Part shown: positions 1-64,000 of the stretch, in pieces
Numbering within the stretch: the first letter of the stretch is position 1
Layout of the letters: each line of letters starts with the position of its first letter
IMG/VR virus record: IMGVR_UViG_3300042923_000569
Coordinates: 124,001 to 188,000 of that record
Length of the DNA: 64,000 bases
Reading direction: 5' to 3' (one strand)
Made by a program: the position numbers and the translations under genes
Notes under the pieces: model-generated
The model's database searches: none
Told to the model about the DNA's origin: nothing
What the model saw: the letters and a program-made list of their open reading frames with translations, nothing else

Positions 1-328
1 GATAAGGTTCTAAGTTATTTCGAACGTGAAGTAGAGCTTCCGACCATTGTAATAGACTTCCGATTTCAAATAAAAGTACTTGTGGCTGAATACCACGCTT
101 GCATTTAAAATCAAACATCCAAATCTCACCACAGTCAAGATTGTAAAAATCAATTGGGTTAGATTGGAAAATTGTTTTCTTTAAAGGACCAACTTCAAAA
201 GCGTCATATCGATCAGTAAGTCGTGCTACGACTTTATGTAATTCTTCGGAGCTTGGCTCACACGCAAATTTTACACGATATGAATATTCTGGAGTAAGGT
301 CGGTTAATATTTTTTGTAATTTATTCAT
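1..328 (-). CDS. hypothetical protein, probably virion-associated (partial, runs off window start)
   Basis: Manual translation from ATG at 328: MNKLQKILTDLTPEYSYRVKFACEP..., open to position 1; lies in the structural cluster. Confidence 0.7.
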   Translation of the reverse strand, partial: MNKLQKILTDLTPEYSYRVKFACEPSSEELHKVVARLTDRYDAFEVGPLKKTIFQSNPIDFYNLDCGEIWMFDFKCKRGIQPQVLLFEIGSLLQWSEALLHVRNNLEPY

Positions 329-355
329 GTTAACTCCGAGTCACAGTAATTTAAT

Positions 356-919
356 TTATTTATTACGTTTCATTGATGCAAGTAGCTCGTTGCGGGATTT
401 TACTGCCACAACCTTCTCACCTTCAATTGCGTTCGGGTCTGTTCCACCTAATGATACTGGTGTTTTGGATTTTTGATTTAATTCGATTTCCATTTTGTCT
501 TTTTTAATCTGCATATCAATTAACTTAATATCAGAATCGATTACTTTTGAATGTGCGTCTAAGGCAATCTTAAGCATAGCATTTGCAGCATTAATCATTT
601 CTGATGCAAATCTGTCTTCGCAATTAAAAGCACGGTCAAAAATATCTTCAAATTTATCTTCTGCCATTTTAGCCAAACGGTCTAAATGTGATTTACGACT
701 TGTAATATCAGGAATGTCTTTCAACTGTTCACGATATTCTTTCAGTTGTTGCATTGAACGTCTAGCTTTATCAACATCAACACCTGATATTTCAGTACTT
801 TCATCTTCGTCATCATCTGAATATAAGTCGTTCTCGTCATAGTCTTCACCAAGTAGTTTCTGTATATCTTCAGTACTAGCTAGACCTAGTGCTTCTTCAA
901 CACCACGTTTTACTTTCAT
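356..919 (-). CDS. hypothetical helical protein, possibly terminase small subunit (gp16-like)
   Basis: 187 aa; acidic N-terminus, helical core and C-terminal KSRNELLASM loosely resemble T4-like gp16; weak. Confidence 0.35.
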   Translation of the reverse strand: MKVKRGVEEALGLASTEDIQKLLGEDYDENDLYSDDDEDESTEISGVDVDKARRSMQQLKEYREQLKDIPDITSRKSHLDRLAKMAEDKFEDIFDRAFNCEDRFASEMINAANAMLKIALDAHSKVIDSDIKLIDMQIKKDKMEIELNQKSKTPVSLGGTDPNAIEGEKVVAVKSRNELLASMKRNK

Positions 920-920
920 A

Positions 921-2470
<1,550 letters not shown>

Positions 2471-2480
2471 AATTTATTCC

Positions 2481-3254
2481 TTATAGTGTCGCACCACCAA
2501 ATATTCTATCAACAATATCCAATGCATTATCTACTTTATCTGGTAGTAATGAGCTGATACGATCAGAATACATTTCCTCAATCATGTCATACTGTACACA
2601 ATTGTCTGGTTTAATTGTTAATTTAATAGTTAAGTACTGAGATGAACCATAATCAAGTGAGTCCCATGCTATATCAGTAATGATACAGCCATAGCATACC
2701 CAACGATCTAACGTACTTATTGCATTATATCCTTTACCACCAACAAAATCGTCAATAGCATTTACAAGTCCTGCATTATTTGTTATTGCAGTTGCAGAAT
2801 CCACTGCGGTATCACGAATTAGATTATTAAGAGAATCATCAGGGTTTGCACCACCAGTTGTTTCTATCATCATGCGGAATTTATAACCAGCAAATGCTTG
2901 TTCTGATTTTGCTGAAATTCTGCGTTGAAAATCTAATTGTTTTTGTAGCTGGCGAATTATCGCCTTTGCTGAATTATTGTCCACTGAATCGCGAATAGTA
3001 ATAGTGATCGGTTTCCAATCCCAACGACCTACATATGATGTATTAGTGGCGAATTGGTATAACTGATGTGTTTCAAAAGAAATACTTGGACGGTCAACTG
3101 ACTCTACATCAAGGGCAATATGGTCTTTCTCATCTATGTCTATACCAAAATTATAAACAACCACTCTAAACTTATGTTTAATTTTAGGTTGACCCATTGT
3201 TTTGTTACGACCACTAGGTAGAGGAACGCCGTATTTATCCATCATATTTGCCAT
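2481..3254 (-). CDS. tail tube-like protein (gp19 fold)
   Basis: N-terminus MANMMDKYGVP...QPKIKHKFRV nearly matches 3339..4028; WKPITITIRDSV motif. Confidence 0.68.
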   Translation of the reverse strand: MANMMDKYGVPLPSGRNKTMGQPKIKHKFRVVVYNFGIDIDEKDHIALDVESVDRPSISFETHQLYQFATNTSYVGRWDWKPITITIRDSVDNNSAKAIIRQLQKQLDFQRRISAKSEQAFAGYKFRMMIETTGGANPDDSLNNLIRDTAVDSATAITNNAGLVNAIDDFVGGKGYNAISTLDRWVCYGCIITDIAWDSLDYGSSQYLTIKLTIKPDNCVQYDMIEEMYSDRISSLLPDKVDNALDIVDRIFGGATL

Positions 3255-3301
3255 TATATTTTTCCCCTATTTAATATGGAATGTATAATTATATTTAGCA
3301 A

Positions 3302-3327
3302 TAAAAAAGCCCTGAACAAGTCAGGGC
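3302..3327 (-). terminator. intrinsic terminator
   Basis: GCCCUGA-CUUGU-UCAGGGC plus U-tract. Confidence 0.85.
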
Positions 3328-3338
3328 GATTATTAGTT

Positions 3339-4028
3339 TTATTGACCAGTATAGAAGTTAGAATCAGGTAGAGTCTCTGAGTTAATTGGTGTTGGACTAG
3401 TTGTAATCGCAACAGAATTCTTAGGAGTACCGTTACCAGCAACTTCATCACCAAGAGCTTGACCTTCAGGTCCAACTAGCACACAACCATCTGGTTGTAG
3501 TGACATGGTAATAACTTGAGCTTCAGAACTTGAATAATCCCATTCACCGAAATTAGAATCAGTAATGAAACATCCTTGACAGATCCAAGTATGTAAAGTA
3601 CCTTCATAAAGGTTAGTTAAGTTCTCACTATTTGAACCATCAAGTGCTTGAATCCACATTTCGAATTTGTACTGTGAAGCAGAGGTACGTGATTCTTGTG
3701 AATAGTAGTTAAATTCTTTACGCATTTGGTTCCAAAGAGCTTTCAATGACATGTTACCAACGGAGTCACGGAATGCAACTTCAATTGTTGACCAAGTATA
3801 TTTGCCTTTGTAGTGTGCAGAACTGTTATAACTGTGAACAGTTATATTTTCATGTTCAACATGTGGTGTACCAACAGTATTCGTATCCAATGTAATATAA
3901 TTCCCGTCTTCGGTATTACCGAATCCAAAGAAAACTACACGAAAGCGATACTTTGGCTTCGGTTGCTTCATTGGTGCACGGCTTGCACCTGGAATTGGAG
4001 CACCATATTTATCCAGTAAATTTGCCAT
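3339..4028 (-). CDS. tail tube protein (gp19-like)
   Basis: Directly downstream of sheath; PKPKYRFRV...YKGKYTWSTIEVAFRD...WDYSSSEAQVITMSLQPD; exact TATAAATA late promoter upstream. Confidence 0.78.
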   Translation of the reverse strand: MANLLDKYGAPIPGASRAPMKQPKPKYRFRVVFFGFGNTEDGNYITLDTNTVGTPHVEHENITVHSYNSSAHYKGKYTWSTIEVAFRDSVGNMSLKALWNQMRKEFNYYSQESRTSASQYKFEMWIQALDGSNSENLTNLYEGTLHTWICQGCFITDSNFGEWDYSSSEAQVITMSLQPDGCVLVGPEGQALGDEVAGNGTPKNSVAITTSPTPINSETLPDSNFYTGQ

Positions 4029-4067
4029 TAGTAAATCTCCTAAAATTTAAGGGAGTAATCTTTAATG

Positions 4068-4075
4068 TATTTATA
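4068..4075 (-). promoter_or_regulatory. T4-type late promoter TATAAATA
   Basis: Exact match upstream of the tube gene; the TAAATA core also precedes the sheath (~6843), neck (8670), 3254, i-spanin, ferritin-like, 38953 and Ig genes. Confidence 0.75.
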
Positions 4076-4109
4076 AACTTTCGAAGCTTGTCCGTGCATT
4101 AGTACAAAT

Positions 4110-4139
4110 AAAAAAAAAGGAGCCAATAGGCTCCTTTTT
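4110..4139 (-). terminator. intrinsic terminator after the sheath gene
   Basis: AGGAGCC-UAUU-GGCUCCU plus U-tract. Confidence 0.85.
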
Positions 4140-4140
4140 A

Positions 4141-6795
4141 TTATGAAGTTAAACTGTTTTCCAAACGGATTGGAATATAGATGAAGTTGATTGAACGAGT
4201 CGGAACAAGTGCAATATCCATCCACAATTCATTTGCGTCGATACGAGAAGTTGTGTTATTTGATTCATCACAAACTACTAGGAAGTCATAAAGACCATTT
4301 AGTTGAACAATTTCAGCTAGGAAGTTGTTAACAACTGAAGTGAACTCTTGACGAGTACTTGCTGTGTTCAAACGGAATAAGAACGGTTCAGCAAGAATTG
4401 CTAGTTGAGTACGGATGTATACAACAAGACGAGCAACGTTAACACGACTTAATGCAGAACTATCATCAGCAGCTAGTGTTTTATCACCATATACTAGAAG
4501 TCCACGGTTAGGACGCATTGCAATTGGGTTAATCTTGTTAACGTACATAGTGTCACGTTGACCTTGATTATATACTACTGGAGCATATTCACTTTCGTCA
4601 TTAATGTAACCTACAGATGCCGCATTTGTTACAACACCACGTTGTGTACCTGCTGGTGGATACCAAACATAACTTACGCTATCGCTATAAGCATATGTAC
4701 GCATCGCTACAGTACTACCAGGAACTGCAACTTCAGAACCATCAACGTTTGTACCTAAACACCATCCCATATACTGTGCCGCATATGAATAAGCAGTAGT
4801 ACGACCTACATCACCATTACTTGCAGCGTTGTTAGCATTGGTCGCCCAAGCTTGAACATCTGTAGCATTTGGTGCTAAACGTGCAGGAACATCAGTTACG
4901 ATGAAAGCAGTTTCTTTACGATCAGTATTAAGGGTAACTAGTTCGTCAAGTAGTTCAACATATCCAGGAGCACTCATTAGGTTGAATTGGATACTTTCAG
5001 CACGAATATCTTCGTTACTTACTACAACAGATGCTAGAGCTTCAACGATAATTTGACGTTGTGCTGCACGACCGAATAGGCCAGAACCATCTAGAGCTAC
5101 ACCACTTGCAACAGTCCAAACACCATCTTTCATCACTTTAACAACACCTTCAGTTGAACCCAAGTCCACTGCAAGCATTCCATTTTGATATAGTTCTGCA
5201 CTTGGAACATCACCAGTAGTGAAGTCTTCAAAGATTAGACCATTTAGTGTACTTTGGTCAGTACTATCAAGCTTAGTCCAAACACCACCTACGTTACGAT
5301 AGAATACATAACCATCGATGCCTTGTGATAGTGGTTGTACCCAAAAATCACGGTCAGCAGCAGGTTCATCTAACTGAACATACATGTTAGTTGTTGGGTC
5401 GATTAGATCCCAAGTTTCAGTAGAAACGTTAGCAACATATAATTTCACATCTAGTGAATCAGAGTTACTGAAGTTATACCAGTAAGTACCATTAGCTGCT
5501 TTAGCAGTTGGTGTACTTGAATCGACACGTAAATTTGCAACATTAACTAATGAATAGTTGCTGCTATCTACGGTTAGTTTTGCTAGTTCAACAGAACTAA
5601 AAATTTGTTGTCCAGAAGCAAGTGTTTTAAAACTGTAACCATTTTTATTAGTAACGATTAAAGAGTTAGTACCTGTAAAGGTAAATCCTGCGTTAATTAG
5701 GTCTGAACTTTTGTTAAGGTTAGTAATTAAAGATGCAACGTTAACAATCTCACCAGATTTAACTGCAACAACAGTTACTGATTTATTTAAGTACTTGATA
5801 GTTAGTGAACCATCAGCAGTAGCTACTGTACCAGCAGACTGACCAATTGGTGTTGCACCAGCACTGATTGCTGCGTCAGAACCAGACTGACGATAAAGTG
5901 AGAAGCTTTTGCTATCTTCATCAAATAGAGCACCGAAATATGTGTTACCGAAAGTACCAGATTTAGCTTCAATTTCATAGAAACTATTACCTGTCCAAAC
6001 ATTTACTTCAGTCCATACGGAAGTTAGTGAAGCGAAACGTTTTAGAACAAAGCGAGTACCAAAATAGGTAGAACCATTTTTAGTATAACCATCACGAATC
6101 CAAACATTACCTGCTTCGATTGTAGAACCGGTTGGAACTTTGTTGATTGGTGATAGATAAGTTTCAACTTGAACTAGACCAACTGCTTCGTATTTGTACA
6201 TAAGCATTTGACCAGTACTTGGAATATGACGTAGTACTAGGTCGTCTACATTTAATCCAGTGGTGATAACATCTTCAATTCTTTCGTTACTTACGATTGT
6301 TACTGGTTTAACAGCCCAATCATAGAAACTTGTTGGGTTTGCAATCTTAGCAACATATGCTTCGATTTGCGTTGCACTTGTGTCTAACCACAATGTACCG
6401 TTAGACACTGGACCAGTTGGCTCAGTTCCTGATGGTGCAAGTTGTGCTAGATCGATATCTGCACGAACAACGTATGCACGGTTTGCAATACCCATATAGC
6501 TATATAGAGCATGTAAACCATATTCGTTAAGTTCGTCGCCTTGAACTACAGAACCATTACTTGATTGAAATATTGGTGATCCGTAAGTTTCAAGAGCATT
6601 TCTTTGAGATGTAATAAGTTTAAGTGTACCTGCGTTAGCTTTAGTAGTACCGGTAGCAACTGAAGTGCTTCCAGTTACAAGCTTGTCTTGTGCAGTTGCT
6701 ATGAAAAACAAAGGCACGGTTCCGTTAGCACTTGTAGCACTAATAGTTTCATCGGTAACTGTTACACTAACACCAGGTGATTGTAAATCAGCCAT
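4141..6795 (-). CDS. tail sheath protein (gp18-like)
   Basis: 884 aa; N-terminal LQSPGVSVTVTDE; C-terminal WYPPAGTQRG, YGDKTL, LSRVNVARL, FLVVCDESNNT, INFIYIP motifs. Confidence 0.93.
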   Translation of the reverse strand: MADLQSPGVSVTVTDETISATSANGTVPLFFIATAQDKLVTGSTSVATGTTKANAGTLKLITSQRNALETYGSPIFQSSNGSVVQGDELNEYGLHALYSYMGIANRAYVVRADIDLAQLAPSGTEPTGPVSNGTLWLDTSATQIEAYVAKIANPTSFYDWAVKPVTIVSNERIEDVITTGLNVDDLVLRHIPSTGQMLMYKYEAVGLVQVETYLSPINKVPTGSTIEAGNVWIRDGYTKNGSTYFGTRFVLKRFASLTSVWTEVNVWTGNSFYEIEAKSGTFGNTYFGALFDEDSKSFSLYRQSGSDAAISAGATPIGQSAGTVATADGSLTIKYLNKSVTVVAVKSGEIVNVASLITNLNKSSDLINAGFTFTGTNSLIVTNKNGYSFKTLASGQQIFSSVELAKLTVDSSNYSLVNVANLRVDSSTPTAKAANGTYWYNFSNSDSLDVKLYVANVSTETWDLIDPTTNMYVQLDEPAADRDFWVQPLSQGIDGYVFYRNVGGVWTKLDSTDQSTLNGLIFEDFTTGDVPSAELYQNGMLAVDLGSTEGVVKVMKDGVWTVASGVALDGSGLFGRAAQRQIIVEALASVVVSNEDIRAESIQFNLMSAPGYVELLDELVTLNTDRKETAFIVTDVPARLAPNATDVQAWATNANNAASNGDVGRTTAYSYAAQYMGWCLGTNVDGSEVAVPGSTVAMRTYAYSDSVSYVWYPPAGTQRGVVTNAASVGYINDESEYAPVVYNQGQRDTMYVNKINPIAMRPNRGLLVYGDKTLAADDSSALSRVNVARLVVYIRTQLAILAEPFLFRLNTASTRQEFTSVVNNFLAEIVQLNGLYDFLVVCDESNNTTSRIDANELWMDIALVPTRSINFIYIPIRLENSLTS

Positions 6796-6885
6796 TTAAT
6801 CCTCCAAAAATCTTGGGTTTATTCGAATATTCGTATAATGTTATTTATTGGAGGATGAAGGGTATGGTCTTATAACGGGGGTTTA

Positions 6886-7521
6886 CTATTGGATAGAATC
6901 GATGATATTGTATGCTTGTTGATGTAATTGTTCTAACGTACCGTTATTATCTACAATGAAATCAGGCTTATTAATACCAACCCACCCATATTCAGAACTA
7001 TGAATATCAGTTAAAGATTTAGGTAAAATTAAATCACATGAGTCACGATGCAAATTATACTGATAAGCATCATAGTACCATGAAGGTAATACACGCTGAA
7101 CTTCAATAATAATTCCCGATTTATCACGAACTAGTTGTATTTCATTAGGGAAACGACAATCAGTAATGATAATTTTATCACTGTCTGAATTTAGAATACG
7201 TTTTTCTAAACTGAACAACCAGATATTGTCATGGAAATGTTTTCTAAGAACATCTGTACCCAAATTTTGTAATACCCATCGTGGAGTAACAGGGCGTCCC
7301 ATTTTATGGGACCAGAATTCATCTTCTTGTTCACGTATTGCACGAGATTCATCAGTGTTACCTTCTAACATTTCTCGATCCCAACCAAATATCACACTTA
7401 CTGCATCTTTTAATGATTCAGCAAATGATACTCGATGATAACCTTCATTGATAAAAACTTTAGCAAATGTATCTTTTCCTGAACCTATTGTTCCATTAAT
7501 TGCAACTATTTTACGTTCCAT
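6886..7521 (-). CDS. deoxynucleoside monophosphate kinase (T4 gp1-like)
   Basis: GTIGSGKDT P-loop, SFAESLKD, TPRWVLQNLGTD, IITDCRFPNE, HSSE. Confidence 0.92.
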   Translation of the reverse strand: MERKIVAINGTIGSGKDTFAKVFINEGYHRVSFAESLKDAVSVIFGWDREMLEGNTDESRAIREQEDEFWSHKMGRPVTPRWVLQNLGTDVLRKHFHDNIWLFSLEKRILNSDSDKIIITDCRFPNEIQLVRDKSGIIIEVQRVLPSWYYDAYQYNLHRDSCDLILPKSLTDIHSSEYGWVGINKPDFIVDNNGTLEQLHQQAYNIIDSIQ

Positions 7522-7555
7522 GTTTATATTCCTTTAAACGAAAAAAGGAAGAACC

Positions 7556-7813
7556 TTATTCAGATTCTTCCAATAATTCCCAGCTATACTCATAAAATTG
7601 AATCAAAAACAAACCTTCAGCCCACGCTGGGAAGTGCACTGAGATAAAATACATATTACATGTGTTAATTACTTCTTCGATTATTTCAAATGTTCCAGTA
7701 CTTCCATTAGTATCAGCCACAGACATGAGAAAGTTATGAACTTTTTCACTTAGCTCACCAGATTCACCACTGTATAAAACATCTTCATTACCTAAAAAAG
7801 CCATATATTTCAT
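7556..7813 (-). CDS. hypothetical protein
   Basis: 85-aa ORF filling the gap in a co-oriented gene run. Confidence 0.6.
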   Translation of the reverse strand: MKYMAFLGNEDVLYSGESGELSEKVHNFLMSVADTNGSTGTFEIIEEVINTCNMYFISVHFPAWAEGLFLIQFYEYSWELLEESE

Positions 7814-7851
7814 ATAATCACCACAACGTTTTTAATCATGGTGTATTTATA

Positions 7852-8637
7852 TTAACCAATAATGAACCCTAAAGGTGTACTACCATCTTCATAACGACGA
7901 AGGCGATCACGAAGTTCCTGTTGCATACGAATTGCGTTAGTAAGCAAATCAGCACCATCAAGAGAGAATGAACCTTGTGGTCCAGGAAGTGTTGCGAATT
8001 TAGAACGGTTACGACCTAAAATCATCATGGCTTCAGATAAAGCCCAATCACGTAACCAAGGATAAGTACTTTGAGTTTTGAATAAAAGTGGTTCTGGTTT
8101 ATTGTGATAAACGTGTAGAAGTACTTCTTCTTCACCTCGAATATCACGTTCCAATGTTAGCTTCTTAGTTACAGAATTCCATAAGAACATAATTTCACGA
8201 CCGAACATACGACCAACAGTTTCATCAAATTGATGGTACAAGTCATAAGTTAATAGACCACCACCAGTACTTCCACGAACTGCACTTAATAGATATGTAT
8301 TACTGTATGCTAATGAGAATGGGTCAACTGTAGAACCTGAACCTGAAACAACACCATTACCACGGCGATATATTCTACGAACAATTTCTACTTCTGTAGG
8401 TAGTTCATAAACTGAGTCTGATTCATAAAACTTCATGTGTAAGAATGCTTCTTCTTTAGAGGCACCCGCCCATGCACGATAGTTTGCTACTGCATTATCA
8501 ATACAAATTTCAAGTTGTTCATCAGTGATTTCAACTTCGATTGCACCTGCACCTAACATTACTGTAATAACACGTTTCATTTCTTCACGGTGATCGTACT
8601 GTGGAGAATCTGGATTACCAGCATAATTGTATGACAT
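7852..8637 (-). CDS. neck / head-tail connector protein (gp13-like)
   Basis: LGAGAIEVEITDEQLEICIDNA...WLRDWALSEAMMILGRNRSKF...GPQG..SLDG pattern of T4-like neck proteins; late promoter upstream. Confidence 0.68.
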   Translation of the reverse strand: MSYNYAGNPDSPQYDHREEMKRVITVMLGAGAIEVEITDEQLEICIDNAVANYRAWAGASKEEAFLHMKFYESDSVYELPTEVEIVRRIYRRGNGVVSGSGSTVDPFSLAYSNTYLLSAVRGSTGGGLLTYDLYHQFDETVGRMFGREIMFLWNSVTKKLTLERDIRGEEEVLLHVYHNKPEPLLFKTQSTYPWLRDWALSEAMMILGRNRSKFATLPGPQGSFSLDGADLLTNAIRMQQELRDRLRRYEDGSTPLGFIIG

Positions 8638-8686
8638 AAAAAAATACCCCTAAACATGTTTATATATCATATTTAGGGGTATAGTA

Positions 8687-9049
8687 TTAAAACGAAGTAC
8701 AGTTTTGAGTGAAGTACTTCAGACGTTCTGAATCAAATGGACCGATGACCATAATTTTAGTTTCAGTTTCACCAGAAATAAAATTAGTTGGTGCACCTTC
8801 TAAATTACAGTAGTATTCAATTTCGTCTAGTAGTTCTGAATTATCAGCTACGAATAGCTTTTGTTCACATTCTGAATCAACCCACTCATCAAAATCTTTC
8901 TTGAAAAGTTTGTGTTCGTTCGGCCCAGCATAAGCTGAACGCGTAGGGTCGAACTGATTCATAATTTCCATCCCAGCACGTACTGACATACGTACTAAAT
9001 CCATTGGTGATTGTCCTTTAACAACCACAATTGCCTGATGTACACTCAT
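8687..9049 (-). CDS. peptidyl-tRNA hydrolase 2 (Pth2)-like protein, catalytic motifs degenerate
   Basis: QAIVVVK...FDEWV...QKLFVA...EL...MVIGP layout matches Pth2; the GK-x2-AQ-x2-H and DAG motifs are not recognisable. Confidence 0.45.
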   Translation of the reverse strand: MSVHQAIVVVKGQSPMDLVRMSVRAGMEIMNQFDPTRSAYAGPNEHKLFKKDFDEWVDSECEQKLFVADNSELLDEIEYYCNLEGAPTNFISGETETKIMVIGPFDSERLKYFTQNCTSF

Positions 9050-9059
9050 TAGTTACCTA

Positions 9060-9401
9060 TTATACGATGATTTTATTGCTAGGAACAAAGATCTGAGATT
9101 CAGTTGTTTTACTAGCTTCTAGTGCTTCAATTGCACTGACATATGCCTCTGCGATCTGGTCTGAAGGTACAGAAACAGAAACGATGTTGTATTTGAAGAA
9201 AATAGTATGTTCGTCTGCATTAGTGATACCTTCTAGATAATCACGAATGATCATTTCACCATTTTCATCTAGACCGAACTGGCATGGATTACTAACAACA
9301 GTTGCATCGCTAGTATCGCTTTGAATAGTTGTGATTAGTGGGCCAATGCCGTTAATGAAAATGATTTTTACATTACTTGCTACTTTTGACATTTTTAACA
9401 T
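9060..9401 (-). CDS. hypothetical protein
   Basis: 113-aa ORF in co-oriented run. Confidence 0.6.
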   Translation of the reverse strand: MLKMSKVASNVKIIFINGIGPLITTIQSDTSDATVVSNPCQFGLDENGEMIIRDYLEGITNADEHTIFFKYNIVSVSVPSDQIAEAYVSAIEALEASKTTESQIFVPSNKIIV

Positions 9402-9416
9402 CCTTGTTATTTGAAC

Positions 9417-9911
9417 TTATAGTTCGTATAGATTCTTAGTTGCGTTTGTTACACGAGAGTCGATTATTTCAGCAATAACATTCCAGTTACCTCCGCCTAA
9501 ATCTGAGCCGATTTTAGGGAAGTGAAAATGTACGTCTCGAATTCCTGATAATTTCTTTAGTAGTGATGCTGTGTTATCTAAATCAATAAACACATTATCA
9601 ATTGCATCGTAACTTACATATTTAGCACCGTCTCGACCATAGTATTCTTGGGTCACTGCGTTGCAAATAATTAGATTTGTTGATTCTGCATGATAAATTA
9701 CCGAGCCAACCTTTAAATGATTGTTTCCATCTGAATATGCTTTATCATATTCATGATATGCGGAGGGAAAACGTCTCCGAAGTTCTTTAGCAAATCCAGT
9801 ACCCATTCTACCTTGAGCATTACAGCCATGAATAATAAAATGTACAGAACTTTCATCTTCCGTAATTGGAGTTAGGTAATCAAATAAGTTACCTTTAAAA
9901 ACTTGTATCAT
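9417..9911 (-). CDS. macrodomain protein (ADP-ribose binding/hydrolase, T4 Tk.4-like)
   Basis: KGNLFD...IIHGCNAQGRMGTGFA...FPKIGSDLGGGNW. Confidence 0.88.
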   Translation of the reverse strand: MIQVFKGNLFDYLTPITEDESSVHFIIHGCNAQGRMGTGFAKELRRRFPSAYHEYDKAYSDGNNHLKVGSVIYHAESTNLIICNAVTQEYYGRDGAKYVSYDAIDNVFIDLDNTASLLKKLSGIRDVHFHFPKIGSDLGGGNWNVIAEIIDSRVTNATKNLYEL

Positions 9912-9923
9912 AAAACCTCAGTG

Positions 9924-9950
9924 AAAAAGGACTTCCGAAGAAGTCCTTTT
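9924..9950 (-). terminator. intrinsic terminator
   Basis: AAAAGGACUUC-UUCG-GAAGUCCUUUU. Confidence 0.85.
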
Positions 9951-9952
9951 AA

Positions 9953-10192
9953 TTATAATCCGAAACGGATTCGCTTTATCTCTTTACGACTTTTTCTTGC
10001 AGTATTACTTTGGTGAAGTCTTAATGCTCGTTTATGGTCTTTCGACAAATACCACGTATCTTCTGGTACATCAAAATCACAATAACCGTCTTCCGTAATT
10101 GTTCCTAAGAAAGCTGACTTTTTAGGAATATCCACAGATGATTTAACACTTTCAAAAATGCCTTTAGCTAATTTTTCTCTGAAACTAAGCAT
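9953..10192 (-). CDS. hypothetical protein
   Basis: 79-aa ORF with basic C-terminus, followed by a terminator. Confidence 0.6.
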   Translation of the reverse strand: MLSFREKLAKGIFESVKSSVDIPKKSAFLGTITEDGYCDFDVPEDTWYLSKDHKRALRLHQSNTARKSRKEIKRIRFGL

Positions 10193-10239
10193 AATTTATC
10201 TCCCAAATTGTAATACGAAGGAATCTGTTTCCTTCAATG

Positions 10240-10584
10240 TTATTTAGGGTCGTTCAAATGTTCCGAAATAAATTGTAATACTTCTTCAGGAGTGCATACT
10301 GAAAGTACTTGACCAAGAATATTATCATAAAACTCTTTGTTTTCATGATACTTCTGAATAAGTTCAGTACGTTCAATAATAGACTCTGCCGTTGGGAGAC
10401 ATGGAGTATATTCAACTCCTAAGCTTGCAGCCAAATCTTTAACTTTTTGTAACCGTGCTGCATTACGATCATGCATTTCACGTAGTTTACGTTCACCTAA
10501 AGTAAAGTGAGATTTATTAACTTTAAAATGTGTTTCTTCATCTAAAATATAAGCATTAATCTCTGACGAATCCGGTCGTTTCAT
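10240..10584 (-). CDS. hypothetical protein
   Basis: 114-aa ORF in co-oriented run. Confidence 0.6.
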   Translation of the reverse strand: MKRPDSSEINAYILDEETHFKVNKSHFTLGERKLREMHDRNAARLQKVKDLAASLGVEYTPCLPTAESIIERTELIQKYHENKEFYDNILGQVLSVCTPEEVLQFISEHLNDPK

Positions 10585-10585
10585 A

Positions 10586-10993
10586 TTAAGCTCCTAGCTG
10601 ACCGAAAATAACATTCGCATCTTTACCATTATACTGACCATCATAATTAGCTTTAAGGTAAGGGAACATATTTTTCTTTTCTGCCATTGCTGGATTTTCT
10701 GAAATAGCTGCTTGCATAATTGCAAGTAGTTCATCATTAGAAAGTTGCTTAGGTAGGAGATTTTCTAGAAGTACTTTTTCAGCTTCTAGTACTTCATTAG
10801 TACTGTACTTAATAGAGTCATTAACACTTTCAAGTAGTTTCTTGATAGATTGAAGTACTACAGTATCTTCAACATCTTGTGCAGTAGTTTTACGTTGGAT
10901 CTCAGCAATGATTACACCAAATAGGCTATATTTTACTTTATCATTACCTAATGCTTTTTGTCGTTCCGTTTGAATGGTCTGGTAAAGACTCAT
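10586..10993 (-). CDS. GatB/YqeY domain protein
   Basis: MSLYQTIQ...EAEKVLLENLLPKQLSNDEL...YDGQYNGK pattern of YqeY. Confidence 0.75.
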   Translation of the reverse strand: MSLYQTIQTERQKALGNDKVKYSLFGVIIAEIQRKTTAQDVEDTVVLQSIKKLLESVNDSIKYSTNEVLEAEKVLLENLLPKQLSNDELLAIMQAAISENPAMAEKKNMFPYLKANYDGQYNGKDANVIFGQLGA

Positions 10994-10994
10994 A

Positions 10995-11231
10995 TTATTC
11001 TCCTTTTAGAAATGCTTCAAACTTATCACAGCCTCCTACATACTGTTCATCTACGAAAATTTGTGGTACTTGCCTTACGGGTTGTCCTACAATTTCTGCC
11101 AGATCAGCAGCAGTTAGACCTAGTGCGTCAATATCAATAAACTCTAATTCAAACCCATTGATTTCACAAATGAGTTTAGCACGATCACAAAATTTACATC
11201 CTTGTGCACGACCATACATTTTTACATTCAT
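10995..11231 (-). CDS. glutaredoxin (NrdC/NrdH-like)
   Basis: CKFC active site, VPQIFVD, VGGCD. Confidence 0.92.
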   Translation of the reverse strand: MNVKMYGRAQGCKFCDRAKLICEINGFELEFIDIDALGLTAADLAEIVGQPVRQVPQIFVDEQYVGGCDKFEAFLKGE

Positions 11232-11251
11232 AATATTCCCTTATTATGTAA

Positions 11252-11683
11252 TTAATCTTGTTTTACTTCCATGAATTGCGTAACAGCTTTTACGATACTA
11301 TTACACATACGTTCAGTCAGGTATAATTCACAATCTTCTACATCAATATACATAAACTTATCTAGTTCAGGTTTTTCTTGACCATAACGATTTGTATAAG
11401 TACTGATACACTGCAAGTCATCGACTTCAGGTTTATCAGGTGCAGTATAAAAGAAAAGAACCAGCCGTTTACCCTTTCTGTAAGAAACTTCACCTATTAA
11501 AAGTAAATCTTCTTCACATATGGAGAAGCCGGTTTCTTCGTAGCATTCCCTAACTGCGGCCTCTTCATAAGTCTCTCCTTCCTCAGTTTTACCTTTAGGG
11601 AGATCCCAATGAGATTGACCAGTAGTATGTCCTATAAGTATCTGACCGTCGCGGTAAAAAATTATTCCACACGTATGACGCAT
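11252..11683 (-). CDS. Nudix hydrolase
   Basis: Nudix box WDLPKGKTEEGETYEEAAVRECYEETG. Confidence 0.92.
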   Translation of the reverse strand: MRHTCGIIFYRDGQILIGHTTGQSHWDLPKGKTEEGETYEEAAVRECYEETGFSICEEDLLLIGEVSYRKGKRLVLFFYTAPDKPEVDDLQCISTYTNRYGQEKPELDKFMYIDVEDCELYLTERMCNSIVKAVTQFMEVKQD

Positions 11684-11716
11684 ATGAATTTCCTACTAAA
11701 ATTATCAGATACCTAT

Positions 11717-11745
11717 AATATACCATATTTTTTTATTGCGTTTCA
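11717..11745 (-). promoter_or_regulatory. early-type promoter TGAAAC-N17-TATATT
   Basis: One of five copies with identical geometry and an extended TG. Confidence 0.7.
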
Positions 11746-11748
11746 GAT

Positions 11749-12864
11749 TTATGCAAACATCTTTTTGACTTCAGTTAATTGAATTCCTTTAACATAAGTC
11801 CTGATATTTGAAGATTCAAGTTTACCATTTTTAACCATCTCCTGAATGTCACCAACTGGTGCATCAGTAAACCGATCAAATACTTTGATAATTAGGTCTT
11901 CAAGCTCATTATCAATTTCACGACGAATAATAAAGTACTCGGTCAACTTATAAAGAAAATCTTCACCACCATTATTTTTGATATTCATAGTACTAAAAAG
12001 TTCTACCATATCTTCAGGTTTCTTCTTCCTGAATTTAATCAAACTTTCTGAATGCAATTTAACGAAATTGCTGAATTTAACCATCCGTGCAGGTAGTTTA
12101 ATTGAACCTGCTACATAATCTTTATCAGCAGTCATATTAGAAAGAATAACACTCCAGATAAATTCGTCTCGATGTTCAACAGTACTGTTATCTGCAATAG
12201 AATCAATTAGGTCTAATTCTTTTTGTGTTGCAGTAAAACCTGGAAGAAGAATAGCTAACGCACCAACACTTTTTAAGTACTTCAAAAAGATACTTGGCTT
12301 TTCTTCAGAGAATGCTTTTTCAAATTCTACATATACACGCTCTTTAGTAAGATGATTAATCTCACCAGCGGCAACCATCTGACGCACCATTGCATCAGTG
12401 TCTTTGTGTACGCTGAAATCAGCATAACGGGCCGCAAAACGTGCTAGACGAAGCACACGTAGCGGGTCTTCTTTAAACGCGTCAGAGACGTGTTTAAGCA
12501 CCTTATTTTTGAGATCTTCTTTACCATTATATGGGTCAACGTGTGTCTTTGTAATAATATCCCACGCAATGGCATTGATAGTTAGATCTCGACGAAATAG
12601 ATCCTGTTCTAAAGTTACACCCTGAGTTTCAACGGTGAAACCATCATAACCAGTACCAGTTTTTCTTTCAATACGTGCTAGTGCATACTCATCACCATCT
12701 GGTGATAGAAATACAGGGAAGTCTGCACCAACTTGTTTGTATCCAATACTCTCAAGATATGCAATATCTTTTGGTTTTGCACCAACAAGTACGTAATCTT
12801 TGTCTTTTGGTTTAAGACCTAAAAGTTTATCGCGAACAAAGCCGCCTACAATATATTTTTTCAT
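11749..12864 (-). CDS. cca: tRNA nucleotidyltransferase (CCA-adding enzyme, class II)
   Basis: YIVGGFVRD, DKDYV, DLFRRDLTINAIA, EDPLRVLRLARF. Confidence 0.95.
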   Translation of the reverse strand: MKKYIVGGFVRDKLLGLKPKDKDYVLVGAKPKDIAYLESIGYKQVGADFPVFLSPDGDEYALARIERKTGTGYDGFTVETQGVTLEQDLFRRDLTINAIAWDIITKTHVDPYNGKEDLKNKVLKHVSDAFKEDPLRVLRLARFAARYADFSVHKDTDAMVRQMVAAGEINHLTKERVYVEFEKAFSEEKPSIFLKYLKSVGALAILLPGFTATQKELDLIDSIADNSTVEHRDEFIWSVILSNMTADKDYVAGSIKLPARMVKFSNFVKLHSESLIKFRKKKPEDMVELFSTMNIKNNGGEDFLYKLTEYFIIRREIDNELEDLIIKVFDRFTDAPVGDIQEMVKNGKLESSNIRTYVKGIQLTEVKKMFA

Positions 12865-12865
12865 T

Positions 12866-13120
12866 TTACATCCTAGAGTATCGTGATGGGGGTGGTTCAG
12901 GCATTTTAGGTGGTTCAGGTATTGGTGGAAGGTTAATTATATCTTCTTTAATAATTTCTCCCCAAAAGCCCGTAAGTATTTCTGGTGTTTTTTCTGGTCT
13001 ATTTCCGATATCACCTTTTTGTCGGTGGCTCTGATGACGTAGTAATGCTACTTCTTCAGCAAGAGAATCTTCGCCAACCCAAAAACCATAATTCTCATCA
13101 TACAAATTAATCTCTTGCAT
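12866..13120 (-). CDS. hypothetical protein with Pro-rich tail
   Basis: 84 aa; PPIPEPPKMPEPPP; shares FWGEII / FWGNII motif with the upstream ORF. Confidence 0.55.
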   Translation of the reverse strand: MQEINLYDENYGFWVGEDSLAEEVALLRHQSHRQKGDIGNRPEKTPEILTGFWGEIIKEDIINLPPIPEPPKMPEPPPSRYSRM

Positions 13121-13505
13121 TTAATAATTCACCTACTATTATATTACCCCAAAAGTTACTAGATAATGAATCTAAAAGTTCCTTTCTCTCAGCAGCTTCG
13201 GTAATTTGTTTAATACGGTCGGGGTAATCGCCTAGCGATCTATGCCGTGGAAGATTATTTTCAATATAATTTGAGCCGCCACCTTCTTCAAAAAAAGCCA
13301 TATTATATCCACTCTTTTTTAATTTTTGTAATATAAATTCATAAACTTTTAGTGGGTCATCTTGAATATTATTTTCAATGTATGTACGACAAAATCTAGC
13401 ATCATCCATTGTAATAGTATGGGTTCCATGTTCAATGAAAAACATATCATGGGGACTACCATAAAAACATGCTTTCAAACCATAAATTCTAAAAACCGAA
13501 CTCAT
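13107..13505 (-). CDS. hypothetical protein
   Basis: 132-aa ORF downstream of a TTGACA-type promoter. Confidence 0.65.
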   Translation of the reverse strand: MSSVFRIYGLKACFYGSPHDMFFIEHGTHTITMDDARFCRTYIENNIQDDPLKVYEFILQKLKKSGYNMAFFEEGGGSNYIENNLPRHRSLGDYPDRIKQITEAAERKELLDSLSSNFWGNIIVGELLNARD

Positions 13506-13561
13506 ATTTAAATTCCAGTTAAAATATAAAAAAAGGACAGTGCATTTCTGCCCGTCCTTAT

Positions 13562-13590
13562 AATGTATCAGATTTTTACTTAGCTGTCAA
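13562..13590 (-). promoter_or_regulatory. sigma70-like promoter TTGACA-N17-TACATT
   Basis: Canonical -35, 17-nt spacer, TGn extended -10. Confidence 0.65.
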
Positions 13591-13597
13591 GGGTTTA

Positions 13598-14530
13598 TTA
13601 AATGCTACTCAATAACATATCCACTCGGTTTCCACCTACTTGAGTATACCACAGAGAGTTTTTAATTTCCTTCTTGAAACGGTGTGAATTGCTGTTCTGC
13701 ACACTTTTCCACAGTTTATTGAACCTGGATAGTTTGTCACAGCCCATTGTATACGCCATTTCAAATAGGACACGTTGCTGATCTAATGTCAGGTCAACAG
13801 CCTTTTTCCGCTGTAAAAGTAGTACGAAGTCGTTTTTAGTACGCTCCATGTCTTGTAATAGCATATCATGTGCTTGCCTTTTGCTGATACCATTACGATA
13901 TTTTACTGCATCTCTTTCGCTCTTACCCAAGTAATGACCATATCCAATAGTGAAATGACCAGTACTGTCACGATACGGGTAGAACTTTCCATTTTTAAAA
14001 GATGGACCAACTTTACCGCCAAGTAACTTTCTCTTAATTGCTGATTGAGATTCACTTGTTCCTTCTGCTGTTTTGAGATGATCGATCATAGTTTGATCCC
14101 TAATATCTAACTCTTCAGTGATATTTGGAAGTACTATCTCTTTCAAATCAATATCGCTTGGAATGTCAAACATTGTACCCGGATGTAATACTACATCCTT
14201 ATTAACCATTTGAAGTATTTTGACATAATCTTTTACCTCAACATTGTCTGGTTTAATTTTAGTAGCTACGGTCCAGAGACTATCACCACTAAGTACTTTG
14301 TATTGCTTTCTGCTTACAGTTAGTTCAGTTTCACTCTGAACAACTGGCGGTTGCTTTTGAATTTTTATAACGGGTTCTGTTTGTACCACTGCCTCTTCGA
14401 CAGAGACTGATGATGTAGTACGATCATGTGAGTTTAAACCTAATCCAAATGCAGCGGCAAGCAACAGAAAACCTACTAAGATATATTTTAACTTAGCACG
14501 AGTCTTGAGTTCTTGTATCGCTTTATACAA
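13598..14530 (-). CDS. membrane-anchored LysM + lysozyme (GH24-like) peptidoglycan hydrolase; TTG start
   Basis: N-terminal hydrophobic helix; LysM YKVLSGDSLWTVA...LHPG; lysozyme E(G)...PYRDSTGHFTIGYGH. Confidence 0.78.
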   Translation of the reverse strand: MYKAIQELKTRAKLKYILVGFLLLAAAFGLGLNSHDRTTSSVSVEEAVVQTEPVIKIQKQPPVVQSETELTVSRKQYKVLSGDSLWTVATKIKPDNVEVKDYVKILQMVNKDVVLHPGTMFDIPSDIDLKEIVLPNITEELDIRDQTMIDHLKTAEGTSESQSAIKRKLLGGKVGPSFKNGKFYPYRDSTGHFTIGYGHYLGKSERDAVKYRNGISKRQAHDMLLQDMERTKNDFVLLLQRKKAVDLTLDQQRVLFEMAYTMGCDKLSRFNKLWKSVQNSNSHRFKKEIKNSLWYTQVGGNRVDMLLSSI

Positions 14531-14643
14531 AATTTCTCCTTATTACACATTTTGGTGCTTCTTTTGCGTAATAAAGCTTACACTTTATGCGGCGGCTTTA
14601 TTTGCACAAAGTCGCTTTTGGACTTTCTACGTTAGTACGAATA

Positions 14644-15231
14644 CTACTTCGAAATTTTATTTTCTCTACTTCGAATCAACCCTTCAATGTCATACATTTT
14701 AAGTTGTTCAGTAGATGCTGTCAACGATATTGAACCTAAAGTATCTAGGTCACAGCCCTTGATACCGACACTCCTAAATTCTTCAATACTTTGAAGCATA
14801 TGAGGCGGTATCAACTCAGACAGTATAGGCTGATATTTATCATAAGTCAATATAAATTCAATAAATTCAGGCCGAACGATCATAAATCCATCAGAAACAC
14901 ACGTTTTTAAAATAACTCTGACATAATTCACATTTTCTTCAAGATCTGGATTAGCCATCACAGAATTTATTTGAAAGTTTTTAACAGGTGTTATATTATA
15001 TGGACATAGGCGATATTCTTCTATCACTAATCTTTCAACATCCACATAAAATCCAGCCTTAGTACACATACTTTGTGCATTGCAAATATAAGTAAGTGCT
15101 TCTGCATAGCTATAGTATTCAGAACCTAGAGTACTAGAAACCAAATCACCATTTGCCGAAATTACATATATAAACTGTCCGGTTATTCTATCACGAATCT
15201 TGAATTTTTCAATCATAGTAGGTTCTTCCAA
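14644..15231 (-). CDS. hypothetical protein
   Basis: 195-aa ORF. Confidence 0.6.
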   Translation of the reverse strand: MEEPTMIEKFKIRDRITGQFIYVISANGDLVSSTLGSEYYSYAEALTYICNAQSMCTKAGFYVDVERLVIEEYRLCPYNITPVKNFQINSVMANPDLEENVNYVRVILKTCVSDGFMIVRPEFIEFILTYDKYQPILSELIPPHMLQSIEEFRSVGIKGCDLDTLGSISLTASTEQLKMYDIEGLIRSRENKISK

Positions 15232-15634
15232 TAGTTATGTGGAATTCAGGAAATACCGGAAGACCTAATTCACGACGAACTTCTACTAATTCTGGACATT
15301 CAAAGTTTATAATAAAGAAGCTGCCTGGTTTTTTTCTATCTTTTACTTCAATGATATTAGGATAGAATCTGAACGTAAATTTCTTTCTGTGATATTTTTT
15401 CCACAGATGAATGTGTTCTTCATCTGGTTTTTCCCCACGAATAATACTTACGTGAGCACCCCACGCAGGCATATCGAGTATAACATGTTTTTCTTTTTGT
15501 ACGAAGTACTGGTAGTATCTTACCAAATCGTTAGGTAATTGTAATACGCACCAGTACTCAGTTCGTTTCTTCATATCTTTCCGGTCAGGGTCATATTCAA
15601 GATACCCTTCCAGTTCAATATATTCGGTAGTCAC
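15209..15634 (-). CDS. putative 2H phosphoesterase
   Basis: Two Hx(S/T)x motifs, AHVSI and FHITI, with 2H-type spacing. Confidence 0.55.
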   Translation of the reverse strand: MTTEYIELEGYLEYDPDRKDMKKRTEYWCVLQLPNDLVRYYQYFVQKEKHVILDMPAWGAHVSIIRGEKPDEEHIHLWKKYHRKKFTFRFYPNIIEVKDRKKPGSFFIINFECPELVEVRRELGLPVFPEFHITIGRTYYD

Positions 15635-15647
15635 AACTCACCTATTA

Positions 15648-15788
15648 TTATAATCCAAATATTTTAGCTACAGTTATTGCAAAAGCACCAACAATTACGG
15701 TCCCAATAGTAGTTAAAATAGGGTTCACTGCAAAAGATGTTTTATACATCAATACAGCACCAAAAATTTTGTTACGTATATCTTTCAT
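15648..15788 (-). CDS. small membrane protein (46 aa, not in ORF track)
   Basis: Manual translation MKDIRNKIFGAVLMYKTSFAVNPILTTIGTVIVGAFAITVAKIFGL; fills the intergenic gap exactly. Confidence 0.6.
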   Translation of the reverse strand: MKDIRNKIFGAVLMYKTSFAVNPILTTIGTVIVGAFAITVAKIFGL

Positions 15789-15789
15789 T

Positions 15790-15990
15790 TTATTCTTCCC
15801 AATAACTAATAGCTTCTTTTACTGCATCTGCTGGTGAAGTGGATTTCCAATCTAATAGTTCATCATCTACCCAAGGTGAAATTTCACCTTCAACAGTACT
15901 AAACCAATGTTCTGGTGGAGTATTAATTGATTTTAAAAATGTTATAAAATGAAAAGCAAAATGTAGTTTCCATTCTTCAAATGTATTCAT
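15790..15990 (-). CDS. hypothetical protein
   Basis: Start moved to MNTFEEW (AAGGA RBS); the longer ORF start overlaps a terminator. Confidence 0.6.
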   Translation of the reverse strand: MNTFEEWKLHFAFHFITFLKSINTPPEHWFSTVEGEISPWVDDELLDWKSTSPADAVKEAISYWEE

Positions 15991-16044
15991 AATAATTCCT
16001 TTTAAATGAAAAAACCCCACCGAAGTGAGGCTTTTGTGGTTATA

Positions 16045-17559
16045 TTAACCTAGTACTTGATAGCGTGGACTATCAATAGTACGTAACATTACTTGTACTG
16101 GATCTACATCCTCACCACTTAGTACTGCTTCTAATACACTTGGGCTGAATCCACTTACTAGTGCAACACCTGCGGTGTCAAACTTAACTGGATTGTTACC
16201 TGGACGTGCATTTAGATTCCAGAATACTACGGTTGGTAGTTCATATCCTGCACTTTCAAAGTCTGCTTTAGCAACTTCATATGCTGTACCATTCCAACCA
16301 CCATTACGAGCGTTAAACTCCATATCAGTTAGTACAATTAGGTTCTTTGGCATTTCGTCTGCTGGTACTTGTTGCTGAACACATACGCGTAGAATTTCTT
16401 TAAAAGCCAATTCAATGTTTGTGCTACCAGACCAGTACTGATTGCCCTGATAACGCTCAAGATCAAACTTCTTCTCAGCAATATTCGAACCTTTAAGTTC
16501 AAAGATTTGTGGACGAGTACTGAAGTTTAAGAATAGATCTTTGAAAGCACCTTCTTGTTTATCAGCAATGTACAAACCTAATGAAATAGCAACATCCATA
16601 CATGTCATACTGGTTGAACCAGCAGAAGTACCCATAGAGCCAGAGGTATCTACCATTGGGATTGATTTAGAATCACCCATGAAGTTACGTAAAGCTTCCC
16701 ATTGTGCCACAGCTAGTGCAGTACTTTCGGTGTTATAACGATTAAGCTTAGTGGTAATATCATATGGATACAATGCACCAGCATTTACCTTAGCTTCACC
16801 TTTTGCAAGAGATGCTAGATATTCACGATAACGACCTTCATCATGTTTCATGAATGCTGGTAGGTAACGTGAACTAGCAACTGATGGTAGTTTACCATAA
16901 TCAATTTCAGACCATTCACTTGCACACATTTTCTGTTCAACGGTGTTGCTCATTGAAGATAGTAGTTTGCGGTACTGACGTTCATTGATATTCATCACAG
17001 CCATTAAATCTCGTGCAATTTTGTTGTTACTTGCACGGTTTTGGTTTGCTACGGTATTCATGTCAACTTTGCCTTGTGCGTTCTTTTTGAACTTATAGAC
17101 GCGAGGCATCCATTTAGCACATAGACCATTACCGGACTTTAGTGCTTCCGCAATAGTCTGGTACGCAAGAGTTTTGGACTCTGGATTTTTAAAGATTAAC
17201 AGATCGTCCCAACGACCGAATTCTGCAAGTACAGGGATAATACGTAAAACTTCTTCTGGATGTTTAGACTCAACATACTTTAGTAATTCGCGTGGGGTAT
17301 TACGTTCACCAGCACCACCGCGAATATCCCTAGCCCAAAGGATCATCTGCAATGCTAATGTTGAATTAGCTGCATATGCCGCGTCAAAAGATGCTTTGTA
17401 CGCGTTGATGTTTTTGTTACGTAGAGAACCAATCATAAAGAACAGATCTACTAACGGATTTAGGGTACTTTTTAAGGATTCCCCACCATTCGCGGTGCGA
17501 GAGCGGTTATCAGATACTGTGGTGTTTAAATTGTTTACTGCGTTTTTAAATGCTGACAT
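16045..17559 (-). CDS. DUF2828-type vWA-domain protein (Ro60/TROVE-like architecture)
   Basis: WARDIRGGAGER, GRWDDLL, AKWMPR; MIDAS DTSGSM; LTDMEF; VFWNL; LVSGFS. Confidence 0.82.
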   Translation of the reverse strand: MSAFKNAVNNLNTTVSDNRSRTANGGESLKSTLNPLVDLFFMIGSLRNKNINAYKASFDAAYAANSTLALQMILWARDIRGGAGERNTPRELLKYVESKHPEEVLRIIPVLAEFGRWDDLLIFKNPESKTLAYQTIAEALKSGNGLCAKWMPRVYKFKKNAQGKVDMNTVANQNRASNNKIARDLMAVMNINERQYRKLLSSMSNTVEQKMCASEWSEIDYGKLPSVASSRYLPAFMKHDEGRYREYLASLAKGEAKVNAGALYPYDITTKLNRYNTESTALAVAQWEALRNFMGDSKSIPMVDTSGSMGTSAGSTSMTCMDVAISLGLYIADKQEGAFKDLFLNFSTRPQIFELKGSNIAEKKFDLERYQGNQYWSGSTNIELAFKEILRVCVQQQVPADEMPKNLIVLTDMEFNARNGGWNGTAYEVAKADFESAGYELPTVVFWNLNARPGNNPVKFDTAGVALVSGFSPSVLEAVLSGEDVDPVQVMLRTIDSPRYQVLG

Positions 17560-17651
17560 TATATCTTCCTTTCAGAAATGGTTTAATTATGTTGTTGACA
17601 CACTTCTCTTAAAACTTATTGATTGTGCATACATTGCTTATCAATAAGACT

Positions 17652-17680
17652 ATTATACCACAATTTTAAATCTTGTTTCA
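17652..17680 (-). promoter_or_regulatory. early-type promoter TGAAAC-N17-TATAAT
   Basis: aaaaaTGAAACaagatttaaaattgTGgTATAAT, upstream of the vWA gene. Confidence 0.78.
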
Positions 17681-17722
17681 TTTTTCTCAATTAAAAACAG
17701 CACCTTGCAGTGCTGTATAATA

Positions 17723-18988
17723 TTAATCTTCCGACTTTAGTAGATACTTGTTGTTAATAACTTTAAAGTGAACAGTACTGCCATTTACTTTTACAGTGCT
17801 TTTATATACATCACCTTCTGCGATAGGGTGAGTAATACTCGCATGATCAGCAGATGCTAGTGCTTCTTTAATAGATTCAAATTCTTTAAAGAAATAAACA
17901 ATATCACCTTGTGGAACCGTAGTAACACCTAGTGCAGCAGTAATTTCTAGGAAATCTGCATCATCTAAGAAGTTTTGATTATCGATATCCCAAATACGGA
18001 AACAATAGAACTGATGTTCTTCTAGCTGTTCGCGGTTACCCTGAATACCCGGTCCCATACATTCACCTTGCAAAGCAAGCTGGCGATCATACTTTTCGCA
18101 GTACTCTTTGAGACGTGCTGGAATATCATCTTTTAGTGCAGCTTTCCAGAATGCAGTACTTTCATCGAACTTCAATGCAAGATTGCGTGAGCAAACTACT
18201 ACTTGAGATTCCTGCCATTGGAACGGATAAGGTTTAACTTCAAGTACTTTAAGTTCTTGTAGTTCTTCATCCCACTCAACGACTTCATCATCAACTTTCT
18301 CAACAAAGAAATCTGGATTATTAAAGTACGCGATAGTCTGGCTAGAACCATCTAGTTTTAGAGACTTACGGAATGGAACATCCTGCATAGTCTGGCTAAA
18401 TTTACCAAATACGTTCTGAATACGATCTTCATCAGTTTTTGGAACTACTAGTGGGAAGTTGCCAGCAACTTTAGCTTTACCGGCACCAGTACCACCATTA
18501 CGTTCATCTGGACGTTCGTACTTAGTAACGTTTAAGTACTGCTCAATACCATGACGATTTTCTTCAAGATCACGAAGAATATCTTTTGCATTACCCATAA
18601 TAGTTTCAGCACTTGGCTGAAAGCAATACCTTACATTAGAATTAATACGATAGAAGAAATCTGCAAATGCAATTACTGGAAGTGCAAGTCCCTGGGAAAG
18701 TTGTTTCCTGAGCTTGATTGATTTCAACCGAATACGTTCAACACCATGTTCATCAGTTTTAGTTCCATTCTTAGAAAGGAAAGAAAAACGAGGATCATTT
18801 GCCGGAAGGAATGAATCAATCTCAAAGAATACACAGTAATCGCCGGGTGCAAATTCACCCTTTTTGATTACTACCTGCCAACCATCAATAGTTGCAACTT
18901 CAATTGCATCTGCACCATCAATAGGATTAACTTCTAGTACTTTGCGAATAGTTACTAGTTTGCGGCCTTCAGTTACTAACTCTGTCAT
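17723..18988 (-). CDS. RNA ligase, DRB0094/Rnl2-like family
   Basis: RKLVTIRKV, KLRKQLSQGL, KTDEDRIQN, KLDGSS (motif I), QGECMGPGIQGN, EGDVYK, FKVINNKYLL; start placed at MTELV. Confidence 0.9.
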   Translation of the reverse strand: MTELVTEGRKLVTIRKVLEVNPIDGADAIEVATIDGWQVVIKKGEFAPGDYCVFFEIDSFLPANDPRFSFLSKNGTKTDEHGVERIRLKSIKLRKQLSQGLALPVIAFADFFYRINSNVRYCFQPSAETIMGNAKDILRDLEENRHGIEQYLNVTKYERPDERNGGTGAGKAKVAGNFPLVVPKTDEDRIQNVFGKFSQTMQDVPFRKSLKLDGSSQTIAYFNNPDFFVEKVDDEVVEWDEELQELKVLEVKPYPFQWQESQVVVCSRNLALKFDESTAFWKAALKDDIPARLKEYCEKYDRQLALQGECMGPGIQGNREQLEEHQFYCFRIWDIDNQNFLDDADFLEITAALGVTTVPQGDIVYFFKEFESIKEALASADHASITHPIAEGDVYKSTVKVNGSTVHFKVINNKYLLKSED

Positions 18989-19005
18989 TATTTTTCTCTT
19001 TTTAA

Positions 19006-19335
19006 TTATTTTGTAGGAACTCGACGGTTCCACTTTTGCATTACTTCTTCCATTGAATCACCAATCAAAGACGCACCACAACCAAATTCACTTTCAAGAC
19101 AATTAAATGTCCAGTACATTCCACGTTCGGTAATATCTTTTTCTGAAACAAGTTGTAATGGAGAATGATGTGAATGCTTAATATCTAAATCTTCCCCAAA
19201 GCAATGAATATCCAATGGCGGGCATTTATACCAATGCATTCCCGTTGGATGTAAACTATCATGCAAGTTGTAGTGTCCAGGTTGGTTTCCACAAAACGGA
19301 CACGGCTTTATTTCACCTTTATAATGATGTTCCAT
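19006..19335 (-). CDS. Lar-like (restriction alleviation) zinc-ribbon protein
   Basis: IKPCPFCG...CGAS...EEVMQKWNRR. Confidence 0.5.
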   Translation of the reverse strand: MEHHYKGEIKPCPFCGNQPGHYNLHDSLHPTGMHWYKCPPLDIHCFGEDLDIKHSHHSPLQLVSEKDITERGMYWTFNCLESEFGCGASLIGDSMEEVMQKWNRRVPTK

Positions 19336-19377
19336 ATTATAGTTTTCCTACTGGAATATGTGAAAGTTTCTTTTTAA

Positions 19378-19713
19378 TTAATCTTTATTACTATTAACTG
19401 GAATATCAGAAAGTTCTTTTTGTAGATTATGCTTTTCGTTGAATTGTTCAATATTAAGATAAACACGAATAGCAACCTTTACATCTTTAATTCTAGAACG
19501 TTTTACCTTTGAGGTAAAAGTCACTGGTACGTGTACCATCTTACTGAACTCATGGCGGCGATACGCATCTTCTACTTTATAAGTCCTAATGTACTTATGA
19601 CTCTTTTTGAATAATTCCATAGGGTTACCAAGTGTAAGTAAGTAGTAAATTTTATTTTTCAAACGCTCGGTATACTTTTTCTTATTCTTCTGGATTATCT
19701 TGCGTTTCATCAT
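19378..19713 (-). CDS. hypothetical basic protein (true start probably 19620)
   Basis: The 5' extension overlaps a separate 55-aa ORF. Confidence 0.5.
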   Translation of the reverse strand: MMKRKIIQKNKKKYTERLKNKIYYLLTLGNPMELFKKSHKYIRTYKVEDAYRRHEFSKMVHVPVTFTSKVKRSRIKDVKVAIRVYLNIEQFNEKHNLQKELSDIPVNSNKD

Positions 19714-19849
19714 TACCCTTCAATTTTTTCCGAAGTACTGAAGAAGATGAAAAGTTTTTAGTCTTTTCAAATTCAGATTTTTTATCTTTATATTCTCCAG
19801 CAAAAGACTGAAGAATTTTCTTTGCACGTTTCTGGAATTTACTAGGCAT
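19682..19849 (-). CDS. hypothetical protein (55 aa, not in ORF track)
   Basis: Manual translation MPSKFQKRAKKILQSFAGEY...NDETQDNPEE; fills a gap. Confidence 0.55.
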   Translation of the reverse strand: MPSKFQKRAKKILQSFAGEYKDKKSEFEKTKNFSSSSVLRKKLKGNDETQDNPEE

Positions 19850-19970
19850 CATAGATTACCAATGCACCGATGATTAGCCAAAATCCCCAATAATTCAAAT
19901 CTTGACTGAAACCATATGCACCGACACCACATAGTGCAGCACCAGCTAAAACCTTAGCTACTTTATACAT
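19842..19970 (-). CDS. small membrane protein (42 aa)
   Basis: MYKVAKVLAGAALCGVGAYGF...WLIIGALVIYDA, two hydrophobic segments. Confidence 0.6.
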   Translation of the reverse strand: MYKVAKVLAGAALCGVGAYGFSQDLNYWGFWLIIGALVIYDA

Positions 19971-19971
19971 T

Positions 19972-20517
19972 TTATTTTCCATGTAGTGGATTATTACTTT
20001 GGAAGTAATGAGTTTCATTACTAGTTTCGATAGAGAAACTTTTCTGACAAAGTTTTTTAGCAAGAATATAAGCAAAATCACGAGCTTCTTTTAAAAGTAC
20101 TTCATCACTTTTTGGGAAACGTGGATAACAGATTACTCGTGCAGTAATACCACATTCTTTACCACCAGTGTAAACATAATCACATGGAGTAATCTGGAAA
20201 CAAGCACCATGTTCATAAGTATATTCGCGTGCACACTGAATAGCAGTTTGAAGTTCACCCGCCATATGAATAGTTACATATGAAGTTTTAACCGATGCGA
20301 CCAAATCAAAGTCAGGATTAAATTCAGCAAAGATTTCCTTTTTAAAGGGTTGATTATCATATAACTCCTGAACGAACGAAGCCACACGATCAATATCAAG
20401 TTCTGTATAATTATTATGTAAACGATTAAAAGTCTCTCGACTTTTTTCAAGCCATTCATTTTCAGTTTTACAACTTTCATAAATGCTTTTTAGTTCTCTG
20501 CGAATATCACTAATCAT
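19972..20517 (-). CDS. hypothetical protein
   Basis: 181-aa ORF; C-terminal YVYTGGKE...YPRFP motif. Confidence 0.65.
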   Translation of the reverse strand: MISDIRRELKSIYESCKTENEWLEKSRETFNRLHNNYTELDIDRVASFVQELYDNQPFKKEIFAEFNPDFDLVASVKTSYVTIHMAGELQTAIQCAREYTYEHGACFQITPCDYVYTGGKECGITARVICYPRFPKSDEVLLKEARDFAYILAKKLCQKSFSIETSNETHYFQSNNPLHGK

Positions 20518-20519
20518 TC

Positions 20520-21095
20520 TTATTTTACCTTAATATTTTTATTTTTTAATCTTTTTACCGGATCAGAATAGGATTCTTCAAAATCTACAACCCGCAAAAA
20601 CGTATATAAAGACAAAAAGCCATATTGTGAACAGCCGTGTGGATTATCACGTGAATAATAAAGATTACCATATCCATAATACTTATTTGAAATCCAAATA
20701 CTATCACCATTTGAAAAATCCATAGTATGGGTTCCAATTTCTACATCAAGTTCATCGTTTTCTGCTGATACAATAATTCTCATTATATAACGATCAATGC
20801 GGTCGTCAATTTCCCTAAAACTTCTTTTATAACCCTTAACTGCTTGTGGGTATTTTTTACTTAAGTACTTACAGTGTTCTTCTGTGGTCATTGATATAGT
20901 AGGAGTAGCTTCTGACATAACATCAAAAGAATCACTATCTTTCACTATGTAATTTTCAGTTTGTTTAACTGGTGGGTGTACTAATTCAATGGGTTTAGAT
21001 TTTCTTTTAAGTTTAAATGAATTATAAAAAATACCAGCACCCAACGCACTAACATGACTTGTTAACAATCCAACTACGATAATAATATCAATCAT
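20520..21095 (-). CDS. membrane-anchored hypothetical protein
   Basis: N-terminal hydrophobic helix. Confidence 0.65.
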   Translation of the reverse strand: MIDIIIVVGLLTSHVSALGAGIFYNSFKLKRKSKPIELVHPPVKQTENYIVKDSDSFDVMSEATPTISMTTEEHCKYLSKKYPQAVKGYKRSFREIDDRIDRYIMRIIVSAENDELDVEIGTHTMDFSNGDSIWISNKYYGYGNLYYSRDNPHGCSQYGFLSLYTFLRVVDFEESYSDPVKRLKNKNIKVK

Positions 21096-21574
21096 GATAA
21101 ATGTACATCCTCATTCTTACGTTTCGCCCACCATCCAAGTTTCGGATTAATTGGTTCATTTCGTAATTCTTTCACTAAAGATACTAGCTCTTTATATGCC
21201 TTGTTATTAATCTTGTATGACTTAATAGACACTGTGTTTTCAATAGTTGTGTGGTGCAATGGTTCATCAGTTATGCAACCAAAAGAACGAGAATCCTCTT
21301 TAGCTATGTTTACGTAGAAAGTATTTTCTGGAAATTTAATTGTGGGTAGAGAACCATTAACCCATTTAGTAAACATAATACTATTGTTATAGTGACTGAA
21401 CTGAACGGTAAATTCACCATTTTTATAACGTTGGATAATACGATACAAGCGTTCACTTTCTTCATTATCAAAGGTGAACCATTCAAGCCTGCGTTTAAAA
21501 CTAACACCAAACCATCCACGAAGCCCAGCAGAGATCAAAAACCAGAGCAGTGAAATCACACTCATAATTATCAT
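21092..21574 (-). CDS. membrane-anchored hypothetical protein
   Basis: N-terminal hydrophobic helix. Confidence 0.6.
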   Translation of the reverse strand: MIIMSVISLLWFLISAGLRGWFGVSFKRRLEWFTFDNEESERLYRIIQRYKNGEFTVQFSHYNNSIMFTKWVNGSLPTIKFPENTFYVNIAKEDSRSFGCITDEPLHHTTIENTVSIKSYKINNKAYKELVSLVKELRNEPINPKLGWWAKRKNEDVHLS

Positions 21575-21631
21575 TTTCTTTATCCTAGAAATAAGCTATG
21601 GGCGAGATTGTATCAACTGCTCATGGCCTTG

Positions 21632-22207
21632 TCAAGCTTTATTTTTCATAAAGTTACGATAACAATGTCTGCACATACTTTGATACATGTCGTTGCCTCC
21701 AATTACTACCTGTTCAGTACTGCTAGTTAAACGGGCATTGAATATTGCTTTCTTTCCACATGAACAAATGTTTTTCAACTCTTCAGTACTGTCTGCGATT
21801 TCAAAAAGTCGTTTTGAACCAGTAAACAAATTTGATTCAAAATCAGTTTTTATTCCATAGCAGAATACTGGAATATTAAACACATCAACAATATCACCTA
21901 AAATATCAATCTGTTCTTTCGACATGAACTGACATTCATCTACGAATACTGCTTTGATATCCTGTTGTAGAATTTCAATTGCAATATTGCTTAGTACTGT
22001 TAAATCGTCTTTAGGGATGATTATTGCATCACTGTTAATACCAATCCTGGATGTTACTCTACCAGTACCATATCGATCATCCAATGCTGATGTTAATACA
22101 ATAACGTTATATCCACGTTCCCTGTAGTTAAATGCAGTTTGTAGTAAGCTAGTACTTTTACCACAACTCATAGCACCATAATAATAAAAAAGTCCTTTTT
22201 CTTCCAT
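21632..22207 (-). CDS. tk: thymidine kinase
   Basis: YGAMSCGKST P-loop, VFVDECQF, YGIKTDF, Zn motifs ICSCG and CRHC. Confidence 0.95.
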   Translation of the reverse strand: MEEKGLFYYYGAMSCGKSTSLLQTAFNYRERGYNVIVLTSALDDRYGTGRVTSRIGINSDAIIIPKDDLTVLSNIAIEILQQDIKAVFVDECQFMSKEQIDILGDIVDVFNIPVFCYGIKTDFESNLFTGSKRLFEIADSTEELKNICSCGKKAIFNARLTSSTEQVVIGGNDMYQSMCRHCYRNFMKNKA

Positions 22208-22494
22208 TAGTGTTCCAGTTGTTTAATCTTATCCATATTTTGTAGTACGTATGCTTTCATATCTTCTGGTTCTTCAGCACACAATAAAGTTGCAATCTCA
22301 GTAAGATTCAACTCACCAGAATCATATTCCTGATAGATCATAATAAAGTTACTATCAGGGTATCCATCCCACGAACTATATGAGGGATGTACATTCAAAT
22401 CGATAAACTCTAATTCACAAGCTCGTGATTTAATAAAGTCTTCCAATTCTACTTCAACATCAACAGTAGTTACTTTACGAATTGTTATTTTCAT
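22207..22494 (-). CDS. hypothetical protein
   Basis: 95-aa ORF, stop overlaps tk start. Confidence 0.6.
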   Translation of the reverse strand: MKITIRKVTTVDVEVELEDFIKSRACELEFIDLNVHPSYSSWDGYPDSNFIMIYQEYDSGELNLTEIATLLCAEEPEDMKAYVLQNMDKIKQLEH

Positions 22495-22966
22495 TGTATT
22501 TCCTTACTTGATGATGTGGAATTCTAATTTCTCTATTGTTAATGTCCAAACTTAATTGGATATAATATGGGTCATCTAATAATGTTACGACACCGCTCAT
22601 CTCTTTTTTAGAAAGTAAACCCCATGAAAATGAATCACTGTCAACTAGTACTTTATCACCAAGTACGGCATACCCGCCATCAGAATAAATTGCTTGTTGA
22701 ACTTCAAAAAAACCTAACGTTTCTTCTAAATCCAACCAATCCATCCAGTCATTAGGCAACTCTTGATAATTTTCAATATCTTCTACAACCTTTTCCAGTT
22801 CAATTGAATCTGGATAAGTTATAAATTCGACGTATAAATCAAGAGTTCCAGAGTCTATTCCTTTCTGATACGTTACTGCTGAAAGGTAATCAGATATAAT
22901 TTCAGGATTGTGATAAAACGTTCCGTGTTGATCAGATTCGACTGCAACTGCTACTAATTGTTTCAT
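22475..22966 (-). CDS. hypothetical acidic protein
   Basis: 163-aa ORF. Confidence 0.6.
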   Translation of the reverse strand: MKQLVAVAVESDQHGTFYHNPEIISDYLSAVTYQKGIDSGTLDLYVEFITYPDSIELEKVVEDIENYQELPNDWMDWLDLEETLGFFEVQQAIYSDGGYAVLGDKVLVDSDSFSWGLLSKKEMSGVVTLLDDPYYIQLSLDINNREIRIPHHQVRKYNENNNS

Positions 22967-23008
22967 TTTGTACCTATAAAAGAAAAGGAGGCGATTGCCT
23001 CCTTATAA

Positions 23009-23674
23009 TTAATCCTTAGAATCTTCATCTTTTCCGCTATAATCGTATGAGTCATAACCCTGATCAAAAGTTTCATCAAAATAAGAATCGTGTTCATCGG
23101 CCTCATCTTGTTCATCTTCATCATAGTCATAATCATTCCAACGATATGCATCATAGCGTTCATCTTCGGTATTTTCAATCTCCACTGTAATTCCATGCTT
23201 CTGAAGATAAGAAACAAAACTATCAGGATTATTAAGATCTAATGCATACTCATAGAACGTATAGTACTTGTCTTCGTACTCACGGCTACGATAATAATCA
23301 TATTCCCAATAAGTATCCCAATCAGTATCTTTAGGCCAGGAAGCCCATGTTGGATGCAAATTACGATCCGTTAAACCACGATCAACAATATTTTCTTTAT
23401 ATCGTTGTTCAAGTTCTGAATTAGTAGATCGTTCCTTCCATTCAGGCCGGGGAATTGTAAAGCCAATACCCTCTAGTCTAGAGAACACTTCCTCTACCAT
23501 ATAATGGTAATCAGCTTCTTCCATATCATAACAGTGAGCACCAGTACCAGTACTGATAGTTTCGAATTTCTTGTGTGTTTCACAAGTAACCGTAATAATA
23601 TCATTACTGTAGCTTCCGCAATCTTCACAGTCAGAATAACTATCGTGGATATTGAAATTTAATGTAACGGACAT
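23009..23674 (-). CDS. hypothetical acidic protein with CxxC
   Basis: 221 aa; DCEDCG; D/E-rich tail; bounded by terminators. Confidence 0.65.
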   Translation of the reverse strand: MSVTLNFNIHDSYSDCEDCGSYSNDIITVTCETHKKFETISTGTGAHCYDMEEADYHYMVEEVFSRLEGIGFTIPRPEWKERSTNSELEQRYKENIVDRGLTDRNLHPTWASWPKDTDWDTYWEYDYYRSREYEDKYYTFYEYALDLNNPDSFVSYLQKHGITVEIENTEDERYDAYRWNDYDYDEDEQDEADEHDSYFDETFDQGYDSYDYSGKDEDSKD

Positions 23675-23718
23675 ATTTTTCTCCCAAAAGAAAAGGACAC
23701 GAAATGTGTCCTCATTGA

Positions 23719-24159
23719 TTATTGTAGTACTTTAAGTTTATATAATATGCTCTCAACAAAACTCATTATATCTTCGAGTGTGTTTACAGAGCCAAATTCA
23801 TCAAGACTTTCCAATATTTCATGTATCTTGGTACAATGTTTTACGTACTCTTCCAACAAAGGAATTGCTGCCTCAATTGGTTGAAATACATACGAACTAC
23901 CAGTACTAAAAATTGGACCACGTTCTGCCATCATTCCTTCAATAAAGGAATCAACATATTCTGGAAGCTCTTTATATAATTCATCCAGTTCCATATGTTT
24001 TGAATAGTTTCTGCATTGTAAATGCCAGTGGTGTGCTTGTGATTCAAGAAAAATACTATTCTCAACGAATTTAATTAATACATCTTCGTGAGTGTCGTCT
24101 GATATTTCTACATAATCAATCATACTTCGTATGTCATTAGGATCAAAAGGTTCGCTCAT
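23719..24159 (-). CDS. ferritin/Dps-like four-helix protein
   Basis: QAHHWHLQ...YSKHMELDELY...VDSFIE...ILYKLKVL pattern. Confidence 0.65.
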   Translation of the reverse strand: MSEPFDPNDIRSMIDYVEISDDTHEDVLIKFVENSIFLESQAHHWHLQCRNYSKHMELDELYKELPEYVDSFIEGMMAERGPIFSTGSSYVFQPIEAAIPLLEEYVKHCTKIHEILESLDEFGSVNTLEDIMSFVESILYKLKVLQ

Positions 24160-24192
24160 TAATTATCATCCTTCAGGTTGTCAATACTATAT

Positions 24193-24558
24193 TTAGCAGT
24201 AGAAAACAAACTTAGGATTGTAGTAATTGCACAAATTTTTGACAGTATGATAATCAATTACTCCATAGATAAAGAGAAAATCGCATGGCAATGATGCCGA
24301 ATACAAAGTCTTTTTATCAATGAAGTTTAAATTATCTTGGTGTTCTACTTCAATATGCTTGTCAAAATTAACACAAATAACTGAAAAATCATCTAAAGAA
24401 ATCTCTTTCATGGCACTTAAAATACCAGATGCTTTGTCATCATTATGTCGTACTAATCGAATGATATTCTGTCGAAAGACATATAGATTCATCTCAATTA
24501 AAATTAGAAAATACTTACTCATTACATCAGAGAAGTACTTGTTATCGGATAGGTTCAT
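24193..24558 (-). CDS. hypothetical protein
   Basis: 121-aa ORF. Confidence 0.55.
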   Translation of the reverse strand: MNLSDNKYFSDVMSKYFLILIEMNLYVFRQNIIRLVRHNDDKASGILSAMKEISLDDFSVICVNFDKHIEVEHQDNLNFIDKKTLYSASLPCDFLFIYGVIDYHTVKNLCNYYNPKFVFYC

Positions 24559-24701
24559 TGCCTAACTCCGTTAGTCAAGAATTTCGTTGTTCTGTACTCG
24601 TTATCACTCGTACTGAATCAACTCAATTCAATTTATTACGTTTAACACTTTATATTGACGGGGTTTGTTGATCCAATTGCATCCCCCCGCAAGGGAGAAC
24701 G

Positions 24702-24727
24702 AAAAAAAAAGCCAGAATAAATCTGAC
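24702..24727 (-). terminator. intrinsic terminator closing the ncRNA candidate
   Basis: GUCAGA-UUUAU-UCUGGC-U9. Confidence 0.75.
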
Positions 24728-25200
24728 GGTGGTAGTCTTACCTCTGAATTTGTAGATTTTACTCAAATTTTGGACGCAACTTTACTGTCCAATTTAAGTA
24801 GTAAACACTGGCGGGTTGTCCGGTTTCCAGTTACTACAGTCGCATACAACGGTCGGGGTCTTAATCATCATCCCGCATCAGTACTCGCTAATTCAGCAAC
24901 AAGCACTGTGATATTCTAATAGAATATCTCCCTTTCAACAGGGTTGAGTATGCACTCAATATGTCTATCAAGGGCGTTTATGTTTTCTTACACGCCTTTA
25001 TTGTGCCGCATTGCCGTGATTCGTAGACTTAAGTCGCTTTGTATGACTGCTAGTACTCTAACGGGTTTCATTTGCACATCGTACTGATTGAACTACTCAT
25101 CTGCCATCTACTTGTCGATAGGATCAGGGTTTAACTATTCCTTGTTAAAGGATCAATCAGAGTTATATAAAACAAAAGGGAAGGTCAACTAAGACCTTCC
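24702..25200 (-). ncRNA. candidate large structured non-coding RNA (~460-500 nt), family unassigned
   Basis: ORF-free gap (24559-25236) with higher GC than flanks; promoter at 25206-25234; at least eight hand-found helices; 3' terminator GUCAGA-UUUAU-UCUGGC-U9 at 24702-24727. Confidence 0.7.
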
Positions 25201-25205
25201 CCTAT

Positions 25206-25234
25206 ATTATACCACAATTTTTAAAGTTGTTTCA
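25206..25234 (-). promoter_or_regulatory. early-type promoter TGAAAC-N17-TATAAT
   Basis: aaaaTGAAACaactttaaaaattgTGgTATAAT, upstream of the ncRNA candidate. Confidence 0.78.
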
Positions 25235-25236
25235 TT

Positions 25237-25500
25237 TTATTCATCTTTATAAAAAGAATCATTGTAGCGTTGGGTTTGAACCAGATATTTGGGATCGATA
25301 TTATCTAGATTGATATTATCATTTAAGAATTTGATAGCTTTTTCTTCTGTACTAAAGTACAAACGTTCTTCAGTACCTTTTGCACAAAGAAAACGACTAT
25401 GGTCATAGTCCATTTCGTCATGATCTTGCATACAAACAACTGTCAAAATATTATCGTCTTCACCAATACGAATAATACGATAATATACATCATTCCACAT
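25237..25500 (-). CDS. hypothetical protein
   Basis: 87-aa ORF. Confidence 0.6.
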   Translation of the reverse strand: MWNDVYYRIIRIGEDDNILTVVCMQDHDEMDYDHSRFLCAKGTEERLYFSTEEKAIKFLNDNINLDNIDPKYLVQTQRYNDSFYKDE

Positions 25501-25511
25501 TTTTATTTACC

Positions 25512-26006
25512 TTATAGAAAAATACGTTTAAGTTTGTCATCAGTTCTATTAAAAAATGTTTCTACAAAGTTTAAATCTTCAAAGATGCTTGGTTCTAATT
25601 CCCGGTCGAAAAACACCTTCTTGGAGTAACGTTCATCTCCATTTCGGTAAGCTACTTTGATTGGCAAAGTAATCTGTTCGTTTTCATTTTGAGTGTAAGA
25701 ACAACTAAGTTTAATATGTTTACCTGTATCAAAAAGAATAATTTCTTGTGCTAACTTTTCAATACCAGTTAAATGTGAAAAAGAATCTGATTCTTTAATC
25801 ATGGTAATTGTCACGATTACATCTTTAGTGTTACCTAAATCATTAATATTCTTAGTTGCACTGATAACTTCCAGATTACCAAAATCAATATCTTTAAGCA
25901 TTAAAAACTCCAAAAACAAAAAAAGGAAATCTCTCGATTTCCTATATTCTACTCTTTGTGCCTGAAAAGTCAAGCTATTTTTTAGGTACAGACTTAATTT
26001 GCTCAA
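25512..26006 (-). CDS. hypothetical protein
   Basis: 164-aa ORF. Confidence 0.55.
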   Translation of the reverse strand: MSKLSLYLKNSLTFQAQRVEYRKSRDFLFLFLEFLMLKDIDFGNLEVISATKNINDLGNTKDVIVTITMIKESDSFSHLTGIEKLAQEIILFDTGKHIKLSCSYTQNENEQITLPIKVAYRNGDERYSKKVFFDRELEPSIFEDLNFVETFFNRTDDKLKRIFL

Positions 26007-26289
26007 GACCAGTGATGGTTTCTACAAGCTTGTTGTGCATTCCTGCACACTTATTGTAAAACGTCTGCCAATCTCTTAGTACTGTGTATAGTTCTTTACC
26101 ATCATACACTTTTTCACCATTTTCATTCAACGTGAAATTGACAGGAATTGGTGTATCAGTACTGCAAAGTTGTAGTAAAGTAGTCTGTTCGATAATAGGT
26201 TTGTTATTAACGGGAACAGTACTACATCCTGTGATCGCGAACGAAACCGCAAGAATCGTTGCAATGAAAAACATTTTAATCTTTTTCAT
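25975..26289 (-). CDS. outer-membrane spanin (Rz1-like lipoprotein)
   Basis: Signal peptide with lipobox AITGC; follows an i-spanin-like gene. Confidence 0.75.
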   Translation of the reverse strand: MKKIKMFFIATILAVSFAITGCSTVPVNNKPIIEQTTLLQLCSTDTPIPVNFTLNENGEKVYDGKELYTVLRDWQTFYNKCAGMHNKLVETITGLEQIKSVPKK

Positions 26290-26291
26290 GA

Positions 26292-26657
26292 TTACTTTTT
26301 CTTCCCATTGATGATTAAAGCAGATTCTTGTTTGTATCGAGTTAATTCATCAACCCCATCCTGATCCATACATTTCTGTAGGTAGATTGGTTTTTCTAGG
26401 ATTGTTTTTTCTCGGATAATGGTATTAGTGGCTGCACCGGCTAATAGGGCTTTCTGGTCTTCAAAACCTTGTGCCTGTTTGCGTTGATAGTCACTGATAC
26501 CATCGTTCACAATCTTTTCTACTTTTTGATTTAAACTATCTTGATACCCATTGTAGTAGGTATGGACTTGCCATCCAGCAAAAACTGTCAGTACTGTGTA
26601 CAAAAAGAACGCAACAATTCCTATTGGAAGTTTGTATAACTTAATAAAATTTAACAT
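26292..26657 (-). CDS. inner-membrane spanin (Rz-like)
   Basis: N-terminal TM helix, coiled coil, EKPIYLQKC; paired with lipoprotein; TAAATA late motif upstream. Confidence 0.72.
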   Translation of the reverse strand: MLNFIKLYKLPIGIVAFFLYTVLTVFAGWQVHTYYNGYQDSLNQKVEKIVNDGISDYQRKQAQGFEDQKALLAGAATNTIIREKTILEKPIYLQKCMDQDGVDELTRYKQESALIINGKKK

Positions 26658-26727
26658 GGTAGCACCTCTCGAAATGCTTGGGTATATACCATATTTAATA
26701 CAACTATTAAGTTTTTCAGCTTATATT

Positions 26728-27192
26728 TTAGCCTTTTTTAGTAACTAAATCTATCAGACATTGTATTGTTGTACAACTTTCAGCAGCATCATCCGAAATT
26801 TCAATCTCGAATTCTTCTTCAAGTGCCATTACAGTTTCAACCATATCAAGTGAGTCAAAACCAAAATCATCATAAACAACCTTTAAAAGAATATTATTTT
26901 TAATAACTTCAGAAACATACTCAGTTGAAAGACCAGATTGCCATGACACAATAGTAATAATACGATTCAATGCATCTTTAGCAACCACTTCTGAAATATT
27001 ATCAGTGACCGTATTAGTAACTGTATCAGTACTTTTATCGAATAAATCAATATTATTGATAGTTGATTGACGTAGTTCTTTTACAAGTTCTTCGACTTCA
27101 TTAAGTATCTGAAAGCGTTCAATTGTATTATTAGATTTGTTATATACACGTGAAAGTGCATTACGAACTAGATATAGATCTGGATTTGACAT
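26728..27192 (-). CDS. protein with C-terminal acyl carrier protein (ACP) domain
   Basis: [43 protein letters not shown] closely matches bacterial AcpP; DSL serine intact. Confidence 0.85.
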
Positions 27193-27739
27193 TTGCAATT
27201 CTCTCTTTAAATCCAGCAGTAACACGTATTAGTAAACGCTGGCAGTTGGTTTCAACTAGTGGACAATTGTGTAGTACTTTACTGGTATATTTGTGTGCAA
27301 CACCAGGAGCACCAACTTTCTCTACTAGTACTTCATTAGTAAGAATATCTTGAATTAAAGTATAGTCTTTAATGTTTATTGGGTTAGTAATGAAACTCGT
27401 ACCTTGGACAGTACCAAAAATGATATGTGTCTCAGGTTCAAAATCGTCATGAATATCATTACAACAGTCAAGATGATAACCGTAAATCTGAGAACCACTA
27501 TCACCAGCCGATAATTCTCTCACGCGGTAATCAACTACAATTGAACGGTCATCGTACTTTTTAATTTCTTCTATCATCCGATTTAGTAATTCTGCCATAT
27601 CGGACGGTATGCTGTCAAGTACTTTTTGAGGTGCTGCGTATTTAAATTCCTGTATTGGAAGGTTCGCTGGAACCTCCCAACTAAACAGATTCATCTCAAT
27701 ACTACCCACTGGATTTAGTGTGTTAGTATCCACTTTCAT
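27161..27739 (-). CDS. putative 2OG-Fe(II) dioxygenase-fold protein
   Basis: GYHLD (HxD)...VLHNCP (distal H)...RLLIR. Confidence 0.45.
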
Positions 27740-28196
27740 ACGGGTTTACAGTTACCTTAATTTCATCAGCTAATTCAATAACAATTTGGAAGTTAGTTTC
27801 AAAAACTGTTTCCAGACAATCTTCAAAATCAGCAGTTCTAAGAATTTGATGGATTTCCTGTCCTTCGCTCTCTGTCAAGTTTGTATTAACTGTTAAGAAA
27901 TCGTCAGGAACTTGTTCTTCATCCCAATACATACGATCCACATATTCATACATGTCATCACAACGAGACTCAGGAAAGTTTGTAATATATACATTTGAAG
28001 AGTGCAAGCACTCTTCGCCATCATTCCATTCTGGAGTACTGCCAATTACGAAAATAGCATCAAGATTTGGGAATTTATTTTTAAGTTCTTTCATATCCAA
28101 TTTTAATTGAGAGATGAAAATATTTTGTATTTCCTTTTTCATTTTCTCAATTTCATTAAGATAATCTTTTACTGCATTCTTTGTATTAGTAAACAT
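27723..28196 (-). CDS. hypothetical protein, tandem paralog family A (copy 3)
   Basis: GSTPEWNDGEECLH...YESGY. Confidence 0.75.
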   Translation of the reverse strand: MFTNTKNAVKDYLNEIEKMKKEIQNIFISQLKLDMKELKNKFPNLDAIFVIGSTPEWNDGEECLHSSNVYITNFPESRCDDMYEYVDRMYWDEEQVPDDFLTVNTNLTESEGQEIHQILRTADFEDCLETVFETNFQIVIELADEIKVTVNPYESGY

Positions 28197-28197
28197 A

Positions 28198-28710
28198 TTA
28201 GTGTCCACAATCGTAATATTCATGATCAATTTTAGGTTCATCACCAGTTAAATCGATATAAACGATATAATCAGTGTGATAAATTTCTTCAATTAGGTAA
28301 TCAATTTGACTAACTAGGTAATCAACTTTTTCATTATCTTCAACTGAATAGGTATTGATTATATCGAAACCATCCCAATCACGTAGTTCTTCATCTTCTT
28401 CAATTTCACCATCAGTAAGAAAATATGCAATACCAATTCCGTATTCAGATAGCTCACTGAAATCATTCCATTTACTACGTTGTGTACATGAGTAATATGG
28501 TTCACTTGAATGAGTACATGCATCTCCATTATTGAAGCTTGGAGTATAACCTTTGATGATTAGTTTATTAAATCCTTCAACTGTTTTAAGTTCATCTACA
28601 GCAGTCTTAAGTAAATCTTTCTTATGAAGGTGAATGAAATTTCCGAGTTCACTCTCTGCTTTATAAGCAGTATCTTTTAGTACTTTGTATTGTTCGAATA
28701 GTGTAGTCAT
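28198..28710 (-). CDS. hypothetical protein, tandem paralog family A (copy 2)
   Basis: GYTPSFNNGDACTH...YDCGH. Confidence 0.75.
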   Translation of the reverse strand: MTTLFEQYKVLKDTAYKAESELGNFIHLHKKDLLKTAVDELKTVEGFNKLIIKGYTPSFNNGDACTHSSEPYYSCTQRSKWNDFSELSEYGIGIAYFLTDGEIEEDEELRDWDGFDIINTYSVEDNEKVDYLVSQIDYLIEEIYHTDYIVYIDLTGDEPKIDHEYYDCGH

Positions 28711-28711
28711 A

Positions 28712-29140
28712 TTAGTATCCACAGTCGTAATAGCCAGTTTTAAATGTAATTGTTCCATCAACGATAACGAAAGCGAATTGGTAATTTGTACCTTCTTTTT
28801 CTTCTAAAATAACATCAACAAGACCTAGCTCAGTTTCGATAGCACGTGCTTCTTCACTAGTAAGATTATTAGTTTCGAAATCACTTTCTTCAATATCTAA
28901 GCTATCAAGTACTTGACCTAATGCTTCTTCATTCATATCTAGTACTTCGATATTGGTCCAGTGCTCACAAGGTTCTCCATCATTAAAAGATGGTGTATAT
29001 CCTACGATAGTACCACAAGTTAGACCTGGATAACGGATACCAAGGTCTTTAATAATTTCCTTGATAATAGCATCAGAATGCTGATTGACCATACCAAGAT
29101 ATACTTCACGTGCCGTTTTAAATTGTTCTAGAATATTCAT
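28712..29140 (-). CDS. hypothetical protein, tandem paralog family A (copy 1)
   Basis: GYTPSFNDGEPCEH...YDCGY. Confidence 0.75.
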   Translation of the reverse strand: MNILEQFKTAREVYLGMVNQHSDAIIKEIIKDLGIRYPGLTCGTIVGYTPSFNDGEPCEHWTNIEVLDMNEEALGQVLDSLDIEESDFETNNLTSEEARAIETELGLVDVILEEKEGTNYQFAFVIVDGTITFKTGYYDCGY

Positions 29141-29142
29141 AA

Positions 29143-30384
29143 TTATTTCCCATACCATTGCATTTCACGAAGTTCAATTAGTAGCTTAGCTGCTTTATGA
29201 ATATCTGGTGCACGTGGTAAATCAGTTTGTTTATATAGTACTTCTCGGATATAGATATCTTTTTCTGTCCAGTAAGCCATCATCTCATCAAATGACCATG
29301 AACCATTTCTGATCGCTAATAGTTCAGCAGCATCAGGACGTTTAACATGAACTTCACCGGTAGTTAATGCTTCTTCGGCAGTTCGTAGTAAACGTACAAC
29401 ATGCATTGCATGTTTTGTATCATAACCGTTGAGTTGCTCTAATTCAGAACGAGCCTCATTACGGTTTTCTTTCCAGCTATGATAGTTATGACGGTTATCA
29501 GAACTCTTCTCGTATTCTTCTTTGTTGAATTTTACAATAAGTTTTGGCTGTTCTTTCACTTCTTCTAATGTCATAACAGAGGTGTCAATACGATTGATAC
29601 TACCATCATAATTGATAGTTTTAGCACCTTCTTTTGGAACTAGACCAAAGATGTTATCACCATATGGAACAAGCTGATAATCATCCCTGTAATTAAGAAT
29701 GTTGAAATCACGATCTAGTACTTGATGTTCGAAATAGTTATGTACCAATTTAACAAAATGATATTGTTTAAGTGGTAAAGTACTGATCATTTGTAATGAA
29801 GCATTACGCATGAATTTTTCGAAATCAATAATAGTTTTTATGTACTGACCTTTCGCCGCTTCAACATTAACAAGATTCATAATGTATGAAGGGAATGAAT
29901 CACCAATCCATTGAACCATTTGCTCACATGGATATTGGTCAATTAGTTCCTGAAGAATACGAACTCCAGTACGTTCTTTATCCATCCAGCCGTGATGATT
30001 TTTCATACGTTTAGCTTGGTTATGAGCATAACCAGTGTATGTAAATGCAATTTTTGAGGATAGAAGGTCGGAACGTGCTGCACGAAGATGATCATACATT
30101 TCAGTTTTGAAAGTAATATCACCTTCATCAACCCATAGTGATTCAAGAATATTTGGGTTAGCAGTAAGATAGAGTTGCATGTAGTTATTCAACTCATAGT
30201 ACTTTGTATCTTCTTCTTTGACGTCACTTACTTCATTAACTTTGAAGAAAGGAGTAATGATGAATTCTTTATCAGCAACAAAGATTCCGCGAAAGTCGGT
30301 ATCAGATGTTGGAGTACTAGTTCCGTAAGCCTGGCTACCTGCCAAGTGTCGGACAATTAAATTGTCTAAATGATTATTTTTCAA
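29143..30384 (-). CDS. pol-beta superfamily nucleotidyltransferase (RNA-repair-associated RlaP-like family)
   Basis: GSQAYGTSTPTSDTDFRG, NPNILESLW, YDTKHAMHVVRLL. Confidence 0.85.
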   Translation of the reverse strand: MKNNHLDNLIVRHLAGSQAYGTSTPTSDTDFRGIFVADKEFIITPFFKVNEVSDVKEEDTKYYELNNYMQLYLTANPNILESLWVDEGDITFKTEMYDHLRAARSDLLSSKIAFTYTGYAHNQAKRMKNHHGWMDKERTGVRILQELIDQYPCEQMVQWIGDSFPSYIMNLVNVEAAKGQYIKTIIDFEKFMRNASLQMISTLPLKQYHFVKLVHNYFEHQVLDRDFNILNYRDDYQLVPYGDNIFGLVPKEGAKTINYDGSINRIDTSVMTLEEVKEQPKLIVKFNKEEYEKSSDNRHNYHSWKENRNEARSELEQLNGYDTKHAMHVVRLLRTAEEALTTGEVHVKRPDAAELLAIRNGSWSFDEMMAYWTEKDIYIREVLYKQTDLPRAPDIHKAAKLLIELREMQWYGK

Positions 30385-30403
30385 GTTATCCCTTTATTAT
30401 TTT

Positions 30404-30970
30404 TTACGTATAATACTTCGCTAGAAGAGTCTCCTTACGATTTAATATACGTTGTTTTTCTTCATGTACTCTTTGCATTTCTAACAGCTTTTCTTCTGCG
30501 TCTTTTGCTTCACGCAGGGAAAGATATACTCCTTTAAACCATTCGTGGTCGGCACCTTCAAATAAAACAATATCATCAACTATTGTTACATCTCTAGTAA
30601 GGATGAAATAGATCCCATGAATTTTATCGAAAATAACTTCAGGATCTACTTCTTTTGAGTTTGCCCCGTACTTTTGCGAGTCAGGTAAGCATTCCATGAT
30701 TACTTTATCATTAATTACCAAACTTACATCGTCCGAACCCTTTTTAAATTTACGGGTTGCTTCTATGATTTCAAAGCGATGTAATTCAGTAGCAATAGTT
30801 TTGACCAACATAAATTGAGAATGCTTTAAAGATGAAAGCTTTCTCTTAACATCAATTATCTGTTTCCTTCTGCGTGTCTTTACGTCAGGAGTTTTTATAT
30901 CGTTAACAAACTCTTTAAGCATTTTGCTGTTTTTACGTAAGAGTAAAAACATCATAGTATTTTCATTCAT
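30404..30970 (-). CDS. hypothetical protein, paralog family B
   Basis: LLRKNSKML...IIDVKRKLS...HRFE. Confidence 0.65.
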   Translation of the reverse strand: MNENTMMFLLLRKNSKMLKEFVNDIKTPDVKTRRRKQIIDVKRKLSSLKHSQFMLVKTIATELHRFEIIEATRKFKKGSDDVSLVINDKVIMECLPDSQKYGANSKEVDPEVIFDKIHGIYFILTRDVTIVDDIVLFEGADHEWFKGVYLSLREAKDAEEKLLEMQRVHEEKQRILNRKETLLAKYYT

Positions 30971-31422
30971 TAACGATACTCCGTTAAAATATCAAGACGT
31001 TCTTGTTCTTTTGTATGTTTGATCATTGTTTCCTCAAGGTGTTTTTTAGCCCTGATTAGGCAATGAAATGCTACAGCAAAGCCCTTATGGTTGGTATCAT
31101 TAAACACAGTAATAGAGTCAACATCAATCGAATTTTGTTTGATTGTAAATGTTGTACCAGTTTTAGTATCAATCAATTTAGGTTCGAGCGTTCCTGTACC
31201 GAGTAATACTTTACTCAGTACTTCATCTGAACCATATACTGTTTCAAAGCGATCAATATCAGTTGCCATGATACGCATAAGATTACGCAAACTACTGTCG
31301 AGTTTAGAGTACTCGTACTTAATATTAATTAAGAATTTACGATCATTATTAGTAGTAATGCCATCCTTTAGTACCGTGCGACTTTTACGAAGCAAAGCAA
31401 ACAGCATATCTGACTTGTTCAT
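30970..31422 (-). CDS. hypothetical protein, paralog family B
   Basis: LLRKSRTVL...LINIKYEYSKL...DRFE. Confidence 0.65.
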   Translation of the reverse strand: MNKSDMLFALLRKSRTVLKDGITTNNDRKFLINIKYEYSKLDSSLRNLMRIMATDIDRFETVYGSDEVLSKVLLGTGTLEPKLIDTKTGTTFTIKQNSIDVDSITVFNDTNHKGFAVAFHCLIRAKKHLEETMIKHTKEQERLDILTEYR

Positions 31423-31427
31423 TATTA

Positions 31428-31730
31428 TTAGCCTTTTATCATTTCAACTATTTCGTTGAACACTTCAATAATCACATTTCCATGACATGGAAGAGGTGTA
31501 CACGAGCACCCAATTCTTTTACCGGAAAGACTTAAAATATCATTTATTGTAATTCTACCATCTTCGATACATTCATACAAATGTTCGCGGTACATTTCAA
31601 TAGAAACAAGTCGAGAAATCCCCTGTCCTAAATCAATAGGATGAGGATTTCCCCAAATAGTACCACGACCGATATAAATGTCAAATTCACCTTTATGTCT
31701 ATTGACAAGTACTGGTGTGATATATTCCAT
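31428..31730 (-). CDS. DUF4326-like protein
   Basis: DIYIGRGTIWGNP...LSGKRIGCSCTPLPCHGNVI. Confidence 0.85.
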   Translation of the reverse strand: MEYITPVLVNRHKGEFDIYIGRGTIWGNPHPIDLGQGISRLVSIEMYREHLYECIEDGRITINDILSLSGKRIGCSCTPLPCHGNVIIEVFNEIVEMIKG

Positions 31731-32233
31731 CAGTTATATGCTGCCTCTACTTTCGATTTCATTACTTGATTTTCACGTTCACGCTCGAACTTTTGAATAT
31801 TATTTTTAATGTACATAATTCCTTTCACTGCCATTATGAACATCTTATAATCTACTAATAGTTTAGAAATATTAGTACCGTCACTTAGCTCAATATTGTG
31901 ATTAGAATCATAGCTATGAGACTCAAATTTGTAATTAGTACTTTTATCATGTACTTTATAATAAAGATAGTCTTCACCAAGCATATCATCTATCCATACA
32001 TCAAATGTTTCCATTTGCTTATACATCTTGATAATAATAGTTCTTACCAGATTACTACAACGACTTAATGCATACTTAATATCGATTATATCTTTTCTTG
32101 CAGCATCTTTGCCTTGTGGATGTTCATTTATATAACTATTAAGGGAAGCAATGCTTCCCTTCATCAAAAATGCTATAATATAATCTGATTCTGTTGGTCT
32201 ATAATGTCGTTTTAGAATCATCAGTATCTCCAA
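31730..32233 (-). CDS. hypothetical protein, paralog family B
   Basis: LMKGS...IIDIKYALSRC...ETFD. Confidence 0.6.
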   Translation of the reverse strand: MEILMILKRHYRPTESDYIIAFLMKGSIASLNSYINEHPQGKDAARKDIIDIKYALSRCSNLVRTIIIKMYKQMETFDVWIDDMLGEDYLYYKVHDKSTNYKFESHSYDSNHNIELSDGTNISKLLVDYKMFIMAVKGIMYIKNNIQKFERERENQVMKSKVEAAYN

Positions 32234-32978
32234 AAATTAACTGTACTTTTTCTTCAGTACTCAAATCTGAAAACTTACGATCTGGAATAACTTCGTCAAT
32301 CTTAGAACGGGTAACTTCATTTCCTTCGTGTTCTTTAATATAAGTTACACGTTGGAAGAAAGTACCTTCTTTGAATAATTTAGGATATTCATTCCAGTTG
32401 ATACCCTTCTCAATTAGAAGCATATCTAATTTTTCATTAGTACTTTTACCCTGCAATGAACTGTGGCTGAAGTTCGCATATGCAGCCATCGAAATACTAT
32501 TACGCACTGCATCCTGATTACGCCATACGAAACAGTTCACAGCTTCAATTTTAGAAGGAACCTGGAACATTCGGCAATCAAATACAGGAAGACTTTTTGA
32601 ACATTCTTCGGGATATGCTTTAAGTGCAAGTTCAATAAACTTTGCAGTTGCAAGAGCAGACAGTACTGAAACCATCTTTTGTTTCTTACCACTGAAGAAA
32701 ACATCACTTTCCATACTTTTCTGCAAATACACAAGACTGATTTCATCAGACTGAGTATACCCAATACATGCACCAGTTTCTTTTACAAGATACTTAGTTA
32801 CTTCCTGCATGATGATGGACATATCCATATCAAAAGGTTTCTTCATTGTACGTGTAAAATTACTGAAAGAACGCCCATCAATACGAGCGTAGATTGGCAG
32901 TAACGGCATGAATTTATCTGAAGTTTCAGCCTTTTCATAAAGCTTAATACGATCACCAAGTTGCATGAATTTTTCCAA
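32199..32978 (-). CDS. thg1: tRNA-His guanylyltransferase (Thg1-like)
   Basis: RIDGRSFSNFT, YTQSDEISL, FDCR, WRNQDAVRNSI. Confidence 0.92.
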   Translation of the reverse strand: MEKFMQLGDRIKLYEKAETSDKFMPLLPIYARIDGRSFSNFTRTMKKPFDMDMSIIMQEVTKYLVKETGACIGYTQSDEISLVYLQKSMESDVFFSGKKQKMVSVLSALATAKFIELALKAYPEECSKSLPVFDCRMFQVPSKIEAVNCFVWRNQDAVRNSISMAAYANFSHSSLQGKSTNEKLDMLLIEKGINWNEYPKLFKEGTFFQRVTYIKEHEGNEVTRSKIDEVIPDRKFSDLSTEEKVQLIFGDTDDSKTTL

Positions 32979-33285
32979 TTAATTTGTTAGGTAGTTCAAT
33001 ATCGATATAAAACATCGTCCGGCTTGTTAACGCCTTGATGTTTGCAAATACACGTTCGCCTGAATTAACTATCATCTCAACTGAGACAATATGTGTAATT
33101 CCATCAGCGTTTGTTTGAACATGATGTACTAATACATCATCAACACCTGAGAAATTTCTTTTAATATGACTACTAAACAGAGCACTATAAAGTTCGTCAG
33201 CCTTGTAGTTTTTCATTCGTGTAGATTTGAAAGACACGATTTTGTTCCTCAAGTGATTTAAGTTCTTCTTGTAGCTCGTATTCAT
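32953..33285 (-). CDS. hypothetical protein
   Basis: 110-aa ORF. Confidence 0.55.
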   Translation of the reverse strand: MNTSYKKNLNHLRNKIVSFKSTRMKNYKADELYSALFSSHIKRNFSGVDDVLVHHVQTNADGITHIVSVEMIVNSGERVFANIKALTSRTMFYIDIELPNKLIGKIHATW

Positions 33286-33799
33286 TCTTTTTCATTATCT
33301 TCAAAGATTGAAATACCCTAGCCATCATTAATGTTTCATTGGGATTAAGAAATTTTTCACCATTTATATAAACTGATGGATTTCTTATTCTATTTTCCTG
33401 GCCAAAATCTGAATTGAAATTGTAATAGTTAAACCTTACCTTTGTAACCGTATCTACAATATGAGTAGAAGAAGTTAAAGATTCTTTTATTTCAAAACGT
33501 TTTGGGTCTTTTGCCATAGAGAATAGCATAGCAATGACTTCAGCCCTGCATTTACTAATATCATATTTCAATGTAATTAATTCACGTACTGCATCTTTTG
33601 AGTTCACAAAACAATCACAGTACTGCTGAAGTTTACGAGAACTCTTGCGTATCATAAGTACCGGAAGATGCATGACAATTTCTTCATGCTTATCAGGATT
33701 GCTAATCTTTATTTCCGGTTCTTTGTGTACGCGAGTCATTTTTGGTATGTATCCCATCAACTTTTCCCACATGGTATATAAAAATCCCTCCGTTGTCAA
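33197..33799 (-). CDS. hypothetical protein, paralog family B (start probably ~33757)
   Basis: IRKSSRKL...LITLKYDISKC...KRFE. Confidence 0.6.
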   Translation of the reverse strand: MTTEGFLYTMWEKLMGYIPKMTRVHKEPEIKISNPDKHEEIVMHLPVLMIRKSSRKLQQYCDCFVNSKDAVRELITLKYDISKCRAEVIAMLFSMAKDPKRFEIKESLTSSTHIVDTVTKVRFNYYNFNSDFGQENRIRNPSVYINGEKFLNPNETLMMARVFQSLKIMKKNEYELQEELKSLEEQNRVFQIYTNEKLQG

Positions 33800-33859
33800 G
33801 GACTTTTTTGTTTTATTTTAAAAGTTTAAATTTCTCACTGAGAGACATTGTAACAGACG

Positions 33860-33886
33860 AAAAAAAAGCGGTCAAGTGACCGCTTA
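33860..33886 (-). terminator. intrinsic terminator after the family C tail genes
   Basis: AAGCGGUC-ACUU-GACCGCUU plus U-tract. Confidence 0.85.
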
Positions 33887-33889
33887 AAA

Positions 33890-35596
33890 TTAATTCCAAC
33901 GTGTGCCAGGAGCAGACGGAACGCCTGTGCTGGTGGGTATAGCCGAACCTTTCTTAGTCGTACTGGTACGATAAGTTAAGAATCTAGTGACCTTTTCAAT
34001 GGAAATAGTACTGATAGAACTTGCTCCAGTAACAACAGTACCAATATATACTCTCCATAATTCTTCAGAAAGTAATGTAGTACTGATAAAGTAATTAGCT
34101 TCTCCTTCCAAATTAACAACATAAACGTAAAATGTTTTGTTTGCTGGCGACGAATCAATTGTAGTTAAATCTACAATAGTCTTAGACAACTGATAAAAAG
34201 AACCATTTATTAAAACTGGCATATCCTGATTAAAAAACAGTTTAAAACCAATTGGTTCGTTATTAGATTCAACAACTATATTTGAATTAATAATATCTGA
34301 AAGAGTTCTATCGTTTACATTTAAACTATTATATAAAGTTGTGAAATTATCTATTTTACCTCTAATAACACTGTAATAATCATAATCAACATACCTTGCA
34401 TTAGAACTAAAGACTATCCCATCGTCGGTTTGGAATAATGAAGTACCTGCATTGATATTAGAATTATAGCCATTATAATTCTCTAAATCAAAGCTATATG
34501 GATTATCTATTTCTATTACATTATTTGTTGATTCAATTTTTATAGAACCATTATTCAATGTATCAAATGAATATGATTTAGTATCTATGTTATATGTAAA
34601 ACTAATACCATACGTATCTGACTTGGAACCAAAACTAGCTTCCGCGTAAAATCTATGAACTATTGAAACTCTAACATCAGAGTTAGACTCATTGCACTCT
34701 GCATTTAATAAACCATAACTTGTTATATAAAATGGGTTAGCATTGGTGTTGTCATCTTCCAATATTAAGGGTGAATCAGTCGAAGACTTGCTAACAATAG
34801 TGTTAACTACATTAATATGATTTGAATTAGATACCACGCTTCCAAATAAATTATTACCAGATATTCCTGAAACTGCATTTAATGAGGCAGTACTACCATT
34901 AATAACATCAGATGTGTTTAACGTGTATAAACTTATATTAAATGCATCATCTTTGTTGTATGAATCTATACACCATATATAGATCAAATCCCCTACAATG
35001 TGTATGTAATTGGGATTGGTATTTGGTATCAACGATCTATCAAATTCTAGAAAAGAGTGATAGTCTTGGTCAAATGTTCCATTAGTTAATGCAATAGCAT
35101 ATGTTAAGTTACTGCCATTGATGATTTTCATCATTAGTACTTGATCTGATTTACTAGCTATGAAATCATCAATCTGATATGAGCTTGTAAAAAAACTTGG
35201 TCTATATTCTAAATTAGTGTTGATGGGAGTAAGATCATCCGCAATTCTGGCGTTTTTCAAATATGAGTAGTAAAAACGTTCAGTACTTCCATTATTAGTA
35301 GGTCGAATAATAACTAACGTCCCATTATTTTCCAATATTGTAGGGAAACTGTTTTTGGATGTTGATGTTGTCGGAACTGCTGCTGAACTCACATTTATTG
35401 GTAGATAATCTTGAGTCCCTACGCGAGTAAGTGGAGACATAGAGATCATATTTTCGATGTAAAGCTTATCATAATAGGGGATATTAATATCCCCTGTTGA
35501 GTCTGCTTGGAGATCATTAATCTCTCTGATAGTGTTCAAACCATTGATTTGAATATTACCAGATGAGCTTAAATCACCGTATATTTTTTTTGCCAT
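33890..35596 (-). CDS. tail fibre/baseplate-associated protein, family C (568 aa)
   Basis: S/T/N-rich beta-strand protein sharing N- and C-terminal modules with its two neighbours. Confidence 0.6.
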   Translation of the reverse strand: MAKKIYGDLSSSGNIQINGLNTIREINDLQADSTGDINIPYYDKLYIENMISMSPLTRVGTQDYLPINVSSAAVPTTSTSKNSFPTILENNGTLVIIRPTNNGSTERFYYSYLKNARIADDLTPINTNLEYRPSFFTSSYQIDDFIASKSDQVLMMKIINGSNLTYAIALTNGTFDQDYHSFLEFDRSLIPNTNPNYIHIVGDLIYIWCIDSYNKDDAFNISLYTLNTSDVINGSTASLNAVSGISGNNLFGSVVSNSNHINVVNTIVSKSSTDSPLILEDDNTNANPFYITSYGLLNAECNESNSDVRVSIVHRFYAEASFGSKSDTYGISFTYNIDTKSYSFDTLNNGSIKIESTNNVIEIDNPYSFDLENYNGYNSNINAGTSLFQTDDGIVFSSNARYVDYDYYSVIRGKIDNFTTLYNSLNVNDRTLSDIINSNIVVESNNEPIGFKLFFNQDMPVLINGSFYQLSKTIVDLTTIDSSPANKTFYVYVVNLEGEANYFISTTLLSEELWRVYIGTVVTGASSISTISIEKVTRFLTYRTSTTKKGSAIPTSTGVPSAPGTRWN

Positions 35597-35605
35597 AAGT
35601 TATCC

Positions 35606-38362
35606 TTACCAATTTATTGTTCCGGTTTGTGCTGGGTTACCAGTACTAACAGGGAATGCAGAACCAATTTGTGTCTCACTTGGTCGGTAAATTCCGAAGC
35701 GTGAAACCTTGCTAATATTTAGGTCAGAAACTTTTGTACCATCAGTCTGAATATTACCAATGTACATATTAGTTAGACTTTCAGGAATTTCAGTTAAACT
35801 AACTTTATATTGTGGTGTCCCTGAACTTGAATCAACGTAAACGTAGAACTTTGTATTGCCGGGATTACTTTTAATTGTGCTTAAATCAATTGAAGTTATT
35901 GGCATTTCAAAGAATTTACCATTCATTAGTACTGGAGTGACTTCAGTGAAATATAAGTAAAATCCTTGAACAACATCCTGTGCTAGTATAACAGTAGGTG
36001 TAGAAGTTCCTATTGAAGCATCATTACCAGCAGGCATATTATTTTGGAATTCTGCCAAGGTTTTTCCTCTGTAATCAAATACCAATTTAGTACCTCTGTC
36101 TGTTTTCTCAAACATATAAAACCCAAATCCATAATTAGGAATATAGCTATATTCTCTTGCAGTAGGATATAAATCAGGAGCATGATAACTGTTACTTTGT
36201 TTAAGGGAAGTTAAAGTACTACCAGATTTTACACCTGCATATGAATATTCTTGGCTGTCTCCAGGAACGGTCACATTTATTGCATGTGGTAAAGAAACGT
36301 ATGTAAAATCACTATAAACAGCAACACACATGCCTCCATGTCGTACCATTTCAGATGTAAATTTACCATTACCAGTTACTGTAGTAATATCATTATTCAC
36401 ATAATTATTAATTATTGTATTCAATGAAATTGCAGTAATTGCATCACCAGTTAACGTAACATTAACTGACGCAATAATTTGATTTCCACCTAAACCAGAG
36501 GTATTAACAGTACTGATACATAAAATACTATTGAAATATGAAGTATCTGGTGAAAAATACAAACCTGCCAAACTAGCAGAAACACTTAAACCCAATGACG
36601 ATATAATTGAATTTTTGATATTTGTTAGTAGTTGGTTAGATACTGTTATAGTTCTATCGTATGTTAAAGTCGATGGATTTAATTTATATCCACATGATAG
36701 AATATCATTCTCAATAAACAAAGTACCATAAAATGATACATTACCAGAAGCATCACAATAAGAAACTCCGCCATATGTATTCGGCATTAAAGGAACTCTA
36801 TCAATTTGTGGAGCATAACCAGTCATCGTACCGCTTGTAAACGAATTATAATTATAAGTTCTGGTAGTTCCAATCTCGGAAACACCTTTTTTGTATTTTG
36901 TGTATGGTATTCCTTCATATGTTCCAGTCCCACTAAAAATAATTTTAGAGGTATCAATAGGAATTCCACCCATCAATTGGTCACCAACACGTGATGCATA
37001 ATCAGAAGATACTATATATACACTAGGATTATTAAATGTTCTATTTCTGAAATTATACGCATCCACCTTATTTGTAAATGAAGCAATTTTACCAGAGTAC
37101 ACATTATAATTATCACTTAAAACATATTTCTCTCTAATATAGTACTGTGTACCGTTGCTAGTTATGTAAATTGTTCCATGTAAACTATCAGAAAATGCAT
37201 TATCAAATCCATATAAATTCTGACTTGTTATTGAATATGGATTAGTGTAAGTAATAGCACCGGTATTCCCACCTATACTAGTAATAGGTGTGTTTGATAA
37301 ATCTGTTGTAAATGTGTTAGTACTAATATTATATTTCGTGACAAATGAATAATATGTATCATATCTATTTGTTTCATTGGTACAAAACATATTTGTTGAG
37401 AAGTTAATATTAATATTTGTCCCATCAAAAATACACTTAGCCATTCCTGGCATAGAATAAGTATATGGTGATATATTTGAAAACACCGAATTATATTTTA
37501 TAAATGAATTTGATGAAGTACCAATAGTACTAGCCCATGCATCTGCAATTCTTATAAATGGCTGAGAACCCTGTGCACCGTACATAGTATTACCGTTTAT
37601 TCCAGTAACACGTTCTACTGTATTAATAGTCCCAGCATTTATTTCAGAAACTGGAATTCTATAAAGAATGAATTCAAATGGATCTGAAATATTATATTGT
37701 ACATTGTATGGAAAGTTGGAATTAAAAACCGAACTATATAAACACACAATGTATACATACGAACCAGCAACAGTTGCAGTTAGAATGCTATACGGAGTGA
37801 GTGACCGTGTATAAGTGGCTGATTTATGTAAATCTTTATCCATAGTTCCATTAGTAAGAACAACATGAACTACATTATTACCAACTTCTTCATATACTAA
37901 ACAATTTGATGTATCTGAATCATTGAAAAGAATATTATTCCATGAACCTTCATAGTACTTATTGATTGTAGTATAAGGTCGCATAGATGAATCTGGATTA
38001 TTGATATAAGTATAGTAGTAGTTAATAGTACTACCGTTTGTACCGGGACGTAAGTACACCAATGAACCATCATTTTCAAGAAGAACTGGCATAGCTGCAT
38101 AATATGAAACTGTACTACCACCATCAAATGTACCAGCAACACCAGGGCTGTTATTATTCAATGCACCATATTGTGAAAATGGTAACTGGTCGAATACATT
38201 ATCAATACTATCTTTGAGATCGATAGGCAATTCAATAACACCATCAGTTTCAGGTGTATATGTAATATTGTTGCCGGTTAATTTAACATTTAAACCAGGT
38301 TGTTTACCTTGAACTATCATAGTTCCGGTGGTTTTAACGTCACCTTTAATATTATAAGACAT
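35606..38362 (-). CDS. tail fibre/baseplate-associated protein, family C (918 aa)
   Basis: PVLLENDGSLVYLRP matches PTILENNGTLVIIRP of the 568-aa copy; C-terminus GSAFPVSTGNPAQTGTINW. Confidence 0.6.
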   Translation of the reverse strand: MSYNIKGDVKTTGTMIVQGKQPGLNVKLTGNNITYTPETDGVIELPIDLKDSIDNVFDQLPFSQYGALNNNSPGVAGTFDGGSTVSYYAAMPVLLENDGSLVYLRPGTNGSTINYYYTYINNPDSSMRPYTTINKYYEGSWNNILFNDSDTSNCLVYEEVGNNVVHVVLTNGTMDKDLHKSATYTRSLTPYSILTATVAGSYVYIVCLYSSVFNSNFPYNVQYNISDPFEFILYRIPVSEINAGTINTVERVTGINGNTMYGAQGSQPFIRIADAWASTIGTSSNSFIKYNSVFSNISPYTYSMPGMAKCIFDGTNININFSTNMFCTNETNRYDTYYSFVTKYNISTNTFTTDLSNTPITSIGGNTGAITYTNPYSITSQNLYGFDNAFSDSLHGTIYITSNGTQYYIREKYVLSDNYNVYSGKIASFTNKVDAYNFRNRTFNNPSVYIVSSDYASRVGDQLMGGIPIDTSKIIFSGTGTYEGIPYTKYKKGVSEIGTTRTYNYNSFTSGTMTGYAPQIDRVPLMPNTYGGVSYCDASGNVSFYGTLFIENDILSCGYKLNPSTLTYDRTITVSNQLLTNIKNSIISSLGLSVSASLAGLYFSPDTSYFNSILCISTVNTSGLGGNQIIASVNVTLTGDAITAISLNTIINNYVNNDITTVTGNGKFTSEMVRHGGMCVAVYSDFTYVSLPHAINVTVPGDSQEYSYAGVKSGSTLTSLKQSNSYHAPDLYPTAREYSYIPNYGFGFYMFEKTDRGTKLVFDYRGKTLAEFQNNMPAGNDASIGTSTPTVILAQDVVQGFYLYFTEVTPVLMNGKFFEMPITSIDLSTIKSNPGNTKFYVYVDSSSGTPQYKVSLTEIPESLTNMYIGNIQTDGTKVSDLNISKVSRFGIYRPSETQIGSAFPVSTGNPAQTGTINW

Positions 38363-38371
38363 TATTTTCCC

Positions 38372-38953
38372 TTACCACGTAATATTCCCTGTTTGTGATG
38401 GCAATCCAGTACTTACAGGGAACGAAGCTCCTGCTGCTGTAGTGCTTGGACTAAACACATCTAATCTAGAACGTGAAATTATGTTTGTTGCTGAAATTCC
38501 AGAAATGTTTGTTGTAATCGTTCCAATCCAGAATATATTGTATGCATTAGCCCCTTCTTCAGCAATTACTGATGTAGTAATCAAGTACTTTGGAAGCCCT
38601 TGTGACATAGTTACATATACATAGAATGTACTACTTGCTGGATTGGTTTTTATTTTTGTTAAATCAATGGTTGTAATTGGAAGCATTAGGAAATTACCAC
38701 TTAACAGTGCTGGGTTAGCAGAGTTAAATGTTACATTGTATCCCGTATACGTAACAAGACCTGAATTGGGTACAAAGTTAGAAACAGGTAAAACACTAAT
38801 CATCTCAATTAATTGGTCTGATGTATAAGCGTCTACTGTGAAACCATTTGTTGCTGTATCACGTGCAGTTCCGTTTATCGATGTAATTACTGCTTTACCA
38901 TCCGAATATGCGGTTTTTCCAACGTTTAACGTCCCTTTAATTATTTTCGACAT
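38372..38953 (-). CDS. tail fibre/baseplate-associated protein, family C (193 aa)
   Basis: Only the shared N-cap and C-terminal module (GASFPVSTGLPSQTGNITW); late promoter upstream. Confidence 0.6.
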   Translation of the reverse strand: MSKIIKGTLNVGKTAYSDGKAVITSINGTARDTATNGFTVDAYTSDQLIEMISVLPVSNFVPNSGLVTYTGYNVTFNSANPALLSGNFLMLPITTIDLTKIKTNPASSTFYVYVTMSQGLPKYLITTSVIAEEGANAYNIFWIGTITTNISGISATNIISRSRLDVFSPSTTAAGASFPVSTGLPSQTGNITW

Positions 38954-39006
38954 AATATATCCCTTTATTTAAGATATGCGTTAATGTATTTATTGGGGGT
39001 ATAAAC

Positions 39007-39036
39007 AAAAAAGGCACCCATGAAGGGTGCCTTTTT
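39007..39036 (-). terminator. intrinsic terminator after nrdG
   Basis: AGGCACCC-UUCAU-GGGUGCCU plus U-tract. Confidence 0.85.
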
Positions 39037-39039
39037 CTA

Positions 39040-39546
39040 CTAATAATCTTTAGTTTTTATCAATATTCTCTGATTTTCCGAACCACGGAATGGGAGATTT
39101 AGATTTTTAAACTCTTCCATAAATTTACCATCAACCAATACATCAATGTAATTGAGAATATCTTTTGCATGATTTTCCAAAACTTCTTCCAATGTATATC
39201 CTGTCCAGCACCAAATATTTTTATTAGGAAATTTACCTTTTACTATCTTGCATAGTTCATAAACAGTACTAATATTTTTCGGCATCAATGCGTCTCCACC
39301 GAGTAAGGTTAAACCTTCAACGTAAGGTTTTGATAATTCCGTCAGTATAATATCTATTTGCTCTTTACCAAAAACAGATCCAGAACGATAATCCCAAGCT
39401 TCTTCGTTAAAGCAACCAGGACATCCATGACTACATCCTGATACATATAGCGTCACTCTAACACCAGTTCCGTTTATTAAATCATCTTTTACAATAGTTT
39501 GATAATTCATATTACGACTCGATTTTGGTATGTTTGGTTCGTTCAA
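39040..39546 (-). CDS. nrdG: anaerobic ribonucleotide reductase activase (radical SAM)
   Basis: GVRVTLYVSGCSHGCPGCFN; FRGSENQR. Confidence 0.95.
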   Translation of the reverse strand: MNEPNIPKSSRNMNYQTIVKDDLINGTGVRVTLYVSGCSHGCPGCFNEEAWDYRSGSVFGKEQIDIILTELSKPYVEGLTLLGGDALMPKNISTVYELCKIVKGKFPNKNIWCWTGYTLEEVLENHAKDILNYIDVLVDGKFMEEFKNLNLPFRGSENQRILIKTKDY

Positions 39547-41329
39547 TCACTTCAGCTTGTTTTCCAGAATTAAATGAACGACTGTTTGGTGCACTTAGAT
39601 AACCTGACACTCGTCGAATAACTGACATAGTACCTTCTTCCCGGTTATCACAAGACGGACAGTGGAATCCAATTTTATCAACAGAAAACTCACCTTCAAA
39701 ATTGCATTTATAACATTTATCTACCGGTTGGTTAATACCAAAATACGGAATTCTATTATATGCATAGTCGATTAATGTTTCAAGACCCTTGATATTATTG
39801 GATAGATTTGGTGTTTCGATATAACTTATATTACCGCCATTACTCAAATAAGCAAAGCTTTCCTCATAATCCCATTTACTGAATGGAGTACTTTCTATCC
39901 ATACTGGTTGGTGGAATGAGTTGGTAATATAGTTTCGCTTAAGAATATTTGGGAATTTTAATTCAATACATCTTGCAAATTTATAACATAAACTTTCAGC
40001 AGGAGTACCATATAGACTAAAAGCTATTTTACTGTCTTCCTTAAACTGTTCACATTTATATTTCATGTAATGAAGAATTGATTTGCAATAGTCTTTATTA
40101 AGATTACCTTTCATAATTTCTGAACATTCTGCTAATCCGACAAATCCAATACTAATACTTGCATATCCATTGTAAAATAGAGTATCAATTGTTTGATTTG
40201 CGTCCAATCGAGATATAGCACCTTCCATAAACATAGTAGGATTTTGTCTTGCTTTCATCGATTTAAGACGCTCAACACGGTTCATTTGTGCTCTATATGC
40301 CATATTCATATGATGATCTATTTTGTCAAAGAAATCACCATCAGATTCAGATTCTAATGCAATAAGTGGTAAATTAATTGACACTACTCCAAGATTGAAC
40401 CGACCATCATATTGTTCATTTCCGTTTTCATCTTCCCATCTACTTAAGAAAGATCTGCATCCCATTGGAGAAACTGCAATAGTATTCGAACCAGTTACTT
40501 TACTGTTTAATGGAACCGAAACAAAATCAGGATAAATTCGTTTTGATGCAGTAATCATTGCCTGTTCTTTCAAGAAATAGTTAGGATCAGTTGGTTTAAG
40601 ATTAACCCCATCTTCAAGGAAGAAAACAACCTTTGGAAATACTGGAGTACTTTTATCAATACCTAATCCATTTTCATGAACTTTTAAGTATGATTGAGTT
40701 ATCATTTGTCCAAATTTAGATTGGTTTAAACCCATTGATATTGTTACGAATGGAGTTTGACCATTACTTGAAGTGATTGTATTAACCTGATATAAAAGGG
40801 CTTGCATTGCATCGTAAACCTCCTTCTGTAAAGACTTTTCAACATATTCATCTGGTAGGTTAAATTCTTTTTGAAGCTCTTGAAGCTTCTCGTAGGACTT
40901 CTGAACATATGGTTCTAGACCAAAATCTATATGTGCTAGTGTTTGTCCACCGTACTGACTTGCAGAGACTGCTAGTACTATTTGAGTTAGAATGGTACTA
41001 GCAACACCTATGCTATTTGGTGTTCCAACCTGTGCATTACCAATTTTAAATCCATTTTCTAACATATCTCTGTAATTTACTAAACAGCAATTGGTCAATG
41101 GGCTTATAAAATAATCTAAGTCATGTATATGACCATATCCATTATTATGCCATTGCATTAGATCTTCCGACAGTTCATCTTCCGACCAATTTTTTGAAAG
41201 TATTCCTGCAAGTAAATCACGATGTGTATTAACTATCTTCGCATCTTTATTGGCATTTTCATTAAGAAGATCTTTATTACTCTGATTCAGAAAATCAGTA
41301 ATTTCACTATAAAGTTTATTAGTATTCAT
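39512..41329 (-). CDS. nrdD: anaerobic ribonucleoside-triphosphate reductase (class III)
   Basis: NENANKD, HIHDLDY, TNCCL, PMGCRS, Zn motif, glycyl-radical RRVSGYL. Confidence 0.97.
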   Translation of the reverse strand: MNTNKLYSEITDFLNQSNKDLLNENANKDAKIVNTHRDLLAGILSKNWSEDELSEDLMQWHNNGYGHIHDLDYFISPLTNCCLVNYRDMLENGFKIGNAQVGTPNSIGVASTILTQIVLAVSASQYGGQTLAHIDFGLEPYVQKSYEKLQELQKEFNLPDEYVEKSLQKEVYDAMQALLYQVNTITSSNGQTPFVTISMGLNQSKFGQMITQSYLKVHENGLGIDKSTPVFPKVVFFLEDGVNLKPTDPNYFLKEQAMITASKRIYPDFVSVPLNSKVTGSNTIAVSPMGCRSFLSRWEDENGNEQYDGRFNLGVVSINLPLIALESESDGDFFDKIDHHMNMAYRAQMNRVERLKSMKARQNPTMFMEGAISRLDANQTIDTLFYNGYASISIGFVGLAECSEIMKGNLNKDYCKSILHYMKYKCEQFKEDSKIAFSLYGTPAESLCYKFARCIELKFPNILKRNYITNSFHQPVWIESTPFSKWDYEESFAYLSNGGNISYIETPNLSNNIKGLETLIDYAYNRIPYFGINQPVDKCYKCNFEGEFSVDKIGFHCPSCDNREEGTMSVIRRVSGYLSAPNSRSFNSGKQAEVIERTKHTKIES

Positions 41330-41435
41330 TGACGCTCCATGTCTTATTATGTGATTTATTTACAGACTTAAAAATGAAAAAACCCCAAATAATGGGGTAA
41401 ATTAATTGATATAAATCAATATAAAGTGAGAAAAG

Positions 41436-41849
41436 TTAACCAAACTTCTCTTTTAGTTTTTCCAAATCGATACTGTATCTTTTACCTTCCCACTGAACAG
41501 GGTCGTCACCGTGTGGGTCAAGTCGAGTATGCATAGCACCTCCCCAATAATGGGTATTCCAAAGTTTACGCTTTGAGCAGCATCCTTTAAGATTTAATTT
41601 ATGAAGTACTTGTCTGACTAAATTGATATGTACGTTGCATTCAACTGAAAGTTTTTCTGCGTACCAGATATAATCAACTGATGGATGTAAACCTTTACCA
41701 TCCAGAAGACCGGCAACTATTACATCAAACGCTTTTTCCAAACTCATTTTCTTACCATCTGGAAAATGCATTTTTGGTCGTTTCTGACCTTTATAGTTGT
41801 TACCGTCAAAAATCCATCGACGGTAACACTTTTCGTTCTCCCTACTCAT
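41436..41849 (-). CDS. hypothetical protein
   Basis: 137-aa ORF. Confidence 0.6.
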   Translation of the reverse strand: MSRENEKCYRRWIFDGNNYKGQKRPKMHFPDGKKMSLEKAFDVIVAGLLDGKGLHPSVDYIWYAEKLSVECNVHINLVRQVLHKLNLKGCCSKRKLWNTHYWGGAMHTRLDPHGDDPVQWEGKRYSIDLEKLKEKFG

Positions 41850-41974
41850 TATTTTTCCTTACTAATAAAAATTTCATTAAAGATAAAAATAAAAAATGAA
41901 ATAGCAATTAATCCAATACCAGCAAGTGCTATTCCATAGAACCAAGCTAGAAAAATTAAAATATCATGTAACAT
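41849..41974 (-). CDS. small membrane protein (41 aa, not in ORF track)
   Basis: MLHDILIFLAWFYGIALAGIGLIAISFFIFIFNEIFISKEK; start and stop overlap both neighbours. Confidence 0.65.
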   Translation of the reverse strand: MLHDILIFLAWFYGIALAGIGLIAISFFIFIFNEIFISKEK

Positions 41975-42525
41975 CAGTGTGTCTCAAAAATGAATTTTCG
42001 GCTAAGTACTTCTAAAATACGTTCAGGCATTTCTTCATGTGTGTACTGACGCATATCGATAAATGGAATATTCATATCTACTAGAGTTTGAACGAATAGA
42101 TCATCAATGACCTTTGCTTCTTCTAGTGTTTGTGTGCGTCCATATGCATCATATTCTGGTTTACGTGGTAGTAGAAATACAATATTATCATACTGGCGGT
42201 AAAGCTCAAATGCTATTTCTGTACTGATATTATCGGGATCTTCATAAAATTCGTTGTAGATGATACCATTTAGTAATGATGCATCAGATACAACAAAATC
42301 CACCTTACCAGCTAAACGGAAAAGGCGGTGATTTTGTTGTGCAGTGATTAGTACCTGATCCTGCATTGCCATTTTGTTTTCATCGTATACATAATCTTTA
42401 ATGACTTCTGTTACGATTTCAACTTTCTTATTGGTGTGCAACTTCATTTTAGCAAATAGACCTGCTGCTGTGGTGCTTTTACCACAGCATGGACCGCCAA
42501 CTAAATTAATTATTACTGTATCCAT
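41974..42525 (-). CDS. NadR-like P-loop kinase/ATPase (AAA_28-type)
   Basis: INLVGGPCCGKSTTA, VTEVIKD, VVSDASLL, GRTQTLEEA. Confidence 0.75.
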   Translation of the reverse strand: MDTVIINLVGGPCCGKSTTAAGLFAKMKLHTNKKVEIVTEVIKDYVYDENKMAMQDQVLITAQQNHRLFRLAGKVDFVVSDASLLNGIIYNEFYEDPDNISTEIAFELYRQYDNIVFLLPRKPEYDAYGRTQTLEEAKVIDDLFVQTLVDMNIPFIDMRQYTHEEMPERILEVLSRKFIFETH

Positions 42526-42545
42526 ATATTATCCTTATATTTTTA

Positions 42546-43595
42546 TTAATACCGGTTCGCTTCTGTAATCGTATAATTCTTTCGGTCAGCGTGTTGAGTA
42601 AGTCCTAATAGTTCTACTAGTACTTTGTCAATTTCTGGACCCCAAGCTGGACCTAATGCAACATTACCAGTATAGGTATTAATGTTAGTAATATTAGATG
42701 GTAATGCAATTAGCATAGGATCAAAAATATCCCATTGAATTTGTGCACGAGCTTCTTGAAATTGCTGTTCCATTTGTCGTTCACGTGCTGCTTGTTCTGC
42801 AATTTGAATACGTTGCTGTGTTAATTCTTCTTGTAACCGATCAATTTGTTGCTGCTGTTGTACTAGAGTTTGGCGAATATTATTCAACTCAGTACTCATA
42901 TTATCAACTTTTTTACTTAAGCTTTCAATCTGCGTAATCATACCAATTAACATAGGTAGAATAATTTTGATTGAAGTGAAGGCTTGTCTAACAGAAGAGG
43001 GAACAAAAAACTCATATGTCAAATCTTTAGCATGTCGTTCAATGTTGTAGTACTGGATAGGACACACCAACCATGCATTCATATGGTTACTTTTAGTATG
43101 AGAGACGAATCTATCATAAAAGTTAATTACTTGTCGTGAGTATCCATTATCATCATAACGGTCACGCTCAACTAATGTTTTATTGACATATTGTTCAGGA
43201 ATAATAAGAAGACCTAGTTTCTCTGCCACTTCAATAATATTTTCCATTTTTGCACGAGGTGCATTATGAATTTTAGGATTATATAGTTTATGTCGAAAAG
43301 TGGTATCATACGTTGAGAACTCAATATTCTGGATAGCTTTAGATACTTTCATATCTAAAAAATCAGTACCTTTACGATTTTCAAGTAATGTGTTATTGAA
43401 TTTTTCAACTAACTCTTCAACCGCACTGTTCACAGCTCTTCGAGAATTTTGGTCACCATGAGTTTTAACCAAATCCAAAAATTGTTTAGTAGTGGATTCA
43501 AATGACTCAACTTGATTTCGTATCTCTTCTTCGTACTTTGATGCTTTCTTACTGTTTCCATATGAAATATCTTTTACTAAATCTACTAAAATCAT
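42546..43595 (-). CDS. hypothetical coiled-coil protein
   Basis: 349 aa with a Q/E-rich heptad segment. Confidence 0.7.
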   Translation of the reverse strand: MILVDLVKDISYGNSKKASKYEEEIRNQVESFESTTKQFLDLVKTHGDQNSRRAVNSAVEELVEKFNNTLLENRKGTDFLDMKVSKAIQNIEFSTYDTTFRHKLYNPKIHNAPRAKMENIIEVAEKLGLLIIPEQYVNKTLVERDRYDDNGYSRQVINFYDRFVSHTKSNHMNAWLVCPIQYYNIERHAKDLTYEFFVPSSVRQAFTSIKIILPMLIGMITQIESLSKKVDNMSTELNNIRQTLVQQQQQIDRLQEELTQQRIQIAEQAARERQMEQQFQEARAQIQWDIFDPMLIALPSNITNINTYTGNVALGPAWGPEIDKVLVELLGLTQHADRKNYTITEANRY

Positions 43596-43861
43596 TCTTT
43601 ATCTCCATGTAATCCAATGAAACGGCGATACCACGAAAGTAGTGGTCCATTAAAATCTGCATTGTATCTTGATGAACGCAAGCGTGCATGAATTGAAATA
43701 GCACTTTGAAAGTACTTTGTCATTTCGAATGTTTCATTTGCTTTTTCTTCAAGAATCTGTTTGAATAGAAACTTCACGGTATCAATGTAAAGTTCAGATT
43801 CATTACCTTGTTCAAATATATCTACAATCTGTTTTAGATAAACATCTTCAAGTGTACTCAA
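43592..43861 (-). CDS. hypothetical protein
   Basis: 89-aa ORF. Confidence 0.6.
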   Translation of the reverse strand: MSTLEDVYLKQIVDIFEQGNESELYIDTVKFLFKQILEEKANETFEMTKYFQSAISIHARLRSSRYNADFNGPLLSWYRRFIGLHGDKE

Positions 43862-44213
43862 CTTCTTTTACTCCAAAAGCTTCAATAGCTTTTTCACAAA
43901 TAGGGCATGGTTTAGCTGGAAGTGGATTACCTTCACAATCTACCCTAGCGATTAACAACTTATGTACTACTTTTTTTGCTGCAATCAGTGTTGCAATCTC
44001 TGCATGAAGAAAGATTGCCTCTGGTCGTCCAACTTGAACTGCGAAATGTTTTTGCAGGGGATGTGAACAATCATAATCATTAGTTTTCATTGAAAGTACT
44101 TTACCTTTTTTATCTAAAGCACATGCAATGATTTTATACTTCTTTCGAGTATTCTTTACCTGTAATAAGGACGGCATATCCTTCAATATGCCGATTAACT
44201 TTTTCATTTTCAT
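43848..44213 (-). CDS. zinc-dependent cytidine/CMP deaminase-fold protein
   Basis: HAE...PCPIC motifs. Confidence 0.8.
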   Translation of the reverse strand: MKMKKLIGILKDMPSLLQVKNTRKKYKIIACALDKKGKVLSMKTNDYDCSHPLQKHFAVQVGRPEAIFLHAEIATLIAAKKVVHKLLIARVDCEGNPLPAKPCPICEKAIEAFGVKEVEYT

Positions 44214-44851
44214 TTTGGAAAGCCGTAGCGATCCACATCATATCCAGCTTCCAATGAAGCTCGTGCAATCTTGAGGTCGTGGTCTAGGGCAAAATGCTCA
44301 CATTCAATTTCGTAATACTCTGTCATTGAAATTGATTTATCCGAACCTTTTTCACGCAAAACTTCTTCATACTTTTTCATTGTATCAATTTCGTTACGAA
44401 GTTCTACGATTTCTTCCATTGTGTACATTACTGGTTCTGCATATTCATAATCTGCATCACCTACTGGAATTGTTTTAACCGAAGCCATGAATGCATCTAA
44501 GTTGAAACCTTTCATTGATTCTTCACGATGTTTATCTAAATCTTCTTTTGTATAATCACCGTATGCAGCCAACACACCTTGATATAGTGCTTCTACTGCT
44601 TCTTCCCATGAATCACCACCACAATCTAATTTCCATTCATGTGCGTGATTTTCCATTTCGAATTGTTCATCGTAATTTGGAACCATCAACTCAACCCAAA
44701 ATTGTAATTTGGTGTTCACTGACTGGATACGTTCAACACGATTTGTTTCTGGACAAACCATGTGTGGGGTGATTTCAATGATTGCATCACGACCGAATGG
44801 TACATATGCTGGATGGTTTGTAATCCAATAATACTTATCACAGATGTTCAT
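44210..44851 (-). CDS. hypothetical protein
   Basis: 213-aa ORF. Confidence 0.65.
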   Translation of the reverse strand: MNICDKYYWITNHPAYVPFGRDAIIEITPHMVCPETNRVERIQSVNTKLQFWVELMVPNYDEQFEMENHAHEWKLDCGGDSWEEAVEALYQGVLAAYGDYTKEDLDKHREESMKGFNLDAFMASVKTIPVGDADYEYAEPVMYTMEEIVELRNEIDTMKKYEEVLREKGSDKSISMTEYYEIECEHFALDHDLKIARASLEAGYDVDRYGFPK

Positions 44852-44863
44852 TTAATTTCCTCT

Positions 44864-45097
44864 TTACCATTGACCTGGTAAGCCAATGTTTTCGCCTGAT
44901 TCTTGATAGTAATCCCAATCTTGGGTATTACCAGAATAGTAATCGCTTTGTTCCTGAGTACGGACTTTGTTTTTAATCTTTTTAGTTTGTTTTTTAGAAA
45001 AAAGGCAAGTACCGTCAGTCAATCGACCAACGGCTTGTTCACCACTTTTTACTTGACGCCCTTTATTCTTCCACTGTTTGTATGTACGATAACTCAT
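44864..45097 (-). CDS. hypothetical protein
   Basis: 77 aa; TYKQWKNKGRQVKSGE motif. Confidence 0.6.
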   Translation of the reverse strand: MSYRTYKQWKNKGRQVKSGEQAVGRLTDGTCLFSKKQTKKIKNKVRTQEQSDYYSGNTQDWDYYQESGENIGLPGQW

Positions 45098-45514
45098 TTA
45101 TTTCCTTCGTTTATCTGGCTTAATTCCAAAGAAGTAAATGGACTCGCCAACATTAATCGTACTTTTGTCATACCTTGCACGATCTTCCGGTGATAATTTA
45201 TTATATCCATCTTCATATTCACTACTGTTTTCAATGCCAGTTAGATTGAATAATTCAATTGCGAAGCGACCTTGACCATAGCTGAATGGGATATGGCGGC
45301 TTTTTCCTGGAGATATGGTATTTTTTGAAAGATATTCATCACAAATCTTGCGACCATGTTCACGTAGTATCAAGTCACGTTCTTCATATGAGGATGCTAG
45401 CATTTGGTTAGCTTGTTTAGAAGCATCACGAATTTCATTTGTAATGAGTTTTTCCTTATATCCTTTAGAACGAGTTCCAGCCCATACAATATTACCACCG
45501 TTACTGAATGACAT
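45098..45514 (-). CDS. hypothetical protein
   Basis: Start placed at MSFSNGG after a GAGG RBS. Confidence 0.6.
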   Translation of the reverse strand: MSFSNGGNIVWAGTRSKGYKEKLITNEIRDASKQANQMLASSYEERDLILREHGRKICDEYLSKNTISPGKSRHIPFSYGQGRFAIELFNLTGIENSSEYEDGYNKLSPEDRARYDKSTINVGESIYFFGIKPDKRRK

Positions 45515-45672
45515 TTTCAACCTCTCTTCTCTCAATTAAAAAGAAATACAACGCCCTGGAATTTTGGTAGTTACGTTGAGTAGGGATATTCCAGTACTAG
45601 CATTGCAGCGTAAACGGTCTTACATCTGGTTTTTGCCAGAAAGCACGGCTTTATATTTCTCAGTTCTTTATT

Positions 45673-46938
45673 TTACCGACGACGATTCTCAATAATGATA
45701 AATGTGTTTTTACCACGTTGTAGAACAAAATACTTGTCATCGATAATATTAACATCTTCAGTGAAGACTAACTCTTTAGTATCATAAAATTCATTTGCCT
45801 TGCGACCATTAATTTTAATCGCACCGTTATCAATGAATTCACGAGCCATTTTACGAGACGTGGCAATACCAGAATCTACCAATAATGATACTAATTCTAG
45901 TGAATCAGTACTGCCCTCTACTTCAAAGCCACTATCAATCATCATCTTAACAGCTTCTTCTGTTAAGTCAATAGTATCGCCAAATAAAAATGAACTAATA
46001 TCACGAGCCAGATCCGCAGCAAGTTCACCATGAATAGTTTCGGTCATTTTGTAGGCGAACTGAAGTTTAACGAAATTTGGGTTAACTTTCATTTCACGTT
46101 CAATATCTTTTACATCAAATCCAAATGGTTTAAAGTACTGGTACAACTTCGGTACTTCTGCATCATCCACATTACGCCAGAACTGGAAGAAATGGAATGG
46201 TGAAGTACGCTTTGAACCTAACCAAATAGTACCAGATTCTGATTTACCGAATTTAGTACCGTCAGCTTTAGTTACCAAAGGTAGAGTAATAACACCACAC
46301 TGAGCATCATTTCCATGAAGTTTATGAATCAAGTCAGTTCCTGCAATCATATTACCCCATTGATCCGATCCACCGATTTGAATTTTACAATTAAGCATAT
46401 CATACAGTAATTCGAAATCCATTCCCTGAAGAATTGGATAGGCGAACTCAGTAAATGAAATTCCCTGATCTGGTCGTTCAATACGAGAACGTACTGATTC
46501 TTTATTAATCATGTTATTCACAGTAAATGCCTTACCGTAATCACGTAGGAAGTCTAACATATTAATGTCTTTCATCCAACTTTGATTGTTTACGATCTGA
46601 ACATCATTACCAAGAATGGAATTGATTACAGAAATGATACCTGCGATATTTTTGTCAATTGTATCCCAATCCATCATAGAACGTTCTTCGGATTTAAAGC
46701 TTGGATCGCCAATTGAACCGGTAGCTCCACCGACCAACGCAATAACATTTACACCGTGTTTCTTGAACACTTTCATTACTGTAAGTGGAAGGAGACTACC
46801 AATATGCAATGAATCAGCAGTTGGATCGAACCCACAATAAACTGCGGAACCTTCATCTAATAGTTTAGAAAGTACTTCAATATCAGTACTTTGATTAATA
46901 AGACCACGTTCTTTTAATTCTACCAATGCTGAATGCAT
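45673..46938 (-). CDS. tyrS: tyrosyl-tRNA synthetase
   Basis: YCGFDPTADSLHIGS (HIGH), QIGGSDQWGN, KFGKS, C-terminal S4 domain (AREFIDNGAIKING). Confidence 0.96.
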   Translation of the reverse strand: MHSALVELKERGLINQSTDIEVLSKLLDEGSAVYCGFDPTADSLHIGSLLPLTVMKVFKKHGVNVIALVGGATGSIGDPSFKSEERSMMDWDTIDKNIAGIISVINSILGNDVQIVNNQSWMKDINMLDFLRDYGKAFTVNNMINKESVRSRIERPDQGISFTEFAYPILQGMDFELLYDMLNCKIQIGGSDQWGNMIAGTDLIHKLHGNDAQCGVITLPLVTKADGTKFGKSESGTIWLGSKRTSPFHFFQFWRNVDDAEVPKLYQYFKPFGFDVKDIEREMKVNPNFVKLQFAYKMTETIHGELAADLARDISSFLFGDTIDLTEEAVKMMIDSGFEVEGSTDSLELVSLLVDSGIATSRKMAREFIDNGAIKINGRKANEFYDTKELVFTEDVNIIDDKYFVLQRGKNTFIIIENRRR

Positions 46939-46949
46939 ATTATTAAACC

Positions 46950-47234
46950 TTATTCTTCTGAGTTATCTTCAACAATACCAAGAATACATTCTTCTGGCAT
47001 TATCATAATATATTCACCATCAATCTTTTCACGATGAATACGACTGTCACCTTCAATATAGGTAACAATATCACCTTGATTGATTTGGGCTTGAACACCG
47101 GGACCAACAGAAACAACTTCTGCATGGGTAGTGTTGTCTTCACCAGTTGCAGTAAGGATGATTCCACCTGCACTTTTAGCTTCACGAATTACTTTTTTCA
47201 CAATTAAGTGGAAATGTACTGGACGAATGTTCAT
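46950..47234 (-). CDS. groES: GroES-like co-chaperonin
   Basis: MNIRP...SAGGIIL...EVVSVGPG...EECILGIV. Confidence 0.88.
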   Translation of the reverse strand: MNIRPVHFHLIVKKVIREAKSAGGIILTATGEDNTTHAEVVSVGPGVQAQINQGDIVTYIEGDSRIHREKIDGEYIMIMPEECILGIVEDNSEE

Positions 47235-47238
47235 TATA

Positions 47239-47850
47239 TTATTCCTCAATCTTACGGAATTCAACAGTAAGTCCTGCTGCTTCAGCAGCTTTAATGCCGT
47301 ATTCCATCCCTTTACTAATACCACGATCAATATAAACTACTGAACCTTGTGCAACTTCTTTCCATGCTAGACCTGCATCAATTCCCCATTGACGTTCTTC
47401 TGGAATATCATCATCCAAAATCCCATCTTGGGTATAAAGTAAATGGCTAGCAATTGGTGCTTCACCTAAAGAAAGAGAATGTCTTACACATTTACGAGCG
47501 TATTCAATATTTTCTTCTACTGTGTACTCATTGGTTGCAGCAAATGGGGATTCTAGAATAACTAATTTCTTCTCAACATTTGTATACTCAACCGAACTAA
47601 GTCTATCATACTGTTCAATAAATTGCAAGGCTACCGCCGCAACTTGAATCAATTCTTCTCGTGCCGTGCCTGCGTGAGAGCCACCAAATTCATCGTGAAG
47701 AATCGCTTGACAAACCTCGCCAACCTCTTCACCTAAAATTGTGTTCCATACGAAAGGATGTTGGTCACGATCTGCTCCCCATTTTTCATCCTGGCTATTC
47801 ATTTCTGCAATAACGTCCTGTAACGCTTTTGTTTTTGCATGTTTTGTCAT
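47239..47850 (-). CDS. MazG-like NTP pyrophosphatase fused to a nucleoside 2-deoxyribosyltransferase-like domain
   Basis: ILGEEVGEVCQAI...REELIQVAAVA; C-terminal VILESPFA...PIASHLLY...GMEYGI. Confidence 0.7.
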   Translation of the reverse strand: MTKHAKTKALQDVIAEMNSQDEKWGADRDQHPFVWNTILGEEVGEVCQAILHDEFGGSHAGTAREELIQVAAVALQFIEQYDRLSSVEYTNVEKKLVILESPFAATNEYTVEENIEYARKCVRHSLSLGEAPIASHLLYTQDGILDDDIPEERQWGIDAGLAWKEVAQGSVVYIDRGISKGMEYGIKAAEAAGLTVEFRKIEE

Positions 47851-47852
47851 TT

Positions 47853-48173
47853 TTAATTCCCTTTAATAAAAGTACTGGCACGTTCCCTTCGTGCAGTTGG
47901 TACAAAGTTCCAGTACCCATCTTTGCAATTTTTATTTTTACGTGTTCTTCCATTAGAACAGAACACTTTATTGTAAGTACTTTTCACAATAGCTTTATTA
48001 CAGAACGGACAACGAATAGTAGTACCAGTTTCTGCGTTTTTAGCATCATTATAACGCTTACACATTTCTGTTCTTTTATTCTCAGTATATAAAAATTTCT
48101 GTTCTGCTTCTTGTTCTTCGAAATGATCTTCAGCTTGTCTGCCCCAATCTTCGTCATCCATTCCATAACCCAT
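47853..48173 (-). CDS. hypothetical zinc-finger protein
   Basis: CPFC...FCS...C. Confidence 0.65.
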   Translation of the reverse strand: MGYGMDDEDWGRQAEDHFEEQEAEQKFLYTENKRTEMCKRYNDAKNAETGTTIRCPFCNKAIVKSTYNKVFCSNGRTRKNKNCKDGYWNFVPTARRERASTFIKGN

Positions 48174-48174
48174 A

Positions 48175-48993
48175 TTACTTACCTACAATAGTACGCCACT
48201 TTTGTAACTTCTTATTCATGTACTTAATAAATTCAATTTCAATTTCTTTTGCTGATGATCCTGGGAATTGAAGTGCAAACATATCCATTGCACAAATTGC
48301 CAAATCCACGGCTTCTCCAGCAACACCATCAGAACCAGCATCTTTATAAGAAAGACCTAATTCAATTTGGTCTTCAAGGGCCATTTCGCCTAGTTCTTCC
48401 ATGCATTTTTTGAATACATAATCATTAGTTCTAAACTGGTTTTCACCGTTAGTACCTAATTCAACAGATAATTCAAACATTGGTGCTAGTGTAATATCAA
48501 GAACATTATTATCGGTAGTATTTTCATATGTTGCATTTTTAACTGTCTGCAACGCCCAAATCTGTGTTTTGTAATAATGTTGATATGCTTCTTGTTCTTC
48601 TGCTGTTAGTAGTTTTACAAGTGGATCAATTTCATTTTCATCGTAACGTTTTAGAATGGTATAAATGTTAGAACCTTGTGCAACAAAATCGGCTTCATCT
48701 GAAATACCATTATTCCATAGTTCTGCTAGTGTTTGGCATTGAGCCAGTACTGAACCTAATTCGGTTAGCTTAATAAAATATACTTCATTATCAACAGTGA
48801 ATTGATGAATGTCATATGAAATAATTAATCCAGTCTGAATTAAATTTTCAATTACATTTCCATTAAATTTTTGAAATCCTAAACATTCATTATCAAGGTA
48901 CTGTACTGTAATAGTAGATAATTTTTCGTACATTAGTTTCAGTAATTCACGTGCCAAACCGACTTCGGATGAATCAAGTTTAATATTTTCCAT
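48175..48993 (-). CDS. protein with C-terminal MazG-like domain
   Basis: KCMEELGEMA...GEAVDLAICAMD...KKLQKW. Confidence 0.6.
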   Translation of the reverse strand: MENIKLDSSEVGLARELLKLMYEKLSTITVQYLDNECLGFQKFNGNVIENLIQTGLIISYDIHQFTVDNEVYFIKLTELGSVLAQCQTLAELWNNGISDEADFVAQGSNIYTILKRYDENEIDPLVKLLTAEEQEAYQHYYKTQIWALQTVKNATYENTTDNNVLDITLAPMFELSVELGTNGENQFRTNDYVFKKCMEELGEMALEDQIELGLSYKDAGSDGVAGEAVDLAICAMDMFALQFPGSSAKEIEIEFIKYMNKKLQKWRTIVGK

Positions 48994-49020
48994 TTTGTAC
49001 CAATAAAAGAAAAGGAAGCA

Positions 49021-49569
49021 TTAGCTTCCTTTGTGTTGACGTTTACGTTTTGTGCAATCTTTCCATGAAAGGCTTCGGCGGGTAATGATATCATCCCACG
49101 GATTAGGAATGCAGCGACGGCGACCGCGAAATTCTGGTTCACCTTCTTCTTTAACGACTCCAGCAATAGCCCTACGTTCAGCCATAGTTTCCATACGACG
49201 ATCATATGTAGTACTGTGACTTTTACCGCCACGATTACAACGCCAAGCCAAACTATACGGATAAATGTACGATCTATCGAAGTGCTTTTCATTATGACTT
49301 TTATATTCACCTTTGAATAACTCTGGTGAAATCATCATATTATTTTCAGTATAAAGATAGAAACTACGATGCAAGATAGTATCATTGTACTTATTGTAGT
49401 AGTGATAATTCCAGAAAGGAGTTTTCTCGTAATTACATAACCACTTCATACGATAATAGAATTCTTGTACACCACCATAAAAATTAGTACTGATCCAGTT
49501 TAATAAATCACTAGTTTCTACTATTTTACCATCATCAAAGAAGATTTTAAAAGTTTGTTTAAAGAACAT
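49021..49569 (-). CDS. hypothetical phage protein
   Basis: C-terminal RRCIPNPWDD...SWKDCTKRKRQ motif. Confidence 0.65.
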   Translation of the reverse strand: MFFKQTFKIFFDDGKIVETSDLLNWISTNFYGGVQEFYYRMKWLCNYEKTPFWNYHYYNKYNDTILHRSFYLYTENNMMISPELFKGEYKSHNEKHFDRSYIYPYSLAWRCNRGGKSHSTTYDRRMETMAERRAIAGVVKEEGEPEFRGRRRCIPNPWDDIITRRSLSWKDCTKRKRQHKGS

Positions 49570-49644
49570 ATGTTCCTCCTTATTATGTTAATATCATAAT
49601 CGGAAAGTCATACGCCCCTTTATTAGTTTAATCATTTTATTTCC

Positions 49645-49791
49645 TTAACAAATATAAGCCCAATATCCAAATGCTGCTAAACATACCAGTACTAAAAAGA
49701 TGATAAGAATAGTACAACCAGTTGCACTCATTGCCATCAGCTCAATAATAATTTCTAATGCAGCAAAAATAATTTCAGCAATAATTTCCAT
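49645..49791 (-). CDS. small membrane protein (48 aa, not in ORF track)
   Basis: MEIIAEIIFAALEIIIELMAMSATGCTILIIFLVLVCLAAFGYWAYIC. Confidence 0.6.
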   Translation of the reverse strand: MEIIAEIIFAALEIIIELMAMSATGCTILIIFLVLVCLAAFGYWAYIC

Positions 49792-49794
49792 CAG

Positions 49795-50016
49795 TTAACT
49801 CACAATAACAGTAAATGGTGCATAAGTGAATGCTAACCATAACAAGAAACCACCAATAGCAAACTGTGAAATTGGGAACAACCAACCACCGTTTCCGAAA
49901 GCTGCAACCATACGACATACGAATAGTCCAGTGATTATCATTCCTAAACCGACAATACTAAGTATTACAAATCCAATCCATGCTAAAATCATTTTAAACC
50001 TTCTTAGGGAAATCAA
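49795..50016 (-). CDS. small membrane protein
   Basis: Two TM segments; start probably ~49992. Confidence 0.65.
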   Translation of the reverse strand: MISLRRFKMILAWIGFVILSIVGLGMIITGLFVCRMVAAFGNGGWLFPISQFAIGGFLLWLAFTYAPFTVIVS

Positions 50017-50689
50017 TACGGAACTGAGTCATTAGTGAATTATGCAGTGGTTTGAACATTTCAATCATCTCTGCACAACGTTCTTCGATAGTACCAGTAG
50101 TTTCTTCGTACTTCGTTACTATTAGATTATGAATTTCATTGAGAGTTAAAATATCAATCTCTTTTTCAGTTTCGGAAACAGTTTTAATATAAAACCAGCG
50201 TGCATACAAAGGAAACTTGAAAGCGTGGAATAGATTTTTTAATCCAAGTACTTTATCGTAATCTTCAACTACTTGTAATTTCTTTTTACCTTTATCAAAG
50301 GCTTTAGATGTAATAGAACTAATACACGAACGAACTTCATGTAGTTCTTTACTTGATAATGCAAAATCAATATCTTTTTGCATTCCTGGGTTAGCCAGAC
50401 ATATAAAGTACTTAGGCTGAAGACTATTAAGTTCAGCTTCAAACGACTTACGTTGCATGAACTCTACATTAATAGTTAGTCCAGTAAATCCTAAAAAGAA
50501 GGACTTGTGACGCGGTTCAGGAGGTTCTTCATCTACGACAATGGTAACGTCAATATCATTAGGAACAACGTCAAAACCATGCATACGTTCGACATATGAG
50601 CCATATATGATGATATTATGGAAGCCTAATTCGTTGAAGTAATCAAAGATATGGTCAATAACAAACTGCTCTGATGGGTTAATCTTCAT
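49994..50689 (-). CDS. pol-beta superfamily nucleotidyltransferase
   Basis: IYGSYV...NDIDV; C-terminal KGKKK...LKNLFHAF helical domain. Confidence 0.7.
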   Translation of the reverse strand: MKINPSEQFVIDHIFDYFNELGFHNIIIYGSYVERMHGFDVVPNDIDVTIVVDEEPPEPRHKSFFLGFTGLTINVEFMQRKSFEAELNSLQPKYFICLANPGMQKDIDFALSSKELHEVRSCISSITSKAFDKGKKKLQVVEDYDKVLGLKNLFHAFKFPLYARWFYIKTVSETEKEIDILTLNEIHNLIVTKYEETTGTIEERCAEMIEMFKPLHNSLMTQFRIDFPKKV

Positions 50690-50701
50690 TTTATTTTTCC
50701 A

Positions 50702-50725
50702 ATAAAAAAGGCCGCAGAAGCGGCC
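50702..50725 (-). terminator. intrinsic terminator
   Basis: GGCCGC-UUCU-GCGGCC plus U6. Confidence 0.85.
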
Positions 50726-50837
50726 TAGTAAAGAGTAAACAACATGGAGTCAAATATTGTTATTATTATGACTTATTTATGCTGTTTAGAATCTACTGAG
50801 CCGGAAATGGAGAGCCATTTAGCTAGTTAATACTCGT

Positions 50838-50866
50838 ATTATACCATAAATTAATTTTGTGTTTCA
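50838..50866 (-). promoter_or_regulatory. early-type promoter TGAAAC-N17-TATAAT
   Basis: tTGAAACacaaaattaatttaTGgTATAAT. Confidence 0.75.
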
Positions 50867-51048
50867 AGTATTTTATTCAAATTATCACACAAAGTATTCA
50901 TTTCTTTTTGCAATCCATAATGGATACGCTTGTAGTACGTAATAAAGAACCACTGCTTTACTTCATATAGTGTATAGAAAACAAATTCCCCATCACCAAG
51001 CTGAAGATCGCATTCTGTTTCGTATCTTATAGTTTTTGAATTAAACAT
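50851..51048 (-). CDS. hypothetical protein
   Basis: 65-aa ORF. Confidence 0.5.
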   Translation of the reverse strand: MFNSKTIRYETECDLQLGDGEFVFYTLYEVKQWFFITYYKRIHYGLQKEMNTLCDNLNKILETQN

Positions 51049-51467
51049 TATTTTTTACTAACTTTACAAATTCGGTCAACCTTATCACCATCGAATGGAA
51101 CTACATCAATTGAAATAATTTCAAGACCCGTAACAGTTTCGTCTGGTAGTAAGGTAACAGTACCTTTAAGGCTGAACATTAGCTTAATATCACTCGCTAA
51201 TTCTTTTACCTTTTTACCGTTGATGGTATCAATAACATTAACTTCAGCATAAACAGTTTCATCTTGAACATAAAGACTAGTCACTACACCACCGATATTA
51301 TCAAGATTAACTTGAATAGTACGTTCAAGTGGTAGAAACTCTGATAGTTTTGTTGGTTTCTTATTGAATTTTTCGATAGCTGCTAGAGTAGATTCTCTGT
51401 CATATATTCTACCGTTTGCATTTGGTTTATCAAGGTAAAGTACTTTACCAGTTATCATAGTATCCAT
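51048..51467 (-). CDS. prohead-protease (gp21)-like protein, probably catalytically inactive
   Basis: PNANGRIY...VNLDNIGGVVTSL...TINGKKVKEL...FSLKG; the conserved ELGHP His is replaced (EFLPL). Confidence 0.6.
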   Translation of the reverse strand: MDTMITGKVLYLDKPNANGRIYDRESTLAAIEKFNKKPTKLSEFLPLERTIQVNLDNIGGVVTSLYVQDETVYAEVNVIDTINGKKVKELASDIKLMFSLKGTVTLLPDETVTGLEIISIDVVPFDGDKVDRICKVSKK

Positions 51468-51468
51468 G

Positions 51469-51711
51469 TTATTCCTTATATTTTGAACACAGTTGTCTTA
51501 ACTTCCTATTCAATTCTTCCGATGTACTGGCTGTAATTGAACCTATCTTTTTTGATTCAGATATTGTTCCCATTCGCACATCGAATTTATTATTATCAAA
51601 TGAATCAACAAACACGTACTTATTACTTGTGGTTGATTTAAATGAAGCAGAGTTATGTTCAATGCACATATCAAATTTAAACATTATTTTCTCAATTAAA
51701 AAGGGGAACAT
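51469..51711 (-). CDS. hypothetical protein
   Basis: 80-aa ORF. Confidence 0.55.
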   Translation of the reverse strand: MFPFLIEKIMFKFDMCIEHNSASFKSTTSNKYVFVDSFDNNKFDVRMGTISESKKIGSITASTSEELNRKLRQLCSKYKE

Positions 51712-51727
51712 AAAGTTCCCCTAACTG

Positions 51728-53155
51728 TTATAGATTTTCTTCTGCGAATGCAGCTAGAGGTGAACGTACTACACCTTCTAATTCAATGATACGACAACCT
51801 TCCCAATCTTTGAACTTTTCAGTTACATAAGTCAAACCACTATTAGTAGGACTGATGAACTTATTATCAATCTGAGATAAGTTACCCATGATGATCACTT
51901 TACAGTTTTCACCAGCACGAGTTAAAATAGTCTTTGCTTGAGCTGGCGTAATGTTCTGGAATTCATCAACAATCAAAATTGTATTAATGAAACTACGACC
52001 ACGAACAAAGTTCAATGCTTTAAACTGGAAGACATTACGTTTCATAATTTCTTCAATTGAACCTTGTGGATTTGCATCATCTTTATGCAAGTACTCTAAT
52101 GCATCAACTGCTGCACCACAGAATGGCATAACTTTTTCCATCTCTGAACCAGGTAAGAAACCAATTTCTTCAAATTGTGAATCCTGAGTTTTGGAGAAGA
52201 TAATGCGGTCATATTTCTTCTTCTCTAGAATTAACTCTAAAGAAGTTGCGATAGCGATTAATGTTTTACCTGTACCTGCTGAACCAAGAAGAATTGTAAT
52301 ATGTACATCTTTGTCCATGATACTGTTAATTGCCATTGCTTGCTGAATGTTCTTGGCTTTAATACCCCAAACTTTACGCGACAATGCTTTAGTCTGACCA
52401 ATGTCGTTTAAACAAACCATATCTCGGTCATCGTCATGTTCTAGTACTGAAGCATAACCTTCAAATACAAACAGACCATCAGCTTCATCATATAGATAAT
52501 CGCCAATACAAATATTATCTGGAAGAAGATGTTTGATATTTTCTTCTGGAATCATTTGTAGTAGCTTGTGACTATCCTGATTAGCATAGACTGTGCCACC
52601 GATTTGATCCCATAGTTTACCAGTAATTTCATGGTGTCCAGTATGGATTAGATCCGAATCTTCGATTGTTACATCATGACGATAATCCTGAACTTCTACA
52701 CCATATGCTAGTGCCTTGATACGCATGTTAATATCACGTGTTACAAGTACAGCTTGGGATAGTCGAGCAACTAGAATAATCTTGTCATCAGGTACAGTAC
52801 TTTTTACTAGAGTATCAAGCTTGTCATCATAGTTTTCACTTAGATGTGCAATTGCTTGAAGTTCCTCAACAGTTAGTACAAATAACTTTGTTTCGGGATT
52901 AATGTGAGGGTGAGTTTTGAAAATTTCAACACCAGTAGTTGAAATTTCTTCATGTGTTGCGTTTTCAAGAATAGTACTAATATTGCGGATTGCAACACGA
53001 GCATCACGTGAAATATCAACTTTACGACTCTTAATGGAATCTAATTCTTCAAGTACAGTGAACGGAAGAATTACATGTGCTCCATCAAATGCTAGGATTG
53101 CATGTGGATCACCAAGAATCACGTTTGTGTCAAGAACATATTTTTTCATAAACAT
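51728..53155 (-). CDS. phoH: PIN-PhoH (PhoH2-type) ATPase/RNase
   Basis: N-terminal PIN YVLDTNV; GSAGTGKT; RGRS; IVDEFQN. Confidence 0.93.
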   Translation of the reverse strand: MFMKKYVLDTNVILGDPHAILAFDGAHVILPFTVLEELDSIKSRKVDISRDARVAIRNISTILENATHEEISTTGVEIFKTHPHINPETKLFVLTVEELQAIAHLSENYDDKLDTLVKSTVPDDKIILVARLSQAVLVTRDINMRIKALAYGVEVQDYRHDVTIEDSDLIHTGHHEITGKLWDQIGGTVYANQDSHKLLQMIPEENIKHLLPDNICIGDYLYDEADGLFVFEGYASVLEHDDDRDMVCLNDIGQTKALSRKVWGIKAKNIQQAMAINSIMDKDVHITILLGSAGTGKTLIAIATSLELILEKKKYDRIIFSKTQDSQFEEIGFLPGSEMEKVMPFCGAAVDALEYLHKDDANPQGSIEEIMKRNVFQFKALNFVRGRSFINTILIVDEFQNITPAQAKTILTRAGENCKVIIMGNLSQIDNKFISPTNSGLTYVTEKFKDWEGCRIIELEGVVRSPLAAFAEENL

Positions 53156-53220
53156 CCTTTTTTTTGTTGAGTGTTAAAACACTTTGTTTTCCTAACAGTA
53201 TTTAATGTTCCTTTAAACTG

Positions 53221-53520
53221 TTAGTTTGAGCTGGGTTCGTAATTAACGTAGCAGCGATTACCTTTCGCTTCTTCGTACCAGCATTCTTGATAAACCAATT
53301 GGCCTATGCTAACTGGTTTATCGGTAGTACCATACTTCAGTTCATTGTTTTTGTCAGTGTATTGGTATGAACATTCACTCCCTTTACACTGACCCGTTGC
53401 AACAACCCGACCAACGTTATACGTCACATTGGTATGTTTACCACTTGGTATTTGCATTAACCCATACATGAATGATGTAAATACTACCGCATAGATTACA
53501 GACCAAATGAGACGTTTCAT
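53221..53520 (-). CDS. membrane-anchored hypothetical protein
   Basis: N-terminal TM helix; Cys-containing beta domain. Confidence 0.65.
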   Translation of the reverse strand: MKRLIWSVIYAVVFTSFMYGLMQIPSGKHTNVTYNVGRVVATGQCKGSECSYQYTDKNNELKYGTTDKPVSIGQLVYQECWYEEAKGNRCYVNYEPSSN

Positions 53521-53523
53521 AAC

Positions 53524-54417
53524 TTACAAACTCCGAATAAAATTAAAGGCATTATCTAAGTACGAAGAAATGTTCTTCGCACCAACAGGATTAGCACTAT
53601 GGACATTATATCCAAATACTTTTGCAATCTGTCGATCCATCATATAATCGATAAGATACTTACAGAATGTATAACCAGTTTCTTCATTTTCATTATCGGT
53701 ATCACCCAAATCATGGTCAAAAGAAACAAATTCAGGTAAACCATGTTGTTCAACGTACTTAACAGCTTCCTGATGAGTACGACAAACAACGAAACCTTCA
53801 CCTGGATAGTACTGTTCAACATCACGCAAATCATCCAAAAACATTTTGTATGACTGCTGTGTTTCACCAGTATAATCAATAAGAAGATTATTATCTTCTA
53901 CAAGTTTAATAAGTTCTTTCTTGGAGGTTCCTACGAAGTTCTGCTCCATAAGAACATTCCAGCCACATTCTACTTTACTCGCCTTAAGATAACGACAAAT
54001 ATGTAGTAAATTCACTCCAGCATTTTCAGCAGGAAAATGTTCACCGGTTACTGCGTTATTACGAATTTCCAGAAGTTCTTCATAAGATACCTCTAAAGAA
54101 AATGCATGATTGTGTACGTTAGTTGCCATGTTTTTATAGCTAACTAATGGTTTTAAACGTTCGATAGGAAGGTCATAGTTAATTTCTTCCTTAGCTTCTC
54201 GAACTACGGCAATTTCTAAACTTGGGTCATCTTTTTCTACTAAACCACCAACTGCACCTAATAAACCATCGAACCGTAATTCTGCAAGTACTAGACTTAC
54301 GTTAGGAATATCATTGTATGGATAATTTTTATATGGATTACAGTTCTTAGAAAAGATCCATACAAAGGCACAATCATAACGATTAGAGCGGGTGCCGAAA
54401 GGAATTTCCTGGTACAT
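53524..54417 (-). CDS. NUDT16-like Nudix hydrolase fused to a cyclic-phosphate-processing receiver-like domain
   Basis: LRFDGLLGAVGGLVE...SLEIAVVREAKEEI resembles NUDT16; C-terminal MFLDDLR...VSFDHDLG...VHSANPVG. Confidence 0.78.
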   Translation of the reverse strand: MYQEIPFGTRSNRYDCAFVWIFSKNCNPYKNYPYNDIPNVSLVLAELRFDGLLGAVGGLVEKDDPSLEIAVVREAKEEINYDLPIERLKPLVSYKNMATNVHNHAFSLEVSYEELLEIRNNAVTGEHFPAENAGVNLLHICRYLKASKVECGWNVLMEQNFVGTSKKELIKLVEDNNLLIDYTGETQQSYKMFLDDLRDVEQYYPGEGFVVCRTHQEAVKYVEQHGLPEFVSFDHDLGDTDNENEETGYTFCKYLIDYMMDRQIAKVFGYNVHSANPVGAKNISSYLDNAFNFIRSL

Positions 54418-54425
54418 ATATTGCC

Positions 54426-55199
54426 TTAATTATTTGTTGACATACGAGCAGTTACGTAGTCATTTAATGTTCCAAGAACATCACCAATTGGACTGTAAAG
54501 ATTGTAACTGAAATGATCGTCTTTATCATGTGGTTCTGGATTAATATTAACAGTTTGTGAAGCTGTTGCTAATCCTGCATATACTGACCACGGAATTACA
54601 CTATCAGATGAACCGATAATAATGAAAGTATCGCGTGCATTTGCACTATCAAGTACTTTATAAAGTTCGTTATAGATTGGTTTACGAACACCATTGTCAA
54701 ACCAGAATGTTTCACCAAACATTACAATATTAGGTTTAGAAACAATACCTGGGGTTGGTGTAAATTCAGTATAACCAATATCAGTCACTTCATAATCTTC
54801 AGAGTTTACTGAAAACGGACTAACTACCTCAGTTAAACGACCATGAACATGCATTGCAGATCCACCAGCACGTTCAGCTAAGTCATCAACATTAGCAGTA
54901 ATATGAATTACTCGGTCATCACCATATAGTTTCTGCATACGTTCAATGAAATAATGTCCTGGGTTTGGTTCAAAATTTTGAAGGCCAACACGCATTTTAT
55001 TATAAAAGTTATGTACTGCATCGTAGTGAGTCATGAAGTGTGCAATATTACAAACAATATCAACACTTACGTTATCCCACAATCCATCACCTGCTGCATC
55101 ACGGAAAGTAGGGATACCAGATTCTTTTGACAGACCCGCTCCAGTACAGAAAATCAGTCGTGGCGTTTCATTATTTTGCAAAAAACTATTGAGATTCAT
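54426..55199 (-). CDS. sirtuin (Sir2/CobB family) NAD+-dependent enzyme
   Basis: TGAGLSKESGIPTFRD, HITANVDDLAERAG, HVHG, PNIVMFGE, IIGSS, INP. Confidence 0.93.
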   Translation of the reverse strand: MNLNSFLQNNETPRLIFCTGAGLSKESGIPTFRDAAGDGLWDNVSVDIVCNIAHFMTHYDAVHNFYNKMRVGLQNFEPNPGHYFIERMQKLYGDDRVIHITANVDDLAERAGGSAMHVHGRLTEVVSPFSVNSEDYEVTDIGYTEFTPTPGIVSKPNIVMFGETFWFDNGVRKPIYNELYKVLDSANARDTFIIIGSSDSVIPWSVYAGLATASQTVNINPEPHDKDDHFSYNLYSPIGDVLGTLNDYVTARMSTNN

Positions 55200-55207
55200 T
55201 GTTTACC

Positions 55208-55426
55208 TTAAAGGTGTGAAAAGTAAAGTCGGCAACCACAGTTTGGACATTGTGGTTCCTTAATATAATATCCGTCAGTACCGGGTACGGAACGCGGAGC
55301 ATCTTTTATTACATAAACTTTGAAGCACTTAAAACAAGTAACTTCTTTATCGGCTTGGGGATGATCATCAACCCAATCACCACTATAAAGCCATTTCTGA
55401 TGTTCCGTTAAATCCCCATACTTCAT
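55208..55426 (-). CDS. small zinc-ribbon protein
   Basis: CFKC...CPNCG. Confidence 0.6.
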   Translation of the reverse strand: MKYGDLTEHQKWLYSGDWVDDHPQADKEVTCFKCFKVYVIKDAPRSVPGTDGYYIKEPQCPNCGCRLYFSHL

Positions 55427-55437
55427 TATAAGCTCAC

Positions 55438-55884
55438 TTAAATTGTAGTCTTATTATATTCATTACCAAAGATTAGTTCTTCTGGTAATACGCCAAGTTT
55501 ATAAATTAGTTCAATTAAATCTTCGTCAGTATCTTTTGGTTGGTACACAATACTCATATGGCATTTGTAACCGGGAAATTTATGTGTAAATCCAGCATTA
55601 AGTAATTCTTTATGACGCTGTTCAATTTCAGGTGAATCAAGAAGTAGTACTATTGCTTCCCATTCCCCACCGGGTTTTCCCAACCTTTCAATTCCAGTAA
55701 TCTTCGCTTTATATGTACTATCATTTTGAAGTAAATTTATTTGAGGATTGCTTTCATCTTGCATTAAGGTAACATGAAATTTAGCTGCTGTCAAGCAATC
55801 AATGCCCGCTAGTTTAAATATTTTTCTGATTTCTTTAGCCTGATCAATATCAAGCTTTAGGCTTACAAATCCTTTTCCAGCCAT
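55438..55884 (-). CDS. acb1: anti-CBASS 2H phosphodiesterase (Acb1 / T4 gp57B-like)
   Basis: FHVTL...IVLLLDSPEIEQRH...GFTHKFPGYKCHMSIVY aligns by eye with T4 Acb1 IHST...LVLDSEYLRCRH...GATHDFDDYTPHITLSY. Confidence 0.82.
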   Translation of the reverse strand: MAGKGFVSLKLDIDQAKEIRKIFKLAGIDCLTAAKFHVTLMQDESNPQINLLQNDSTYKAKITGIERLGKPGGEWEAIVLLLDSPEIEQRHKELLNAGFTHKFPGYKCHMSIVYQPKDTDEDLIELIYKLGVLPEELIFGNEYNKTTI

Positions 55885-55896
55885 GAGTAATATCCT

Positions 55897-56091
55897 TTAC
55901 ATAGTTAAAATTAAATAACCTAACAATACTACAAGGATACCTGCAATAATTGCAAGTAAAACTGCACTAACTACATATAGTACTTTTTTATTTTTAGTAA
56001 ATGTAGAACGCTTAGCTTTATATTCAGAGAATGTAAGCCAAAGTATAATTACATACGTAATAACAGATACAACTAGCATTGTGGTTAACAT
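55897..56091 (-). CDS. small membrane protein
   Basis: Two TM segments. Confidence 0.65.
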   Translation of the reverse strand: MLTTMLVVSVITYVIILWLTFSEYKAKRSTFTKNKKVLYVVSAVLLAIIAGILVVLLGYLILTM

Positions 56092-56112
56092 ATTTAATAG
56101 TCTCGTCTAAGT

Positions 56113-56138
56113 TAAAAAGAAGGGGGCATAAGCCCCCT
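56113..56138 (-). terminator. intrinsic terminator after nampt
   Basis: AGGGGGC-UUAU-GCCCCCU plus U-rich tail. Confidence 0.8.
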
Positions 56139-56143
56139 AAAAA

Positions 56144-57628
56144 TTACAAACCTTTGTTTGCACGTTCACGTACTTCATCGAAGTTACTGAGATTCATAAT
56201 CTCACCATTAACGTACACATCAACCATCATATCACGTAGGAATGGGTTGACTTCTTGTAGTTCAATACGCTCTGCAATAATCTTGTGAGTATTAGTACAC
56301 TCATAAGTAGTGACACGACCACGTAAAGAACGCTTGCCTACATCAGTGATCGGATCTTTGAATAAATCTTCCCAAACACCAGTGTTTAGCTGTTGTGCTG
56401 AACCTTTCATTGCGAAGCTGTAAGTATCGCGACCTTTTTCTGGATGTACTAACTTACCACCCATACCAAATACGATGTTAGAAAGACAAATCTTTTTAGC
56501 TTCAATATTTGCAACAATCTGACGGATACTGTCTTCGTTGATACCATCACCCTGAATCACTCCAATGAATGAAGGTAATTCTTTATAACCATTTGCGTTT
56601 ACAGTAGAACCAAACTTCTCCATCAAAATCTCAGTGATTTCAATTGGCATTGTTAGTGGATCACCGCTATCTGGACGAAGAACTAACTTAGCTCCAGGGC
56701 AAAGTGCTGCGATTTCCATAATGGTAGCTTTCAAACGAGTACCAATGTATTCGCGGGTAAAACGATATGCATCATAGGTATCAATCACTACTGATACGAT
56801 TGGTGGAACACCAATTGAACCTTTAGCAATATATGCACGTACTTTCATTTCCCACAAACGAACCATCTTAACTGCCATATTAAAGTCGTCGCGTTTGTCT
56901 GCGTCTGAGTTAGAACATGTTGCACTATGCTCACTCGCAGTAACTGAACTCAAATATGCATTAGTTGTGTGGTAGTATTGTTTAATGTAACGGTTAGCAC
57001 TTAGACAATCAGAACCGTTGAACAATGCCGCATGTGCCATACCTGCAATAATTGCAGATTCGAAGCTTGAAGCTCCGCGATCACCGAAGTTATGCAAGTG
57101 ATAGTCCACAAAGCGAGAGCCAGTATGACGCTCCATTGTATCAGCTAAGAATTCTTTAATGCTACGTGCATTACTAGCAACTGTAGTTGGGAACCAAACA
57201 CCACGCTGAAGCTGAGTTTCAATGTAGCTTGCAATTACACAAACACGCGGATCAGTACTGAAAGAACGTACTAATGGACTACCAACAGGAACTAACGTAC
57301 CTTCTGGAATTGCACGAATATGTAATGGAATTTTACCTCCATGTACTTCTACAATGTGTTCCCAAAAACCGCGATCAAAATCATCGCCACGTTGTTCAGT
57401 TTCTAGCTGTGCTTCGTCAATGTCATCAGTAGTGATGCTAATATCTAAGTACTCTTGTAGATAGTACTGTAGACCCATCATCACAACATGTGTTGCGTAC
57501 TTACTTGGTTTACGTGCAATGATATTTGATTCAAGAGCTACAACACCCTCTTTCATCATAAAACCGTGACCAGTTTTGTACGAATCGACATTTAAAATAA
57601 AGTTTACATTTTTGTTAATTTTGTTCAT
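56144..57628 (-). CDS. nadV: nicotinamide phosphoribosyltransferase (Nampt/NadV)
   Basis: NVDSYK, HNFGDRG, ASEHS, VVIDTYD, LVLRPDSG, VIQGDG, VFGMGG, KDPITDVGKRS. Confidence 0.95.
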   Translation of the reverse strand: MNKINKNVNFILNVDSYKTGHGFMMKEGVVALESNIIARKPSKYATHVVMMGLQYYLQEYLDISITTDDIDEAQLETEQRGDDFDRGFWEHIVEVHGGKIPLHIRAIPEGTLVPVGSPLVRSFSTDPRVCVIASYIETQLQRGVWFPTTVASNARSIKEFLADTMERHTGSRFVDYHLHNFGDRGASSFESAIIAGMAHAALFNGSDCLSANRYIKQYYHTTNAYLSSVTASEHSATCSNSDADKRDDFNMAVKMVRLWEMKVRAYIAKGSIGVPPIVSVVIDTYDAYRFTREYIGTRLKATIMEIAALCPGAKLVLRPDSGDPLTMPIEITEILMEKFGSTVNANGYKELPSFIGVIQGDGINEDSIRQIVANIEAKKICLSNIVFGMGGKLVHPEKGRDTYSFAMKGSAQQLNTGVWEDLFKDPITDVGKRSLRGRVTTYECTNTHKIIAERIELQEVNPFLRDMMVDVYVNGEIMNLSNFDEVRERANKGL

Positions 57629-57674
57629 ACTAAGACTCCCTTAGATATTAAGTGTTGAAAGCTACATCGCTTTC
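57629..57674 (-). promoter_or_regulatory. two-hairpin leader of nampt (NAD leader, copy 1)
   Basis: GAAAGC-GAUGUA-GCUUUC, N12, CUAAG-GGAGU-CUUAG, U, AUG. Confidence 0.72.
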
Positions 57675-57686
57675 GATTATTTTGGT

Positions 57687-58202
57687 TTATACCAAATTCT
57701 GTACTAAAATTTTTGGAATTAATGCCATTAGATTGTGTGGTTCAAACATATACTCACCAAATCTTACGTAAGAATACATTGCATATGGATTAATCTTTTC
57801 AATTGCGATTTCATCAATAGAAAAAGCATATGTATCACCAAACTCATCATAAGTAGTGAATAACATTTCATCATCGACAAAAATTATATCGCTTCGTCGA
57901 GGTTTTGCGATGTATACAAAAGCACTATCTGAAAATGCAAAGTAAACCTGCATAAATTTATGTTCTTTACTTACTTCAAGTGAGTTGTAAACACCATATG
58001 TTCTAATAGCAAATATTTTATTATCTTCATTATCTGCCGGTTGATTAACTATCATCTGCAACAGATATGAAATTGGTTCTATGTGTGTAATACCAGTTGG
58101 TAGTTTATATTCAGACAAAGATAACTTTTGTAAAAAAGTTTGCTGATTATCTGAAATGTACTTCATTTCATGATAAAAACTATCTGGCTGGCAGTACAAC
58201 AT
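57687..58202 (-). CDS. hypothetical protein between the two NAD salvage genes
   Basis: 171-aa ORF. Confidence 0.6.
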   Translation of the reverse strand: MLYCQPDSFYHEMKYISDNQQTFLQKLSLSEYKLPTGITHIEPISYLLQMIVNQPADNEDNKIFAIRTYGVYNSLEVSKEHKFMQVYFAFSDSAFVYIAKPRRSDIIFVDDEMLFTTYDEFGDTYAFSIDEIAIEKINPYAMYSYVRFGEYMFEPHNLMALIPKILVQNLV

Positions 58203-58245
58203 AAAAACCTCTTAATTAAAAGGAGTACCGAAGTACTCCGATAAC

Positions 58246-59361
58246 TTAAAGAATACCTAAGAAAGTATCAATAATACTTAAATGATCTTCAAAGAACTTA
58301 TCACGGTTCTGAACTAATTCACCAAGTGGCATCCAGAATGCTTTTTCAGCATCATCTGCACCTTTAACTTTAGGTAATGTATTATCCTGAAGTTGAATGT
58401 ATGCACATTTAGTAATGATACGCCAGCGTTGGGAACGATTGAAATCACCAAACTCCATACTTTCACGGATTGAACCTTCAAGTACTTTCATTGGAACATC
58501 AATCTTTGTTTCTTCTTTTAATTCACGTAAAGCAGTTTGAATTTGATCTTTATCCTGCCAAGCGTCAAAGAACCCACCGGGTAGAGCATATAAACCTTTA
58601 CCTGGGAAAGTGCGGCGTTTAACAAGAAGAATGTGACCTGCACTGATTACCATTGCGTCACCCGTTAAGAACGGAATGTTGTTATATGGTAAACGTTCAT
58701 TCATCTCTGCACGATAACGTTGAACAAAGTTAAACTCGCCAATTAGATTATCAAAAATTACTGGTTTAGTTTGCATGAACTTACCAAGAAATTCTTGTGT
58801 TTCTTCTGGTAATGATTCAGGAATCTGTTTAGTACTGAAAAATTGATTACGAACTTCGGTACTATTAATCGTAATAGGATTTGATTCTGCGTCCTTCTCA
58901 CGATATTGCTGAGGAATACCAGCTTGCGATTTCTTAACTTCACCAATGAAATCCTGTTGCCATTGTGGGAAGAAGTTAAGATAAAAAGTACTTTCATCTG
59001 CTTCTTTCTGACAACCAGTAATTACAATGTTATCGCTTGAAGTAACGGACTTAACTTGTTCGTGTACTTCCATCAACCATTTGCTGTTGTTATATACATA
59101 ATCGTGGATTGGTAAGATATTAATCTTAACCGAACGCCCTTTAGCCCACTCTTCTTGAACTAAACGATTAGACATAGCATCCAGTACCTGACGGCGTTCT
59201 TCAAACGAAAACGGATTTTTTGAATCACGTGCAAGCTCCGAACTACCAACAAGAATTACCAAACGGTCTGCATTTTCTAATGCATGTTTAATGGTTGCTT
59301 CATGACCTGTGTGTGCCATTTGGAAACGACCAATATACACATATACTTTTTCTTTACTCAT
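58246..59361 (-). CDS. nadM: bifunctional NMN adenylyltransferase / ADP-ribose pyrophosphatase (NadM-Nudix)
   Basis: YIGRFQMAHTGH (HxGH), KNPFSFEER, NSTEVR; Nudix LPGGF...ALRELKEET; DDAEKAFW. Confidence 0.94.
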   Translation of the reverse strand: MSKEKVYVYIGRFQMAHTGHEATIKHALENADRLVILVGSSELARDSKNPFSFEERRQVLDAMSNRLVQEEWAKGRSVKINILPIHDYVYNNSKWLMEVHEQVKSVTSSDNIVITGCQKEADESTFYLNFFPQWQQDFIGEVKKSQAGIPQQYREKDAESNPITINSTEVRNQFFSTKQIPESLPEETQEFLGKFMQTKPVIFDNLIGEFNFVQRYRAEMNERLPYNNIPFLTGDAMVISAGHILLVKRRTFPGKGLYALPGGFFDAWQDKDQIQTALRELKEETKIDVPMKVLEGSIRESMEFGDFNRSQRWRIITKCAYIQLQDNTLPKVKGADDAEKAFWMPLGELVQNRDKFFEDHLSIIDTFLGIL

Positions 59362-59407
59362 TCTAAGACTCCCTTAGCTATTTGTTATTCAAGGCTACAT
59401 CACCTTG
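59362..59407 (-). promoter_or_regulatory. two-hairpin leader of nadM-Nudix (NAD leader, copy 2)
   Basis: CAAGGU-GAUGUA-GCCUUG, N12, CUAAG-GGAGU-CUUAG, A, AUG. Confidence 0.72.
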
Positions 59408-59414
59408 TATTCAT

Positions 59415-59443
59415 ATTATATCACAAAAAAGTTCAATGTTTCA
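59415..59443 (-). promoter_or_regulatory. early-type promoter TGAAAC-N17-TATAAT
   Basis: aaaaTGAAACattgaacttttttgTGaTATAAT, upstream of nadM-Nudix. Confidence 0.78.
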
Positions 59444-59598
59444 TTTTTTATTTTGTGTATAAACTCGTTAAGTACAGAAATCATAACAGAAATTTTCAAT
59501 TTTGCAAGTACTTTTTGTTAAAAAGTAAATATTAATAGAGGTGCCTAATTTTTAACATCTCAATAAATACATAATATAACTTTCTTAGGAGACTAAAA

Positions 59599-60504
59599 AT
59601 GGGAAAACCAATTGCTGGTCGTAATAAATCCCCATTCGGAGTAGATGGCATTAATGTTGATGCTGCTGTACTTGCCGATGGTACAAAATTAACTAATATT
59701 CGTATTAGTAAACAACGTTCTGCTAACGTATTTGATCTAATGAGTGTTGATGGACTAACTGTATATCCGTTCATCGAAATCACTGGTGTTGATAAAAATG
59801 GTGCAGCGTTAGACGTTTCTGCAACAGCCGCAGATCTTTCTGATAGTATTTCTCCAGGAAGTTTCTGTATTAGTGCTGTAGATTCAAATGGTGATGTTGC
59901 TGGATTCGCAGTGAAACTATTACTTAATAAAGTAATTCTACAAAATGGTAGTGCTTTGTTTATGACTGATTATACTAGTCAAGGTCAGGTAATTGTTGCT
60001 GTAACTTCAGTAGCTGTATCTCCACTTACTGCTGCTATCCGTGTAGGGGCAACTCAACAACTTACTGCTACTATTGCACCTGCTGATGCAACTAATAAGT
60101 CTGTAACTTGGGTTTCAAGTGCACCTGCTATCGCTACTGTAAGTGCTACCGGTTTAGTATCTGGTGTTGCTAACGGTACTGCTAACGTAACTGTTACCTC
60201 TGTTGATGGTTCATTTACTAGTGTTTCTGCTATTACTGTAAGTACTGCCGTAACTGGTGTTACTATGACTCCAGATACCGTAACTTTAAGTCTAGCTGGT
60301 ACAACTACACAACAACTAACAGCTACTGTAGCTCCTGCTTCAGCATCTGTTAAGACTGTTACTTATGTTTCATCAGCACCTGCTGTTGCAACTGTAAGTG
60401 CATCTGGTCTAGTTACTGCTGTTTCTGCCGGAACTGCAACTATTACTGTTACAACTACTGATGGTTCATTCACTGACACTACTTCAGTTACTGTTACTGC
60501 ATAA
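59599..60504 (+). CDS. virion surface protein with two tandem Ig-like (Big_2) domains
   Basis: Only credible plus-strand gene; QQLTATIAPADATNKSVTWVSS and QQLTATVAPASASVKTVTYVSS; AGGAG RBS, TAAATA motif, terminator. Confidence 0.88.
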   Translation: MGKPIAGRNKSPFGVDGINVDAAVLADGTKLTNIRISKQRSANVFDLMSVDGLTVYPFIEITGVDKNGAALDVSATAADLSDSISPGSFCISAVDSNGDVAGFAVKLLLNKVILQNGSALFMTDYTSQGQVIVAVTSVAVSPLTAAIRVGATQQLTATIAPADATNKSVTWVSSAPAIATVSATGLVSGVANGTANVTVTSVDGSFTSVSAITVSTAVTGVTMTPDTVTLSLAGTTTQQLTATVAPASASVKTVTYVSSAPAVATVSASGLVTAVSAGTATITVTTTDGSFTDTTSVTVTA

Positions 60505-60517
60505 TAAAATATATACC

Positions 60518-60549
60518 AAAAAAAAGGGAGCCAATTGGCTCCCTTTTTT
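60518..60549. terminator. bidirectional terminator between convergent genes
   Basis: A8-GGGAGCC-AATT-GGCTCCC-T6. Confidence 0.88.
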
Positions 60550-60811
60550 AATTTAATTTCTGAACAACAAACTCGGCTTTGGGTTTATCAGTATAATAAA
60601 TGCGATTACCCATCCAGTTAGTAACATCTTCATCATGTGTATCTAACTGATTAGCGATGTAGTACTTCTCCTTTGCTGGATCAAATCGCACTACAAAGTT
60701 ACGTACATTCTTTTTAGTTGAGCGTGGATTTCCACCAAAGGCAACCTTAATGAATGTAAACACGATTCCAATCAGAACAACTGCGTAAAAAATTAAAATT
60801 AAAGTTTTCAT
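60548..60811 (-). CDS. membrane-anchored hypothetical protein
   Basis: N-terminal TM helix. Confidence 0.65.
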   Translation of the reverse strand: MKTLILIFYAVVLIGIVFTFIKVAFGGNPRSTKKNVRNFVVRFDPAKEKYYIANQLDTHDEDVTNWMGNRIYYTDKPKAEFVVQKLN

Positions 60812-60813
60812 TA

Positions 60814-61293
60814 TTATTCCTCTAAATCCGATAGTCTTTCTACGATTATACCAGCATTTCTAAGCACGTCAAGGGCTTGAACTGGAGTTCTGTGATATTC
60901 TGTATCAAAAATCACTCTTTTTATTCCCGATCCTGCAATTAAAAGTGAACAAACATAGCAAGGTTGTAGAGTACAATACAAAGTTGCCCCTTCTCGATCT
61001 GCTGGATTTGCAAACAATAATGCGTTGTGTTCTGCATGGAGTTCATGTAGCTGACTCCATTCATGATGATGGTGTCTTGCTTCATCTGAAACCCAATTCT
61101 GGAATTCATTATCATGTACTAAATGTGAATTTGCATCACAACAATTTTCTTGTTTAGCTGGTGAGCCATTATATCCAGTACTGACAATGCGATCATTTTT
61201 AACTATAACCGCACCTACATGCTGAGATATACACTTACTTTCATCAGCTACTATTTTTGCTATCTTCATCCAAGTTGAATGCTTCATAATCAA
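60814..61293 (-). CDS. cd: dCMP deaminase
   Basis: VGAVIVKNDRIVSTGYNG, HAEHNAL, TLQPCYVC. Confidence 0.92.
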   Translation of the reverse strand: MIMKHSTWMKIAKIVADESKCISQHVGAVIVKNDRIVSTGYNGSPAKQENCCDANSHLVHDNEFQNWVSDEARHHHHEWSQLHELHAEHNALLFANPADREGATLYCTLQPCYVCSLLIAGSGIKRVIFDTEYHRTPVQALDVLRNAGIIVERLSDLEE

Positions 61294-61747
61294 TCCCTAA
61301 TCTTTTAGCTATTTGTTGAGATAATAAATGAAACTTGTGCATACTTTGATAAAATATTACATCATTTTCATTAATCTGAAATGGCTTTGAAGCATACTTG
61401 CTCCAACGTTCCTGAGTTCTTAGTAACTTTTCTTCCTTATATTCACACTCTACATAAAGTCGAAGATCATTTTCTGCATATGTTAATTCATCTAAGTGAC
61501 GAAGTTTAAAATATCCACCATATGGATACGGAATACCACTATAAGGAGTTAGCCAATATCCATCAGAATCGTAAAAGAAACGTCGCCATCCAGTAAGATA
61601 ACGTTCCTTGTACTGAGTATCCATCAAAGTTTTACGGTCATTCCAAGTAGAACATAATTTTTCAGCAAGGCCAATAACTTTATTTAAGTTACCAATCCAA
61701 ATATCAGTATCTTCTTGTGTTAATATATCATAGTTCATATGAAACAC
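61244..61747 (-). CDS. hypothetical protein, tandem paralog family D
   Basis: C-terminal YASKPFQINENDV. Confidence 0.7.
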   Translation of the reverse strand: MFHMNYDILTQEDTDIWIGNLNKVIGLAEKLCSTWNDRKTLMDTQYKERYLTGWRRFFYDSDGYWLTPYSGIPYPYGGYFKLRHLDELTYAENDLRLYVECEYKEEKLLRTQERWSKYASKPFQINENDVIFYQSMHKFHLLSQQIAKRLGIDYEAFNLDEDSKNSS

Positions 61748-62258
61748 CCAATAGATTTAATAATTCGATACGCTCAAGGTTTTCTTTTTTAACAACTCGG
61801 TACAAATCAAGTACTTCAGAATCTACTACATAAGGAATAGAACCATATTCTACTAGATTATCATAAAGTTTAGCTACTTTATTAGGTTTATCACCGAAGA
61901 TATATGGAGAATCTAACGCAGCATGAACAACCTGATTTGCAATAGCTTCATCATGTACTTTAAGATACATTAACTTTTTAATACTTAGTCGTGCTTTGTT
62001 ATAAGAATAAACGTACTTGTTACCAGCGACTACGGTATTAGTACTCGCATGAATATTAGTATTTCCTTGTGAAATACGATCAAAGAAACGTTCACGCTTC
62101 ATAGGTTTGAAAAAACCAGTATGGTTTTTACAATAATTTCGATAGTAACGTTCAAGTATATCATAAGCTTCTACGTGAATTAGTCGGATGATTTCACGAT
62201 AAGAGCCAAAGTGTTTTAGAATATCTTGAGATTGTTCTTCTGTTAGTTTGAATTCCAT
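61728..62258 (-). CDS. hypothetical protein, tandem paralog family D
   Basis: C-terminal YGSIPYVVDSEVL. Confidence 0.65.
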   Translation of the reverse strand: MEFKLTEEQSQDILKHFGSYREIIRLIHVEAYDILERYYRNYCKNHTGFFKPMKRERFFDRISQGNTNIHASTNTVVAGNKYVYSYNKARLSIKKLMYLKVHDEAIANQVVHAALDSPYIFGDKPNKVAKLYDNLVEYGSIPYVVDSEVLDLYRVVKKENLERIELLNLLGVSYEL

Positions 62259-62791
62259 TTAATAGCCCTGTTATATAAAAGATCTATTTGTTCTAACCAT
62301 TTAATATCAGATTCATCAAACTCAAATGGCTTTGATGCATAGTTAATCAAAGTACTGTACTTGGTATGAAGTTCATAATTAAAAATGAAATAATCTGTAA
62401 GTATTGCAGCTTCTTCAAGCATATCCAGTTCACTTTCAGTGAATCCGGGAACACCATAACTGGTAAAGATAGTATCAAATATCTTAGAATGAAATGTATG
62501 TCTGAAAACTTTAAATGGTTTATTGAAAAAAGTTTTATCAAATAATGATGGATAGTTATGATTAAAATCTGTAAATCTTACACCCGACCAAGATAAATGT
62601 TTACAGAATTTTTCAAAATCACAGGGTTTCCAAGTAAATAAACTAATTTTAAAATTATCAATATAATCATAGTACTTTGATAAAATTAGAAGATGTACTT
62701 TTTCACTAATAGCGTACTGATAATCTGCAATAAGTGAGAACTTACTTATCAGTTCATTAGTTTCTGCTGGTGTATACGGACGTAGTTTCAT
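62243..62791 (-). CDS. hypothetical protein, tandem paralog family D
   Basis: C-terminal YASKPFEFDESDI. Confidence 0.7.
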   Translation of the reverse strand: MKLRPYTPAETNELISKFSLIADYQYAISEKVHLLILSKYYDYIDNFKISLFTWKPCDFEKFCKHLSWSGVRFTDFNHNYPSLFDKTFFNKPFKVFRHTFHSKIFDTIFTSYGVPGFTESELDMLEEAAILTDYFIFNYELHTKYSTLINYASKPFEFDESDIKWLEQIDLLYNRAIKWNSN

Positions 62792-62833
62792 ATTTTCCTT
62801 AAAAATAAAGCCGCAATTAAGCGGCTTTAATAA

Positions 62834-63280
62834 TTACTTCGCAATGTAGTTGTATTTGCTTAGATCGTTACTGTCAAGGATGCCGCAATCATATCCGTAC
62901 TGTAAAATAATATCAAAACCTTCATCAACTTTACGCACAACATCTGCATAACGTTTGATATCAGAAGAATTGTCTTCTACTGATTTGATTAGCATATTAA
63001 GTACTGGTGCCATATGAGGTGCATGTAACTTCTGAAAGCGAGGTCGGCGTGTCGCTGCAAGAATATCATTCCATGAAGGAACAAAAGTCTCACCGCGAGT
63101 AGGAATATTCGCAAGAGTTATAGGAAAACTGCGATTATTACGCTTCATGAAATCTTCTTGTGCCGTGCGATAACCTCGACGGAACAATGGATGCATCTGC
63201 TTTAGTTGTTCATTTGAAAGTACTTCATTCTTCTTTTCCTGGAAGAATTCATATCCAAGATTATAATGGTTGGTGCTCAT
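62834..63280 (-). CDS. hypothetical protein
   Basis: 148-aa ORF. Confidence 0.6.
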   Translation of the reverse strand: MSTNHYNLGYEFFQEKKNEVLSNEQLKQMHPLFRRGYRTAQEDFMKRNNRSFPITLANIPTRGETFVPSWNDILAATRRPRFQKLHAPHMAPVLNMLIKSVEDNSSDIKRYADVVRKVDEGFDIILQYGYDCGILDSNDLSKYNYIAK

Positions 63281-63285
63281 CTATC

Positions 63286-63573
63286 TCAATCCTTTAGTAC
63301 TGCAACTTTCGTATTGAAAGCTCCTTTAGTATTACGTAATTCTATTGCATGTTCGAAAAGATAATCAGAATCAATATTCTTCGCCACAAGAAACTGACAA
63401 ACTAAATCTAGAATATCAGCCATTGCGTCTAGTACTGGTTCTGCTTCATCTGCATCTTTAATGCTAAGTGCAGTACTGGAAATTTGTTCCAATGCAACAC
63501 TCATAAACTCTGAAGTACTTATTGACTCGGAGTTGTTGGGAACATCATTTCCCCGAACTAAAGTTTTATTCAT
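63286..63573 (-). CDS. degenerate PRA-PH/MazG-like protein
   Basis: KTLVRG...MADILDL...RNTKGAF resembles the KLVRD...LADLLEV...RGGF family. Confidence 0.45.
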   Translation of the reverse strand: MNKTLVRGNDVPNNSESISTSEFMSVALEQISSTALSIKDADEAEPVLDAMADILDLVCQFLVAKNIDSDYLFEHAIELRNTKGAFNTKVAVLKD

Positions 63574-63583
63574 AATTTATATT

Positions 63584-64000
63584 TTAAACCCAATCGAAAG
63601 AACCATCACGGCGTTTAACTTTGTACTGACCTAGTTCATTACGTTCACCCACAAGAATTCCATCAACGAAACCTTTAGTACCGTAGTTTAGAGATTCTTC
63701 TGCGTTCAACCACAAATCACGGTCAACATCTACTAAGAACTGTTTGTATGGTACACCAACAGCTTCAGCGATTTGTGAAGTTAAAAGTTCATTCAAACGG
63801 TCAGAGTGTGCTAGTGCAATTTTCTGATCAGTAATTAGACCTTTAGTACCTGATGATACTTGGTGTGCCATAATGAATGAATCTGCACCCATCAAACGCA
63901 TACCTGGAGTACCCATTACTGATTGAGTATAGCAACCCATACTTGCAGCATAACCCATTACAATAGTTTTAATAGGTGAACGACAGTTTTTAACTACATC
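63584..64000 (-). CDS. clpP: ClpP-like protease (5' end outside the window)
   Basis: ...IKTIVMGYAASMG (Ser), IMAHQ (His), DRDLW (Asp); frame stays open to the window edge. Confidence 0.9.
   Translation of the reverse strand, partial: DVVKNCRSPIKTIVMGYAASMGCYTQSVMGTPGMRLMGADSFIMAHQVSSGTKGLITDQKIALAHSDRLNELLTSQIAEAVGVPYKQFLVDVDRDLWLNAEESLNYGTKGFVDGILVGERNELGQYKVKRRDGSFDWV

What the first reader, a model, noticed from the sequence alone, without database searches (positions are those of the whole stretch)
24702..25200. Large, ornate, unassigned non-coding RNA candidate in a jumbo phage
Seen in sequence: this is the only long gene-free gap (24559-25236) in a densely packed genome, and it is richer in GC than its flanks. 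It has a phage early-type promoter (25206-25234) and a clean terminator (24702-24727, U9). Minus-strand helices found by hand: CUGAUUGA(25153-60)/UCAAUCAG(25084-91), which closes a multibranch domain containing UUUAAC/GUUAAA and CUAUC/GAUGG; GGCGU/ACGCC (24973-96); UUGAGU-GCAU-ACUCAA (24944-59); CCCU-GUUGAA-AGGG (24930-43); GAUAUUCUA/UAGAAUAUC arms (24910-28); CGGG/CCCG; GUAGUAA-CUGG...CCAG-UG-UUUACUAC (24798-837); UUGGAC/GUCCAA (24770-92). A further GGGG/CCCC hairpin pair follows at ~24660-24695. Established: large ornate phage RNAs (GOLLD, ROOL) exist and their function is largely unknown. I could not match tmRNA, RNase P or group I intron core motifs. Inference: an abundant structured RNA, possibly a new class, perhaps a scaffold or a decoy for host RNA-targeting defence, in a phage rich in RNA-repair genes.
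Basis: partly seen in the sequence, partly recalled or inferred. Interest (0 to 1): 0.88.

Follow-up and report, generated by a model that had tools for sequence, protein, structure and literature searches.

The report
New multi-copy pseudoknotted phage RNA
The gene-free gap encodes a real, roughly 500-nucleotide, intricately folded non-coding RNA that matches no catalogued RNA family, is present in about five copies in every genome of one clade of giant enterobacterial phages (and rarely in a prophage and an E. coli island), and whose job is still unknown.

Summary
Window 24559-25236 (minus strand) has no conserved ORF. It carries the phage's generic early promoter and an RNA of about 500 nt ending at a hairpin plus U9 terminator.

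The RNA is real. On 45 and 54 non-redundant homologues, 95-96% of cells are paired, against 36-44% in slid controls. 31 of 54 and 30 of 35 pairs show compensatory changes. Three pseudoknots are supported.

No Rfam family matches, and ARAGORN finds no tRNA or tmRNA.

New here:
- It is a paralogous family of 8 groups, with 5 evenly spaced copies in each of several roughly 355-kb genomes and 3-5 matching places in the other phage records.
- Each copy is a self-contained cassette of about 750 nt: promoter, core, terminator in most groups, then a conserved 3' hairpin and tail.
- Single copies sit in a Citrobacter prophage and in an E. coli defence island.

One hand-drawn helix is replaced by a long-range pairing.

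The function is unproven. My best guess is a discrete, early, trans-acting folded RNA that binds a conserved partner in phage-host conflict. The rivals are an origin primer RNA and a cis-acting antiterminator or leader.

The parts
25206..25234 (-). Early sigma-70-type promoter: TGAAAC (25229-25234), 12-nt spacer, extended -10 TGTGGTATAAT (25206-25216)
   Evidence: Promoter scan. The same motif occurs 5 times on the gene strand of the window. It is conserved in all copies.
25177..25202 (-). 5' hairpin H0, GGGGAAGGUC / GACCUUCCCU, followed by a U-rich tract. It is optional: present in some paralogue groups only.
   Evidence: It covaries among group-1 orthologues. It is absent in several paralogue groups (2, 3 and 5 among them).
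25081..25160 (-). Domain 1. P1 (25153-25160 / 25084-25091) closes hairpins P1a (25148-25152 / 25139-25143) and P1b (25117-25127 / 25101-25108). It includes the near-invariant junction AGAUGAGUAG and the 3-bp pseudoknot PKx (25094-25096 / 25081-25083).
   Evidence: P1 is 93.5% paired, with 4 pairs changed on both sides. PKx is 100% paired (UA 29, AU 10, CG 6).
25002..25078 (-). P2 (25074-25078 / 25002-25006) and P2a (25061-25064 / 25014-25017). They flank a conserved internal loop (AAAUGAAA / CAAUGCG) and a swappable insert, P2b.
   Evidence: P2 100% and P2a 99.4% paired, with compensatory changes. Short and long forms of P2b are seen.
24973..24996 (-). Hairpin P3, GGCGU / ACGCC
   Evidence: 97.3% paired, all 5 pairs changed on both sides.
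24959..24969 (-). Near-invariant single-stranded junction GAUAGACAUAU
   Evidence: Invariant or near-invariant columns.
24910..24958 (-). Hairpins P4 (24945-24958), P5 (24928-24943, holding the invariant AAGGGAG at 24928-24934) and P6 (24910-24928)
   Evidence: P5 and P6 as drawn are specific to group 1. AAGGGA is invariant and the last G nearly so (at least 90%) across 45 sequences.
24881..24906 (-). Hairpin P7. Its loop CUGAAUU (24890-24896) pairs with 24744-24750 to form pseudoknot PK-A.
   Evidence: P7 is 86.6% paired with 8 of 9 pairs compensatory. PK-A is 98.9% paired with 6 of 7 pairs compensatory.
24846..24875 (-). Hairpin P8 (24854-24875), then the invariant GACCGU followed by UGY. 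GUUGU (24846-24850) pairs with ACAAC (24815-24819) to form pseudoknot PK-B.
   Evidence: P8 is 91% paired. PK-B is paired in 270 of 270 cells (CG 31 / UA 23; GC 50 / AU 4; UA 53 / CG 1).
24807..24838 (-). 5' strand of P9 (24834-24838), and hairpin P10 (24827-24831 / 24807-24811) with the conserved 15-nt loop AAACCGGACAACCCG
   Evidence: P9 100% and P10 99.6% paired, with compensatory changes.
24770..24792 (-). Movable peripheral hairpin Pm, UUGGAC...GUCCAA
   Evidence: The same module lies in a different position in groups 5-8. The bacterial copies have it at both positions.
24744..24755 (-). Contiguous 3' strands of P9 (CUACA, 24751-24755) and PK-A (AAUUCAG, 24744-24750)
24702..24737 (-). Conserved GACUAYCA...CGUCAG element (24725-24737), overlapping the intrinsic terminator GUCAGA-UUUAU-UCUGGC-U9 (24702-24727)
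   Evidence: Non-homologous terminator hairpins sit at the same position in groups 1-4 and 8 and in the bacterial copies. Groups 5-7 have none.
24655..24701 (-). Conserved 3' module. Hairpin P12, CGUUCUCCC-UUGC-GGGGGGAUG (24680-24701), and the tail CAAUUGGAUCAACAAACCCCGUCAA (24655-24679).
   Evidence: The module is present in every copy examined. The 5' strand varies only between C and U opposite an invariant G run. Single-nucleotide indels rule out a peptide. It shows no covariation with the core.
24559..24654 (-). Structured stretch up to the next gene. It holds a long imperfect hairpin (about 24579-24629) and the hairpin CUAAC-GGA-GUUAG (24562-24574), which lies just before the ATG at 24556-24558.
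   Evidence: The last hairpin covaries (CAAUC/GAUUG, CUUAC/GUAAG, GCUCAC/GUGAGU) and is kept in the E. coli and Citrobacter copies, where no gene follows directly.

Best explanation
Shown:
- This is a self-contained gene cassette for a large non-coding RNA.
- The phage's ordinary early promoter lies directly upstream of the RNA.
- The core is about 430 nt, from P1 at 25160 to about 24725. It comprises some twelve helices locked by three pseudoknots (PKx, PK-A, PK-B), with several invariant single-stranded junctions.
- In this copy a hairpin plus U9 follows the core. This gives a product of about 500 nt.
- A conserved 3' hairpin and tail follow the terminator.

Inferred:
- Host sigma-70 RNA polymerase starts transcription at about 25198-25201.
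- Transcription mostly ends at the hairpin plus U9, and some polymerases read through into the 3' module and the downstream genes.
- The terminated RNA acts in trans as a compact folded particle.
- Its invariant junctions form one binding or catalytic pocket, shared by all paralogues, for a partner common to Enterobacteriaceae or to the phages themselves.
- Five early-expressed copies supply dosage.
- The job lies in phage-host or phage-phage conflict, as a decoy, sponge or scaffold.

My sub-probabilities:
- real structured RNA family: 0.97
- discrete trans-acting product: about 0.55
- conflict-related binder or decoy: about 0.3
For: Structure:
- On 45 non-redundant elements, 95.9% of cells are paired against 36-43% when partners are slid. 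There are 437 doubly changed cells against 15-71, and 0 of 500 shuffles reach this.
- On 54 sequences of the 3' domain, 95.3% are paired against 38-44%.
- RNAalifold independently recovers P7, P8, P9 and P10, with 25 of 29 pairs compensatory.
- The fold z-score is -5.0.

Gene-like anatomy:
- The generic early promoter is present.
- Terminators of unrelated sequence are kept at the same spot in 5 of 8 paralogue groups and in the bacterial copies. This points to selection for a 3' end right after the core.
- There is no conserved ORF.

Independence from neighbouring genes:
- Genes downstream of the paralogues are unrelated.
- The whole cassette occurs alone between the integrase and the CI repressor of a Citrobacter prophage.
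- It also occurs in a 1.4-kb unannotated gap of an E. coli island that carries the candidate defence system PDC-M45.

Strong constraint:
- In several phages only the RNA aligns at the DNA level, not the flanking genes.
Against: - There are no expression data, so neither abundance nor the 3' end is shown.
- Three paralogue groups lack a terminator, so there the RNA is co-transcribed with genes.
- Conservation continues past the terminator to the start of the next gene. A purely terminated RNA does not explain this.
- Each paralogue keeps its syntenic place across genera, and the five copies are evenly spaced (P about 0.001-0.005). This would fit a locus-bound, cis role better.
- No partner protein is encoded next to the RNA in any context.
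- No match to a conserved E. coli gene was found, whether as antisense target or as host-RNA mimic.
Confidence: 0.5

Rival explanations
1. The RNA is the pre-primer of a replication origin, working like ColE1 RNA II or the origin transcripts of phage T4. An early-promoter transcript folds, reaches the conserved G-run hairpin and tail, stays hybridised to the DNA, and its 3' end primes leading-strand synthesis in the direction of transcription. The downstream hairpins would serve lagging-strand priming.
For: - Five copies lie at about 32, 94, 174, 258 and 336 kb of 378 kb in CBB, and at matching positions in Serratia BF and pEa_SNUABM_47. A smallest gap this large has P 0.001-0.005.
- All copies have the same orientation as the genes.
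- The cassette needs no protein gene and moves as a unit into a prophage and an island. This is what a Rep-independent origin would look like.
- The size (about 500-550 nt from a sigma-70 promoter) resembles RNA II (my own knowledge).
- There is an invariant G6 run next to a C run.
- The E. coli island has a tandem 13-mer and a 23-nt inverted repeat with GATC sites 400 nt downstream.
Against: - An intrinsic terminator lies between the core and the supposed origin in most groups.
- Three pseudoknots and invariant junctions are far more than a primer is known to need.
- No antisense RNA I-like promoter is present.
- There is no inflection of cumulative GC skew at the locus.
- The syntenic genomes count as one observation of spacing. 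Loss of closely spaced repeats by recombination could also produce it.
- A temperate prophage already has its own origin.
Confidence: 0.17
2. The RNA is a cis-acting leader. The nascent RNA modifies the transcribing polymerase (processive antitermination, as with HK022 put RNA), or shields a long untranslated leader from Rho and RNases. Polymerases that start at this promoter would then read through the terminator and the hairpin-rich leader into the downstream genes.
For: - The RNA sits directly after an early promoter. It is followed by a terminator and then genes on the same strand.
- Conservation and structure continue to the start codon (z -4.5 and -5.3 for the leaders of two paralogues).
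- Each paralogue keeps its syntenic position across genera.
- In group 1 the 5' arm of the terminator overlaps the conserved GUC of P11.
Against: - Known RNA antiterminators are 70-120 nt, not 450 nt.
- The downstream genes have nothing in common.
- Other early promoters of the same phage drive genes through short leaders without this RNA.
- In the E. coli island the cassette is followed by 600 nt of non-coding DNA, not by a gene.
- In groups 2-4 and 8 the terminator does not overlap the core.
Confidence: 0.13
3. The RNA is a ribozyme. The pseudoknotted core with invariant junctions would be a catalytic centre. It might process its own transcript at the twice-repeated YCGUCAG (end of the core and end of the tail), or act on another RNA.
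For: - The size, the multiple pseudoknots and the invariant unpaired nucleotides are typical of large ribozymes.
- CGUCAG is repeated at both module ends.
- The groups without a terminator need some way to make a 3' end.
- The phage encodes an RNA ligase, Thg1, a CCA-adding enzyme and a cyclic-phosphate-processing domain.
Against: - No known ribozyme family matches.
- No covariation links the cleavage-site candidates to the core.
- Nothing here shows chemistry.
Confidence: 0.08
4. The RNA binds a small molecule. It would be either a giant riboswitch controlling the terminator or a high-copy RNA sponge for a metabolite or an immune second messenger.
For: - The RNA has a compact pseudoknotted fold with invariant junctions.
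- A terminator lies immediately 3' and overlaps the core in group 1.
- Expression is early and multi-copy.
- Neighbouring genes counter NAD depletion.
Against: - No riboswitch family matches.
- There is no common regulated gene.
- The terminator is separate from the core in most groups.
- The aptamer would be more than twice the size of any known one.
Confidence: 0.05
5. It is a diverged member of a known family that the models missed (group I or II intron, RNase P RNA, tmRNA, Y RNA), or it is not RNA at all (small proteins, or a DNA-only site).
For: - Rfam models can miss divergent introns.
- Annotators have called small ORFs here in several GenBank records.
- A putative RNA-binding protein (DUF2828/DUF7788, named 'RNA-binding protein' in PHROG 850) is encoded 7 kb away.
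Against: - cmscan finds nothing above noise, even at E up to 10 on the 1-kb region.
- ARAGORN finds nothing.
- The element has its own promoter, and the flanking genes are complete and differ between phages.
- The annotated small ORFs differ in strand and place, and the longest ORF here is broken in 9 of 10 orthologues.
- Compensatory changes and G-U tolerance on one strand show an RNA-level constraint.
Confidence: 0.02

Closest known systems
GOLLD, ROOL and OLE (large 'ornate' bacterial and phage RNAs)
   Same: The RNA is several hundred nucleotides long with many helices, pseudoknots and conserved junctions. It is phage-associated and its biochemical function is unknown. It was found by conservation rather than by phenotype.
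   Different: There is no sequence or structure match (Rfam). The hosts and phage clade differ: Enterobacteriaceae and RaK2/121Q-like myoviruses. It is multi-copy, with about five diverged paralogues per genome. It forms a fixed cassette with a promoter, a terminator and a conserved 3' module. Oligomerisation is untested.
ColE1 RNA II and T4 origin transcripts (RNA primers of replication)
   Same: It is a transcript of about 500-550 nt from a sigma-70-type promoter whose folding matters. The unit is protein-independent and portable. A G-rich element lies near the 3' end. T4-type phages have several dispersed origins.
   Different: A terminator precedes the putative origin, and there is no antisense RNA I. 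The tertiary structure is far more elaborate and conserved. No replication evidence exists.
HK022 put RNAs (cis-acting RNA antiterminators)
   Same: There are several copies per genome. Each lies just downstream of an early promoter and upstream of terminators and genes.
   Different: put is about 70 nt with two stem-loops, whereas this core is about 430 nt with three pseudoknots. This cassette also occurs where no gene follows it.
Group I introns of T4-type phages
   Same: It is a phage RNA of similar size with several copies per genome, pseudoknots and conserved junction sequences.
   Different: It is not inserted in a gene and has its own promoter. It does not match RF00028. The order of the helix strands differs: here PK-A and P9 are nested and the knots come from hairpin loops.
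Bacterial and phage Y RNAs (YrlA) with Ro60
   Same: The phage encodes a candidate RNA-binding protein (DUF2828/DUF7788) and RNA-repair enzymes on the same strand.
   Different: Y RNAs are 80-130 nt (PMC4201824) and lie within 4 kb of the Ro60 gene. This RNA is four times longer and 7 kb away. Four of its five copies are elsewhere, and there is no YrlA match.

Membership tests
Group I intron | Match to the family covariance model (RF00028) | tested here: not met
   There is no hit at the gathering score in the whole window. There is none at E up to 10 in 24400-25400 with permissive filters.
Group I intron | Interrupts a gene whose exons join to restore a reading frame | tested here: not met
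   The upstream ORF ends with its own stop at 25237, a promoter follows, and the downstream ORF has its own ATG. The flanking genes differ between phages.
Group II intron | Domain V/VI hairpins and a match to RF00029 or the D1-D4 models | tested here: not met
   Searches give no hit. No 34-nt domain V-like hairpin is conserved in alignment A2.
tmRNA | tRNA-like domain plus a tag reading frame | tested here: not met
   ARAGORN finds no tRNA or tmRNA in the window. There are no Rfam tmRNA hits.
RNase P RNA | Conserved regions CR-I to CR-V and a match to the RNase P models | tested here: not met
   Searches give no hit.
GOLLD / ROOL / OLE / raiA / HEARO | Match to the respective Rfam covariance model | tested here: not met
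   Searches give no hit. The best 'hit' anywhere in the region is a microRNA model at 21.8 bits against a gathering score of 86, over the 5' hairpin.
Y RNA (YrlA) | 80-130 nt long, within 4 kb of a Ro60/TROVE gene on the same strand, and a match to the YrlA model | tested here: not met
   There is no Rfam hit. The RNA is about 500 nt and lies 7 kb from the DUF2828 gene. The other four copies are in other neighbourhoods.
ColE1-type primer RNA (RNA II) | An antisense RNA I promoter within the first ~110 nt, and uninterrupted transcription to the origin | tested here: not met
   No plus-strand promoter-like site lies inside 24644-25205. A terminator lies before the conserved 3' module.
ColE1-type primer RNA (RNA II) | A persistent RNA-DNA hybrid and RNase H cleavage that give a DNA-synthesis primer | not testable with these tools
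   This needs replication assays. Only the even spacing of the copies speaks to it.
put-type RNA antiterminator | Lies between an early promoter and downstream terminators, in several copies per genome | tested here: met
put-type RNA antiterminator | A two-stem-loop RNA of about 70 nt that makes the polymerase terminator-resistant in cis | tested here: not met
   The size and fold differ. The activity itself is not testable here.
Riboswitch | An aptamer whose 3' part competes with an expression platform, upstream of a coherent set of genes | tested here: not met
   The terminator overlaps the core in group 1 only. The downstream genes are unrelated. No riboswitch model matches.
Intrinsic (Rho-independent) terminator, for 24702-24727 | A G+C-containing hairpin followed directly by a U run on the transcribed strand | tested here: met
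   One search finds a 6-bp stem, a 5-nt loop and U9. Analogous hairpins with U6-U8 occur in groups 2-4 and 8.

The most novel reading that the evidence does not exclude
This would be a previously undescribed class of large, triply pseudoknotted RNA. It spreads as a protein-independent cassette among giant virulent phages, a prophage and a defence island. It would do something not yet known for RNA in phage biology. One possibility is an RNA-only effector of phage-host conflict, acting as a sponge, decoy or ribozyme on a conserved enterobacterial target. Another is a new kind of structured RNA-primed replication origin placed at regular intervals along a 350-kb genome.
Probability: 0.35. Interest if true: 0.92.

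Novelty: categorically new. Interest (0 to 1): 0.86.

Why it matters
Large RNAs with conserved tertiary structure are rare. Nearly all those whose function is known do fundamental work, such as ribosomes, RNase P, self-splicing introns, tmRNA and guide RNAs.

- **Constraint.** This one is under strong constraint, with invariant junctions across paralogues that are only about 55% identical.
- **Investment.** Every genome examined in this phage clade (72 GenBank records plus metagenomic genomes) carries several copies, five where all were located. Related phages of this clade, such as 121Q, PBECO4, GAP32 and CBB, grow on ordinary laboratory hosts.
- **Mobility.** It has moved into bacterial mobile elements.

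This gives a tractable system for finding a new RNA function by deletion, trans-complementation, pull-down and cryo-EM. It also supplies an alignment with enough covariation to build a covariance model.

It corrects annotation as well. Several GenBank records call spurious small ORFs across these loci.

Tried and rejected
- **Rfam and ARAGORN.** I ran Rfam at the gathering score on the whole window and at E up to 10 on the locus. Only noise came back. ARAGORN found nothing.
- **A second copy in the window.** Pattern search and an nhmmer profile find only the one at 24646-25216.
- **The ncRNAs reported for phage PA5oct (PMC7318152).** I fetched the region holding ncRNA001 and ncRNA002. They share no motifs with this RNA, and nhmmer gives no hit.
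- **A 10-aa peptide starting at the AUG of GGGGGGAUG.** I rejected it because single-nucleotide indels are frequent there.
- **A sigma-70 or late promoter, or a sigma-dependent pause site, in the tail.** I rejected it because the -35-like and -10-like hexamers are less conserved than the spacer and are absent in some copies.
- **Pairing of the 3' module with the core.** I tried GCGG/CCGU and GAUGAG/CUCGUC. There is no two-sided covariation.
- **Pairing of the GACUAUCA loop with GAUAG.** It is not maintained in group 1.
- **Resemblances I noticed by eye while reading the sequence (not tool results).** These were a TPP-riboswitch-like ACCUGAUC, a sarcin-ricin-like AGUACGA, the 16S 3' end UUGGAUCA, and a group II domain V-like CCGU..UAUGCGA. 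Each is a short match confined to one paralogue group or unsupported by the models.
- **A conserved partner gene next to the RNA.** None was found.
- **One collection scan was too unspecific.** CGACCGTTG..AACCCGC returned mostly chance hits. I used none of its new loci for the alignments, although an nhmmer search later found true copies in four of the loci numbered L067-L176 (L087, L112, L145, L147).
- **Plasmids.** No match.
- **Literature.** Eight full-text searches and five papers found no description of this RNA.
Full report
**What is at the locus**

On the minus strand, an 87-aa ORF ends at 25237 and a 121-aa ORF starts at 24558. Between them lie 678 nt without a gene-strand ORF. This is the longest such gap in the window, apart from one that holds a plus-strand gene.

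- The 84-aa plus-strand ORF inside the gap is interrupted by stops or frameshifts in 9 of 10 orthologues.
- GC content rises to 0.39-0.42, against 0.28-0.35 around it.
- The scan finds the promoter (25206-25235), a hairpin just after it (25176-25203) and the hairpin plus U9 terminator at 24711-24727.
- The promoter is not special to this locus. TGAAAC-N12-TnTGnTATAAT occurs five times on the gene strand of the window. The site at 17652, the one I read, precedes a protein gene with a short leader. I therefore read it as the phage's generic early, host-polymerase promoter.
- The minus strand folds 5 standard deviations better than shuffles. The plus strand folds 2.8 better.

**Is it known?**

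cmscan against Rfam 15 gives no hit at gathering scores in the 64-kb window. At E up to 10 in the 1-kb region it gives only noise. ARAGORN finds no tRNA or tmRNA. Eight full-text literature searches and five papers found no description. The papers included the PA5oct transcriptome and a 2026 review of jumbo phages. The library is incomplete, so this is absence of evidence.

**Relatives**

The window is 100% identical to a metagenomic viral contig of 357,873 bp (L029). blastn finds the locus in 62-72 GenBank phage records. All are RaK2/121Q-like jumbo myoviruses of Enterobacteriaceae and allies: Asteriusvirus, Mimasvirus, Eneladusvirus, Salmonella 7t3/Munch-like phages, Klebsiella phages and others. 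Identity is 70-88%.

In several of them only the RNA aligns and the flanking genes do not. The gap is unannotated, or carries small ORFs that differ in strand and place.

**A multi-copy family**

Exact-pattern scans of IMG/VR showed several copies per genome. I distinguish eight paralogue groups. The window's phage has five copies: L012, L027, L029 (the window copy), L057 and L264. Only one lies in the window. CBB, GAP32, Yen9-04 and Serratia BF also have five each. 121Q-like phages have three or four.

Every copy examined has the same anatomy:
1. the early promoter;
2. an optional 5' hairpin;
3. a core of about 430 nt;
4. the element GACUAYCA..CGUCAG;
5. a terminator hairpin plus U run in groups 1-4 and 8, with unrelated hairpin sequences, and none in groups 5-7;
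6. a U/C-rich linker;
7. a 9-10-bp hairpin, UUCAUUCCCC-UGY-GGGGGGAUGAA;
8. a tail, AUUGnnUCAACAAAYCYCGUCAR;
9. further hairpins.

**Structure**

On 45 non-redundant full elements (A2), eleven well-aligned helices are 95.9% paired, against 36-43% when the 3' partners are slid. 31 of 54 pairs are changed on both sides. There are 437 doubly changed cells against 15-71 in the slid controls, and no shuffle of 500 reaches this. On 54 sequences of the 3' domain (A3), the figures are 95.3% against 38-44%, with 30 of 35 pairs. RNAalifold on its own recovers P7, P8, P9 and P10.

Three pseudoknots are supported:
- **PKx.** Three base pairs bracket the 3' strand of P1. It is 100% paired (UA 29, AU 10, CG 6).
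- **PK-A.** The loop of hairpin P7 pairs with AAUUCAG 140 nt downstream. It is 98.9% paired, with 6 of 7 pairs compensatory.
- **PK-B.** GUUGY, after the invariant GACC, pairs with RCAAC in the 15-nt loop of P10. It is paired in 270 of 270 cells, including GUUAC/GUAAC and GUCAU/AUGAC variants.

Two do not. UUUAAC/GUUAAA is replaced by the hairpin UCCUU/AAGGA. GUAGUAA/UUUACUAC is replaced by the long-range P9, UGUAG/CUACA.

Between the helices lie invariant or nearly invariant strings: AGAUGAGUAG, GAAACCCGU, CGGCAAUGCGGC, GAUAGACAUAU, AAGGGAG, GACCGUUG and AACCCGC.

Peripheral modules move. One hairpin sits in different places in different groups. The P2b insert has a short and a long form that swap within a group.

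**The 3' module**

The 5' strand of hairpin P12 varies only between C and U, opposite an invariant G run. I take this as an RNA-level constraint on the transcribed strand, so at least some transcripts must pass the terminator. The AUG inside it does not start a conserved peptide, because 1-nt indels are common. I found no covariation between this module and the core. The last hairpin before the next gene, CUAAC-GGA-GUUAG, covaries. It is kept even where no gene follows.

**Context**

All neighbours are on the same strand. The immediate ones are proteins of unknown function.

The window holds many RNA and tRNA enzymes: RNA ligase, a CCA-adding enzyme, Thg1, an RlaP nucleotidyltransferase, Nudt16-cREC, TyrRS, PIN-PhoH and a DUF2828/DUF7788 'RNA-binding protein'. 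It also holds NAD-salvage genes.

The genes downstream of other paralogues are unrelated to each other. No partner gene travels with the RNA.

**Outside the jumbo phages**

A scan of one genome per bacterial species hit a Citrobacter amalonaticus contig.
- There, only the cassette matches the phages.
- It lies between a large serine recombinase and a CI-type repressor, next to chromosomal hofB-ppdD. This is the end of a prophage.
- Three metagenomic contigs carry this variant of the cassette. Two of them are long enough to show the recombinase gene beside it.

Two of 5,426 complete E. coli genomes carry one copy.
- It lies in a 1.4-kb unannotated gap of a 10-kb island beside ffs.
- The island has an IS3-split integrase and the candidate defence system PDC-M45, made of DuOB, DUF488 and mSLOG-DUF4326.
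- These copies keep the promoter, all core motifs, a terminator, the 3' module and the final hairpin.

No plasmid has the cassette. So the cassette is a portable, protein-independent unit.

**Spacing**

In CBB the five copies lie at 32.3, 94.2, 174.4, 258.1 and 336.3 kb of 378.4 kb. Serratia BF and pEa_SNUABM_47 match this. Five random points have a smallest gap this large with P 0.001-0.005. The genomes are syntenic, so this is one observation made after the fact. Loss of closely spaced repeats by recombination could also produce it.

**How it most likely works**

Shown: a real, novel, highly structured RNA gene family with an early promoter and, in most copies, a terminator at the end of the core.

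Inferred: a discrete RNA of about 500 nt, made from the first minutes of infection, that acts in trans through a pocket formed by the invariant junctions. Read-through forms would carry the 3' module.

I favour this reading for three reasons:
- Unrelated terminators are maintained at the same point.
- The downstream genes share nothing.
- The cassette stands alone in a prophage accessory region and in a defence island, where conflict genes gather.

I hold the functional part loosely, at about 0.3.

The main rival is an RNA-primed origin. Even spacing, co-orientation and a portable protein-free unit with a G run argue for it. The terminator before the module and the elaborate fold argue against it. 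Next comes a cis-acting antiterminator or leader. A ribozyme or a ligand binder are compatible sub-cases. Nothing found here distinguishes them decisively. The experiments listed would.

**Verdict**

The interpretation as a new, large, ornate RNA is supported. The proposed decoy or scaffold role is untested. I rate it as categorically new among catalogued RNA families and of high interest.

Noticed in passing
window 11749-19033, 29143-32978, 45673-59361 (minus strand): The window holds a dense set of RNA, tRNA and NAD-related genes.
- CCA-adding enzyme (11749-12864)
- DUF2828/DUF7788 'RNA-binding protein' (16045-17559)
- RNA ligase (17723-19033)
- RlaP nucleotidyltransferase (29143-30384)
- Thg1 (32199-32978)
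- TyrRS (45673-46938)
- PIN-PhoH (51728-53155)
- Nudt16-cREC (53524-54417)
- SIR2, NAMPT and NMNAT-Nudix
I did not test whether the DUF2828 protein is Ro60-like. It has no sequence match in the PDB.
   Followed up: partly
window 11717-11745, 17652-17680, 25206-25234, 50838-50866, 59415-59443 (minus strand): There is a recurrent early-promoter motif, TGAAAC-N12-TnTGnTATAAT. The copy at 17652 is preceded by a terminator hairpin and AATTGAGAAAAA. This recalls the 'promoter-early stem-loop' cassettes of T4-type phages (my own recollection; I did not check it).
   Followed up: partly
L180:1845-6024 (Citrobacter amalonaticus P55, NZ_JBALIF010000001.1): A prophage is inserted beside hofB-ppdD. Its order is: large serine recombinase, the RNA cassette, a 165-aa ORF, a CI/S24 repressor, then a Ner/SfsB-like regulator. 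The metagenomic contigs L193 and L242 show the same recombinase-cassette arrangement; the short contig L185 carries the same cassette variant.
   Followed up: partly
L265:4997-15341 (E. coli LR-29-1, NZ_AP027515.1) and L266 (E. coli EEC_W5): An island of about 10 kb lies next to ffs. It has an integrase split by IS3, the RNA cassette, and the candidate defence system PDC-M45 (DuOB, DUF488, mSLOG-DUF4326). About 600 nt of further non-coding DNA follows the cassette. That stretch includes a tandem 13-mer, ATTATCGATCGTT x2, and a 23-nt inverted repeat (10010-10061).
   Followed up: partly
CBB 32.3/94.2/174.4/258.1/336.3 kb; Serratia BF and pEa_SNUABM_47 likewise: The five paralogues are spread almost evenly along the genome, with gaps of 62-84 kb, and all have the same orientation. 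This is unexplained.
   Followed up: partly
L009:748-1383 (Xanthomonas phage XaC1) and L006:1-616 (Salmonella phage 7t3): HNH endonuclease genes lie next to, or a few genes from, the group-1 RNA locus in two phages. They replace the usual upstream neighbours. They are probably free-standing homing endonucleases.
   Followed up: no
GenBank records LT960551 (g159, g160), PQ464595, MK773491, PQ464590 at the orthologous loci: Small ORFs of 30-65 aa are annotated across the RNA, on varying strands and in varying frames. They are most likely spurious calls.
   Followed up: partly
window 50690-51047: This is the second-longest gap on the gene strand (358 nt). It contains another copy of the early promoter (50838-50866). 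I did not examine it for structure.
   Followed up: no
L254:764-999 and 14452-14902 (Pseudomonas phage PA5oct): The two highly expressed 'lncRNAs' reported for this distant relative share no motif with the family described here. nhmmer gives no hit.
   Followed up: yes

What the first reader, a model, noticed from the sequence alone, without database searches (positions are those of the whole stretch)
26728..27192. Phage-encoded acyl carrier protein domain next to the spanin genes
Seen in sequence: the C-terminal ~80 aa match AcpP helix II closely ([22 protein letters not shown]), with the phosphopantetheine Ser intact, behind a ~70-aa helical extension. No fatty-acid synthesis genes are nearby. 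Established: host AcpP also partners SpoT and MukBEF and donates acyl chains. Inference: a decoy or mimic that alters the stringent response or ACP-dependent host functions, or an acyl carrier for phage protein lipidation.
Basis: partly seen in the sequence, partly recalled or inferred. Interest (0 to 1): 0.6.

Follow-up and report, generated by a model that had tools for sequence, protein, structure and literature searches.

The report
Orphan acyl carrier protein in jumbo phage
This jumbo phage gene encodes a real acyl-carrier-protein domain behind a phage-specific helical extension, but related phages already carry the same annotation, its position next to the lysis (spanin) genes looks positional only, and its function is still untested.

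Summary
Window 26728-27192 (minus strand) encodes a 154-aa protein. Its C-terminal ~90 residues are a complete ACP fold, matching E. coli AcpP with RMSD 1.7 Å and 43% identity. The DSLD serine (S114) is intact, and a two-helix N-terminal hairpin precedes the domain.

The genome is a complete 358-kb Rak2-like jumbo phage. Orthologs in Mimasvirus and Eneladusvirus phages are already annotated "acyl carrier protein". A 2020 paper already noted the position next to the spanins and detected the protein by LC-MS/MS.

New details from this work:
- The hairpin is conserved across the clade, and GAP32's annotation cuts it off.
- The phage lacks a phosphopantetheinyl transferase and every ACP-using enzyme family tested, so the ACP is an orphan.
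- It is the fastest-evolving gene of its block: 31-35% identity against 72-86% for most neighbours.
- The RaK2/K64-1 ortholog has lost the serine (DTWD).
- The gene overlaps by 32 nt an upstream protein with a 2OG-Fe(II)-oxygenase-like fold.
- In relatives, a terminator and a promoter-like motif separate it from the spanins.

Best reading, at moderate confidence: an adaptor or mimic primed by the host enzyme, working through its AcpP-like helix II. It is not a lipid donor for the spanin. It is a new member of a known kind, of modest interest.

The parts
26728..27192 (-). The 154-aa hairpin-ACP gene (P0001), stop codon included. It is the ortholog of CBB_163, XbC2_157, fHe-Yen9-04 g153 and GAP32_159.
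27007..27192 (-). N-terminal extension, residues 1-62. It comprises a two-helix hairpin (helices 4-19 and 23-52) and a disordered linker. Y17 and R26 are invariant in the 14 N-terminal regions aligned (12 clusters plus two metagenomic orthologs), and R41 is nearly so. No relative was found outside this phage clade.
26731..27006 (-). ACP domain, residues 63-154: a four-helix bundle with extra short helices in loop I. The DSLD motif is at residues 113-116.
26851..26853 (-). Codon of S114, the predicted phosphopantetheine attachment serine. It is invariant in all 14 aligned cluster representatives (12 share the hairpin), but is Thr in RaK2/K64-1.
27161..27739 (-). Upstream 192-aa protein (phrog_21561) whose end overlaps the ACP start by 32 nt. 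It has a 2OG-Fe(II)-oxygenase-like double-stranded beta-helix fold, with invariant H89-x-D91, H157, R168 and R172.
26658..26727 (-). 70-nt spacer between the ACP and the i-spanin. It contains a promoter-like motif at 26682-26698, conserved in CBB, XbC2 and Yen9-04 and in looser form (shared core TAAATA) in Munch, RaK2 and a 366-kb metagenomic contig. CBB, XbC2, Yen9-04, Munch and the metagenomic contig also have a GC hairpin plus T-run terminator here; in the window that hairpin is degraded.
26292..26657 (-). i-spanin (Rz-like, phrog_1152). It is a neighbour only and not part of the ACP unit.
25975..26289 (-). o-spanin candidate, 104 aa, with a signal peptide and lipobox (…ITGC). It is a neighbour only.
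27723..29158 (-). Three tandem phrog_10375 paralogs (ORFs 27723-28244, 28198-28761, 28712-29158), upstream in the same gene string.
29143..30384 (-). RlaP-family nucleotidyltransferase (RNA repair pathway DNA polymerase beta family), further upstream in the same gene string.

Best explanation
The gene encodes the Rak2-like jumbo-phage 'hairpin-ACP'. A clade-specific two-helix hairpin is joined by a floppy linker to a complete type-II-FAS-like acyl carrier protein domain.

Shown here:
- The ACP fold, the intact DSLD serine and an AcpP-like recognition helix II/III.
- Conservation across Mimasvirus, Eneladusvirus, Munch-like phages and metagenomic relatives.
- No phage phosphopantetheinyl transferase and none of the ACP-dependent enzyme families tested.
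- The position as last gene of a string of overlapping genes, separated from the spanin cassette.

Inferred: S114 is primed by the host AcpS. The protein then acts mainly through protein-protein contacts of its AcpP-like helix II surface. It would work as a host-dependent adaptor or mimic that engages proteins normally served by host AcpP, and/or a phage partner bound by the hairpin. It is not part of a phage lipid-synthesis pathway and not an acyl donor for the neighbouring lipoprotein spanin.
For: - Identity and fold.
- Helix II-IV is about 63% identical to E. coli-type AcpP, with all helix-II acidic positions kept (alignment).
- Within the family, helix II-III (mean pairwise identity 0.55) and the hairpin (0.38) are conserved, while helix I plus its loop (0.22) and the linker (0.07) are not.
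- DSLD is invariant in all 14 aligned 50%-identity cluster representatives, 12 of which share the hairpin, and in more distant Munch-like and metagenomic orthologs.
- Orphan status: the complete genome has no PF01648, PF00501, PF00109, PF01553 or PF00106, and only one PP-binding domain.
- It is the fastest-evolving gene of the syntenic block: 31-35% identity against 72-86% for the nucleotidyltransferase, the oxygenase-like and the Dps-like genes, and 57-74% for the spanins.
- The RaK2/K64-1 ortholog keeps the hairpin and an ACP-like domain but has DTWD and no Pfam ACP match (hhalign probability 92%). This argues that thioester chemistry is not indispensable to the family.
- The gene is intact and about 99% identical in contigs from four independent metagenome studies.
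- An ortholog was detected by LC-MS/MS in three Erwinia phages (PMC7760394).
- Terminator plus promoter-like motif before the spanins in relatives.
Against: - No direct evidence of phosphopantetheinylation, acylation or any binding partner exists.
- The invariance of the serine in most lineages fits a true carrier role as well as it fits mimicry.
- Rapid divergence could reflect relaxed constraint rather than interaction with the host.
- The tight overlap with a highly conserved oxygenase-like gene suggests a phage-internal partner rather than a host target.
- The complex prediction gave no verdict.
- No RNA data exist for this genome.
- Only a handful of ACP-client enzyme families were searched in the genome.
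Confidence: 0.4

Rival explanations
1. It is a dedicated carrier for the co-translated upstream enzyme. The holo-ACP carries an acyl or aminoacyl substrate that the 192-aa 2OG-Fe(II)-oxygenase-like protein hydroxylates or otherwise oxidises, as in carrier-tethered oxidations such as SyrB2 or the CurA halogenase, yielding a modified lipid or small molecule.
For: - A 32-nt overlap between the two genes is conserved in every relative examined.
- The neighbour has an oxygenase fold: pLDDT 92, all top Foldseek and VIA hits are 2OG oxygenases including SyrB2, the CurA halogenase and phytanoyl-CoA hydroxylase, and the best Z is 9.4.
- It has an invariant HxD…H…R motif.
- The DSLD serine is conserved in most lineages.
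Against: - No loading enzyme (adenylating enzyme or acyltransferase) was found in the genome.
- Oxygenase homologs in Acinetobacter phages pair with a phrog_10375-like gene but have no ACP anywhere in the genome.
- RaK2/K64-1 keep the oxygenase (55% identity) while their ACP ortholog has lost the serine.
- The oxygenase is conserved at 72-79% identity while the ACP is at 31-35%, which is unlike a co-evolving enzyme-carrier pair.
- Synteny is fixed across the clade, so linkage alone is weak evidence.
- The complex prediction gave no verdict.
Confidence: 0.2
2. It is a non-catalytic structural or assembly subunit. The ACP fold serves as a scaffold, as mitochondrial ACP does in complex I and in the NFS1-ISD11 complex. 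The hairpin anchors it in a phage complex, possibly the virion.
For: - The ortholog was detected by LC-MS/MS in purified particles of three Eneladusvirus phages: 15.6 kDa, counts of 3-5 and 8-15 in the two sets of columns, which are not labelled in the excerpt read.
- The RaK2 ortholog lacks the serine but keeps the architecture.
- The hairpin is conserved.
- The PDB hits show AcpP itself as a subunit of MukBEF and NFS1-ISD11 complexes.
Against: - The low counts fit carry-over of an abundant soluble protein.
- The CBB record labels the neighbouring genes 'structural protein' but not its ACP.
- The gene lies among early/middle-type nucleic-acid metabolism genes rather than structural genes.
- The very fast divergence is unusual for a virion component.
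Confidence: 0.15
3. It is an auxiliary metabolic gene: an extra AcpP copy that boosts or sustains host fatty-acid or lipid A synthesis during infection.
For: The best family matches are FAS-type AcpP models and E. coli AcpP structures. Phage ACPs are commonly annotated this way.
Against: - It fails every NCBIfam AcpP cutoff (60.6 bits against 106; 49.9 against 70.45), with only helices II-IV matching.
- A 62-residue extension and an insertion in loop I alter the acyl pocket side.
- It diverges at 31-35% identity between sister genera.
- RaK2 has lost the serine.
Confidence: 0.1
4. It is an acyl donor for lipidation of the adjacent o-spanin or another phage protein.
For: It is adjacent to a lipobox o-spanin in all relatives. 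The idea was already raised in PMC7760394.
Against: - By established knowledge, bacterial lipoprotein acylation by Lgt and Lnt uses phospholipids, not acyl-ACP.
- No acyltransferase was found in the genome.
- A terminator and a separate promoter-like motif lie between the ACP and the spanins in relatives.
- Spanins of other phages work without any phage ACP.
Confidence: 0.03

Closest known systems
Annotated 'acyl carrier protein' of Rak2-like jumbo phages (CBB_163, XbC2_157, fHe-Yen9-04 g153, Serratia BF, Erwinia pEa_SNUABM phages, GAP32_159; phrog_18343)
   Same: It has the same architecture of hairpin plus ACP and the same DSLD motif. The gene order is also the same: RlaP nucleotidyltransferase, phrog_10375 paralogs, oxygenase-like gene, ACP, then the spanins.
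   Different: It shares only 31-37% identity with them, and it comes from a separate, uncultivated lineage found in soil, plant, insect-gut and food metagenomes. GAP32's annotation starts at an internal Met and omits the hairpin.
Bacterial AcpP (E. coli, PDB 1ACP, 1L0H, 2FAE etc.)
   Same: It shares the four-helix fold, with RMSD 1.7 Å and 43% identity over 77 residues. The DSL serine and the acidic recognition helix II are also shared.
   Different: It has an N-terminal extension of 62 residues, a 7-residue insertion in loop I and a divergent helix I. It scores below all AcpP equivalog cutoffs. No FAS genes accompany it.
Other orphan phage ACPs (Ralstonia phiRSL1 ORF083, Achromobacter Motura, Brevundimonas Bajun, Ackermannviridae such as ViI, phiMAM1 and 3M, Vibrio ICP1, Caulobacter phiCbK, Delftia PhiW-14)
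   Same: They are stand-alone ACP domains in large phage genomes, set among hypothetical genes with no pathway context and no known function.
   Different: Those checked are about 80-110 aa and lack the hairpin. They are not syntenic with this locus.
Mitochondrial ACP (NDUFAB1/ACPM) as a subunit of complex I and NFS1-ISD11, and E. coli AcpP bound to MukB and ISC
   Same: These set a precedent for an ACP acting as a protein-binding subunit rather than a metabolic carrier. They appear among the sequence and fold hits (PMC13343975).
   Different: Those interactions use LYR-motif or coiled-coil partners and the acyl-phosphopantetheine arm. No LYR-like partner or equivalent was identified here.

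Membership tests
Acyl carrier protein / PP-binding superfamily (PF00550) | Match to the family profile above the curated cutoff | tested here: met
   35.6 bits against a cutoff of 20.8, E 1.2e-8. The match covers only profile positions 24-66 of 67, that is helices II-IV.
Acyl carrier protein / PP-binding superfamily (PF00550) | Four-helix ACP bundle | tested here: met
   AF2 model with pLDDT 78.7. Foldseek against E. coli AcpP gives target TM 0.80 and RMSD 1.7 Å over 77 residues.
Acyl carrier protein / PP-binding superfamily (PF00550) | Conserved Ser of the DSL motif at the N-terminus of helix II | tested here: met
   S114 lies in DSLD, which is invariant in all 14 aligned cluster representatives, 12 of which share the hairpin. 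It is lost (DTWD) in the RaK2/K64-1 orthologs.
Acyl carrier protein / PP-binding superfamily (PF00550) | 4'-phosphopantetheinylation of that Ser | not testable with these tools
   This needs mass spectrometry. No PPTase (PF01648) is in the phage genome, so the host AcpS would be required.
Housekeeping FAS AcpP (NCBIfam NF002149, TIGR00517 equivalogs) | Score above the equivalog cutoff over the full length | tested here: not met
   60.6 bits against 106, and 49.9 against 70.45. Only residues 105-153 align.
Housekeeping FAS AcpP (NCBIfam NF002149, TIGR00517 equivalogs) | Genomic association with fab/pls genes or ACP-dependent enzymes | tested here: not met
   The complete genome has no ketosynthase, AMP-binding, PlsC-type acyltransferase or SDR family. 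Hexapep gives only a sub-threshold hit in a 1466-aa ORF.
Rak2-like phage hairpin-ACP (phrog_18343) | Full-length profile match, conserved N-terminal hairpin and conserved synteny | tested here: met
   phrog_18343 matches at E 1.6e-22 over residues 9-153. The hairpin is aligned across 14 sequences. Synteny is shown.
2OG-Fe(II) oxygenase superfamily (for the overlapping upstream gene) | Double-stranded beta-helix fold | tested here: met
   pLDDT 92. The top 50 VIA hits and the top Foldseek hits are almost all 2OG oxygenases, with Z 9.4-7.1 and E ~3e-4.
2OG-Fe(II) oxygenase superfamily (for the overlapping upstream gene) | HxD/E…H iron triad and a basic residue that binds 2OG | tested here: inconclusive
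   H89-x-D91, H157, R168 and R172 are invariant in 30 homologs. Their spatial placement could not be checked, and there is no Pfam or PDB sequence-level hit.
Wadjet JetB / MukE-like | Profile match reproducible across family members | tested here: not met
   E 0.0022 for P0001 only. One of 14 members matches, so the hit is chance.

The most novel reading that the evidence does not exclude
The hairpin-ACP is a viral mimic of host AcpP. It is primed by host AcpS in most lineages, or acts as an apo-like form in RaK2. It uses its AcpP-like helix II to occupy or redirect host AcpP clients such as AcpS, PlsB, LpxA/D, SpoT, MukB or IscS, while the hairpin supplies a phage-specific effector or tethering function. 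If true, this would be the first characterised phage decoy of the acyl carrier protein hub. From my own knowledge (Keating, Carey & Cronan 1995), overproduced apo-ACP is growth-inhibitory in E. coli, which makes this mechanism plausible.
Probability: 0.25. Interest if true: 0.65.

Novelty: new member of a known kind. Interest (0 to 1): 0.3.

Why it matters
Stand-alone ACP genes recur in many large phages, and none has an assigned function. AcpP is a hub protein in bacteria, serving fatty-acid and lipid A synthesis, SpoT, MukBEF and Fe-S assembly, so a phage protein that copies its recognition surface could be a compact way to reprogram the host.

This clade offers cultured relatives (CBB, GAP32, BF, fHe-Yen9-04) and a natural serine-less variant (RaK2). 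That makes the question of carrier versus mimic directly testable. For this window itself, the result is mainly a correct but already known annotation. It comes with a refined gene model that includes the hairpin, and with a newly recognised oxygenase-like neighbour.

Tried and rejected
- Complex prediction of the 192-aa oxygenase-like protein with the ACP scored 0.00, giving no verdict. It is evidence neither for nor against binding.
- A PADLOC JetB/MukE-like hit (E 0.002) to residues 17-84 looked attractive because AcpP binds MukB. Only 1 of 14 family members reproduces it, so it was rejected as chance.
- The word-based homolog search found only a 99%-identical copy. The IMG/VR pattern scan found three partial ACP loci without the hairpin. 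The exhaustive representative search was therefore needed.
- The N-terminal hairpin alone had no usable ESM Atlas hit and no PDB profile hit better than E 0.06. Its weak Pfam hits (E of about 0.07-0.09) all lie below the cutoffs.
- A PDB profile search with the oxygenase-like family found nothing at sequence level.
- No RNA run holds the region, so expression in this genome could not be tested.
- Contexts of other phage ACPs (phiRSL1, Bajun, 3M, ICP1) showed no shared partner enzyme.
- Literature searches found no experimental study of any phage ACP. The CBB genome paper does not discuss the gene.
- The simple terminator scan found no terminator after the ACP gene in the window itself.

Full report
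**Observation.** Window 26728-27192 holds a minus-strand ORF. Its ATG is at 27192 and its stop at 26728-26730, giving 154 aa (P0001). A longer GTG-started version exists, but orthologs align from the ATG.
- Pfam PP-binding matches above its cutoff: E 1.2e-8, 35.6 bits against 20.8, over residues 107-149.
- PHROGs gives a full-length match to phrog_18343 (E 1.6e-22) and to the 'acyl carrier protein' phrog_5934.
- NCBIfam AcpP models match only helices II-IV and stay below their equivalog cutoffs.
- PDB AcpP chains match at about 1e-10. Over helices II-IV the protein is roughly 63% identical to E. coli-type AcpP, with the acidic helix-II residues retained.

**Fold.** An AlphaFold2 model was built on 76 homologs and has mean pLDDT 78.7.
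- Helices 4-19 and 23-52 form the hairpin.
- Residues 53-62 are disordered.
- Residues 63-153 form the ACP bundle, with extra short helices in loop I.
- Foldseek's best PDB hits are E. coli AcpP chains, with target TM about 0.80, RMSD 1.7 Å over 77 residues and 43% identity.

**Genome and relatives.** The window is part of a 357,873-bp virus record with direct terminal repeats. It is rated complete and has 35.8% GC.
- tblastn places the protein at 31-36% identity, over nearly its full length, in Mimasvirus (CBB, GAP32, XbC2), Eneladusvirus (Serratia BF, Yersinia fHe-Yen9-03/04, the Erwinia pEa_SNUABM phages) and Erwinia phage Kaldavass. Several of these records annotate it 'acyl carrier protein'.
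- Gene order is the same everywhere: RlaP-family nucleotidyltransferase, two or three phrog_10375 paralogs, a ~190-aa protein whose end overlaps the ACP start, the ACP, a short spacer, i-spanin, o-spanin.
- The Eneladusvirus paper PMC7760394 already states that the ACP lies next to the spanin-like lipoprotein gene. It reports the 15.6-kDa ACP in LC-MS/MS of purified particles of three phages.

So neither the annotation nor the adjacency is new.

**What the family looks like.** The exhaustive representative search returned 2,860 ACP-like proteins at E ≤ 0.001. Among the 150 best listed, only about a dozen 50%-identity clusters share the N-terminal extension.
- In that alignment DSLD is invariant. 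The hairpin carries conserved positions (Y17, R26, R41, and a TIERY-like turn).
- Mean pairwise identity by segment:

| Segment | Identity |
|---|---|
| Helix II-III | 0.55 |
| Hairpin | 0.38 |
| Helix IV | 0.31 |
| Helix I plus loop | 0.22 |
| Linker | 0.07 |

- More distant orthologs also keep both the hairpin and DSLD. These include Salmonella phage Munch and 366-kb metagenomic contigs, whose oxygenase-like neighbour is only about 52% identical.
- GAP32's annotated 84-aa ACP is a truncated gene model, because the open frame upstream encodes the conserved hairpin.
- Klebsiella phages RaK2 and K64-1 have a 135-aa ortholog at the same place, with hhalign probability 92% over 127 columns. It reads DTWD instead of DSLD, and RaK2 has no PF00550 match anywhere.
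- Erwinia phage Hallingskeid has a different 204-aa acidic helical protein there.
- Against CBB, XbC2 and fHe-Yen9-04, the ACP is the most diverged gene of the block. It shares 31-35% identity, against 72-86% for the nucleotidyltransferase, the oxygenase-like and the Dps-like genes, and 57-74% for the spanins.
- Among near-identical strains in four independent metagenome studies the gene is intact. The one difference listed in it, 27037 A>C, is present in all four and changes D52 to E.

**Orphan status.** The complete genome has a single PP-binding domain. The following families gave no match:
- 4'-phosphopantetheinyl transferase (PF01648)
- AMP-binding adenylating enzyme
- Ketosynthase
- PlsC-type acyltransferase
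- Short-chain dehydrogenase

Hexapep gave only a sub-threshold hit inside a 1466-aa ORF. If the protein is modified, the host AcpS must do it. That step is an inference, based on the retained helix-II recognition surface.

**The upstream neighbour.** The 192-aa protein at 27161-27739 overlaps the ACP start by 32 nt. It has no Pfam hit but is highly conserved.
- Its model (pLDDT 92) is a double-stranded beta-helix.
- All leading Foldseek hits (E ~3e-4) are Fe(II)/2-oxoglutarate oxygenases, and so are nearly all of the top 50 VIA-align hits (Z 9.4-7.1). They include prolyl hydroxylases, AlkB homologs, SyrB2, the CurA halogenase and phytanoyl-CoA hydroxylase.
- H89-x-D91, H157, R168 and R172 are invariant in 30 homologs, as expected for the iron triad and the 2OG-binding arginine. 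The spatial arrangement could not be verified.
- K64-1's RefSeq record calls its ortholog 'oxidoreductase'.

This raises the idea of an oxygenase-carrier pair, but several facts weaken it:
- Homologs in ~94-kb Acinetobacter phages (BS46 and others, about 27% identity) sit beside a phrog_10375-like gene, and BS46 has no ACP at all.
- RaK2 keeps the oxygenase while its ACP ortholog lacks the serine.
- The two genes evolve at very different rates.
- The complex prediction returned no verdict and is not used as evidence.

**Relation to the spanins.** In CBB, XbC2, fHe-Yen9-04, Munch and a metagenomic relative, the ACP stop is followed by a GC-rich hairpin plus T-run. In CBB, XbC2 and fHe-Yen9-04 a conserved TTAAATATGGTATATAC-like motif then lies about 40 nt before the i-spanin start. 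Munch, the metagenomic contig and RaK2 carry a looser version sharing the core TAAATA, and Munch's record annotates a terminator there. In the window the hairpin is degraded (one search finds no terminator), but the motif is intact at 26682-26698. A relaxed form of the motif occurs six times on the coding strand of the genome, each time 36-49 nt before an ORF start. I read it as a promoter-like element; that is an inference. By established knowledge, lipoprotein acylation by Lgt and Lnt uses phospholipid donors. The adjacency to the o-spanin is therefore best read as positional.

**Mechanism.** I commit, at moderate confidence (0.4), to a host-dependent ACP-like adaptor or mimic.
- The two conserved modules are the hairpin and the AcpP-like recognition helix.
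- The phage supplies no enzyme to load or use a thioester.
- The gene evolves fast.
- One lineage dispenses with the serine while keeping the protein.

The main rival (0.2) is a dedicated carrier for the overlapping oxygenase-like enzyme. Lesser rivals are a structural or virion subunit (0.15), a supplementary AcpP (0.1) and a spanin acyl donor (0.03). None of these was tested directly. The decisive experiments are mass spectrometry for modification, pull-downs and knock-outs in cultured relatives.

**Comparison and novelty.** This is a new, uncultivated member of an already annotated family of Rak2-like phage ACPs, whose spanin neighbourhood is already published. Stand-alone ACPs are also widespread in other large phages. 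I found no experimental characterisation of any of them in the literature library. The additions here are these:
- The conserved hairpin and the corrected gene model.
- The orphan status established genome-wide for the families tested.
- The serine-less RaK2 ortholog.
- The exceptional divergence rate.
- The oxygenase-like fold of the overlapping neighbour.
- The transcriptional separation from the spanins.

Interest is modest (0.3). It would rise if the mimic reading were shown.

**Limits.**
- No expression data exist for this genome.
- Only selected enzyme families were searched.
- The fold assignment of the neighbour rests on a predicted model.

Noticed in passing
window 27161-27739 (-): The 192-aa 'hypothetical protein' (phrog_21561) overlapping the ACP start has a confident 2OG-Fe(II)-oxygenase-like fold and an invariant HxD…H…R motif. 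It is unannotated in most relatives and called 'oxidoreductase' only in K64-1 RefSeq and BS46.
   Followed up: yes
window 27723-29158 (-); L020 2430-3468: Three tandem phrog_10375 paralogs carry a conserved TPxFNDGExCxH motif and a C-terminal YYDCG[YH]. A homolog sits directly upstream of the oxygenase-like gene in Acinetobacter phage BS46, so phrog_10375 plus oxygenase looks like the older conserved pair. Its function is unknown.
   Followed up: partly
window 27627-28300: In contigs from other metagenomes that are about 99% identical over 25900-27627, the segment from the 5' end of the oxygenase-like gene (27627-27783, too diverged to align) through phrog_10375 paralog c is far more diverged, about 18% (91-93 differences in 518 nt, plus paired 1-nt indels). 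This is a local hypervariable or mosaic patch.
   Followed up: partly
L018 3061-3468 (RaK2_00009); L024 1261-1668 (K64-1 gp009): The Alcyoneusvirus ortholog of the hairpin-ACP has DTWD in place of DSLD, so the phosphopantetheine serine is lost. It is annotated 'hypothetical protein'.
   Followed up: yes
L025 1212-1664 (GAP32_159): GAP32's ACP is annotated from an internal Met (84 aa). The open frame upstream encodes the conserved N-terminal hairpin, so the gene model appears truncated.
   Followed up: yes
L021 2056-2670 (Erwinia phage Hallingskeid): At the syntenic position, between the oxygenase-like gene and the spanin, there is a 204-aa acidic helical protein without DSLD. It has a C-terminal stretch reminiscent of the hairpin motif, so it may be a rearranged or replaced version.
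   Followed up: no
L014 1718-3237 (Ralstonia phage phiRSL1): The phiRSL1 ACP (ORF083) lies immediately downstream of an RtcB RNA ligase (Pfam E 1.6e-125). In the window the ACP's gene string includes an RlaP 'RNA repair pathway' nucleotidyltransferase, and relatives have Thg1 further upstream. This may be a recurring RNA-repair neighbourhood or a coincidence.
   Followed up: no
window 26682-26698, 24195 and 8675 regions (-); genome-wide: A CTAAATA(T/A)NRTA-like motif occurs six times on the coding strand of the genome, always 36-49 nt upstream of an ORF start. The ORFs include the i-spanin and the Dps-like gene. It is a candidate phage promoter.
   Followed up: partly
window 23719-24159 (-): A 146-aa protein is 85% identical to CBB_169 ('structural protein') and XbC2_163 ('starvation-inducible DNA binding protein'). 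This Dps-like protein is labelled 'structural protein' in the CBB record.
   Followed up: no

What the first reader, a model, noticed from the sequence alone, without database searches (positions are those of the whole stretch)
53524..59361. Compact NAD+ / cyclic-nucleotide counter-defence island
Seen in sequence: NUDT16-like Nudix-receiver fusion, Sir2, Acb1-like 2H protein, Nampt and NadM-Nudix lie within 6 kb. Established: phage Nampt plus NMNAT rebuild NAD+ (KVP40 salvage pathway; the NARP2 counter-defence against NAD-depleting systems such as Thoeris and DSR), and Acb1 degrades CBASS cyclic oligonucleotides. The ADPR pyrophosphatase domain yields ribose-5-phosphate, which host Prs could turn into PRPP for Nampt. 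Inference: one locus handles signal destruction, ADPR recycling and NAD+ resynthesis. The interleaved uncharacterised ORFs (55208 zinc ribbon, 55897 membrane protein, 57687) are strong candidates for new anti-defence factors.
Basis: partly seen in the sequence, partly recalled or inferred. Interest (0 to 1): 0.68.

Follow-up and report, generated by a model that had tools for sequence, protein, structure and literature searches.

The report
Phage NAD+ salvage and sirtuin locus
A jumbo phage carries the known two-enzyme NAD+ rebuilding pathway beside a sirtuin/phosphoesterase operon, a gene set already described in its relatives; the new point is that both NAD+ genes sit behind a conserved, apparently undescribed RNA leader, which also precedes the same genes in many other phages and bacteria.

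Summary
The window is a 357,873-bp GAP32/CBB-like (Rak2-like) jumbo phage.

The gene content is not new. Nampt plus NadM-Nudix is a NARP2-type pathway. The Sir2 + 2H + Nudix-cREC + PIN neighbourhood was described for Serratia phage BF (Iyer et al. 2022) as a predicted NAD+-using RNA-repair/ADPr-processing system. The conserved block runs further than the finding, to the PIN-PhoH2 gene at 51728.

The modules separate: phage 121Q keeps the Sir2 module without NARP2. The 2H protein belongs to the Acb1 family by Pfam and by fold, but its substrate is untested.

Of the small ORFs, the zinc ribbon and the 64-aa membrane protein are not shown to be co-conserved with the pathway. The 171-aa ORF does travel with NARP2 and has a weak HAM1/Maf-like fold.

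Found here: Nampt and NadM each carry a two-hairpin 5' leader, and an identical 15-mer hides the ribosome-binding site. It occurs only at these two genes in the genome. Related leaders with strong covariation precede nadM/nadV in many phages and bacteria. Rfam has no match. It is a riboswitch or translational-operator candidate.

The parts
51702..51722 (-). Terminator-like hairpin after PIN-PhoH2; 3' end of the Sir2 operon
51728..53155 (-).
   Evidence: Pfam PIN_4 and PhoH. NCBIfam PhoH2 scores below its cut-off. Syntenic in GAP32, CBB, 121Q, PHA46 and RaK2.
53221..53520 (-). 99-aa membrane-anchored, Cys-rich protein; the small ORF best co-conserved with the Sir2 module
   Evidence: phrog_14661. 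Found in 70 phage records, all Rak2-like jumbo phages, beside the Nudix/cREC genes where annotation is shown.
53524..54417 (-). NUDT16-like Nudix hydrolase fused to a cREC (cyclic-phosphate-processing receiver) domain, 297 aa
   Evidence: One fused gene in the Mimasvirus-like group; two separate genes in 121Q, RaK2 and PHA46.
54426..55199 (-). CobB-like sirtuin lacking the zinc-binding cysteines, 257 aa
   Evidence: Pfam SIR2. Best solved relatives are CobB deacylases, E 2.5e-24. Homologues in 1010 phage records.
55208..55426 (-). 72-aa phage zinc-ribbon protein
   Evidence: PF23903. Found in 230 phage records, mostly rV5-like and RB49-like; not adjacent to Sir2 where both positions are listed.
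55438..55884 (-). 2H phosphoesterase of the Acb1 family, 148 aa
   Evidence: The CBB orthologue was detected in virions: 7 peptides, 60% coverage (PMC5259590).
55897..56091 (-). 64-aa protein with two hydrophobic segments; first gene of the Sir2 operon
   Evidence: Translation; phrog_35006.
56121..56138 (-). G+C-rich terminator-like hairpin after Nampt; separates NARP2 from the Sir2 operon
   Evidence: z = -3.6
56144..57628 (-). Nicotinamide phosphoribosyltransferase (Nampt/NadV), 494 aa
57626..57686 (-). Structured 5' leader of Nampt: hairpin 1 at 57657-57674, ribosome-binding-site hairpin at 57630-57644, start codon at 57626-57628
   Evidence: (67.4 bits)
57687..58202 (-). 171-aa protein of unknown function embedded in NARP2; weak HAM1/Maf-like fold
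58222..58239 (-). Terminator-like hairpin after NadM, also present in GAP32 and CBB
58246..59361 (-). Bifunctional NMN adenylyltransferase / Nudix ADP-ribose pyrophosphatase (NadM/NatV-like), 371 aa
59359..59419 (-). Structured 5' leader of NadM: hairpin 1 at 59390-59407, ribosome-binding-site hairpin at 59363-59377, start codon at 59359-59361; a -10-like TATAAT lies at 59415-59420
   Evidence: (68.0 bits)

Best explanation
The locus consists of two adjacent units that share one pool of NAD+, nicotinamide and ADP-ribose.

Unit 1 (56144-59419) is a NARP2-type NAD+ reconstitution pathway:
- Nampt converts nicotinamide plus host PRPP into NMN.
- NadM adenylates NMN to NAD+.
- The Nudix domain of NadM splits ADP-ribose into AMP and ribose-5-phosphate.
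- Each of the two genes has its own two-hairpin 5' leader. The second hairpin holds the ribosome-binding site, so translation is probably off by default and is switched on by a ligand or a protein (inferred).
- A fast-evolving 171-aa protein sits between the two genes.

Unit 2 (51728-56091) is one tightly packed operon:
- Gene order: membrane protein, Acb1-family 2H phosphoesterase, zinc ribbon, CobB-like sirtuin, NUDT16-like Nudix-cREC fusion, membrane protein, PIN-PhoH2.
- The sirtuin spends NAD+ and releases nicotinamide plus an ADP-ribose derivative (inferred).
- The 2H and cREC domains open cyclic phosphates, and the Nudix domain cuts the pyrophosphate (inferred; this is the prediction of Iyer et al. 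2022).
- Unit 1 recycles the nicotinamide, and it also protects the phage when host defences destroy NAD+.

Domains, motifs, synteny and the RNA structure are shown here. All enzyme substrates and the regulatory logic are inferred.
For: - Domains and catalytic motifs are present.
- NARP2 has been validated experimentally for the KVP40 homologues.
- The genome encodes no Adps/Prs.
- Iyer et al. describe the same sirtuin neighbourhood in Serratia phage BF, a relative found.
- Operon structure: gaps of 3-12 nt between genes from 56091 to 53221, and terminator-like hairpins after NadM, Nampt and PhoH2.
- NARP2 lies next to the Sir2 module in the Mimasvirus-like phages, PHA46 and RaK2.
- An RNA ligase is encoded in the window at 17723-19033.
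- Leader: the 15-mer CTAAGGGAGTCTTAG occurs only at the two start sites in 357,873 bp.
- Model R2 scores the two leaders 68 and 67 bits; the next best hit in the genome scores 14 bits.
- The related motif shows covariation of 0.71 against 0.22 in shuffles, and 0.78 against 0.22 in an independent set from cellular genomes.
- In five whole phage genomes the hits lie in the NAD cluster.
Against: - No biochemistry exists for any protein of this phage.
- The two units are separable: 121Q keeps unit 2 without NARP2, and this sirtuin family occurs in about 1000 phage records, including T5- and rV5-like phages. Adjacency may therefore be inherited synteny rather than functional coupling.
- The genome has no KptA, and a KptA-like activity of a sirtuin has never been shown.
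- Hairpin 2 has only five base pairs. A ribosome-binding site inside a hairpin is a common arrangement and may only damp translation.
- The cellular leader sequences were picked with a structure-aware model, which inflates their pairing counts.
Confidence: 0.6

Rival explanations
1. One reading: one integrated counter-defence island. The 2H protein acts as Acb1 and destroys CBASS cyclic oligonucleotides. The Nudix-cREC protein destroys ADP-ribose-derived signals or recycles ADPR. NARP2 rebuilds NAD+. The small ORFs are further anti-defence factors.
For: - Acb1 family membership by Pfam (58.5 bits).
- The closest solved structures are phage Acb1-type enzymes: 9q2g at TM 0.80 and FBB1 Acb1 at TM 0.55.
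- The CBB orthologue is packaged in virions, so it could act at injection.
- There is a precedent for a signal-degrading enzyme encoded beside a NARP operon: RyDEP next to NARP1 (PMC13232231).
- The 171-aa protein evolves fast, 41-51% identity against 73-89% for its neighbours.
Against: - Only 26% identity to T4 Acb1. The Trp74 equivalent is Leu, and the lid with Trp147 and Glu141 cannot be aligned.
- Appr>p cyclic phosphodiesterase and 2'-5' RNA-ligase-like folds score about as well as FBB1 Acb1 (TM 0.57-0.64).
- This view gives Sir2 and PIN-PhoH2 no role.
- RaK2 and 121Q keep the module without the 2H gene at this locus.
- The zinc ribbon is widespread in phages and is not linked to the pathway.
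Confidence: 0.22
2. The sirtuin is a protein deacylase or ADP-ribosyltransferase used for host takeover. The Nudix-cREC and 2H proteins clear O-acyl-ADPR or ADPR by-products, and NARP2 pays the NAD+ bill. No RNA repair is involved.
For: - The closest solved relatives are CobB and Sirt5 deacylases, E 1e-24 to 1e-14, and the catalytic His is intact.
- The closest solved relatives of the Nudix domain are NUDT16 structures. From my own knowledge, not tested here, NUDT16 acts on ADP-ribose conjugates.
Against: - The zinc module typical of deacylases is missing.
- The conserved neighbours are RNA-directed: PIN-PhoH2, and 2H and cREC, which process cyclic phosphates.
Confidence: 0.2
3. The genes are unrelated auxiliary genes that lie together only because Rak2-like phages inherited this gene order. 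The shared leader merely tunes translation of two moderately expressed genes.
For: - The modules are found apart.
- Genes inserted between the modules differ from phage to phage: a 312-aa ORF in GAP32, an HNH endonuclease in RaK2, four ORFs in PHA46.
Against: - The leader is specific to nadM and nadV across phages whose proteins share only 34-40% identity, and also in bacteria. All 59 and all 33 hits lie on the gene strand.
- The loop G-AUAGA-C is nearly invariant while the stems covary.
Confidence: 0.15

Closest known systems
NARP2 of Vibrio phage KVP40 (NadV Nampt + NatV NMNAT/Nudix; Lee et al. 2017; Osterman et al. 2024)
   Same: The same two enzyme families and the same bifunctional NadM-Nudix architecture, and no Adps in the genome.
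   Different: The proteins are distant: the window's NadM shares 36-42% identity with NadM genes on unnamed IMG/VR phage contigs, and it was not compared with KVP40 directly. Here the two genes are split by a 171-aa ORF and each has a structured leader. Models R1 and R2 find no such leader in KVP40. Nampt has Asn where human NAMPT has Asp219.
Sirtuin-centred gene neighbourhood type 1 of Iyer, Burroughs, Anantharaman and Aravind 2022 (Serratia phage BF)
   Same: Sirtuin + 2H + Nudix-cREC fusion + PIN endoRNase in a Rak2-like jumbo phage. BF is a syntenic relative.
   Different: That paper makes a computational prediction of RNA repair. In the passages I read, it does not mention the adjacent NARP2 genes, the leaders or the small ORFs.
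Acb1 of phages T4 and FBB1 (Hobbs et al. 2022) and the Burkholderia phage BCSR5 phosphodiesterase (PDB 9Q2G)
   Same: A small phage 2H fold with an HxT/HxS tetrad. The Phe107 equivalent is conserved. TM is 0.80 to 9Q2G and 0.55 to 7T27.
   Different: Trp74 is replaced by Leu and the lid residues cannot be aligned, so the substrate is unknown. The CBB orthologue is virion-associated.
RyDEP next to NARP1 in mycobacteriophage DyoEdafos (bioRxiv 2026)
   Same: The concept is the same: a signal- or ADPR-processing enzyme encoded beside an NAD+ reconstitution operon.
   Different: The fold differs (RyR domain) and the pathway differs (NARP1). No RyR domain was found in this locus.
NAD+ riboswitches class I (nadA motif) and class II (pnuC motif)
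   Same: A short 5' leader on NAD+-metabolism genes, with the ribosome-binding site sequestered. This comparison is from my own knowledge.
   Different: No Rfam family matches the leader. The architecture is different, and no ligand is known.
KomB, the HAM1-like dITP sensor of the Kongming KomBC NADase
   Same: It is the best structural match of the 171-aa protein in three searches: Z 6.2, and TM 0.53 to a Ham1-SIR2 fusion cluster.
   Different: The scores are within the noise range. The residues at the N-terminal positions I lined up by hand with KomB Asn9 and Lys12 are Pro6 and Phe9, and the family has no invariant acidic residue.

Membership tests
NARP2 (phage NAD+ reconstitution pathway 2) | Nampt-clade phosphoribosyltransferase | tested here: met
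   NAMPT_N + NAPRTase. NF006629 scores 420 bits against a cut-off of 405. Solved NAMPTs match at E 1e-78 to 1e-68, with the His247 and Arg311 equivalents kept and Asp219 replaced by Asn.
NARP2 (phage NAD+ reconstitution pathway 2) | NMN adenylyltransferase encoded in the same genome | tested here: met
   NadM with an HTGH motif plus a Nudix box, 58 nt plus one ORF away from Nampt.
NARP2 (phage NAD+ reconstitution pathway 2) | No Adps (Prs-like) partner, which would indicate NARP1 | tested here: met
   PF13793 is absent from the 357,873-bp genome, while the control genomes all score.
NARP2 (phage NAD+ reconstitution pathway 2) | Restores NAD+ and overcomes NAD+-depleting defence systems | not testable with these tools
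   Known only for the KVP40 genes.
Acb1 (anti-CBASS 2H nuclease) | Pfam PF23474 score above the gathering cut-off | tested here: met
   58.5 bits against 27. It is the only copy in the genome.
Acb1 (anti-CBASS 2H nuclease) | HxT/HxT catalytic tetrad | tested here: met
   H37-V-T39 and H109-M-S111 align with the T4 motifs and are invariant in 12 orthologues.
Acb1 (anti-CBASS 2H nuclease) | Base-stacking residues Tyr12, Trp74, Phe107 and Trp147, Glu141, and the C-terminal lid | tested here: inconclusive
   The Phe107 equivalent is kept. Trp74 aligns with Leu68. The N-terminus and the lid do not align.
Acb1 (anti-CBASS 2H nuclease) | Cleaves 3'3'-cGAMP and other CBASS signals | not testable with these tools
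I found no paper on the closest structure, 9Q2G.
Sirtuin-centred phage RNA-repair neighbourhood (Iyer et al. 2022, type 1) | [quoted passage not shown] | tested here: met
   No Macro domain among the ten ORFs scanned.
Sirtuin-centred phage RNA-repair neighbourhood (Iyer et al. 2022, type 1) | RNA ligase available to seal repaired ends | tested here: met
   An RNA_ligase + PHA02142 OB-fold ORF at window 17723-19033, 35 kb away and not in the operon.
Sirtuin-centred phage RNA-repair neighbourhood (Iyer et al. 2022, type 1) | Sirtuin removes RNA 2'-phosphate, a KptA-like activity | not testable with these tools
   Prediction only. The genome has no KptA.
HAM1/ITPase-Maf superfamily (171-aa ORF) | Shared fold | tested here: inconclusive
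   It is the top family in Foldseek PDB (E 6e-3), VIA-wide (Z 5.1-6.2) and the ESM atlas (TM 0.53), but all scores are below the tools' noise guidance.
HAM1/ITPase-Maf superfamily (171-aa ORF) | NTP-binding Asn/Lys/Glu and a catalytic Asp | tested here: not met
   The invariant residues are M1, L2, C4, P6, F9, Y10, S17, F23, P43, R67, T68, G70 and four more; none is acidic. The match of P6 and F9 to KomB Asn9 and Lys12 rests on my own hand alignment of the N-termini.
Known RNA families (Rfam 15, including the NAD+ riboswitches) | Covariance-model match to the Nampt or NadM leader | tested here: not met
   No hit at the leaders at E <= 10 in the window or at E <= 1 in 12 loci.

The most novel reading that the evidence does not exclude
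The two-hairpin leader is an undescribed riboswitch. Hairpin 1 has a nearly invariant G-AUAGA-C loop (GAUGUAG in Rak2-like phages). Hairpin 2 encloses the ribosome-binding site. The leader is shared by nadM and nadV (Nampt) genes of many phages and bacteria. It would read the state of the NAD+ pool (NAD+, NMN, ADP-ribose or PRPP), so that phages translate their NAD+-rebuilding enzymes only when NAD+ is being destroyed. The 171-aa HAM1-like protein embedded in the phage pathway would be a further nucleotide-binding counter-defence factor.
Probability: 0.3. Interest if true: 0.85.

Novelty: new variant of a known kind. Interest (0 to 1): 0.6.

Why it matters
NAD+ depletion is a common end-point of bacterial immunity, and NARP2 is a known phage answer to it. 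[quoted passage not shown] How the pathway is controlled is not known.

A leader RNA that is specific to nadM and nadV, supported by covariation, and shared by phages and bacteria gives a concrete, testable handle on that control. It is also a candidate new class of regulatory RNA.

The locus also offers defined proteins on which the competing anti-CBASS and RNA-repair readings can be settled by simple assays: the virion-borne Acb1-like 2H protein, the Nudix-cREC fusion, the zinc-less sirtuin and the 171-aa protein.

Tried and rejected
171-aa ORF:
- The word-based homologue search found only one 98%-identical cluster.
- The atlas feature search gave nothing.
- A scan of IMG/VR with the single protein found one locus.
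- The exhaustive search gave only 7 representative clusters.

Sirtuin: I looked for experimental work on the T5-type phage sirtuin and found none. Two paper searches failed on syntax.

2H protein: no paper on the BCSR5 phosphodiesterase is in the library.

Leader RNA:
- I considered a pseudoknot between the hairpin-1 loop (AUAG) and a CUAU in the spacer. I rejected it because variants with AGAGA or AGUGA loops show no matching change in the spacer (by eye).
- I considered the promoter/stem-loop cassettes of T4-type phages. I rejected this because there are only two copies per genome and both are at NAD genes.
- Model R1, built on the AUAGA type, barely detects the Rak2 variant: 22 bits, at the noise level. 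A second model, R2, was therefore built.
- Resemblances of hairpin 2 to CsrA sites and of hairpin 1 to boxB loops are from memory only and were not tested.

Locus: the RyR domain of RyDEP is not present.

Not run: complex prediction (I claim no binding), the look-up of sequencing runs and read laying.

Full report
**What the window is.** The window is bases 124001-188000 of a 357,873-bp virus record with direct terminal repeats, at about 35% G+C. By DNA it matches only the Nampt-NadM stretch of Rak2-like jumbo phages such as Pectobacterium phage CBB and Cronobacter phage GAP32, at about 81-83%. By protein, GAP32 and CBB are the nearest relatives:

| Protein | Identity to nearest relatives |
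|---|---|
| 2H | 80% |
| Nudix-cREC | 78-79% |
| Sir2 | 73% |
| NadM | 85% |
| Nampt | 87-89% |
| 171-aa ORF | 41-51% |

**Check of the observation.**
- 53524-54417 is a NUDT16-like Nudix fused to a cREC domain. Its best solved relatives are human NUDT16 structures, E 5e-10.
- 54426-55199 is a sirtuin. Its best solved relatives are CobB-type deacylases, E 2.5e-24.
- 55438-55884 belongs to the Acb1 family.
- 56144-57628 is Nampt.
- 58246-59361 is NadM-Nudix.
- Catalytic motifs are intact in the translations. The sirtuin lacks the four zinc-binding cysteines of CobB.
- The zinc ribbon (PF23903) and the 64-aa hydrophobic protein are as described. The 171-aa ORF has no Pfam or NCBIfam hit.

**True extent and architecture.**
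- Genes from 56091 to 53221 are separated by only 3-12 nt.
- Terminator-like hairpins follow NadM (58239-58222), Nampt (56138-56121) and PhoH2 (51722-51702).
- I therefore read two units: NARP2 (NadM, the 171-aa ORF, Nampt), and a seven-gene Sir2 operon.

**Synteny**:
- GAP32 and CBB have the same order as the window, plus an extra 312-aa gene.
- PHA46 has NadM, a 180-aa ORF, Nampt, four ORFs, then 2H, Sir2, a 122-aa ORF, Nudix, cREC, the membrane protein and PhoH2.
- RaK2 has NadM, an HNH endonuclease, Nampt, an 88-aa ORF, then Sir2, Nudix, cREC, the membrane protein and PhoH2, with no 2H gene.
- 121Q has Sir2, Nudix, cREC, the membrane protein and PhoH2, but no NARP2 and no 2H gene at this locus.
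- Nudix and cREC are fused only in the Mimasvirus-like group.
- The core of unit 2 is therefore Sir2, Nudix, cREC, the membrane protein and PhoH2. NARP2 is a frequent neighbour that can be lost.

**What is already known.**
- Iyer et al. 2022 (PMC9503650) describe exactly this neighbourhood in Serratia phage BF: sirtuin, 2H, Nudix-cREC fusion and PIN. They predict an NAD+-using RNA-repair system in which the sirtuin acts like KptA, and 2H, cREC and Nudix process ADPr>P.
- Their 2021 jumbo-phage survey (PMC7824862) named the cREC domain and noted NAD+ synthesis genes in jumbo phages.
- The NAD+ genes of GAP32 and CBB carry these functions in their GenBank records, and the 2017 CBB paper discusses them for both phages.
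- NARP2 was defined and validated with the KVP40 genes.
- UniRef already names the orthologues of the 2H protein 'Anti-CBASS protein Acb1'.
- The gene content is therefore a new member of known kinds.

**The Acb1 question.**
- For the Acb1 reading: Pfam membership, the HxT/HxS tetrad and a conserved Phe107 equivalent. An AlphaFold model (pLDDT 82.7) matches the Burkholderia phage BCSR5 phosphodiesterase best (TM 0.80), then FBB1 Acb1 (TM 0.55).
- Against assuming the same substrate: 26% identity to T4 Acb1, Trp74 replaced by Leu, and a lid that cannot be aligned. Appr>p phosphodiesterase folds score about as well as FBB1 Acb1.
- The CBB orthologue was found in purified virions. That fits an enzyme delivered at injection, under either reading.

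**The small ORFs.**
- The zinc ribbon occurs in 230 phage records, mainly rV5-like and RB49-like. It is not next to Sir2 where both positions are listed. It is not co-conserved with the pathway.
- The 64-aa membrane protein matched only phrog_35006, and its wider distribution was not surveyed.
- The 171-aa ORF:
  - It is found by sequence only in 18 records of the Mimasvirus-like clade, always between NadM and Nampt, and in 7 representative clusters out of 1.8 billion proteins.
  - The 180-aa ORF in the same slot of PHA46 is a remote homologue: hhalign probability 92%, E 5e-7. An unnamed 180-aa viral protein in BFVD also matches the model at TM 0.73.
  - Its model is confident (pLDDT 89.9).
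  - Three independent fold searches put HAM1/Maf/ITPase-like domains on top, led by KomB and a Ham1-SIR2 fusion cluster, but with weak scores: Z 6.2, TM 0.36-0.53.
  - The HAM1 nucleotide-binding and catalytic residues are not conserved.
  - I treat it as a NARP2-linked protein of unknown function, possibly nucleotide-binding.

**The leader RNA, which is the new result.** In the window:
- Upstream of both the NadM and the Nampt start codons there is a hairpin with a variable stem and a GAUGUAG loop, then 10-14 A-rich bases, then the identical 15-mer CTAAGGGAGTCTTAG.
- The 15-mer forms a 5-bp hairpin with the ribosome-binding GGAG in its loop, 1-2 nt before the ATG.
- The minimum-energy folds show exactly these two hairpins.
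- The 15-mer occurs nowhere else in the genome, even with one mismatch. About 0.08 matches are expected by chance in the window.
- The same architecture precedes both genes in GAP32, CBB and RaK2, and precedes NadM in PHA46. The stems carry compensatory changes, and RaK2 NadM has the two arms swapped.

In other phages:
- In IMG/VR the exact 15-mer occurs 37 times. The 22 copies followed by a start codon and a long ORF all precede Nampt or NadM homologues, including one whose NadM is only 34% identical.
- Seventy-nine more distant NadM loci mostly carry a related leader: hairpin 1 with the loop G-AUAGA-C, a conserved spacer, then a hairpin around the ribosome-binding site.
- RNAalifold finds 11 pairs, 10 of them with compensatory changes. 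Pairing is 92.8% against 66.3% in shuffles. The covariation score is 0.71 against 0.22, and at most 0.14 for slid controls.
- A model built from these sequences (R1) also finds the leader, in sequences it was not built from, in front of the Nampt gene that follows NadM, and in front of small ORFs that head the operon.
- In five whole phage genomes of 163-300 kb, R1 hits lie in the NAD cluster, apart from two weak ones.
- All 59 hits in the phage loci are on the gene strand.
- A model of the Rak2 variant (R2) scores the window's two leaders at 68 and 67 bits, against 14 bits for the next hit. It finds both leaders in RaK2, only noise in 121Q, and nothing in KVP40.

In cellular genomes:
- The motif is not confined to phages. 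In 80 bacterial and archaeal NadM loci, R1 gives 33 hits, all on the gene strand. Each ends at the start codon of nadM, or at that of the next gene, which is a Nampt wherever I translated it.
- They include large contigs of Cellvibrio, Pseudoalteromonas, Budvicia and Thiothrix.
- An independent fold of 21 of these sequences recovers the same two hairpins, with 12 of 14 pairs compensated and covariation of 0.78 against 0.22.
- Caveat: these sequences were selected with a structure-aware model, which biases the pairing counts upward.

Whether it is known: Rfam 15 has no match, and two literature searches found nothing relevant. The library covers only part of the literature.

**Interpretation.**
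- The leader is most simply a cis-regulatory RNA that controls translation of nadM and nadV.
- Because it is shared by unrelated phages and by several bacterial lineages, a metabolite-sensing riboswitch is a serious possibility. A conserved RNA-binding protein is the alternative. I cannot tell the two apart with these tools.
- For the phage, such control would make sense. [quoted passage not shown]

**Other genome context.** The genome has no KptA and only one Acb1-family gene. It encodes an RNA ligase in the window. Near 332-334 kb it has a NadR-like plus PnuC pair, the composition of the recently described NARP3.

**Verdict.**
- The island itself is already described in relatives.
- The regulatory leader and the NARP2-embedded protein family make it a new variant worth follow-up.

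Noticed in passing
own genome G000 about 332.6-334.5 kb (locus L010: 1486-2295 and 2297-3346, minus strand); outside the window: A PnuC transporter (269 aa) lies next to a NadR-like protein (cytidylyltransferase-like + AAA_28, 349 aa). This is the composition of the NARP3 pathway published in 2026, so this phage appears to carry both NARP2 and a NARP3-like pair. Model R2 finds no leader there.
   Followed up: partly
IMG/VR loci L116, L107, L093 (108-aa ORF) and L086, L118, L124 (118-119-aa ORF): On other phage contigs the same leader motif precedes small ORFs without Pfam hits that sit directly upstream of NadM. They are candidate extra members of the NAD regulon.
   Followed up: partly
Genome-contig loci, e.g. 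L239 (Cellvibrio), L203 (Pseudoalteromonas luteoviolacea), L222 (Budvicia aquatica), L215 and L176 (Thiothrix), L229 (cyanobacterium): The nadM/nadV leader motif (G-AUAGA-C loop plus a hairpin around the ribosome-binding site) occurs in cellular chromosomes as well. It is not phage-specific, and the Rak2-type leader in the window is a derived variant. L030 is a hybrid of the two types.
   Followed up: yes
window 17723-19033 (-) and 16045-17559 (-): An RNA ligase (PHA02142 OB-fold + RNA_ligase) lies next to a DUF2828/DUF7788 protein. A weak Lar-like restriction-alleviation hit is at 19006-19335.
   Followed up: partly
window 56144-57628 (Nampt), motif LHNFGDRG: The position equivalent to Asp219 of human NAMPT is Asn here. 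From my own knowledge, Asp219 is tied to nicotinamide specificity. The bacterial Nampt 7YQO has Asp. Substrate preference may differ.
   Followed up: no
L007 (RaK2) 3099-4124; L002 (GAP32) 4854-5792: The slot between NadM and Nampt holds an HNH endonuclease in RaK2 instead of the 171-aa gene. GAP32 and CBB have an extra 312-aa gene (Aeh1p191-like, no Pfam hit) between 2H and Nampt that the window lacks.
   Followed up: partly
KVP40 record NC_005083 (handle W01): Neither leader model finds a match anywhere in KVP40, the experimentally studied NARP2 phage. Its NAD genes seem to be controlled differently.
   Followed up: partly
window 58203-58245 (-): The hairpin GGAGTAC-TTCG-GTACTCC, followed by a run of T, lies upstream of the 171-aa gene. 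It is conserved almost letter for letter in GAP32 and CBB, although the flanking protein diverges to about 50% identity.
   Followed up: partly
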